From Ignavibacteria bacterium (GTDB taxonomy: Bacteria > Elusimicrobiota > Endomicrobiia > PHAN01): a DNA stretch of 26,970 nucleotides. The stretch lies in NCBI GenBank assembly GCA_041694835.1, contig JBGFRZ010000008.1:1-26970 (forward strand). The letters are read 5' to 3'. The translations under genes were made by a program, and so were the position numbers. The notes under the pieces are model-generated. The model had not been told where the DNA came from, searched no databases, and was given only the letters and a program-made list of their open reading frames with translations. The first letter of the stretch is position 1; the number at the start of each line of letters is the position of its first letter. Below, one piece after another: positions 1 through 26,970 of the stretch.

Positions 1-1
1 A

Positions 2-3000
2 AACCCTGAAGTTCGCAGATGTCTCCGTGCTTAACCACACAACCCCCGCCTGCCAACCAGTCCCATTATAGAACCCGGCGGATGCCGGACCTAAATCATG
101 TATGTAAATCTCTACACGCTCGATGACAAGATTGTCTATGAGAGAACCTGAGATTGTGGCAAGAGTTCTATATGCAACATTATTGGCGGGGAGATTTACT
201 GTTGCGGTGGGACGCGTTATGTCATACCAGAAGTTCACCCCGACGTTTCCAGCACCAGCGCCCTCTCGGTTGCCAGGTAAAGGCAAAACATCGTCAGAAG
301 CGCGCGACCGAACAAGATACTGCGTCCCGTCAGTCCAGCAGATAGCAGCCGTTGAAGAAACCATTACAAGTTGCCAGTTAGGCGCGGTAAATGAAGCAGG
401 GTTCCATACTTCGGTCACAACCCATGAAGAGTCGGATACACGGAAGTAGTCAGCGCCTCGTCTTATCAAAACATCCACGCTCCTCACCCCGGCAAGACCG
501 TCGGAAGCGGTTCCGGAAAGCGTCAAGAGGCTGTTAAAATATCCACCTTCAAAAGGTCTTTGTAAAACAGACAAGGGTTCTGCGGTATCCCATGTAAATA
601 GAACTGCATTCGGCGCTGGCGGGGTCACAAGGGTTTCATTCTCCCATATCCCCCACGGGTTTCTGCCGCGGCTCCTTATTGTATAGGATGAGCCGTGAAC
701 GAATATGTCGCCCGCTGCAAAACTCCACGACGGTGAAGAAGGAGATATATTAAACCATGTCTCTGTGACCGTCCAGGATGTTGAAGCGCGGAAAAAGTTG
801 TCCGAATTTCTCTGGACGCTCAAAAGCAGAGTTACGGTTGCAGAGTTTGCTGTCCCGACTATAGAAGTAAGAGCATTCCTGAAAGTTCCGTGAGACGGTG
901 TCGTAATGACTGATGCCGCCGGTGGCGGTCTGAATATGAATGTTCTTGAAGCGATTGCGAGTTCAAAGTTTGTAGCGCGGTCCTCAGCACGAGAATCCAC
1001 TCGGTAGCCGCCGTTATATGTAAACCCTATTCCTGCTGTCGGGAACGTCCAGACGCCGGCGCCTTCGTTTAATGTAGTCGTTAGCCATGAACTATCCGTT
1101 CCGTTCCAATCAGAACCTGACCACCAGGCGTTATCACCTGGGATAGAATCGCCTTCGGATGGATTGGCAACGGTCACTCTCTGCAGCCGGACCCTGACTT
1201 CCCTGGACCTGCCCAATCCCCAGTCCTGGGCGGTGCCGGATATAGTCGAAAGTTCGAGCATAATTGCCCCATTAGTTACAGGTAGTGTGACGAATGAAAC
1301 AGGGGCGGATGTATCAAAAATAATATAGTTTAGAGTTGAAAGTTGAGAGTTGAGAGCCCTGTCCCAGGCGCGCGACTGAATAGTGTATGAGGTATTGTTT
1401 GTCCAGTAGTTGCTCGGAGAAAACGTCCAAGACGTCGGCCACACTTGAGCGACATGGAAAGAAGACGTCACATTGGCAAATCCGCCCGACTGATAAACCC
1501 AGTTGTCGCTGAGCCGTCTTATTTCAACTTCCAGGCGAGAGAGTCCGCTTCTGACTTTACCTGTGCCCGCTGGAAGTATGTCGTCGGCAGTACCTGTAAT
1601 TACAGAGATTGTTCTATACCATTCGTTATGGACAGGGAATAAAACCGATGTTTGTGGGGGGGTTTGGTCAAATGTGAAAGTAACGGAAGATATGGCTGTT
1701 TCAACATTCGCAGTCGGCTCGGCCCAGTCCTCGGCGCGCGACCAAATCGTGTAGGAATAATCCGGCGCAAAAGGCGGTGTCGGGAAAACCCTGTTCCACG
1801 AACCGGGATTGCCGTCGGTATATGCCGTCAGGAACCATTGATCGCTCCCGGCCCATCCGATGTCCCCGTCATACCAACCGCCATCAGAGCGCTGCATCCT
1901 GAATCGAACATATCGGACACCGCTATTGCCCGTCAAGGTGTCGTTTGCCGTGCCAAATATACCGCTTACTTGCGCATTTGTAAATAATCCGGAAACCGGA
2001 GCGGTAGTTCTTGAAACTGGAGGTTGTGTGTCAAATCTGAAAGAGACGCCGCCAGAAGTCCAGTCGGCAGGGTCTGATGGATCTCTTCCGGAATTGTCTC
2101 TTGCTTCCACCCAAAGTCGATATAAATGACCGCTCGTCAAGGAATAAGAAGACGCCAACAGTGTCCAGGGACCTGTACCCGTAACAATGCCCCATCGGGA
2201 TTCGGCCTCCGTGAAGGCGCCGGTGGCAGGATTCCAGAAATTGAGTGTAGACATGTTTCTAATTGCGACCCATACATCCCGGACACCGCTCGGATTTGTT
2301 CCCGGGTCGGTTGCTGTCCCTGAAATGCTCGGAAGCGATGAATATTTTTTGCCGTCCTGCGGGACTATAACGCCTGAGAGAGCATTGGCGCCGTCAAAAG
2401 TAAAACTATATTCATTAATAGCGGAAACATTCCCCGCCCTGTCGTACACGCGCACACGGACGGCGTAGGTTATTCCGTCCTGCCACGATAAGTCATTATC
2501 CCACCACTGCCAGTTGGTTGTTCCAGTTGCATCCCACCATTTTTCGCCGGAACTAAAAACATTGCCCAACTGGTCCCAGAAATCCGCCCCACGTAGCACA
2601 GCCACTTGCACTCTGGAAAGATCGGACTTAACGCCCGGCGAAGGGGGGTCTACATCAAAAGCGGTGCCAGTAATTAGTGTCAGCGTCGACTCGAAAGGCA
2701 TATTCGGGTCCACAATGCCACTAACGGGGCTGGTAGAATCGAACATAAACGACACGACCGATGAAACCGTCTGGTTATTGGCATTGTCAAAGGAGCGCGC
2801 CTGAACTGTGTAGTTTCTGTTTGCTACCCATGGCGGAGATGTCAACTGCCAGTTCACAAGTCCGGAAGTGACAAGCCAGGTTGATGACACCACAACCCAA
2901 CTCTGCCCGTTCCATTTTGTTCCATCTGTAACATTGACAATTTCAAGCTCTGTTCTGTTGACGCCAGCAGGCGAGTCGGCGGCGGTGCCCCATATAATAT

Positions 3001-6000
3001 TCAAAGGATTACCCGGTCCATAAAAGCCACCTGCAACAGGCGAGGAGAGCGCAATAAGCGGACCTACGCGGTCACAGGTGAAAAAAATTGTTCGGGGCGA
3101 GGGGTCTGTATTTCCGGCATCGTCAATAGCAACTGACCTCGCCGCGTATTTAATTCCTTGCACAAGTCCTGTGGTTATTGAGACAGTCCAGGTGGACACA
3201 CCGACTGCCCCACCCATATTCTGAATAAGGTTATGAATATTTGTCGTCCACGAAGAACCCGTCCAGTAGTAATCAACTCCATCGGTATAATAGAAGTTTA
3301 CACTGACTTCTCTTGTGCCTGCGGTGGCGTCGTTTGCGGTTCCTGTAATTTGTGTTATTGTCGGCACAAACGAGCCAGAAGAAGGAAATGTCGTAAATGA
3401 TGCGGGAGGAGTCGTGTCCCAAATAAATGTTCTTGTAGTATATGAAACCTCAAAATTGTCGGCATTGTCTCTTGCTCGGGGGATAATTTCGTAAACACCA
3501 TCAGAAGGATTGCCGCTGCCCGTAAAAGTTCCTAATACCGCAGTTCCGCGAGACCATGTTTTTGTCACAGATGAATAAACCACCGTCCACCATTTGTGTG
3601 TAGTATCATTCCACGCACCAGCGCCAGAATAGAATTTGCCAGTTGAAACCTGCCTCATAGCGATATTAACCCCATCGTTCTCAGCAGTTGTAGTTGATAC
3701 ACCTGTCACCCACCTTTTTGCGGTAAAGTCGTCTGCTGTCCCTTGAATAGCGGTAAGTTCCCTTATTTTCTGCCCTCCCAAAGGAACAGTTACTCTTGAA
3801 ACAGGTCTTTCGGAATCGAATATGAAGTCAAATCCACCACCGGCTATTTCAGTATTCTGAGCTCGGTCACTTGCACGTGTCCTGATGTTGTATAATTGAC
3901 CTGAAATCCAGTTTATCCCTGAATAACTCCAGGTGCCTGGGTAGACAGCAAACCAGGTTGTGAAATTAGCATCCAGCGAGGATGTTCTCCAAACATCTGT
4001 GACATCCCAGAATGCTCCACCCCAGTACTCTGTTGTATCTTTGTTTAAAACCCTTATAGCGATCCCGGAATGTCTTCCCGGAGCTGTATCTGTGGCTGTT
4101 CCGGAGACGAGCGGGATTGAATTGTGGATGGCTCTGTTCGGAAATTGCAGACCGCTTGTCGGCATCGTTCTATCTATTATGATATTTGTTATCGGTGTAG
4201 TGAATACATTGCCGCCAGGAAGTGAAGCGTCAATGGCACGAGCGCTGATTTCATACTCGCCTTCGTCCTTCCAGGCGGATGTTGGGAAAGCGATATTGTA
4301 TGTCCACGGTTCGTTGTTTGAGTTGAAAGCCCCATCGTCGGCAGAAGCGGTAAGCCAGTTGTCGGCGTTTTCGTAGTCGTGGAGCGTGTCGTTATAAGTA
4401 AGTGTCGTTCCTTTTCTCTTGATTTGAACGCGTGCCGCAGAGATGCGTCCCGAGAACTGAGGAGAATCAGGGTCAGTAGCGGTTCCTTTTATCTGAGAGA
4501 TGTTTTTTGCGCCACCAAACCCGGTGTAGTGGTCCCCCGCCGTAAGATTGGTAATTCCCGAGGCGGGGAGGGTCCTATCAACATTAAAAAAGACATCTTC
4601 TATATTGGCTGGAAGTTCAGTTCCCGCGGGCCCTTTACCACGAGAACGGATTACATACCGGACATTATCTTGAAATATAGCGTTGGCAAAATTATATGAC
4701 CATGGATTTGTTCCTGCTGCCGGTGCCCATGTTGAAATAGTTACCCAATTATTCAAGAAATGACTCCAGAAAGTTGAATATCCCGGTCCTGAACTTAACT
4801 GAACTTCTACAGAGTTGGTGTATGCGTTAGCGCTACCAGTCGCGCCAAGGTCACCTGATATTCTGTAATAATTCTCGGCGGCGGGAAATGTCACAAGAGT
4901 CTGCGGAAGCGGAGCGGAAAAGTTGAAGGTTATGGTTGATGCGGCAACCTCTATTTCACGGTTTTCTGCTTTATCCCAGGCCCTGACGGAAATCCTGTAT
5001 TGATAACCTGGCGATTCTTTTGCAACCCACCCGACCCCGGAAGAGTCATAACTCCAGGTAGGACCGGCTGTGGGAATGGTAATAAAAGTAGGAGTGCTCA
5101 ACCACTGTGTGGCGCCTGGCGACCAGTATTTTCCGGCCGGGGGAGTTGGGTCGCCGGTCTGTCCTTCAACGCAGTAAATCAAAATGGCTACCCTGTCGAG
5201 CTGTCCCGGGGAGGGGTCTGAGCAAGTGCCGGTTATCTGAGGCAAACTGTCAACTTCGCTTGCGTTTGCCGGAAGCGTTACCCTTGATGTAGGCGGGGTT
5301 GTGTCGCAGGTGAAAGTGTTCGTGGCCCAGTCGGTTTCAAAATTAGTTGAGCGGTCCTGTGCACGAGATATTACCCAGTATGAAGTCGTGTTTGTCCACA
5401 TTGCGGGACTTACAACATATCGCCAATTAACCGAAGATGTCCAGACATCGGAGATTGTGGCGGTTGAGAAAATCGGCTCGGCAGATGTCGTCCACGACGG
5501 AGCCGCCCATCCGCCCCACCAAAGGTTATCACTTAATCGCTTAATCGCTACTCGCACCTCGCTAACTCTGCTTGCCATTGTGTTGGTATCGTTAGCGGTT
5601 CCTGAGATTGTACTAATCGCCCCTGCAAAAGTTGACCCGGGCAGTGGCGGGAAAGTAACCCTTGATGTTGGTCTTGTGGTGTCATAAGTAGCGGAAGACA
5701 TTATAGGCGTCTCCCAGTTGGGCGAAGGGGTAAGGTCGTTAAAAGCGTTATCGCGCGACCGGACATAAAATTCATACTTGTAATTATCCGTCCATGCTCC
5801 CGAACCTATACCATAACGCCATTCGTATATCTGGTTTCCACCGTCGAGAAGCACCAAAGTTGCGCTTATCGGGTAATTGGGATCGGCCGTCTGCCAGTCC
5901 GCTCCGCCCCAGAACTGCCATGTTGCGCCGTTGTTGTTTGTTCTTCTTATGTTCAGCCGCGTCTCAAAGACACCGGCGCCTTGTATATAATCAATGACGG

Positions 6001-9000
6001 TTCCTGAAATGGTCGCAAGCGCGGGCGACGTGAGATAAGAATCCCGGGGCGGAAGCGAGACAAAAGAGTCGGGAGCTTGATTGTCATATTTGAAAGGCAC
6101 TCCTCCGATATTAGCGTCTATATTGGAGTTTGACACAAGAAGTCGGTTCCCGGCGGCGTCTTCACATTCAACCCAGACGCGGTAGTTGTGTCTCTGGATA
6201 AACGAAGGCGGAGTGATAGTCCACGAAGTTGTCCCGCTCACCGGAACGCGAATAGCCGGGTTGTTCACATCGGTTGTCCACGCTGCGCCGCCGAGCCAGT
6301 ATTGGCCCAGAGTAGTATTTTTCAGGATTATTCTAACAGCCGTCACGCCGGAGGTGGCGTCGGCGGTAGTGCCTGAAATTTTTGAAAGAGTCGTATAGTT
6401 AATGTTTGTTTGAGGCAACACAAAACCAGCGGTAGGAGTCGTTCTGTCCACTGTGAAGCCGACAGTGGAAACGGTTATTTGCCAGTTGCCCGTCCAGCCG
6501 GCATCATTTGACTTCAACGCGCGGTCGCGTGCTCTTGTTTCTAACCGGTACGACACGCCATCCGCCCATGTGACATTTGATGAATCCCAGTTAAATGGAA
6601 CATTTGAGCCGACAGGTGATACTGGTATATCAATCCATCTTTCTGAAGCGCTCCAGCCGCTTACTGATGCGTCCCACCATTGTGGTCCTGCAGGGTTTAT
6701 GACCCATAGACGAACAAGGTTCACTCTTGAAGCATTTGCTCCAAAATCAATTCCCGTGCCTGATATGCTTGAAATAGTTGGATAAAAAAGACCGCTTTGG
6801 GGTCCCGGGAAGGCAAACTGCGATGTGGGTGTTGTAGTGTCTATAAATACAAATTCGGCGGTAGTGTTCGCTTGATTGCCAGGTTGGTCGAACGCTTCTA
6901 TGTAGACACGGTAAATTGTATTATCTCTGAGTTGTGCGCCAAACCCGGAGAACGTCCAGGTGGGCAGGGCAGCAATAGTTGCAGTCGAATAAATTGCAGT
7001 TGCAGAATTAAATGCACCTGTTGCGGGGTTCCACCATCCGCCTGATGTCCCCGGGTCCTCGTCAATAGCAACGGTGACGGTAGAAATTATATTTGAAATA
7101 ACGTCGGCAGCGGTACCCGAAATCGTAAGTAAAGTGTTCCAGTATGAAGAGCCAGTCGTCGGCTGTAAAAGTGAGACAGTCGGTGGCCCATCGTCCACCG
7201 TCCAGGTGGCAGAAGAAAGGACAACCTGAGTTGAACCGGCAAGATCGTATCCTCTACATTCTATACCATACCGGTCGCCGTTTGTCCATCCACCGGTTGG
7301 AGTCCATGTGGTGAACCATATTCGTGTTCCTGCTCCTGAGCCATCTTGTGCACGATGCCAGATAGTTTTGTCAACCCACAAACCTCCTTCGAATTTACGG
7401 ATAACACACTCTACCCTGTCTAACCCTGCCAAATCACCGTTCGCGGTTCCGGAAAGAGTAGCCAGTGCGCCAGATCGCTGGAAACTACCTGCTCTTGGAT
7501 ATGTCACTTGCGCTACGGGCGGTGTTGTATCAATTATAACTTCAACCGGTGAACCGAATGTTCCTGCATTAGGTGGTGTTGCGTTGTCTATCGCACGAAT
7601 TTGGAGCGTATATCTCTGGTCAGAAATAATTTTTGCTGTATCAGTGAATATGTAATCCCAGTTAGGCGATGTGTAAGCATCCGGGGAGAACTCTGCAAGC
7701 GCTGTTTGCCAGGTGGTCCCTGTCCAGTAGTAAGTAACCGTTCCTTCAAGTCGGGCCAATCTCAGTCTTATATTAGACACGGACGGTATACCAGCGGGTG
7801 AGTCAACCGCAGTTCCTGCTATTGACCAGGTAAGGCCAGGGTTCACTCTACCATTACCATCAGGGTCTTCGTATGAAACTATTGATGCAACAGGTGCTTG
7901 ATTATCCCATCTGATAGTAAATGACGACTCACCGACAATAAAGAATTGCTGGGTATTACCTGCGGGTAATGCCTGGTCTTTCGCCCGAGAGCGGACTATG
8001 TATCTAAAATCGTGTGTCCAGTCACCCGTGGCAGGTAGTCGCGTAAATGTCCAGGAAGATGCAGCAACATTGGGAATATGTATTGTAGAAGTCCCCCAAT
8101 AAATTACTGCCTCTTCTGGTTGTGAAGCATCCCATGTGAGATTATCAGCACGCCAGTATCTTAGCGGTAAGCCACCTTGGGCAGGACGTGTTATGTGTAT
8201 CTGAACTAAATCTAATCTGCCTGCTGAACCACCAGCGCCGGCGGGGTCCCAAGCGGTCCCGGTAATTTGTGTCAATGAAGAATATATAGCATTATTTGAT
8301 AAAGTAGTTGTTCTTGCTGTTGGCGATGAAGTATCAAACAAGAAATTGTTAGCAGTACCTACCTGAGTATTTCCTGCTCTATCTCTTGCTCTTGGAGTAA
8401 TTGCATATCTCACACCATCCTGCCAGGTCGGTATGTTCGTGGTTCTATACCAGCGGGATTCAGCAGGGACCCATGTTGCCAGATTCCATACACCAGCAGC
8501 TTGGTTTACCCATGTAGAGTTGCTCACATCCCAGTATGTAGTGCTATAGCGTAAGTCACGAATTGTAATCTCAACTGTATCAACTTCACCCGGTAGTGTA
8601 TCACCGGCAGTTCCTGAGAGTTGAGTTAATGTTTGATATGACGGCTCACCTGCAGTCGGTAAAGTTACAAATGCTGTTGGCAGTGTCTGGTCGAAAATAA
8701 CCGTATTGCCAATAAGGGTTACTGACTGCTCTTCACCTGCTGGACCCAAACCTTTAGACAAATAGTAATATGAAGTATTAGTAGTCCATGCAGAAGTGGA
8801 GATATTGCCCGTCCATTCCCAGTATCGGCTATCGTCAGCTAAAACAGATACATTTGATACATTGAGATAAACTCTCGGGGCACCCTGTCCTGACCCAGGT
8901 GATGAAAATGAACTACCGTACCAGTAGAAACCATCTGTTCTTCGTTCTACAGAGACCCTTATACTCGCTGTATCTGCCGTAGTGAATTTATTCGCTCCAC

Positions 9001-12000
9001 CTATAACCGACTGCGGCCTGTAATTCAAATGAGAATTATTTGCTGGGGTATTTATCCATGTGTCAGGAAATGGTGCAGAGAAATAGAAATTAGTACGCCA
9101 GATAGTTGTTTCTGTGTTTCCGCCTTTATCAATTGCATAACATCTAACTGCGTACCATGCCTTGTTCCAACTCCACGGTTCACCGGAAACATAATACCAG
9201 GTTGAACCGGCAAGAACTGTTACAGATGATACGGGTAGCCATACAGTAGTATCTGTAACCCATTCAGAACCGTTATATGCTCTTAATATAGTTCCCGGTG
9301 GCGACCCTTTTGGATCTTGCTGACCTAAATACAATAGTTGCACTCTGACAATATCAACTTCACCCGGAGAAACATCCCGACAGGTGCCGGAAATTGTATT
9401 CAGTGGTATCTCGCCATAAGTTAGATCATTAACAGGTAAAGTCACAGTAGATATCGGTGCTGTAAAGTCTGCTTTGATGTTGGTTACTGTTGAATGGACA
9501 AGTTGATAATTACTTGCCCTATCCTGGACACGAATATTTATTTCATATGTCTCACCTGTCTGCCAGGGTGTTGTGTTCAGTTGCCACCATGTACCATTTG
9601 GACTTAAAGTACCATATTGTGGAATATTGTTCCATACTTCAGGTGCATTTTGTACTGTCCAGGAAGAATCAGAAATACGCCAGTAATGGTTAGGTTTTGG
9701 ACCAGTAAGTTGTCTTATCCTTACCCATACATTGCTTGATATACCCGGCGGCGCATCCCACGATGAACCAGTAACTCTCCCGGTTGCACTTATGAAAGAT
9801 TCAGTAACAGGAAAAGTAATAGTCCCTGTAGGCCTTGAAGTATCAAATACAAATTCAACATCACGGACAGTGCCTATATTGCCGGCACCATCACCTTCAG
9901 AATTTGTAGCACCATCCCTTGCTCTTGTAACTGCTCTATATTGTCTACCATTTACCCAGGTCGGTGTTGCTGTATAAACCGCCGGCCAATTCCAGAAACC
10001 ATCGCATAAAATCCAGGTTAATGTCGGCTGCCAACTGGCACCGTCCCAATATGTTGCCCCTTGAGTCAAATCACGGATGTATATTCTTACTTCGGTTACA
10101 CCTGAGTTTTCAGGCGCAGCAGGTAAATCTTCTGCTGTCCCGGTGAGCATTGCAAGACCAACTGAATTATAGTGTGCACCGTCTTGTAAAATACTGAAGT
10201 ACGACTGCGGCTCCATAGCATCAAACAAAAATGTAAGAGATGCATCAGGTGATTCACTATTATTCACAAAGTCGGTTGACCTACTTAAAAGTTGATACCT
10301 AAAACCTGATGACCAGGTGACATTTGTGCTTATAAACACCCAGGTGCCACTTGATGGACCCCAAGATGTCCAGGACGGTGTTAAATCAATCGGTGTAGTA
10401 ACCCAATCTTTAATTGATTCATTCCAGTAGAGTTCTCCTGCAATTCTTTTTATTCTTAACCTGACAGGGTTGACAGTGGCTAACCTTAAATTATCAGTTG
10501 CGGTTCCAGAGATGGTAGGCACAGACCTCTGCGGTGCTGATGTTGGCAAATTTGTCTGCGATACCGGTGCTTGTCTATCAATGGCTATATTCACTATTGA
10601 TGATGCAGGACCCTGATTATTTCCGGATTCTGTAACATCTTTTGCTCTAACACGAATAAAATATCGCCTGTCATTTTCCCAGACACCGCTTGGTATTCCA
10701 TCAAGACGAAATGTTGCGGAGCCACCACCGATAGGAGTAAAGACACTGGCACCAATCCAGGTATTCTCATCAGCCACCCATGTCCAGCCGGTAGGTCCTG
10801 ATAGGCCAGAATCAGGACCACTTATTGTGCCACTTAAATCATCATCCCTTGTGATAGAGATTTCACCGCCTGTCGGCACAGAAAACAAATCAAAACATGT
10901 CCCGGAAATTGTTGCAACACTTGAATAGATTTCATTATTTATTGGAAAAGTTACAGCAGAATTTGGTCCTGTAGTATCAAATCTGAAAGTGTGACTATTA
11001 AGCATTGAAATGTCAGTATATCTTATTATTGGTGGTATCGCCTCCCAAACACCTGCTCTGTCTACTCCCCGAGTGCGGACATTGTAGATTCTACCATCAC
11101 TAAACGCACCGGTTAATCTATCATAATTCCAGGGAGCAACACCAGCCGCATCGGTCCAGTATTCAGAAGTTATCCATGTGCCGGAAGTAGTCCACCAGCG
11201 CCAGTAAGATGTCGTTGCATCGGTTATATCAGCGATACAGAACTGAATTCTATCTACACCGGATAAATTGTCCGAACTTGTCCCGGTAATCATTCCTAAA
11301 CTGTTGTATGTGATTCCATGTCCGGGTAAAGTTACCCGGGATATCGGTGCAGTTATATCAAAAGCGACGACAATACCGTCTTCTTCAACAGGTGGTAATG
11401 TCTCGCCACGACCATCAAACCGCCATCTTGACATTATCCGGTAACTACGTTCAGCCCAGGTGACATTGACAGCATTAAAAGTTGCCGTGAATACGAAATA
11501 CTGCCCACCCGGAACAGACCAATATCCATCACCCCTGCTTGTTACATCATTCCATGTTTCTGCGCCGACCCACCCGGCTGGACTTTCTCGCCAGAAGAAA
11601 CCATCATCACGCCGGATTGCAACTTGATAAATATCAATCAGCCCCGGGCTACTCGCACTCCCCCAAGTAGCTTCACAGTATATCTCACTAAGTGTTGAGC
11701 GAAATTCGCCTGTCCTCGGTCTGACAACGAACGACCTCGGCCAGCTGCCCCGTCTTAACCGTACCGGAAACCTACCGGCACCAGGTGACTCTATCCTCGT
11801 ACCACCATGGCTTTCAGCACGGGAACGAATTCTGGCATTTTCTACGGTTGCCGCACCATCACGAAATTCTGCCGGTGGGACATCTCTATACTGAAAATAT
11901 TCTCTACCCTCAGCAACTATCCAGGATGCTTCCGGAAGGTTCATAAAACTTGTCCAGTTGTTAGGCGGTGTACCTGTCCAACCCTGCCAGGCGATACCGG

Positions 12001-15000
12001 TCCAGTACCGATCGCCTATTTCATCAAAAATTTGTATCTTTACCTGGTGTATCGGTGTCCCGTCACCAACCCATGCTTCACCGACAAGAAACGGCTGACG
12101 GTCAGTCTGGGTCTGGTCAGTTTCCCTATCCCACACAAGTATGTCAGTAATCATTGACCCCGGTGCCGTGGGGTCTAAAGTGAAGTTTGAAGTAGATAAA
12201 ACTACATCAAAGTTTAACGCATTATCAACAGCACGGGCACGAACACGAAAGTCAGTTACAGCAGTAGGCCAGATGCCGGAGGTATTGTAAAACCATTTCC
12301 ACACGGTCCCCGGTGCTGTAGCCCCTTCCCAACCACTAAACGCTACCCAGGTAGAACCAACCACCCAGGAAGTTCCGTTGAAGAATGTGTTATTTGTTAT
12401 GTTCCAGATTTCTAATTCTACCCTGTTAAGTGAAGAACCAGGAGCAGTTATAGTAGATGTCGCAAGGTCAAATGCATTTCCCCTTATAGATGTTAATGTG
12501 CCTAATACACTATTATGAAGGGGTTGCGTAATACTTGATGTAGGTCTTGTGATATCATATGTAAATACAATTTCAGGGCTCCATGAACCCCAGTTTCCCG
12601 CAACATCTCTTGCTCTTGCTGATAGCCGGTATCTATGGTTATTGGTCATTGTAGGTGTAGCGCGTGTCCACCCACTGGCAACGGCCCCAGGTGAGACAAC
12701 AGTCCCATCTATTTCAATATAACTTGCCTGCCAGGCAACACCATTCCAGTATGTAGTAGGCCAAGGAAGTTCTCTAATCCATAATCTCACTCCACCGGCG
12801 GGTATACCTGAGAAGTCGTCAGTGGCATTACCTTCAATTTGCGCTAACGGATTGGTTGTATTATTAAAGGCAGTATTGTTCGCTGGTCGAGATACGGTTA
12901 TCGTTGGACCTGCAGTATCTATTGTAAACTGGACCGCAGTTGAAGTAGATATACGGCCGACAAAGTCCTCTACGCGGACTTCTATAGTGTAGTTGGCTGA
13001 AGTCCATCCCGGAGCAGGATATGTCCAGGAAGTAGTTGTTCCAGTAAGACCCTCGGCGACTAACGGCCATACAGTCGGCATAGTATCCTGCCAGAAAGCA
13101 CCATTCCAAAAAAGATTCGGGCTCGCAGAAATATTCCTTATAAGTATCCTTAATCTACTTAAACGTTGGTTATCGCTTGCCGTCCCAAAAATTGTCCCCA
13201 CTCCGCCAATACCATATACACTGGCATTAACTGGAAATGTAGTAACTGCTACCGGTGCCTGTAGGTCGATTGTGAATCTGACAAAAGGTGTATCAGGATT
13301 TAATAAAGACTTATTTTCTTGATTACCTCCTTGGTCTCGTGCATAACCACGAATCTGGTAAATAAAATTATTTATCCACCCAGTTGAAGGAACAACGTTC
13401 CAGTTATGTTTCCATATTCCGCTATCAAGAGTTCCGGTTTCTAAATTAGCAGTTAAAGGTGTCATAGCACCCCAGCCAGTCCCAGTGAAATATTCTGCTG
13501 TTTGTTCACAATAAATTGATATTCTTTGACTATCCATTGAAGTTCCTACAGGATTGGAAGGGGCAGTATCCCAGGCAGTTCCTGAAATTGTTGTAAGTCC
13601 AGCAAGTAATGTTCCATCAAGCGGATACTGAATAGTAGAACTTGGCCTTGAAATATCAAACCAGAACCTTCTGGTAGTGCTAATCGCAGGACCATTATTT
13701 GTTGGCAGAGAAGAATCCCATGCACGAACAACTAACTCATACTGACGACCATCATTGAATGCAACGGAAGAAATAAGTATTCTCCACATTCCAGGAGCAT
13801 AAATTACTGCAGGATTCCATGTTATTGTTTCTGACCATGTCTTTGTTGTCTCATTCCAGTATGTTGCTCCCTGTCCAAGGTCCTGTAACCGCACTTCCAC
13901 TGTAGAAATATCTGTATCTCCAGTCCCCTGTGAAGTTGTATGTGCCCCTAAAGGTGCAGATATAAATCCTAAACTTGCCGGGACATCTATAACAGGTGCG
14001 TTAACAACAGTATCATAAGTAAATGTAGTTGTGGTAAAATCCGTCTCATACCTCAGATAATCCTTTGCCTGGATATTTATCTCATACACAGTATTTGGAT
14101 TTCCAGTCCAGTTAAACAAATCAACATAAGCCCATGTCGTAGTTCTTTGATTTATATTAGTTCCAATAGTTATCCATGCCGCAGTAGCATAAACTATTGT
14201 GAAATCATTAGCAGGGTCACTCCAGTATCTGTTATCGCTGTTACGTTTGATGCGAATATATAAGGAATCAATTGCAACAGTATCACTTGCAGTTCCTGAA
14301 ATAGTCAGCAGTGCACTTCGCCTGGTAGCATTTACTGGAAGAGTCGCTCTACTTTCTGGCTCAGCAGCATCCCACCAGAAAGTAACAGTACTACGTACTA
14401 CTTCATCATTTGGGTCAGGACTGCCTGCAGAATTTACTACCCTATCCCGTGCTACAGAAGCAATATAATAAGTTGTCCCATCTGTCATTTGAGCTGCGGA
14501 AGGTAGAAAGGTTGTCCTTGTCCATGTTACATCCACTCCACCAGCCGGAACAACACTGTTTGGGTCAGGCCAGTTAGTATGACCGGGTAAAGGCCCTACT
14601 TGCCATAGGTTACCATCCCACCAAAAACCGTCACTACGCCAGAGTAACCATTTAACATTGTTTACTCCACCCTGAGAATTATCCTTCCCTGTACCAGAAA
14701 TTGTAGTTAAACTATTTATAATTGAATTGTTTGTTGGTTGATTACAAATTGAATCCGGTAACTCAGGAGTAGCTTGATATTCATCGTAATAAAACACTGT
14801 CGTTGACCAATCTACTGTATAATTCCCGACTATATCCCTTACTCGTGCCCAGATAGTATATTTTCTGTTTTGTGACCAACCAGGATTTGCGTATTGCCAA
14901 CTACCACTGACTACACCGGTTGAAAACCATCTATTATAGTCACCTTCATAGCCACTTACGTAATCCTGCCAGCCAGTCCCCGGGACCCAGTATTTATTTA

Positions 15001-15880
15001 TTATACCTTCTTCTTTGATAAATAACCAAACACCGGAGGATGCATCTATTACGAAATTGTCTCTTGCCGTACCAGAAATATATGGTAGTGTCTTACGCCA
15101 GGTGTTATTCGCTGGCTGCAGCACAGTAAAAGTAGGTGGCGTTTCATCAATAACGAAAGTATTGGTTGATGCGCTCGGTTGCCAGTTACTGGCTCTATCC
15201 TGAATCTGAACACTAACATAGTAAGTACAATTATTTGTCCAGGCACTTGATGGAATGGTCCTGCTCCAGTTAGGATAAGTCCAGGAGGTAGTGGAAAATT
15301 CTACATAAGCTGACTGCCAACCTGAGCCATTCCACCAGTAACCATTCTCAAGATCAGCAGTTTGTTTGTTCATTCTAAGAACAATTCGTGAGATTACCCC
15401 GGGGCTAGTGTCTACTGCTGTTCCTTGAATCAAAGTAATATTTGCTGCTCTGTAGTATCCATTGTTACTGATATCTCTGGGGAAGGTTACTGTTGCTGTA
15501 CCAAAAGATGTATCATAGACAATATCTGCCTGGGTTACAGGTGACTGCGTATGCCTGGCATTATCTATTGCTCTAACTTGTATACGATAGTTCCGGTTAG
15601 TTGTCCAGATATCATCAGGATTGTCTAATTGCCACGGGTTTGTTCCGGTAGCATCGTTCCAGATTGGTGTAGCGCTATATACCCAGCCCGTGCCCATAAG
15701 ATAGTAAGTATTAGAAAATGTCAGGTCGCGGATTAATACTTGAACTTTTGCTACTCCGGAAATATTATTTCCACTGCCATCACTTGAATTACCGGTTATT
15801 ACAGGTAAACTGTTATAGTGTTGACCATCAACTGGTGATAATAATGATGAAGTTGGTGCTAAATAATCTCTTGTATAGCA
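2..15880 (-). repeat. Array of ~43 diverged Ig-like protein repeats (~110-145 aa each)
   Basis: I counted ISGT-like motifs by eye at ~140, 510, 860, 1232, 1590, 1948, 2316, 2665, 2985, 3338, 3738, 4098, 4482, 4840, 5229 ... 15420, 15789. The repeats are conserved at protein level and not obviously at DNA level. Confidence 0.85.
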
Positions 15881-18800
15881 GATACTTACCGCTTCAGCAT
15901 CTACTGTCGGGTTTGTCACTAGTGCCGCACCATAATAATAATTGTAATAACCGGAATAAATTATCCAGGCAGCAGTAGGTGAGCCAAATGGGCTTGAGCC
16001 AGTCCACGGGTATGTATACAGCCGCGAAGCAACCCTATCACCGGAAACAATCACTGCACACTGCATCTTATCTTCCAAGGGGTCATTCGGGTCAGGAACT
16101 AAAGTTACTGAATAAATAATATTTGTTAGAGCATCATTAGCAACTTCAGCACTCCAGACACTACCAGTAAGGAAATGATGTTTTAATGTAGTAGCAGTAT
16201 CAGCATAGGCAACTACTAACTGTCCACCAGAACGCTCCCAGGCTAAATCAAATGGCCTATAGCACCTACCTGTTGCTGGAAATCCAGTATTCGGTGTTAG
16301 CGATAGTTCAGCATTTCTTAATGCCAAAGTATTATCTAATGCCTGTGTTGCGCCATTAAAAACCATTATGGTTAAATCATTATCGTTATCGTGGATACCA
16401 ATAGCAACTTTTTCTGTACTCAGGTCTGAAGCACATTTTATCCACCTCGGTATATCGGTAGTAACAGCAGTATCAACATCATAAGCGCTCCCTGAAGCAC
16501 CGGTAAAAACTCCGCTCCATGTTGCACTTGTTGAATACCATAAATTATACCTGATTAGACCATTAGCTGTGCCTTCTTGATATACAACTATACCTTTATA
16601 ACTTGTTGCATCAGCAGGATTCTGTGTATAAGCAACATCAAAACATTGTTGCCAGATATACGGTGCTGATAAGGTAAAAGTAAATGTGGAGACAAAACTT
16701 GACCCATTCCATACAGCACCGTGAACATCATTTAGTGTATCAAGAGAAACTAAAATCATTTCGTTAGAATCAGGGTTTGGGTTCGGCTCTAAACGTATCC
16801 ATAAAGGTGTGCCTGTACCAGGCCACTGTGTTGCCGGTATTGTTACCGGTGCACTCCAGGTGGTAGCCCCAAAAGGTAAAGTGCGATACACCGGCTGAGC
16901 AATATTGTTAGAATATACAACTAAACCATCACCACTGTTCCTTTCATAAGCAATATCAAATCCTCTTAAATGCTCATAAGAATTTACAGTATCAATAGCT
17001 GATGTTATTTCCTGTGCTGCTGTCCAACCTGATGCCTCTGTCCAAACCTGTAAGTTTATATCACCGTTATTATCTAAGGTTCCCATTGTTTTCTGGTTTG
17101 CTTTTGGGTTCGCTCTCGTCACTACATAAAATGGTGTTCCGCCAACATCGTTACTGAAATTATCACTTGCTGACCAGGAAACTGTATTCCAGTCACGATA
17201 TGGTATCCTGTAATCATTACGCGTGTAGATAAGTGTATTTTCATTTGTCGGTATTGTTGTATATCGGACAAATTGTGCAGAAAATGGCACTAACATAGTT
17301 GATGGTGAAGACCATGTTCCTGTGCCTCCGGCCCATTTCTGATACATAATATTACCTTGCTGGTTTATACAGTAAAGATGTATATTGTTTGTCCCTGCTT
17401 CTCTGCCCATCTCAATATGAGAAATGTTCATAAGAACATCGCTTGCGGACTGTTCAGAAGCGCTAAATGTGCCATTTGTCCAGGTCCAGAATCGTGGTAA
17501 AGTTATACCACTTTCTGCATAGACAAATACTGCACGATTGCCACTCTCCTGGAAACATACATCAAAAATTTTATTTACACTAGATTGAGCATTGACTTCC
17601 GGCATAGCTCCACCTACTGTAGCCGGTAGCGTATTCCATACACCTAAATTCTCTCTCCATACTGCGAAAGCTATATCATTGAATGATGTAAGTGCTATAC
17701 AGGCAATATTTCTTGCCCCTGCTGCGGGGTCCATTACTGCTTTAAGACCAGTCCATGTGCCATTACCACTGTCAATATCAATTGTATTAGTTCCAGCAGA
17801 CCACGCACCACCATCGGAATACGCCGCTTGTATTAAATCAGCAATAGCACCGAAAACATATGCACGACCCGAGCCACTGGAATAGGCAATATCCCACGTT
17901 TGATATAATGGATTTTCAATAGCAGTTGCCATCAAAACACCGTCAGTAATATTTCTTCCTGTTCCCCACGAACCGCTATTCCATAACCACGCATTAAGTT
18001 CACTACCAGCATCTCCTACACAGACAAGTATCTCAGTTGGTCTTGCTCCAGGGTTTGCTTCACATCTTATCCATCGGACTATCGAAGTAGATATCGCACC
18101 TATCTGGAATGCTGTCCCTATAGTCCAGGAAGTACCATTCCAGTATGCATAGTTGCCCTGACCAGTAGCAGTACCTAAACTCCAGACCACCATAAATGTA
18201 CTTGTTGCTAACTCATACGCACCATCAAAAAACCTGAACCCATAACCTCCTGCAGTGAGTAAGTTAGTTGCAGAAAGACCTGTTTGCAAAGTCTGTGCAT
18301 TGCTCCAGGTGGTACCATCCCAAACCCAGGCACAGAGAACTAATCTTGTAACTGTAGTTCCACCAGGGTCTATCGCCGCAATAACTATTTTTTCATTCGG
18401 TCTCGGTCCACCACCGGGTGCTACATAAACCTTTTGCCAGAGTATTGTCCCTTCAGAACCTGCTATTGTCGGTGCTAAGGTTTCTGAACCCCAGGAGCCA
18501 GCAGAATATGTTCTCATTATCGGTCTAATTTCATTCCTATTATACCCAATCACCGCCTCCGACGGCCCCGCAAATACGGGGTCAGGTCTTGAAATTTGAC
18601 AAACAAGACCCACCAACAGCATGAAAACGGTGAAAATGGGGACACTTCTAATTTCGTATAAGTTTTGTATAATGTTTTTAGTTTGATGAAAAGTCTGCTT
18701 GACAAAAATTTTTATTTGTTGTATAATATAATCAATGAAACTTGACAAGAGCCAACGTAAGGGATTAGCAAAAACTGTGTATGACATTGCTAAACTTATA

Positions 18801-19090
18801 TGTGCAATACTTATTTTAGGTCCTGTAGTGTCACCTGTGGGATTTAAGATTTCATTATTTATTCCGGGATTCATAATATTTCTTATTTTTATACTACTCG
18901 GGATAATTCTAGATAGAGGGGAATAAAACAAATGCAAGGACCTGATCTTCTTTACATTCTTTTTGGTGGACTTTTTGTATTCGCCGTCGTGATTGGTGCA
19001 ATTGTTGTCCGCCAGGACTGGCAAGAGAAACATCCTAAAACTACCAATAGAAAATAGAGCCGATAGTTTTTGCCAACTTGATAGTTTCAT
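2..19090 (-). CDS. Giant secreted/surface protein (>=6,363 aa, 3' end beyond window): extended N-terminal leader, two beta-propeller-like regions, ~43 tandem bacterial Ig-like repeats
   Basis: I translated 19090->18491 codon by codon without meeting a stop; the in-frame TAA upstream is at 19100-19102. The same frame reads ...WLSTETSANFRV at the window edge. The ORF track lists no long minus-strand ORF here, which is what an unterminated frame would give. Repeats have the form DxTxPxS(x)nISGTAxD...YWNGxxW...YxIxxRAxDxAGN. The start is either 19090 (ATGA-coupled, weak SD ACGGA) or 18622 (no SD). Confidence 0.95.
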   Translation of the reverse strand, partial: MKLSSWQKLSALFSIGSFRMFLLPVLADNNCTNHDGEYKKSTKKNVKKIRSLHLFYSPLSRIIPSSIKIRNIMNPGINNEILNPTGDTTGPKISIAHISLAMSYTVFANPLRWLLSSFIDYIIQQIKIFVKQTFHQTKNIIQNLYEIRSVPIFTVFMLLVGLVCQISRPDPVFAGPSEAVIGYNRNEIRPIMRTYSAGSWGSETLAPTIAGSEGTILWQKVYVAPGGGPRPNEKIVIAAIDPGGTTVTRLVLCAWVWDGTTWSNAQTLQTGLSATNLLTAGGYGFRFFDGAYELATSTFMVVWSLGTATGQGNYAYWNGTSWTIGTAFQIGAISTSIVRWIRCEANPGARPTEILVCVGDAGSELNAWLWNSGSWGTGRNITDGVLMATAIENPLYQTWDIAYSSGSGRAYVFGAIADLIQAAYSDGGAWSAGTNTIDIDSGNGTWTGLKAVMDPAAGARNIACIALTSFNDIAFAVWRENLGVWNTLPATVGGAMPEVNAQSSVNKIFDVCFQESGNRAVFVYAESGITLPRFWTWTNGTFSASEQSASDVLMNISHIEMGREAGTNNIHLYCINQQGNIMYQKWAGGTGTWSSPSTMLVPFSAQFVRYTTIPTNENTLIYTRNDYRIPYRDWNTVSWSASDNFSNDVGGTPFYVVTRANPKANQKTMGTLDNNGDINLQVWTEASGWTAAQEITSAIDTVNSYEHLRGFDIAYERNSGDGLVVYSNNIAQPVYRTLPFGATTWSAPVTIPATQWPGTGTPLWIRLEPNPNPDSNEMILVSLDTLNDVHGAVWNGSSFVSTFTFTLSAPYIWQQCFDVAYTQNPADATSYKGIVVYQEGTANGLIRYNLWYSTSATWSGVFTGASGSAYDVDTAVTTDIPRWIKCASDLSTEKVAIGIHDNDNDLTIMVFNGATQALDNTLALRNAELSLTPNTGFPATGRCYRPFDLAWERSGGQLVVAYADTATTLKHHFLTGSVWSAEVANDALTNIIYSVTLVPDPNDPLEDKMQCAVIVSGDRVASRLYTYPWTGSSPFGSPTAAWIIYSGYYNYYYGAALVTNPTVDAEAVSICYTRDYLAPTSSLLSPVDGQHYNSLPVITGNSSDGSGNNISGVAKVQVLIRDLTFSNTYYLMGTGWVYSATPIWNDATGTNPWQLDNPDDIWTTNRNYRIQVRAIDNARHTQSPVTQADIVYDTSFGTATVTFPRDISNNGYYRAANITLIQGTAVDTSPGVISRIVLRMNKQTADLENGYWWNGSGWQSAYVEFSTTSWTYPNWSRTIPSSAWTNNCTYYVSVQIQDRASNWQPSASTNTFVIDETPPTFTVLQPANNTWRKTLPYISGTARDNFVIDASSGVWLFIKEEGIINKYWVPGTGWQDYVSGYEGDYNRWFSTGVVSGSWQYANPGWSQNRKYTIWARVRDIVGNYTVDWSTTVFYYDEYQATPELPDSICNQPTNNSIINSLTTISGTGKDNSQGGVNNVKWLLWRSDGFWWDGNLWQVGPLPGHTNWPDPNSVVPAGGVDVTWTRTTFLPSAAQMTDGTTYYIASVARDRVVNSAGSPDPNDEVVRSTVTFWWDAAEPESRATLPVNATRRSALLTISGTASDTVAIDSLYIRIKRNSDNRYWSDPANDFTIVYATAAWITIGTNINQRTTTWAYVDLFNWTGNPNTVYEINIQAKDYLRYETDFTTTTFTYDTVVNAPVIDVPASLGFISAPLGAHTTSQGTGDTDISTVEVRLQDLGQGATYWNETTKTWSETITWNPAVIYAPGMWRILISSVAFNDGRQYELVVRAWDSSLPTNNGPAISTTRRFWFDISRPSSTIQYPLDGTLLAGLTTISGTAWDTAPSNPVGTSMDSQRISIYCEQTAEYFTGTGWGAMTPLTANLETGTLDSGIWKHNWNVVPSTGWINNFIYQIRGYARDQGGNQENKSLLNPDTPFVRFTIDLQAPVAVTTFPVNASVYGIGGVGTIFGTASDNQRLSRLRILIRNISASPNLFWNGAFWQDTMPTVWPLVAEGLTGTTTSWTYPAPGWTSANYTIEVRVEDFVGRISTSTAVQFTIDTAGPTITVSRPANNTAFNNTTNPLAQIEGNATDDFSGIPAGGVRLWIRELPWPTTYWNGVAWQASYIEIDGTVVSPGAVASGWTRATPTMTNNHRYRLSARARDVAGNWGSWSPEIVFTYDITRPTSSITQPLHNSVLGTLTSIRGNAFDLATSTITAPGSSLNRVELEIWNITNNTFFNGTSWVVGSTWVAFSGWEGATAPGTVWKWFYNTSGIWPTAVTDFRVRARAVDNALNFDVVLSTSNFTLDPTAPGSMITDILVWDRETDQTQTDRQPFLVGEAWVGDGTPIHQVKIQIFDEIGDRYWTGIAWQGWTGTPPNNWTSFMNLPEASWIVAEGREYFQYRDVPPAEFRDGAATVENARIRSRAESHGGTRIESPGAGRFPVRLRRGSWPRSFVVRPRTGEFRSTLSEIYCEATWGSASSPGLIDIYQVAIRRDDGFFWRESPAGWVGAETWNDVTSRGDGYWSVPGGQYFVFTATFNAVNVTWAERSYRIMSRWRFDGRGETLPPVEEDGIVVAFDITAPISRVTLPGHGITYNSLGMITGTSSDNLSGVDRIQFCIADITDATTSYWRWWTTSGTWITSEYWTDAAGVAPWNYDRLTGAFSDGRIYNVRTRGVDRAGVWEAIPPIIRYTDISMLNSHTFRFDTTGPNSAVTFPINNEIYSSVATISGTCFDLFSVPTGGEISITRDDDLSGTISGPDSGLSGPTGWTWVADENTWIGASVFTPIGGGSATFRLDGIPSGVWENDRRYFIRVRAKDVTESGNNQGPASSIVNIAIDRQAPVSQTNLPTSAPQRSVPTISGTATDNLRLATVNPVRLRIKRIAGELYWNESIKDWVTTPIDLTPSWTSWGPSSGTWVFISTNVTWSSGFRYQLLSRSTDFVNNSESPDASLTFLFDAMEPQSYFSILQDGAHYNSVGLAMLTGTAEDLPAAPENSGVTEVRIYIRDLTQGATYWDGASWQPTLTWILCDGFWNWPAVYTATPTWVNGRQYRAVTRARDGATNSEGDGAGNIGTVRDVEFVFDTSRPTGTITFPVTESFISATGRVTGSSWDAPPGISSNVWVRIRQLTGPKPNHYWRISDSSWTVQNAPEVWNNIPQYGTLSPNGTWWQLNTTPWQTGETYEINIRVQDRASNYQLVHSTVTNIKADFTAPISTVTLPVNDLTYGEIPLNTISGTCRDVSPGEVDIVRVQLLYLGQQDPKGSPPGTILRAYNGSEWVTDTTVWLPVSSVTVLAGSTWYYVSGEPWSWNKAWYAVRCYAIDKGGNTETTIWRTNFYFSAPFPDTWINTPANNSHLNYRPQSVIGGANKFTTADTASIRVSVERRTDGFYWYGSSFSSPGSGQGAPRVYLNVSNVSVLADDSRYWEWTGNISTSAWTTNTSYYYLSKGLGPAGEEQSVTLIGNTVIFDQTLPTAFVTLPTAGEPSYQTLTQLSGTAGDTLPGEVDTVEITIRDLRYSTTYWDVSNSTWVNQAAGVWNLATWVPAESRWYRTTNIPTWQDGVRYAITPRARDRAGNTQVGTANNFLFDTSSPTARTTTLSNNAIYSSLTQITGTAWDPAGAGGSAGRLDLVQIHITRPAQGGLPLRYWRADNLTWDASQPEEAVIYWGTSTIHIPNVAASSWTFTRLPATGDWTHDFRYIVRSRAKDQALPAGNTQQFFIVGESSFTIRWDNQAPVASIVSYEDPDGNGRVNPGLTWSIAGTAVDSPAGIPSVSNIRLRLARLEGTVTYYWTGTTWQTALAEFSPDAYTSPNWDYIFTDTAKIISDQRYTLQIRAIDNATPPNAGTFGSPVEVIIDTTPPVAQVTYPRAGSFQRSGALATLSGTANGDLAGLDRVECVIRKFEGGLWVDKTIWHRAQDGSGAGTRIWFTTWTPTGGWTNGDRYGIECRGYDLAGSTQVVLSSATWTVDDGPPTVSLLQPTTGSSYWNTLLTISGTAADVISNIISTVTVAIDEDPGTSGGWWNPATGAFNSATAIYSTATIAALPTWTFSGFGAQLRDNTIYRVYIEAFDQPGNQANTTAEFVFIDTTTPTSQFAFPGPQSGLFYPTISSISGTGIDFGANASRVNLVRLWVINPAGPQWWDASVSGWSASERWIDIPVSPVGSNVPFNWDSSNVTWADGVSYRLETRARDRALKSNDAGWTGNWQITVSTVGFTVDRTTPTAGFVLPQTNINYTTLSKISGTTADATSGVTAVRIILKNTTLGQYWLGGAAWTTDVNNPAIRVPVSGTTSWTITPPSFIQRHNYRVWVECEDAAGNRLLVSNSNIDANIGGVPFKYDNQAPDSFVSLPPRDSYLTSPALATISGTVIDYIQGAGVFETRLNIRRTNNNGATWQFWGGADWQTADPNYPISATLVLLDGGNQIYEWRYGIGSGAWTDNYKYEFYVRSRDNAFNDLTPSPNWETPIMSSATYDTTRPTSRVTFPPLPGSTFAGAISTISGTANDTNTMASRVSEVRVAIKRLSDNLWWGGWAAPSWTTSAEPIFSTATISDVWTSSVNWRYVVSPAMWTNTTSYWVISRAQDRSTNFETDWATNTFTCDTTPPTSRVTLPANASEVDSLPQITGTCSDPSPGQLDRVAILIYCVEGQTGDPTPPAGKYWSPGATQWLSTPTFITIPTAGPTWSYDSSGVGWVAKESPGYQYRISVRAWDKAENREIEVAASTITFNFSAPLPQTLVTFPAAENYYRISGDLGATGSANAYTNSVEVQLSSGPGYSTFWSHFLNNWVTISTWAPAAGTNPWSYNFANAIFQDNVRYVIRSRGKGPAGTELPANIEDVFFNVDRTLPASGITNLTAGDHYTGFGGAKNISQIKGTATDPDSPQFSGRISAARVQIKRKGTTLTYNDTLHDYENADNWLTASADDGAFNSNNEPWTYNIAFPTSAWKDEGEYEISARAIDASLPGGNVFTTPITNIIIDRTMPTSGLQFPNRAIHNSIPLVSGTATDTAPGRHSGIAIRVLNKDTTEYWGGAFWDVTDVWRTSSLDANFTTWFAVYPGTWSYSGINWISGQLYNIRTRASDRAQNTEIAGGGFDFIFDSERPVSRVTVPLGGQKIRELTAIQGTADDFTAKRWVTGVSTTTAENDGVNIAMRQVSTGKFYSGAGAWNDTTHKWWTVVYSSVTKTWSRGTAVLGTFTGSGNPSDGVYEIIPRARDNADNFEVSYTTRTFIWDTTPPASFTTFPSSGSFVPTITQITGTANDATAGTREVSVNFYYTDGVDYYWTGSSWTTNIHNLIQNMGGAVGVSTWTVSITTGLVQGIKYAARSVAIDDAGNTDPSPRTIFFTCDRVGPLIALSSPVAGGFYGPGNPLNIIWGTAADSPAGVNRTELEIVNVTDGTKWNGQSWVVVSSTWLVTSGLVNWQLTSPPWVANRNYTVQARSFDNANNQTVSSVVSFMFDSTSPVSGIVDPNMPFESTLTLITGTAFDVDPPSPGVKSDLSRVQVAVLRGADFWDQLGNVFSSGEKWWDATGTTNWQWWDNDLSWQDGITYAVRVRVYDRAGNVSAINEYSFTFDGANALSGVIVPQDGKKYSSLPSISGTATDPGTNPSGVRDVWVAIRNMSTLNFWNPATGAFTEAESRWGIVTGTGPWTLLASSYSLTSGHLYRLWVEARDNSGRDPSDPADWTSGGVSFRFDTQPPVSRTTAPVSGLFTNAQVSGIFGTANDTLTGNSGVRYVRFRMQRSDGGWYDGDIGWAGSDQWFLTAYTDGNPGSWNRVFPTPPFAPDYSYTIWSRAEDWAEPTANVETAISSVTFTFDQTPPQTSVLFPVHNEWYRTISVITGTADDILPAGTGKVRSGLSRLEVEIRRLSDNWVYQSGGFANVTSSFHVAQVWPTSWTFSPSNYWTNNTSYTIQSRAWDRALNSQLSTLNYIIFDTSAPVSFVTLPVTNGAIMLELSTISGTAQDWGLGRSREVRVRLQRVTVANPSEGDSIPGDNAWWSGSDWNGTDSSWLTTTLNEGAGVWTFPTAGIGFTYNGGYRVDSRAEDRATNFELAIASRTFIFRPPPAASVITTPSHGTFRNALTSIVGTANSATVTLLLSVQRNSDNFFRASTSWTVTETWFNISPSSPSWSFAAGDIFVHGSSYTIRSRGRNPWGIWENETLVTPPAPNAVLFTWDTAEPLSVLQRPFEGGYFNSLLTLSGTASDGLAGVRSVDVLIRRGADYFRVSDSSWVVTEVWNPASFTAPNWQLVMVSSTAAICWTDGTQYLVRSRASDDVLPLPGNREGAGAGNVGVNFWYDITRPTATVNLPANNVAYRTLATISGSLIDNLVIERVEIYIHDLGPASAGFYNGTGWQAGVVWLSTETSANFRV
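15900..18568 (-). other. N-terminal region of the giant protein: two ~430-aa beta-propeller-like units
   Basis: Recurring blade-like motifs (W)xWDGxxW, FDxA(Y/W)ExxSG and RW(I/L)xxxxxP, e.g. AWVWDGTTWS, FFDGAYE, GFDIAYERNSG, PFDLAWERSGG. The second unit starts near 17245. The fold is inferred. Confidence 0.6.
18578..18652. repeat. REP-like elements (GGGGTCAGGTCTTGAAA...CAAGACC; AATGGGGACACTTCTAATT) inside the giant ORF's signal region
   Basis: GGTCTTG (18585-18591) and CAAGACC (18604-18610) form an inverted repeat. Related copies occur at 19225, 19406 and 19143. Confidence 0.65.
18699..18727 (+). promoter_or_regulatory. Consensus sigma70 promoter antisense to the giant gene
   Basis: TTGACA 18699-18704, 17-nt spacer, TATAAT 18722-18727. 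The ATG is at 18735, implying a near-leaderless mRNA. Confidence 0.85.
18735..18926 (+). CDS. 63-aa two-TM small membrane protein (resembles DUF6722-type proteins), nested antisense in the giant ORF
   Basis: MKLDKSQRKGLAKTVYDIAKLICAILILGPVV...GFIIFLIFILLGIILDRGE has two hydrophobic segments and lies directly behind a perfect promoter. The family resemblance is from memory. Confidence 0.75.
   Translation: MKLDKSQRKGLAKTVYDIAKLICAILILGPVVSPVGFKISLFIPGFIIFLIFILLGIILDRGE
18932..19057 (+). CDS. 41-aa single-TM peptide, second gene of the nested cassette
   Basis: MQGPDLLYILFGGLFVFAVVIGAIVVRQDWQEKHPKTTNRK*. SD GAGGGG at 18916-18921; ATG 5 nt after the upstream stop. Confidence 0.7.
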   Translation: MQGPDLLYILFGGLFVFAVVIGAIVVRQDWQEKHPKTTNRK

Positions 19091-19206
19091 TTTATTCCGT
19101 TAATAACAATTTTGAGGTAATTAGGGTAATTGGGGTAATTGTAATTGGGGACGGTCCTTAATTGCCTAACCACCGATAATATTTTTTCCCAACTATATAC
19201 TCCCAT
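19087..19206 (-). CDS. 39-aa short ORF translationally coupled to the giant gene
   Basis: SD GAGGA precedes MGVYSWEKILSVVRQLRTVPNYNYPNYPNYLKIVINGIK*. Its TGA overlaps the giant ORF's ATG (ATGA at 19090-19087). Confidence 0.55.
   Translation of the reverse strand: MGVYSWEKILSVVRQLRTVPNYNYPNYPNYLKIVINGIK
19114..19163. repeat. Tandem GGTAATT-containing 9-mers leading into an AATTGGGGACGGTCCTTAATT element
   Basis: gaggtaatt agggtaatt ggggtaatt gtaatt ggggac... This encodes the PNY repeats on the minus strand. Confidence 0.8.
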
Positions 19207-19307
19207 TTTTATTTCCTCAAATTTGGGGTCATGTCTTGACATTCGACATTTTTGTTATGTATTCTTTTATCAAATTTTTTCCCTCTGGAAGCCTCTGCTT
19301 GCAGAGG

Positions 19308-19448
19308 TCATCTCCGTGGGTCAAATGTAGAAGGGTCTTTAGACCCGTCCACATTTTTTTCGCCTCTAAAGAGGCCTCTACATAGACCCGAACAAATTGT
19401 TGAGATCAGGTCTTGAAATATAAGTTTTTTCCAACTATCTGTCTCCAT
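19308..19448 (-). CDS. 46-aa short ORF starting 1 nt after the HEAT gene stop
   Basis: TAA-G-ATG junction; METDSWKKLIFQDLISTICSGLCRGLFRGEKNVDGSKDPSTFDPRR*. The N-terminus duplicates that of the HEAT gene, and the body is largely REP-derived. Confidence 0.45.
   Translation of the reverse strand: METDSWKKLIFQDLISTICSGLCRGLFRGEKNVDGSKDPSTFDPRR
19326..19382. repeat. GTAG-type REP doublet (REPIN-like)
   Basis: TGTAG-AA-GGGTC-TTTA-GACCC ... GCCTC-TAAA-GAGGC-CT-CTACA: two inverted REP hairpins with GTAG ends. Confidence 0.75.
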
Positions 19449-19449
19449 C

Positions 19450-20241
19450 TTATTTTATTCCAAGAATCTCTAACCTTTCTTTTGCTGCATTTCTTACAGA
19501 TTCTTCTTTATCATCTAACTTTTTTTTCAAGAGTGGAATAATCCTTTCTTTATCAGTAGCGCCATAGATTAAACTCAATGAAGTGATTGACTGGACTCTT
19601 ATTACTGGATTTAAATTATCTAGTCCTTTTAAGAAACATTGATAAATTTCTTCTTTTGCCGAATAATTCGTCAACGCATTAGATGCCTGCAGCCGCACTC
19701 CAACTGCTTCTTTTTCATTCAAAAACGTCTCTATTAAACTTGGGACAACTGATTCATCCTTAGAATAACCCAAACTATAAGCAGCAGAAAAACGGACATC
19801 AGCACTCAAATCAGTCTTCAGTAAATTTACAATCTCCTTTACAGTCATACTATCCTGGTGCACAGATAATGCTTCAACTACTCTGGCTCTTATGTATGGT
19901 CTCTTTTGTGCTTTCAGTTCTTTCAATAATTCAGCAGTTGCATTTTTATCTCTTGCTTTACCCAATTTCTCAATAGCACATAACTTTTTACTTATGTCTT
20001 TACTTTTCAAATTTGATATTTCCGTCACAATCAGGTCAGGTTTGACATCTGTTGATGTCTCAACCTGCCACAGGCGGGACATTTCTTGTTTAATTTTTTC
20101 CTGGCCAGAAATCTGTCCAACTGATCCAAAAATCAGCATCAAATAAACTAAATATCCACCCAGGTTCAGGTTCGTCCCCCACCAGCGGCGGGTGGATAGA
20201 CATTTCAATTTCTTAAATTTATGCCAATTATCTGTTTCCAT
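19450..20241 (-). CDS. Exported HEAT-repeat protein (263 aa)
   Basis: Repeats IRARVVEAL, VRFSAAYSLG, VRLQASNAL, IRVQSITSL, LDDKEESVRNAA. Hydrophobic signal-like segment GGYLVYLMLIFGSVG. Confidence 0.9.
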   Translation of the reverse strand: METDNWHKFKKLKCLSTRRWWGTNLNLGGYLVYLMLIFGSVGQISGQEKIKQEMSRLWQVETSTDVKPDLIVTEISNLKSKDISKKLCAIEKLGKARDKNATAELLKELKAQKRPYIRARVVEALSVHQDSMTVKEIVNLLKTDLSADVRFSAAYSLGYSKDESVVPSLIETFLNEKEAVGVRLQASNALTNYSAKEEIYQCFLKGLDNLNPVIRVQSITSLSLIYGATDKERIIPLLKKKLDDKEESVRNAAKERLEILGIK

Positions 20242-20410
20242 CTTCTTTTGCTTTTTTGATTACTTGATAGACCCTTTCTTCTTTAACCCGCCGACAGAGA
20301 CAACAGATTGCATGGGCACGAAGGTCTTCATTTGTATTTTCACTTGCCTCCAAAAGTACATGTTCATATATCCAACATAGCGATTGCAGATATTTTATCC
20401 CGAGTATGCA
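20228..20410 (-). pseudogene. Remnant of a second HEAT-repeat gene
   Basis: One frame reads VLLEASENTNEDLRAHAICCL...KEERVYQVIKKAKED, a HEAT-like pattern with no credible own start. An alternative 35-aa frame (20260-20367, MNMYFW...GSIK*) is ATGA-coupled to the HicB-like gene. Confidence 0.5.
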
Positions 20411-20591
20411 CGTCAAGGAAAACAACATCAAGCGCCGCCTCTTTGTCGTGAACAAAACAAAGCAGCCGTCGATGAGCATTCATAAGCGCTTCGTCCATTG
20501 TGTCGCCGACGCCGAAAACGGTTCTGACACTCGTGCAGCACGCAAAGTATTTTCCATTTGACATTCTCTTTACGGCAACGGGATATATCAT
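20364..20591 (-). CDS. HicB-like antitoxin N-terminal-domain protein (75 aa), no adjacent HicA
   Basis: SD GAGG; MIYPVAV...GKYFA...GDTMDEALMNA matches the HicB pattern YPxx...GxYxA...GxTxEEAxxNA. Confidence 0.65.
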   Translation of the reverse strand: MIYPVAVKRMSNGKYFACCTSVRTVFGVGDTMDEALMNAHRRLLCFVHDKEAALDVVFLDVHTRDKISAIAMLDI

Positions 20592-20701
20592 AGTTTATGC
20601 CTCAATCAACATGCGCGGGTCAACAAAACGGCATTCGACGCCGCTGTGCCGTACACGCAGGGATGAATACTGAAAAAACATTTTACTGGCTTATTTTGCG
20701 G

Positions 20702-20725
20702 TTTCTTCGCTTAAAGGCGAAGAAA
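20702..20725. promoter_or_regulatory. 9-bp hairpin just downstream of the leader ORF stop
   Basis: TTTCTTCGC-ttaaag-GCGAAGAAA. There is no U-tract on the minus strand, so it is not a classic terminator. Confidence 0.45.
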
Positions 20726-20738
20726 TATAGGGGGGTTC

Positions 20739-21227
20739 TTAACAGCGGAGGACTTCTAATGTTTGTTCAACGGCAGGGGGCTGCCGGTATTTTTCGCTTA
20801 AAACTCCAATGAGATGCGCCATCGGAATTATGAGCAATAGGACAAGTTTTACGATGATTTTTTCAAATTTGTTGATGGCAAAAACATCATGCGCCATGTC
20901 AACGATAATTGTTTTGTGGCAAAATGGTTTGAATGTCGAGAAATCGACGAGTGCCCTTTCGACAGAGACTTTAACATTTTTGACAGAATTAAGCTCTCTC
21001 ACCATTAGCATCTGGTAAAGCGTTATTACGAAAAGGCCTCGCAGTTGGCTGGTGGCGGATGGATTTTTAATTATTCTGTTGAGGCTGTCGCGGACATCTA
21101 TATCTTCGGTTATCGCTGATTCGGATATGTCGTTAAATAAAAAAACCGAACTTCCCACGGCAATTCCTTTATCGCCGAAAAGTCCGGTTAAAATTGTAAG
21201 GATAAAAAATATTTTTAAGGTCATCAT
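20739..21227 (-). CDS. 162-aa hypothetical exported/membrane protein, first gene after the riboswitch
   Basis: SD AAAGGT 6 nt before the ATG at 21227. N-terminal MMTLKIFFILTILTGLFG signal-like segment, second hydrophobic stretch IIVKLVLLLIIPMAHLIGVL, ends RQPPAVEQTLEVLRC*. Confidence 0.7.
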   Translation of the reverse strand: MMTLKIFFILTILTGLFGDKGIAVGSSVFLFNDISESAITEDIDVRDSLNRIIKNPSATSQLRGLFVITLYQMLMVRELNSVKNVKVSVERALVDFSTFKPFCHKTIIVDMAHDVFAINKFEKIIVKLVLLLIIPMAHLIGVLSEKYRQPPAVEQTLEVLRC

Positions 21228-21228
21228 A

Positions 21229-21324
21229 ATAATACCTTTGGCAACCTGCCAATCAAGGGCAAGCCCTTGACGCATCGGCTTTGCGTCCCCCGATTACTCG
21301 GGGTTTGCTATTAACAGGTATTAT
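21229..21324 (-). ncRNA. GEMM-I (c-di-GMP-I family) riboswitch, A20 variant
   Basis: Minus strand: ATAATACCT-GTTAATA-GCAAA-CCCCGA-GTAA-TCGGGG-GACGCAAAGCC...TCAAGGG-CTTG-CCCTTGA...GGTTGCC-AA-AGGTATTAT. It has the GCAAACC, GNRA loop, GGACGCAAAGCC and GGTTRCC hallmarks and a perfect 9-bp P1. Confidence 0.9.
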
Positions 21325-21332
21325 ATCGGTAT

Positions 21333-21363
21333 AATATATAGCAAAAAAAAAGAGATTTGTCAA
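21333..21363 (-). promoter_or_regulatory. Sigma70-type promoter for the riboswitch/giant-gene operon
   Basis: TTGACA (21363-21358), 17-nt spacer ending TGC, then TATATATT. It lies ~10 nt upstream of riboswitch P1. Confidence 0.7.
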
Positions 21364-21402
21364 GGGTTTTTTTAACATTGCTGTCGGATTGTTGCCACAT
21401 CG

Positions 21403-21604
21403 CTAATCGACGGATGACAGCACAAGAGCATATCTGTAAGCGGTATCTTCTTCAAGTTCTCTTTTTGCGCATCGTAGAGCATCCTTTTTCCCGTAGAATT
21501 TTCCCGCCGGTATTTCGCAGGTTATCATCTTCATCGGATATCTGCACTGTCTTACAAGCGCAATTTTTCCACCTGCGATGATAAAGTTTTTCTTTGAAAT
21601 TCAT
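21403..21604 (-). pseudogene. Degraded Nudix hydrolase (ADP-ribose pyrophosphatase/NudF-like) fragment
   Basis: GKIALVRQCRYPMKMITCEIPAGKFYGKKDALRCAKRELEEDTAY...* resembles LVRQYRYP...EIPAGK...CAxRELEEETGY. The start MNFKEKL is out of frame, the Nudix box is mutated and the C-terminal half is missing. Confidence 0.8.
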
Positions 21605-21635
21605 CTTTGAATTATGAGACCGCTGAAAAACCTCA

Positions 21636-22130
21636 CCTTTTTTATTTTTGGACGCAGCTCAACGCAGATGAAAAAAGATTTGAACCACGAAAGCGTGAAA
21701 ACACGAAAATACTTGTAAAGAATTTTGTGATTTCTAATTTTCGTGATTTCGTGGTAAAATTTTTAATCTGCGATAATCCTGTAAATCTGCGTCCTAAAAA
21801 ATAATTGAACGCAGATGAACGCGGAAACAACTTTGATAAACGCAGATTAAAGCAACTATAAACTCATCTGCGAAAATCCGCGTCCTATTCCTACTCCGCT
21901 TTTTTATTTTTGAACGCAGCTCAATGCCGATGTTGACAAGATTGACATATCTACCAAATCTGCGAAAATCTGCGTCCTAAAAAATAATTGAACGCAGATG
22001 AAAAAAGATTTGAACCACGAAAGCACGAAAGTTGGAAACCCCCTCTATCCCCCTTTTGTAAAGGGGGAAGCGAAGCAGGGGGATTTACAGTGCCTTGTGC
22101 ACTTGTGCAGACCAAGGTCTGCAACTACAA
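21636..22130. repeat. Cluster of several palindromic REP-like families with local direct duplications
   Basis: AACGCAGAT/ATCTGCG pairs; CCACGAAA...TTTCGTGG; CCCCCTTT..AAAGGGGG; GCAGACC-AA-GGTCTGC-AACTACA. There are ~35-nt duplications at 21785/21968 and 21661/21991. Confidence 0.85.
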
Positions 22131-22357
22131 AACTTGTGCTTTGTTGCAAAAAATTTCTTACACATTTTTTTGCGTCTTGTGTGGTAGAAGAACTTTTTCA
22201 ACACTCTCATTATACAAAATTTTTGAAGCGGATTGAAATGTTCAAATCGCGTTCACAAGGAATAAAGGCAACTTTTATTACACGATAAACTCTGACGAAC
22301 AAAGTTATAAATTTCAGAATAAACTTAAAGACGCTTATTCAAAACTCCCGGGTGGGG

Positions 22358-22386
22358 TTGACATCGACTCTATTTTTGTGTATAAT
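22358..22386 (+). promoter_or_regulatory. Consensus sigma70 promoter of the rimP operon
   Basis: TTGACA 22358-22363, 17 nt, TATAAT 22381-22386. Confidence 0.9.
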
Positions 22387-22409
22387 ATATTGTAAGTTGA
22401 AGAGCGGTC

Positions 22410-22438
22410 AAATCCCGAAAAGCGGGATTTTTTATTTT
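22410..22438 (+). terminator. Terminator-like hairpin in the rimP leader (probable attenuator)
   Basis: AAATCCCG-aaaag-CGGGATTT followed by TTTATTTT, between the promoter and the rimP ATG. Confidence 0.7.
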
Positions 22439-22444
22439 GATAAA

Positions 22445-22924
22445 ATGAGCAAAGCGGAAGAGATAGAAAAAATTATCGCCCCGGCCGTGGAGGCGGCGGG
22501 CTTTGAAGTCGTTGATATCCAGTTTCTTCCGGAAGCCGGAAGATGGGTCCTCAGGATTTTCATAGACTCGCTGGAAGGCCAAAGGCCTGTCACGCTTGAC
22601 GACTGCCAGAAAGTCAGCGGCGTCGTCGCTGAAACCATGGAGAATTCCGATATAATCAAAGGCGGATATTCTCTTGAAGTTTCCTCGCCCGGAATAGAAA
22701 GAACCTTGAGAAAGGAAAAACATTTCATAAGATTTACGGGTAAGACTATAAAAGTCACGACTTGCGCCCCGATAGAAAATCAGAGGAACTTTACGGGAAA
22801 GATTGTCGGTTTTGAGAACGGAACGCTCACTATTGAACTTGACAGGAAAAGGAGCTTTTCCGTAGATTTAAAACAGATAGCAAGGGCAAAGCTCGTGCCC
22901 GAAATTCAGGCGGAGAAATTATGA
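22445..22924 (+). CDS. rimP: Ribosome maturation factor RimP
   Basis: VLRIFID, TLDDC, YSLEVSSPGIERTL motifs. ATG 22445 preferred because the ORF-track GTG lies upstream of the promoter. ATGA overlap with nusA. Confidence 0.96.
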   Translation: MSKAEEIEKIIAPAVEAAGFEVVDIQFLPEAGRWVLRIFIDSLEGQRPVTLDDCQKVSGVVAETMENSDIIKGGYSLEVSSPGIERTLRKEKHFIRFTGKTIKVTTCAPIENQRNFTGKIVGFENGTLTIELDRKRSFSVDLKQIARAKLVPEIQAEKL

Positions 22925-24174
22925 CCACAAAAAGCGAATTGCTCATAATAATGGAGCAGCTTGAAAGAGACAAGGGAATCAAAAAAGAGGAGCTTATCAA
23001 TCTCCTTGAAAGCGCCATAATATCCGCATACAAAAAGCAACATGGCAAAGATATAAACGCGGAAGCGGCTATAGACCCGGAAACGGGCAGGATATCCGCT
23101 CATCTTGTTAAAAATGTGGTGGAAGAAGTTTTAAATCCCTTGCACGAAATATCTGTTGGTGAGGCGAAAAGGCACGCACCGGAAGTGAAAGCCGGCGAGA
23201 TTTTAAAGATACCGCTCGATGTAAATGAGTTTTCGAGGATAGCGGCTCAAACCGCCCGCCAAATAATAGTTCAAAAGATTCGGGAGAAGGAAAAAGAGGC
23301 CATAGTGGCGGAATACTCCAAAAAAGTGGGCGAAATTATGGGCGGAAATGTTTTTAAACTCCTCGGCAGAACGATAGTAGTTGATTTGGGAAAAGCGGAG
23401 GGCATTTTGCCTCCGGACGAGCAAATCCCGGGAGAAAAACTTGCAATTGGAAGACACGTAAGGGCGCTGCTTTTAAAAATAGAGGCGGGGCCAAAAGACC
23501 ACCAGATAATACTTTCGAGAAAAGACCCGCAGTTCGTGAGAAAATTATTCGAAGTTGAGATACCCGAGATATATGAGAAAGTAGTTGATATCGTAAAACT
23601 CGACAGAGAGGCCGGTCTCAGAACGAAGATAATAGTCGAGTCCAAAAACCTCAGGGTGGATGCTGTAGGAGCGTGTATCGGGGTACGGGGAGCGAGGATC
23701 AGACCCATAATAGACGAGCTGGGCGGCGAGAAAGTAGACCTCATACACAACACAAAAGACATCCTTAAACTAATTGAGGAATCCATAAGTCCCGCAAAAA
23801 ACGTTCGGATAGATATAATTTCAGCCGAAGCGAAATCGGCCGAAATCGTAGTACCCGACAGCATGCTTTCGGTGGCCGTTGGAAAATTCGGCCACAACAT
23901 ACGAATGGCATCAAGGCTGACGGGATGGAATCTTACCGTAGTGACGGAGGCGGCAAAAAAACAAAAAGAAGAACAGTCGACGCAAGAAATCAAAGTCGAA
24001 ATCTCAAAGGTTCCGGGGATAGGAGAAAAAACCGCAGAGATACTCAAGAAAGCCGGGTTCGACAGCATAAAGAAAATAGCTGAAGCGAGCCCCAAAGAGC
24101 TTATTGCCCTTCAGGGGATAGGAGAAAAAACCGCAGAAAAAATAATAAAAGCCGCAAAAGAGTCCGGGAAATAG
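22921..24174 (+). CDS. nusA: Transcription termination/antitermination factor NusA with C-terminal HhH pair
   Basis: RIAAQTARQ, S1 domain, GACIGVRGARI and AVGKFGHNIRMASRLTGW KH motifs. Confidence 0.98.
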   Translation: MTTKSELLIIMEQLERDKGIKKEELINLLESAIISAYKKQHGKDINAEAAIDPETGRISAHLVKNVVEEVLNPLHEISVGEAKRHAPEVKAGEILKIPLDVNEFSRIAAQTARQIIVQKIREKEKEAIVAEYSKKVGEIMGGNVFKLLGRTIVVDLGKAEGILPPDEQIPGEKLAIGRHVRALLLKIEAGPKDHQIILSRKDPQFVRKLFEVEIPEIYEKVVDIVKLDREAGLRTKIIVESKNLRVDAVGACIGVRGARIRPIIDELGGEKVDLIHNTKDILKLIEESISPAKNVRIDIISAEAKSAEIVVPDSMLSVAVGKFGHNIRMASRLTGWNLTVVTEAAKKQKEEQSTQEIKVEISKVPGIGEKTAEILKKAGFDSIKKIAEASPKELIALQGIGEKTAEKIIKAAKESGK

Positions 24175-24195
24175 CGAATAATTAAGAAGGCGATT

Positions 24196-26400
24196 ATGAC
24201 ACCAAAGAAAAAAAAGGAAGAAGAAAAAAAGAAAAAAACGACGGTTAGAAAAACCGCAGAGAAGCCGGCGAAAAAATCGAAGGAACTAAAAGAAAAAAAA
24301 ACTCAGACAAAAATAAAATCGAAAACCAAGAAAATAAAAACCATCGGTTCTAAACCCGCGAAAAAAACCGCGGCGGCGATTAAATCTGTAGCGATGCCCG
24401 TTGAAGTTCAAAAAGAGATTACGCCTCCTGAAAAGCCGACGGTTAAAAAAAGAGCCGCCGCAAAAAAGAAAGAATCGCCCGCACTTGCAGAGATACCTCC
24501 AAAGTCTGCAGAAATACAGGCGAAGCCGAAAGAAGTAAAAAAGGAAGTTGCAAAGATTCCAAAAATTGAAGTCGAAGAAAAAAAGCCGAAGGAGCCAGGT
24601 GTTCCCTCTCCGATAAAAAAAGAGGAAACGACCACAATAGAAAAACCGCCCGAAGTCCCTGTTAAAATCCAGCCGAAAGGTGTTATCCAAATAAACGAGT
24701 TTACCACAACGAAAGATTTCGCCTCAAAACTTGGGGTGTCTGCGGTTGATGTTGTAAAAAAGGCCATGGGGTTCGGCCAAATTTTAACCTTAAATCAGAA
24801 AATCGACAAAACACTGGCGGAGTTAATAGCCAATGATTACAATTTTGAGAGCAAATTCACGGCGGTGGCATCAGAGCCGACGGAGCAAAAAATAACGGGC
24901 ACAACACCGAGGGCACCCATAGTTACAGTTATGGGACATGTTGACCACGGCAAGACCACCCTTTTAGATTCTATACGGGAAAGCGACATAATATCCACTG
25001 AACACGGAGCCATCACTCAACACATAGGGGCATACAGGGTCAAAACCACAAGGGGCGATGTGGTCTTTTTGGACACGCCGGGGCACGAAGCCTTCACCGC
25101 CCTTAGAGCAAGGGGCTCGAAAGTAACAGATATAGTAATCCTGGTTGTTTCAGCCGCTGACGGCGTCATGCCTCAAACGGTGGAAGCAATCAACCACGCT
25201 AAGGCTGCGAAAGTTCCGATAATAGTGGCTATAAATAAGATAGATATACCCGGCGCAAACCCTGAAAAAGTTAAGAGCGAACTTAACCAGCACGGGCTTT
25301 CGCCTGAAGAATGGGGTGGTGACACTTTAATGGTTGAAATTTCAGCAAGAAACAACATAAACATCAATAAATTATTAGAAGCCGTACACCTACAAGCCGA
25401 TATGCTCGAACTCAAGTGCTCCCCCAACGCTCCGGCCGAGGGCACAGTTATAGAATCGAAATTAGACCATAAAAAAGGAGCTTATATCACCGTAATGGTG
25501 AGAAACGGAACGTTAAAGATAGCCGACGCATTCGTGGCAGGAGAATCCTATGGAAAAGTCAGGGCGATGTTCGATGAATTCGGCCAAAAACAAAACGAGG
25601 CCAAACCGTCCACGCCAATTGCCATAATGGGAGCGAACTCGCTGCCATCGCCGGGTGACAGATTTTACATCGTCGAAAGTGAAAAAGACGCCCGGGAAAT
25701 CACCGACAAACTCAAACTTTCAATTAAAGAATTTGCCCGAAAACCCCTTAAGGTTTTGGGGCTTGGTGATTTTGACAGAAGAGACGAAAAAATCCTGAAA
25801 ATAATCCTAAAAGCGGATGTGCTTGGGTCGCTTGAAGCGATAAGCGAATACATAGAAAAAATAGAACATCCCGAATTTAAAATCCATATAATTCATGCGG
25901 GCGTTGGAACAATCACTGAGTCCGACATAAATCTCGCCAGGACCACCGGCTCCGCAATAATCGGTTTCAACGTGAAATCGGATTCCCATCTTCAATCAAT
26001 TGCAGAGAGGCATGGGATTGAAATAAGACTCTACAGGGTTATATACGAGCTTTTCGACGATATCAAAAAGGCGCTTGAGGGTCTGCTTGAGCCGAAACTT
26101 CAAGAGGCTGTCACAGGAAAAGCCGAAGTGAGAAAAATAATGAAGATAACAAAAGTTGGAATCGTCGCCGGCAGCTATGTCGTAGAGGGTAAGATGACAA
26201 GAAACACAAAATGCCGACTTATCCGCGACGGCGCGATAATATACGACGGCAGGATATCTTCGTTAAGGAGATTCAAGGAAGACGTGCAAAGCGTGGAAAA
26301 AGGCTTCGAATGCGGCATAACGTTTGAGAACTTTCAGGACATTAAAGAAAACGATATAATTGAAACATACACCGTAGAAAAAGTTAAGAGATTTTTGTAA
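24196..26400 (+). CDS. infB: Translation initiation factor IF-2
   Basis: [34 protein letters not shown]...GFECGI. Lys/Pro-rich N-terminus. Confidence 0.99.
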
Positions 26401-26404
26401 AAGC

Positions 26405-26621
26405 AGTATGTAGTATGTTGTATGTAGTAGGTGGGGAAAACGGATGTAAGAAGCCAAGAAATTAGGAAACAAAAATAAATTTCTGAATTTCGTAAACATC
26501 TGCGAACATATTTCGCGATACCCCGATTTATCGGGGGAGAACATATTTCCATTTATTTCAGTTATCTGATTTTCACTTTCCGTTCCTCCCCCTCTATACT
26601 ACATACTGCCTACTACATACT
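26405..26621. repeat. Nested inverted repeat with heptamer (AGTATGT)n / (ACATACT)n arms
   Basis: AGTATGTAGTA (26405-26415) pairs perfectly with TACTACATACT (26611-26621), and pairing continues inward. Internal palindrome CCCCGATTTATCGGGG at 26521-26536. Confidence 0.85.
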
Positions 26622-26633
26622 ATCCACTAAACC

Positions 26634-26970
26634 ATGTCACTCCGAACAGATAGAATAGCCAAACTTCTCCAGCAGCAACTCTCTTCGTTGATTTTCAAAT
26701 TAAAAAGGCAGCCTCCGTCTCTTGTCACAATAACCGGGGCAAAAATCACCCCCGATATAAAACAAGCAACTATCTACTACTCCGTAATCGACGAGAACGC
26801 AATTGCGGAGGCACAGCAACTGCTCGAAAGTTCGGTCGGTTTTTTTTCACGGCATTTGTCTAAAGTCATTAAAACAAAAAACTTTCCAAAACTAATTTTT
26901 GAGTACGACCCGACGACAAAACGGGCAGCGCGGGTCTTTGAGATTTTCGAGGAACTGGAGAAAGAGAAAA
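26634..26970 (+). CDS. rbfA: Ribosome-binding factor A (3' end beyond window)
   Basis: MSLRTDRIAKLLQQQLS...VTITGAKITPDIKQATIYYS...PKLIFEYD; position after infB. Confidence 0.93.
   Translation, partial: MSLRTDRIAKLLQQQLSSLIFKLKRQPPSLVTITGAKITPDIKQATIYYSVIDENAIAEAQQLLESSVGFFSRHLSKVIKTKNFPKLIFEYDPTTKRAARVFEIFEELEKEK

Follow-up and report, generated by a model that had tools for sequence, protein, structure and literature searches.

We found a self-contained gene cassette, running from promoter to peptide gene (positions 18699-19057, plus strand), that lies reversed inside an operon of a HEAT-repeat gene and a giant gene in the window, the whole 26,970-nt stretch of DNA analysed here. The giant ORF in its long form starts at ATG 19090 and occupies 2..19090 of the minus strand (more than 6363 codons and cut off by the contig end). 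Its frame crosses a perfect consensus promoter and two plus-strand genes, and the plus-strand stretch 18735-19057 falls wholly within it, every nucleotide being shared as in an antisense nested pair. This antisense frame is joined in frame to the giant protein, and comparison of related cassettes indicates that it is kept open by selection and not by chance. We consider it likely that the frame is a translated junk leader, a bridge that would carry the ribosomes of the HEAT-giant operon over the backward cassette and then be cut off between VFA and G.

The cassette and its family

The cassette promoter (TTGACA-17-TATAAT, 18699..18727, plus strand) matches the consensus at 12/12 positions and lies inside the giant frame, as the earlier note had it. 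Its -10 box ends 7 nt before the ATG of the first gene, a spacing also found in at least seven other cassettes, and relatives share the -35 box, the spacer and the -10 box; the cassette mRNA is probably leaderless. Upstream of the -35 box is a conserved stretch (18647..18698, plus strand), about 47 nt of which are close to the flank of a metagenome cassette (L075). It contains a second perfect TATAAT at 18668-18673 and probably belongs to the cassette unit.

The first gene (18735..18926, plus strand) encodes a 63-aa two-helix membrane protein matching the Pfam family DUF6722 (PF20482). The match is marginal (27.6 bits where the gathering threshold is 27 bits, E = 3.6e-6, covering positions 5-49 of the 49-position profile), and the assignment is backed by homologues scoring up to 43.8 bits and by an Atlas match (0.92) to a cluster in which 37% of the members carry PF20482; 20 homologues of the protein were aligned. 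Beginning 5 nt past its stop, the second gene (18932..19057, plus strand) encodes its conserved partner, a 41-aa one-helix peptide with a basic tail and a QDWQEKH motif. Searches of the small proteins against NCBIfam and PADLOC gave nothing meaningful, and a search of 18300-20400 against Rfam gave no match. A literature search on DUF6722 found no papers; the present data offer a first handle on this family.

The unit does not fit the definitions of an IS, a MITE or an integron cassette: it is without a transposase, and the flanks of 18647-19064 show no convincing terminal repeats. A 34-nt direct repeat (18568-18601 and 19215-19248, 82% identical) was considered as a target-site duplication and is probably better read as a duplicated piece of signal-peptide coding sequence. 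The likeness to type I toxin-antitoxin systems is a resemblance only, consisting of a small one-helix peptide and, here, a fully complementary transcript, with no PADLOC match.

Elusimicrobiota genomes and metagenomes yielded 21 diverged copies of the promoter-plus-two-gene cassette, and the partner peptide was found in all 21 analysed; a scan of genome contigs added no locus to the two known before. In pairwise comparison the three sense codon positions differ by 0.478/0.325/0.573 in the DUF6722 gene, which fits sense-strand coding, and by 0.477/0.294/0.557 in the peptide gene, and peptide identity is 0.416 on the sense strand versus 0.304 on the antisense strand. The plus-strand genes thus have homologues, recur as a pair and show the substitution pattern of sense coding; both are real and sequence-constrained. 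The same codon-position pattern refutes a reading of the small ORFs as mere shadows of a real antisense gene, as does the retention of both small genes in cassette copies whose antisense frame is closed.

Openness of the antisense frame

The antisense leader of the giant frame (18623..19090, minus strand) is the mirror image of the cassette. It contains zero stops over the 156 codons from 18622 up to ATG 19090, in agreement with the earlier note, and a TAA stands three codons above that ATG. The registers of the two small genes were likewise correctly described: the codons of the 41-aa gene lie exactly opposite those of the giant frame, and this gene uses CTT for 4/4 Leu and has no TTA, CTA or TCA, and the 63-aa gene, in the wobble-aligned register, has TTA, CTA or TCA at 7/13 Leu/Ser codons.

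Synonymous resampling at the window locus kept the stretch over both small genes stop-free in 0.05-0.11 of trials under genome codon usage and in 0.012 under cassette-family usage. The caveat that the register of the 63-aa gene is naturally stop-poor proved sound, this part being open by chance in 0.19-0.66 of trials (0.30 with family usage). Shuffled non-genic pieces were open in 0.045 (18623-18734) and 0.46 (19058-19087) of cases. The combined chance is roughly 1e-3 to 2e-4, unlikely and yet not decisive for one locus from a large scan; openness is therefore not decided by a single locus, and it is the family-wide data that settle the matter.

Across the family the antisense frame is open in 14/21 diverged cassettes, and in these open cassettes the remaining two antisense frames have 4-12 stops. 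For ten cassettes we computed how often both genes would be free of antisense stops by chance, and obtained 0.001-0.036. TTA, CTA and TCA make up 109/236 Leu/Ser codons in DUF6722 genes versus 9/120 in peptide genes (Fisher p = 5e-15, a value that overstates independence since the 21 cassettes are related and several are paired from one genome); for TTA among Leu codons the counts are 79/181 versus 7/100. Counted per gene, 15/21 peptide genes are free of all three codons, against a chance expectation of about 1.2/21. Different inserts thus keep the frame, as the earlier note had proposed to look for, and selection bears on both frames of the nested pair, seen in the codon-position pattern on the sense side and in openness with codon avoidance on the antisense side. 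Inter-gene spacing, always congruent to 2 modulo 3, was rejected as further evidence of antisense selection, because the identical pattern arises if the DUF6722 stop has moved in frame away from an ancestral ATGA overlap.

The frame is closed in 7/21 cassettes. We considered that it might be open only when the cassette is nested in an antisense operon, and this association is unclean. Two cassettes (L033, L041) and nominally a third (L031, whose downstream ORF overlaps a cassette-strand gene) are closed despite antisense-strand ORFs on both sides, and one (L066) is open without antisense-strand neighbours, so that openness does not follow context neatly. On these comparisons openness characterizes the cassette family across many operons, extending beyond the giant gene of the window. 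An ATG with a purine-rich motif upstream occurs just past the peptide stop in 11/14 open cassettes.

Junctions to host genes

We examined how the open frame meets the neighboring genes. At five loci it joins a signal peptide in frame, across a junction of 3 to 38 codons: at three of these (L037, L029, L038) it runs into a signal peptide and HEAT protein, and in the window and at L032 into a giant-type protein. Between the cassette and the hydrophobic core there are zero ATG, GTG or TTG codons in the window and at L037, L029 and L038. At L070, L072, L075 and L063 genes of a common strand flank the reversed cassette, and its open frame touches or overlaps them.

The order of HEAT gene then giant gene is common to the window, G013, G022, G062, G009 and L063. 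Two genomes, G013 and G022, have this same gene pair without the DUF6722 cassette; their giant start codon overlaps the HEAT stop or sits 3 nt after it, and their giant proteins have ordinary signal peptides of 30-33 aa. These are the cassette-free orthologues with a short leader that the earlier note had named as support. The mature giant N-terminus of the window aligns with both, its N-terminal domain after the signal peptide being 36% identical to that of G013 and 31% to that of G022; no close relative of the giant N-terminus was confirmed among the metagenome contigs searched. The earlier interpretation of the region as a dual-coding leader is therefore upheld by orthologues and by family codon avoidance, whereas the keeping of frame is not unique to the giant gene.

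The signal-peptide core (18569..18643, minus strand) was located by hydropathy scan at residues 150-164 of the long form, beginning 7 codons above ATG 18622. Mean hydropathy reaches 2.67 and is followed by VFA before G, a small-x-small arrangement, so that cleavage after VFA and before GPS is predicted from the -3/-1 rule. A textbook signal peptide lies at the extreme N-terminus behind a short charged n-region; here the long form has its core starting only at residue 150, and a start at 18622 would leave an 8-residue hydrophobic core and no n-region. Being far from the N-terminus in one case and incomplete in the other, the core would act like an internal signal-anchor. A rare ATT start at 18652 would give a neat 28-aa signal peptide; we set it aside as the leading reading because no start lies nearby in three other fused loci either.

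As for the start codons, no purine-rich motif precedes ATG 18622, and ATG 19090 is coupled, overlapping the stop of a 51-codon ORF as ATGA; both points had been made before. That ORF is the last in a relay of three overlapping ATG-started ORFs (19087..19448, minus strand; 19448-19308, 19354-19229 and 19242-19087) that tile the whole gap from the HEAT stop to ATG 19090. Gapless tiling arose in shuffles at 0.0003-0.0007 with ATG only and at 0.006-0.014 with ATG, GTG and TTG, in a post hoc test devised after the ORFs had been seen. The HEAT-repeat protein upstream (19450..20241, minus strand; Pfam HEAT_2, 5.4e-15) has its own signal peptide and is the upstream gene of the operon.

Interpretation

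On the bridge reading that we favor, ribosomes leaving the HEAT gene would traverse the three relay ORFs into ATG 19090, translate the mirrored cassette into about 150 junk residues, and pass straight into the signal-peptide core and the mature giant protein. They would in this way remain on the mRNA over the antisense stretch, where GC skew reverses across the cassette in a composition scan and the operon transcript is accordingly C-rich. This ribosome cover would shield the transcript from Rho-type termination and the giant gene would stay expressed. The hydrophobic core would then function as a signal or an anchor inside the chain, with signal peptidase cutting the leader off after VFA. That the frame is translated from 19090 and later cleaved is what we infer; the proposed anti-polarity role draws on general knowledge of coupled transcription and translation (PMC7858274). 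A search for public sequencing runs of the locus listed none. Counting against the bridge are the weak GGAA that is the sole upstream motif of ATG 19090, a signal peptide that begins at about residue 150, which is unusual, and a weakly hydrophobic segment at residues 9-27 of the long form, found in the hydropathy scan, that could mis-target the protein.

More generally, DUF6722-plus-peptide cassettes could be self-promoted, probably leaderless mini-operons that settle backwards in host operons or genes and are translation-transparent, codon choice removing every host-strand stop; through its head-on strong promoter the cassette could also act as a switch, setting giant-protein against small-protein expression. 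On this broader proposal we are divided and lean slightly toward doubt. Under it, the insertion site in Elusimicrobiota may often be the 5' end of genes for HEAT-repeat or giant surface proteins, and host ribosomes may translate the cassette into junk leader sequence, in some cases passing through two or more cassettes in an array.

It is unlikely that the frame is translated while the working giant protein comes mainly from separate internal initiation near the signal peptide, the join being tolerated and not needed. Such initiation would suit L063 and L070-L075, where the open frame ends before a next gene that has its own start, and L032, which has ATG codons directly before the signal peptide. 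The window, L037, L029 and L038, however, offer no ATG, GTG or TTG that would yield a complete signal peptide, and with no intervening stop any ribosomes arriving from upstream must continue into the giant protein.

We regard it as improbable that the antisense frame encodes a third functional product, a protein or domain active in its own right. Open frames of 130-200 codons per cassette with plausible start sites would be in keeping with one, and phmmer with the 174-aa leader recovered 31 representatives, one of which is a spurious HEAT-repeat match; these proteins derive from gene callers, a bias towards open frames, and four of them (P0009, P0010, P0024, P0025) consist of leader, signal peptide and HEAT_2. 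Against such a protein stands the lower identity on the antisense strand given above. Within the DUF6722 part, variation on the antisense strand is also greater at the second codon position (0.478) than at the first (0.325), the opposite of a constrained protein, and the conserved antisense motifs mirror the plus-strand -35 box, the region of stop plus ribosome site, and the QDW..KH motif. The leader 18623-19090 has no family match in Pfam, NCBIfam or PADLOC, and the frame ends vary from a stand-alone stop to fusion with unrelated proteins. The amino-acid sequence of the leader is thus unconserved beyond the mirror of plus-strand constraints, as suits a junk bridge with no functional domain.

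Chance is a very improbable explanation. On this view the giant gene would begin at ATG 18622, or at a rare start codon a little upstream of it, with the cassette as an ordinary intergenic unit and the open frame as a coincidence. GC content and GC skew do change at about 18620-18650, a single-locus null of only about 1e-3 to 2e-4 is expected somewhere in a large scan, and a Shine-Dalgarno-like motif is present on only about one-third of the long ORFs of the genome, so that its absence at 18622 proves little. It is the openness of diverged cassettes with specific codon avoidance that chance fails to explain, together with the truncated core that an 18622 start would leave, lacking a charged n-region, and the three other fused loci without any start codon before the signal peptide. 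Hardly credible is a giant 5' end broken by recent rearrangement, with the gene unexpressed and the open frame a relic: the 1.2 kb between the HEAT and giant genes is indeed pieced together from duplicated start units and signal-peptide fragments, but more than 6363 codons are still open, the fused layout is retained in diverged genomes, and avoidance of antisense stops requires continuing selection.

Relation to known systems

Bacterial antisense overlapping genes remain few in number and contested, and most of them are documented in one genome only. In the present case comparison alone, over many diverged copies, shows frame-specific selection on both strands, and it points to a reason for the open frame that needs no function of a second protein: the frame would keep host ribosomes on the message across a backward insert. 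Embedded antisense genes have been described as olg1 and olg2 of Pseudomonas aeruginosa (PMC8850804) and in E. coli O157:H7 (PMC9927249). As far as those accounts go, the likeness is of opposite-strand frames on the same DNA, both kept as ORFs and one wholly nested. The window differs in that an entire operon is nested, complete with promoter and two genes, a unit that is mobile between operons and conserved across family-level lineages. It differs also in that the small nested proteins are the constrained ones, the long 'mother' frame being just kept clear of stops over this stretch.

Rickettsia palindromic elements are short non-coding palindromes lying in frame within protein-coding genes. 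They resemble the cassette as repeated or mobile DNA in a coding region that leaves the host frame unbroken and adds dispensable residues, and differ from it in that the insert in the window carries a promoter and two expressed-looking opposite-strand genes; they are mentioned in a review of MITEs (PMC10969869). Operon polarity, with coupled transcription and translation and Rho acting on untranslated or C-rich RNA (PMC7858274, PMC13323073), supplies the proposed reason for the open frame, ribosome cover over the C-rich antisense stretch. A dedicated junk frame over a backward cassette is not described in the abstracts of these two papers, and the role of Rho here is one that we infer. The literature search found no paper on a backward cassette with an open antisense frame inside the leader of a giant gene.

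A further comparison is with stand-alone DUF6722 (PF20482) pairs outside operons, for example in G001 (L031) and on contig C68 of G000 (L061), which keep both genes and their order and mostly share the promoter layout too; unlike the window, they carry 1-7 stops in the antisense frame and are unjoined to a neighboring gene. If the bridge reading is right, gene callers, which take the long frame or the small genes and never both, would systematically mis-annotate such loci. The 'N-terminal regions without domains' of giant genes might then partly mirror nested cassettes, and a small gene cassette would have a new low-cost way to live inside a host operon.

Repeats near the cassette

Repeat comparison identified a 'start unit', one copy of which (19065..19096, minus strand) carries ATG 19090, with further copies at 19181-19212, at 19423-19454 and at the HEAT start near 20241. 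The corresponding motif M-x3-[SN]-W-x-K-[LFI] has 4 occurrences in all six frames of the genome, every one of them at this locus. GGTAATT-type heptamer repeats followed by one REP copy (AATTGGGGACGGTCCTTAATT) occupy 19117..19163. On contig C41 a Y1 transposase gene is bracketed by two copies of this REP in inverted orientation. The cassette unit has a REP copy to one side and a degenerate one to the other.

A cassette nested antisense to the giant gene

The window is one entire contig (26,970 bases) of a 1.9-Mb genome with 42.5% G+C, and its minus strand carries a giant frame of more than 6363 codons, without a stop from base 2 to an ATG at 19090. As an earlier note on this DNA had described, the frame stays open from ATG 18622 up to ATG 19090 across a perfect promoter and two opposite-strand ORFs; these lie on the plus strand at 18699-18727 (promoter, matching the consensus at 12/12 positions), 18735-18926 (63 aa) and 18932-19057 (41 aa). 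Codons of the 41-aa gene lie exactly opposite those of the giant frame; this gene uses CTT for all four Leu and is free of TTA, CTA and TCA, while the 63-aa gene has these three at 7 of its 13 Leu/Ser codons. ATG 18622 has no ribosome-binding motif. At ATG 19090 that motif is weak, and the start forms an ATGA overlap with the end of a 51-codon ORF. The observation is thus confirmed, and the interpretation put on it, a dual-coding region with the cassette in a dispensable leader, is supported by the comparative tests that the earlier note proposed.

G+C content falls and GC skew changes sign at about 18620-18650. The HEAT gene (19450-20241, minus) is the upstream neighbor of the giant gene; beyond it are a 178-aa ORF (20739-21275, minus) with no Pfam family and a weak, sub-threshold resemblance to MscL, and an ordinary rimP-nusA-infB-rbfA operon (22352-26969, plus).

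The small genes and their family

The 63-aa protein matches Pfam DUF6722 at 27.6 bits, barely above the cut-off of 27. A DUF6722 gene followed by a gene for a one-helix, basic-tailed peptide of 34-44 aa is a recurring pair, found in the genomes G001 (once), G009 (three times), G062 (twice), G066, G081 and G101, and at a further 12 metagenome loci, counting the identical L072 and L073 as one. Leaving out L064 (identical to L029) and L071 (truncated), 21 distinct cassettes were analysed. The nearest by DUF6722 identity are L063 (74%) and then G062 (59%). DNA similarity between the window and G062 covers 18699-19044, beginning exactly at the -35 box and ending near the peptide stop, and at least eight cassettes, read from their printed flanks, have TTGACA, a 17-nt spacer, a -10 box and, after 7 nt, ATG or GTG. 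These comparisons indicate that the promoter is part of the cassette unit; the 7-nt distance from -10 box to start codon predicts a leaderless mRNA.

In pairwise comparisons of the 14 cassettes whose antisense frame is open, the DUF6722 gene differs at sense codon positions 1/2/3 by 0.478/0.325/0.573 and the peptide gene by 0.477/0.294/0.557, a pattern usual for sense-strand protein genes; peptide identity is 0.416 in the sense reading vs 0.304 in the antisense. With the homologous pairs in other genomes and the DUF6722 match, this shows that the plus-strand genes are real, as the earlier note had proposed. PADLOC and NCBIfam searches found no function for the two small proteins, and a full-text literature search found no paper on DUF6722.

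The genome of the window has a second cassette (L061, 706-1010 of contig C68) amid transposase fragments, whose antisense frame is closed by 1 stop in the matching register. L063 and L075 are tandem arrays with one open antisense frame across two cassettes. In L075 and L074 a TTGAC word just ahead of the cassette promoter is duplicated, and the copies are separated by a hairpin-forming insert of ~75 nt that resembles a small inserted palindromic element.

Chance and selection in the antisense frame

For the window alone, the probability of an open frame by chance is about 1e-3 to 2e-4, a level reachable in a large scan. Over the family, the same-register antisense frame is stop-free across the entire cassette in 14/21 copies, and the remaining two antisense frames have 4-12 stops in open copies and 1-11 in closed ones. 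TTA, CTA and TCA, which are antisense stops in the peptide-gene register and harmless to the antisense frame in the DUF6722 register, make up 109/236 Leu/Ser codons in DUF6722 genes vs 9/120 in peptide genes (Fisher p = 5e-15, pooling cassettes without grouping by open or closed outcome). The TTA share of Leu codons drops from 79/181 to 7/100, with CTT used instead, and 15 of the 21 peptide genes are free of all three codons, where per-gene counts give about 1.2 expected by chance. In the DUF6722 register, unsafe risky contexts number 6/59 (15.7 expected). Resampling of ten copies gave an open-frame chance of 0.001-0.036 per cassette; such probabilities overstate independence, given the kinship among copies, some of them paralogues in one genome. 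Third positions differ by 0.56-0.57 among open copies, so there was ample opportunity for a stop in each lineage. The family data show that selection keeps this frame free of stops, and the stretch appears to be dual-coding in the sense the earlier note had suggested.

What is selected is the absence of stops and the right frame rather than a protein, since the antisense sequence is conserved only where it mirrors constraints on the plus strand. Its recurring motifs are reverse readings of the -35 box, of the DUF6722 stop with ribosome site and of the peptide QDW..KH motif, and in the DUF6722 part second antisense codon positions are more variable than first. Neighbor context is no clean predictor of the open or closed state: among the seven closed cassettes of 21, L033 and L041 (and nominally L031) are closed despite antisense-strand ORFs on both sides, and L066 is open without such ORFs.

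Fusion to downstream proteins

At five loci the open frame leads through a hydrophobic core and a small-x-small cleavage site into a known protein, in frame throughout: HEAT-repeat proteins in G062 (L037), G009 (L029) and G066 (L038), and giant-type proteins in the window and in G009 (L032). The junction from the mirror image of the -35 box to the core varies from 3 to 38 codons, and the frame holds every time. There is no ATG, GTG or TTG between cassette and core in the window, L037, L029 or L038, where the nearest in-frame starts are inside the DUF6722 antisense or above the cassette. In the window, the 15-mer of highest hydrophobicity starts 7 codons above ATG 18622; a protein begun at that ATG would keep 8 residues of the core and lack a charged n-region.

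The genomes G013 and G022, with no DUF6722 detected by the Pfam model or by a family profile built here, share the HEAT-giant gene order, with a giant start that overlaps the HEAT stop or is 3 nt beyond. The giant proteins there carry ordinary signal peptides of 30 and 33 aa and align at the mature end with the GPSEAVIGY stretch of the window. The protein can thus do without the ~150 additional residues that it has in the window.

A phmmer search with the 174-aa leader matched 31 representatives (E <= 1e-3, 111-899 aa), some with 2-5 matched stretches; P0028 among them is a spurious HEAT-repeat match. A Pfam scan of ten of the longer proteins identified P0009, P0010, P0024 and P0025 as leader(s), signal peptide and HEAT_2. 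These proteins come from gene callers and so are evidence only that such open frames are common. One library protein of 601 aa has up to four matched stretches in a single antisense frame (array proteins: P0012, P0009, P0010). In P0023 (899 aa) the cassette mirror image is at residues 688-792, after ~690 unrelated residues; cassettes may occur near the 3′ end of genes too. On contig C9 of G009, successive operon genes, HEAT (L029) and giant-type (L032), each have their own backward cassette in the leader.

A proposed translated bridge

The cassette has a backward orientation amid same-strand operon genes at L070, L072, L075 and L063, where the open frame abuts or overlaps its neighbors; in L063, the closest relative, it covers two cassettes and ends 19 nt before a HEAT gene, with a giant gene next after it. 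Just past the peptide stop, 11/14 open copies have an ATG with a purine-rich motif. The 359 nt from the HEAT stop to ATG 19090 are tiled without gaps by three overlapping ATG-started ORFs (shuffle probability 0.0003-0.014, in a test devised post hoc). The operon transcript is C-rich over the cassette. Untranslated C-rich RNA is a known Rho target (cf. PMC7858274 and PMC13323073). This property, the relay ORFs and the operon setting make a translated junk bridge the best reading: it would let ribosomes, and transcription with them, cross the backward cassette. In the window the bridge would form a leader on the giant protein, to be cut off by signal peptidase after VFA. Against this reading count the weak ribosome-binding motif at ATG 19090, the unusual placing of a signal peptide at residue 150, the weak hydrophobicity of residues 9-27 and the closed state of seven of the 21 cassettes.

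The nearest published kind is the embedded antisense overlapping gene (PMC8850804, PMC9927249). In contrast to those, the nested unit here is a complete self-promoted two-gene operon, the cassette recurs across family-level lineages in different operons, and sequence constraint appears on the small genes only. The terms "antisense", "opposite strand" and "nested" were not found in passages of the giant-gene preprint (10.1101/2023.11.21.568195).

Local history and repeats

The 1.2 kb separating the HEAT gene from the giant gene form a patchwork. One component is a "start unit", M-x3-[SN]-W-x-K-[LFI], which a search of the 1.9-Mb genome in all six frames found 4 times. All four lie within 19065-20249 of the window (minus): at the start of the HEAT gene, 1 nt past its stop, at 19206 and at 19090. 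Giant proteins of G022 and G062 have N-terminal residues similar to it, and a 34-nt part of the signal-peptide c-region recurs at 19215-19248. Together with the orthologue layout, this patchwork is consistent with an ancestral giant start at the HEAT stop and a cassette brought in by recombination between similar 5′ ends.

The motif AATTGGGGACGGTCCTYAATT (19141-19163) has about nine copies in the genome, including contigs C27, C41, C66, C81 and C86; the inverted pair on C41 flanks a gene for a 236-aa Y1_Tnp (IS200-like) protein, which makes this a REP/RAYT system. A 71%-similar REP copy at 18631-18654 codes for part of the giant signal peptide, and REP-like copies thus flank the cassette. A short run of GGTAATT-type heptamer repeats (19117-19146) adjoins the REP copy.

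Follow-up and report, generated by a model that had tools for sequence, protein, structure and literature searches.

The window (the whole stretch of 26,970 nucleotides that was analysed) carries on its minus strand a GEMM-I riboswitch in which position 20, by the numbering of the Vibrio cholerae aptamer Vc2, is A and not G. We consider it probable that this riboswitch reads c-di-GMP, which would be the ligand in all ten lineages with an orthologous leader, with A20 tolerated or shifting the threshold, and that it controls the Shine-Dalgarno (SD) sequence of the adjacent gene, ORF1, through its P1 helix.

A covariance-model scan (cmscan) found a single Rfam match above cut-off in the whole window, c-di-GMP-I (RF01051), on the minus strand from 21319 to 21237 and complete over model positions 1-87. 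The gathering cut-off of this family is 35 bits, and the 59.5 bits of the window aptamer were reproduced by a whole-genome search with RF01051. The original prediction had named a GEMM-I riboswitch at 21229-21324 with an A in an AATA context before GCAAACC, and had proposed an Infernal scan as a check; the scan agrees with it, the A coincides with model position 11, and the limits coincide with the two outer strands of P1 (21324-21316 and 21237-21229). Only one point needs correcting: no strand had been given, and the element is on the minus strand.

The base in question is the 11th of the RF01051 match, T on the plus strand, and is read in the RNA as AAUA followed by GCAAACC. The consensus at this model position, which is unpaired and directly precedes the G-C pair that opens P2, is G. 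In the Gs1761 aptamer, J1/2 comprises A9-A14 and P2 starts from nucleotide 15 (PMC6274999), and A14 corresponds to G20 of Vc2 (PMC6140456). By these published boundaries of J1/2 and P2, model position 11 of the window RNA is the equivalent of Vc2 G20 and Gs1761 A14. The remainder of the binding pocket was found to be intact: the window RNA has the J2/3 adenine, which intercalates in Vc2 (A47) and Gs1761 (A41) (PMC6274999, PMC5888326), and the J1/3 cytosine, equivalent to C92 and C75, which pairs with the G-beta of the ligand (J1/3 being G74-C75 in Gs1761; PMC6274999), and its P2 loop is GUAA, a GNRA loop. It also has the 5′ leader with an expression platform that belongs to this class, namely a promoter at 21363-21335, an SD sequence in P1 and an AUG at 21227. 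The element is thus a GEMM-I (c-di-GMP-I) riboswitch, predicted from its sequence to bind a cyclic dinucleotide, and it shares A at the G20 equivalent with the GEMM-Ib group.

Table 1. Features of the riboswitch and of the genes behind it in the window
Feature	Position	Strand	Basis or remark
Giant protein, >6363 aa, runs off the window	2-19090	-	ORF list
HEAT-repeat protein, 263 aa as listed, true start may be later	19450-20241	-	PF13646 HEAT_2, E 5.4e-15
ORF2, 75 aa, conserved small protein	20364-20591	-	Comparison with G001
ORF1, 162 aa, signal-peptide-like N-terminus, invariant C-terminal LRC	20739-21227	-	Translation; directly behind the riboswitch
Whole aptamer including P1	21229-21324	-	Rfam alignment and MFE fold
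SD-like AAAGG inside the P1 3′ strand	21235-21239	-	Read directly
Rfam RF01051 c-di-GMP-I match, P2 and P3 cores and junctions	21237-21319	-	59.5 bits, E 1.7e-9
J1/3 cytosine, equivalent of C92 (Vc2) / C75 (Gs1761), present	21241	-	Model position 83
J2/3 adenine, equivalent of intercalating A47 (Vc2) / A41 (Gs1761), present	21282	-	Model position 38
Position 20 (Vc2 numbering; A14 of Gs1761) = A	21309	-	Model position 11
Sigma-70-type promoter: TTGACA 21363-21358, 17-nt spacer, TATATA 21340-21335	21335-21363	-	Read directly

The promoter ahead of the aptamer is of the sigma-70 type and was missed by a consensus scan because the last base of its -10 hexamer is A. The same layout (TTGACA or TTGACT, 17 nt, TGC-TATAnT) was found ahead of seven of the ten orthologous leaders described below. 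From the position of the promoter, the transcript should start near 21330-21326, a few bases 5′ of the P1 5′ strand, and the aptamer would begin a few bases past the promoter. In the outer P1 helix, 21324-21317 is paired with 21236-21229; further in, the canonical register gives the pairs G21315-C21240 and U21316-A21239 and leaves A21238 and A21237 as bulges, a layout which matches the P1 consensus line of the related Rfam model RF03167. P1 is formed in the unconstrained minimum free energy (MFE) fold, which has a z of -3.8 against shuffled sequences, and the GG of the SD sequence is predicted to be paired both in this fold and in the ensemble. The helix ends one base short of the AUG. In all ten orthologous leaders the SD sequence lies inside the P1 3′ strand; in each of the ten, UACC(C)G and CGAAGGUA make up P1, and the start codon follows at a distance of 4 to 10 bases.

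As P1 consists of the 5′ end of the transcript and the SD region of ORF1, ligand binding would act on the initiation of ORF1 translation, most likely by locking the SD sequence into P1 and so repressing the gene. This OFF direction is somewhat favoured over ON; the choice is the less secure part of the model because thermodynamic folding pairs the SD sequence even without ligand in all ten leaders, and because in several of them the SD region would be masked as well by an alternative hairpin that it forms with the 3′ aptamer strand. Control by an intrinsic terminator was rejected: the sole minus-strand candidate near the aptamer (21252-21238) has a 6-bp stem and a poor U tail, and was not kept in G001, a genome of the same family but of a sister genus.

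On the opposite strand, a perfect sigma-70 consensus promoter (12 of 12 bases; TTGACA, 17 nt, TATAAT) was seen at 22358-22386, where the divergent genes rimP-nusA-infB-rbfA begin. Since the listed GTG start of rimP overlaps this promoter, the true start is probably further downstream.

ORF1 heads a conserved cassette of three genes (ORF1, ORF2 and the HEAT-repeat protein), followed on the same strand by the gene for a giant Ig-like repeat surface protein. ORF1 has no match in Pfam and no credible one in NCBIfam, where its only line, MscL, scored 16.2 bits against a cut-off of 142 and is far below threshold. Its family is very small, with 19 representatives of about 160 aa each among 1.84 billion proteins. 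These proteins begin with a signal-peptide-like segment, and their alignment (A3) shows two invariant elements, an R-D-x-x-N motif and the LRC that closes the sequence, besides a hydrophobic stretch in the C-terminal part. The AlphaFold model of ORF1 is all-helical with a mean pLDDT of 67, too low a confidence for a search by fold. The homolog behind the G001 riboswitch is 33% identical. Scans of genome contigs and of metagenome contigs with ORF1 peptides gave no match, and a word-index protein search with ORF1 returned only the protein of the window itself.

The product of ORF2 gave no match in Pfam or NCBIfam; tblastn found it at the same position in G001 (38.6% over 70 aa), and it follows ORF1 in seven of ten further loci. 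A simple longest-ORF reading overlooks ORF2, and the 83-aa ORF that overlaps it (20479-20228) is not backed by conservation in this way. The HEAT-repeat protein also has a homolog at the same place in G001.

Thr, Ser and Gly are abundant in the giant protein, whose N-terminus is hydrophobic and whose domain matches are weak and Ig-like (Big_3_2, Big_13). All 12 of its relatives in a large protein collection come from Elusimicrobiota/Endomicrobiia assemblies, and all those that are named are labelled 'Ig-like domain repeat protein'. In G001 the cassette is followed on its own strand by a homolog of the giant protein (38% over 2216 aa). From each of seven further genomes 11-20 kb downstream of the cassette were taken, and all seven have a homolog there in the same orientation, at 27-44% over alignments of hundreds to thousands of residues. 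A gene order that is kept in nine genomes therefore gives good support to the originally proposed association of the riboswitch with a giant Ig-like repeat protein. Size, repeats and N-terminus suggest that the protein is an adhesin, and its gene, separated from the HEAT gene by a gap of 360 nt, may be co-transcribed with the cassette.

Several observations concern this junction and its surroundings. Several short inverted repeats lie in the spacer of the window (19091-19449, minus strand). The junction measures about 70 nt in G039, and in G001 it holds instead a 1066-aa spermidine-synthase-like/TPR protein. The region of G043 that is homologous to the giant protein (L272, G043:C4:300700-320699) is split into many frames of 200-1100 aa.

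A profile of the ORF1 proteins of the window and of G001 was searched against 122 genomes of the class and gave matches in 12 genomes, that of the window included. Eight of the ten new ORF1 loci had a GEMM-I aptamer directly upstream, with A at position 20 in two of them (G041 and G043) and G in six. The leader in G001 is homologous to that of the window, with the same promoter, the CGATATAA box, the aptamer core and the placement of the SD sequence ahead of the ORF1 homolog, and has G at position 20. The layout of the window riboswitch thus stands ahead of an ORF1 homolog in nine other genomes of the class, and the ten orthologous leaders divide into three with A and seven with G, both states occurring inside one family. 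A20 is therefore not conserved among the orthologs, and judging by genome labels at least two changes at position 20 would be needed. Across the class, 33 aptamers were read from 13 genomes, of which 27 have G20 and six, including that of the window, A20. Among 89 public aptamers from many phyla that share the same P2 core (found by a DNA pattern), position 20 is G in 87, A in one and C in one; none of the 89 is accompanied by an ORF1 homolog, and they were rejected as orthologs.

The closest relative of the NusA protein in the genome collection, with 63% identity, belongs to an Endomicrobiia assembly, and together with the relatives of the giant protein this places the DNA in Elusimicrobiota/Endomicrobiia; the host is, as had been supposed, of a lineage other than Geobacter. 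Its genome (G000; 1.9 Mb) is a draft of 89 contigs and 97% complete. Eight matches to PF00990 (GGDEF family) were found in it. Seven have the guanine-reading pair N-x8-D, and these proteins comprise four with GGEEF, one with GGEEM and two Rec-GGDDF proteins; the eighth match is below cut-off and without the motif. The genome also has four PilZ proteins and three further GEMM-I aptamers, all with G20, and a search for EAL domains found none. The seven Asp-type GGDEF proteins, the four PilZ proteins and the three G20 aptamers indicate that a c-di-GMP system is present.

Two features of these genes extend to other genomes of the class. A tandem pair of GEMM-I aptamers, both with G20 and the upstream one fitting best as the GGC variant RF03167, lies at G000:C84:69736-70166 (L001), and the same tandem was seen in G001 (L115) and G002 (L096). 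The Rec-GGDDF proteins, which have a shortened GGDEF-like domain with HIGGDDF (G000:C56:10613-10900 and G000:C86:15068-15406), are conserved across the class, being found also in G001, G003, G013, G015, G041 and G043; a GGDDF enzyme of Geobacter is reported to be active (PMC8835794).

Hypr GGDEF enzymes, which make cGAMP, have Ser348 nine residues after Asn339, where canonical enzymes have Asp, and the combination of Ser348 with GGEEF is inactive (PMC6456294, PMC8835794). By this rule (PMC6456294), we looked for proteins in which the sugar-face Asn is followed nine residues later by Ser or Thr and which have GGDEF rather than GGEEF. None of the seven proteins of the host genome qualified, since all seven have Asp at the Hypr position and five have GGEE[F/M]. 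A search of the same genome for SMODS-type CD-NTases gave no match while its positive control was detected; a search for DncV-like NTFases also gave none, a weak blank because its control was silent. In this 97%-complete genome there is thus no recognisable cGAMP synthase, Hypr GGDEF or DncV/CD-NTase, as far as the searches reach, although one could lie in the missing 3% or belong to a class that such searches do not recognise.

The relatives were read in the same way. The four A20-bearing genomes G003, G013, G015 and G020 and the G20 control G001 gave 34 GGDEF matches, 31 of them readable: 28 with Asp, one with Asn (G015), one with Glu, one degenerate and none with Ser or Thr. The 18 matches in G041 and G043 were 15 with Asp and three fragments without the motif. 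No Ser/Thr GGDEF was therefore found in any of the seven A20-bearing genomes (the host, G003, G013, G015, G020, G041 and G043). G015 carries both an Asn-type GGDEF (GAAEGN with RYGGDEF) and a SMODS-type gene (G015:C16:4580-5044, L134; G015:C7:14240-14725).

Four other explanations were considered. One is that the RNA is a deliberately bispecific sensor, which reads the cell's own c-di-GMP together with cGAMP of a different origin, for example from a CBASS-type cyclase borne by certain strains or mobile elements, both signals then acting on the surface-protein locus. That A20 aptamers bind both ligands in vitro (PMC6140456) fits this idea, and SMODS-type genes do occur in two A20-bearing relatives of the class, G015 and G003. 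However, the A20 aptamers of these two sit at loci other than that of the window, and in G041, G043 and G020, as in the host genome, no SMODS-type gene was found. Nor is any CBASS signal known to act on a riboswitch, and we regard a bispecific sensor as unlikely.

The original prediction, that cGAMP or mixed signalling controls the locus, corresponds to a truly cGAMP-selective, GEMM-Ib-like switch whose synthase is unrecognised or unassembled, the giant-protein locus having been re-wired from c-di-GMP. In its favour, the A20 of the window stands in an otherwise intact pocket, A20 is the selectivity switch of the Geobacter aptamers (PMC6456294), and it recurs in three of the ten orthologous leaders, always as AAUA, and is rare among public aptamers with this P2 core (1 of 89), so that it is not random noise. 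Against it, the nearest ortholog (G001) has G20, and those natural A20 aptamers that do not come from Geobacter bind both ligands or favour c-di-GMP (PMC6140456). The reading further requires a synthase that has not been seen in the genome: the search for Hypr-type GGDEF or CD-NTase genes that had been proposed with it found none (no Ser or Thr among seven GGDEF proteins, no SMODS match, and no DncV-like match with the control silent), which is, as far as the searches reach, part of the outcome that had been named as speaking against it, and the six other A20-bearing genomes of the class have no Ser/Thr GGDEF either. With A20 unconserved as well (three A against seven G), cGAMP control is not supported, and a selective switch is very unlikely.

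A related proposal is that the Endomicrobiia locus toggles between G20 and A20, some lineages using 3′,3′-cGAMP or another mixed dinucleotide made by a cyclase outside both the Ser-type Hypr GGDEFs and the recognisable CD-NTases, for which one of the conserved Rec-GGDDF proteins or the Asn-type GGDEF of one relative would be candidates. We give this very little credence; if true, riboswitch-based cGAMP signalling would have arisen a second time, independently of Geobacter.

It is likewise highly improbable that the leader is weakened or non-switching, the G to A change and a longer AU-rich P1 masking the SD sequence constitutively with nothing useful sensed. The SD sequence is indeed predicted to pair whether the aptamer fold is present or not, and P1 has 8 + 2 pairs in the window against 4 + 2 in the orthologs. 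However, no conserved core position is lost and the score is well above cut-off, ORF1 is undamaged and can be aligned with its homologs from end to end, and the inner P1 pair, U-A in the window and C-G in G001, has changed on both sides with pairing kept.

What remains favoured is a switch for which c-di-GMP would be the physiological ligand. The G to A change at position 20 would be a lineage-specific variant that keeps c-di-GMP binding, probably at lower affinity. In Vc2, the G20A change shifts the affinity for c-di-GMP from picomolar to tens of nanomolar, and the mutant binds c-di-GMP at 53 nM and cGAMP at 120 nM; Cbe 1-2, a natural A20 aptamer of Clostridium beijerinckii, binds them at 30 nM and 463 nM (PMC6140456). 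A20 aptamers read c-di-GMP through a protonated adenine, and the same source calls bispecificity widespread (PMC6140456). In Geobacter A20 is necessary for cGAMP selectivity, and the A20G change turns Gm0970 into a c-di-GMP sensor (PMC6456294), from which the A20 pocket of the window would be expected to accept cGAMP. The variant would thus bind cGAMP in vitro too, without being a marker of a cGAMP pathway. What makes the Geobacter aptamers selective, as against bispecific ones, is described as unsettled (PMC6140456), so that selectivity is not readable from the sequence of the window.

The alternation of A and G within one orthologous riboswitch lineage, together with no synthase being found, means that A20 alone should not be read as a sign of cGAMP, a useful caution in annotating the many GEMM-I matches with A20. 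GEMM-I aptamers with A20 outside Geobacter are already known. Screens of natural A20 aptamers were reportedly carried out by Kellenberger, Ren and Nelson, all in 2015. A cGAMP-reading switch, if it were true, would be a second origin of cGAMP riboswitch signalling, and in a barely studied phylum. The interest that remains is modest: a cyclic-dinucleotide switch conserved across the class Endomicrobiia before a small-protein cassette and a giant Ig-like protein, whose natural A/G alternation provides matched pairs for asking whether A20 tunes the c-di-GMP threshold. Full-text searching of the literature gave no paper that deals with cyclic-dinucleotide riboswitches of Elusimicrobiota or Endomicrobiia.

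Among the known systems, the GEMM-Ib riboswitches of Geobacter (Gs1761/pgcA, Gm0970, pilM) share with the window A at the G20 equivalent and a place upstream of extracellular or surface functions (PMC6456294, PMC8835794). Unlike the window switch with its SD control, they are transcriptional ON switches with terminators (PMC9262584, PMC6456294); they are found together with the Hypr GGDEFs GacA and GSU1937 (PMC8835794), whereas no Hypr GGDEF was found in the genome of the window, and the alternation of A and G among the window's orthologs is a further difference. Vc2, the prototype of RF01051, belongs to the same fold family by covariance model, with the equivalents of A47 and C92 present in the window, and is likewise of the translational type with P1 as the switching element (PMC9262584). 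It differs in that position 20 of the window RNA is A and not G, the host belongs to Elusimicrobiota, and the window switch precedes a small secreted protein heading a giant-protein locus. Cbe 1-2 and the G20A mutant of Vc2 share with the window RNA both A20 and a host or construct without a dedicated cGAMP pathway. The sequences of P1 and P3 differ, but by analogy we predict that the window RNA would behave as these two do, being bispecific and binding c-di-GMP through a protonated adenine.
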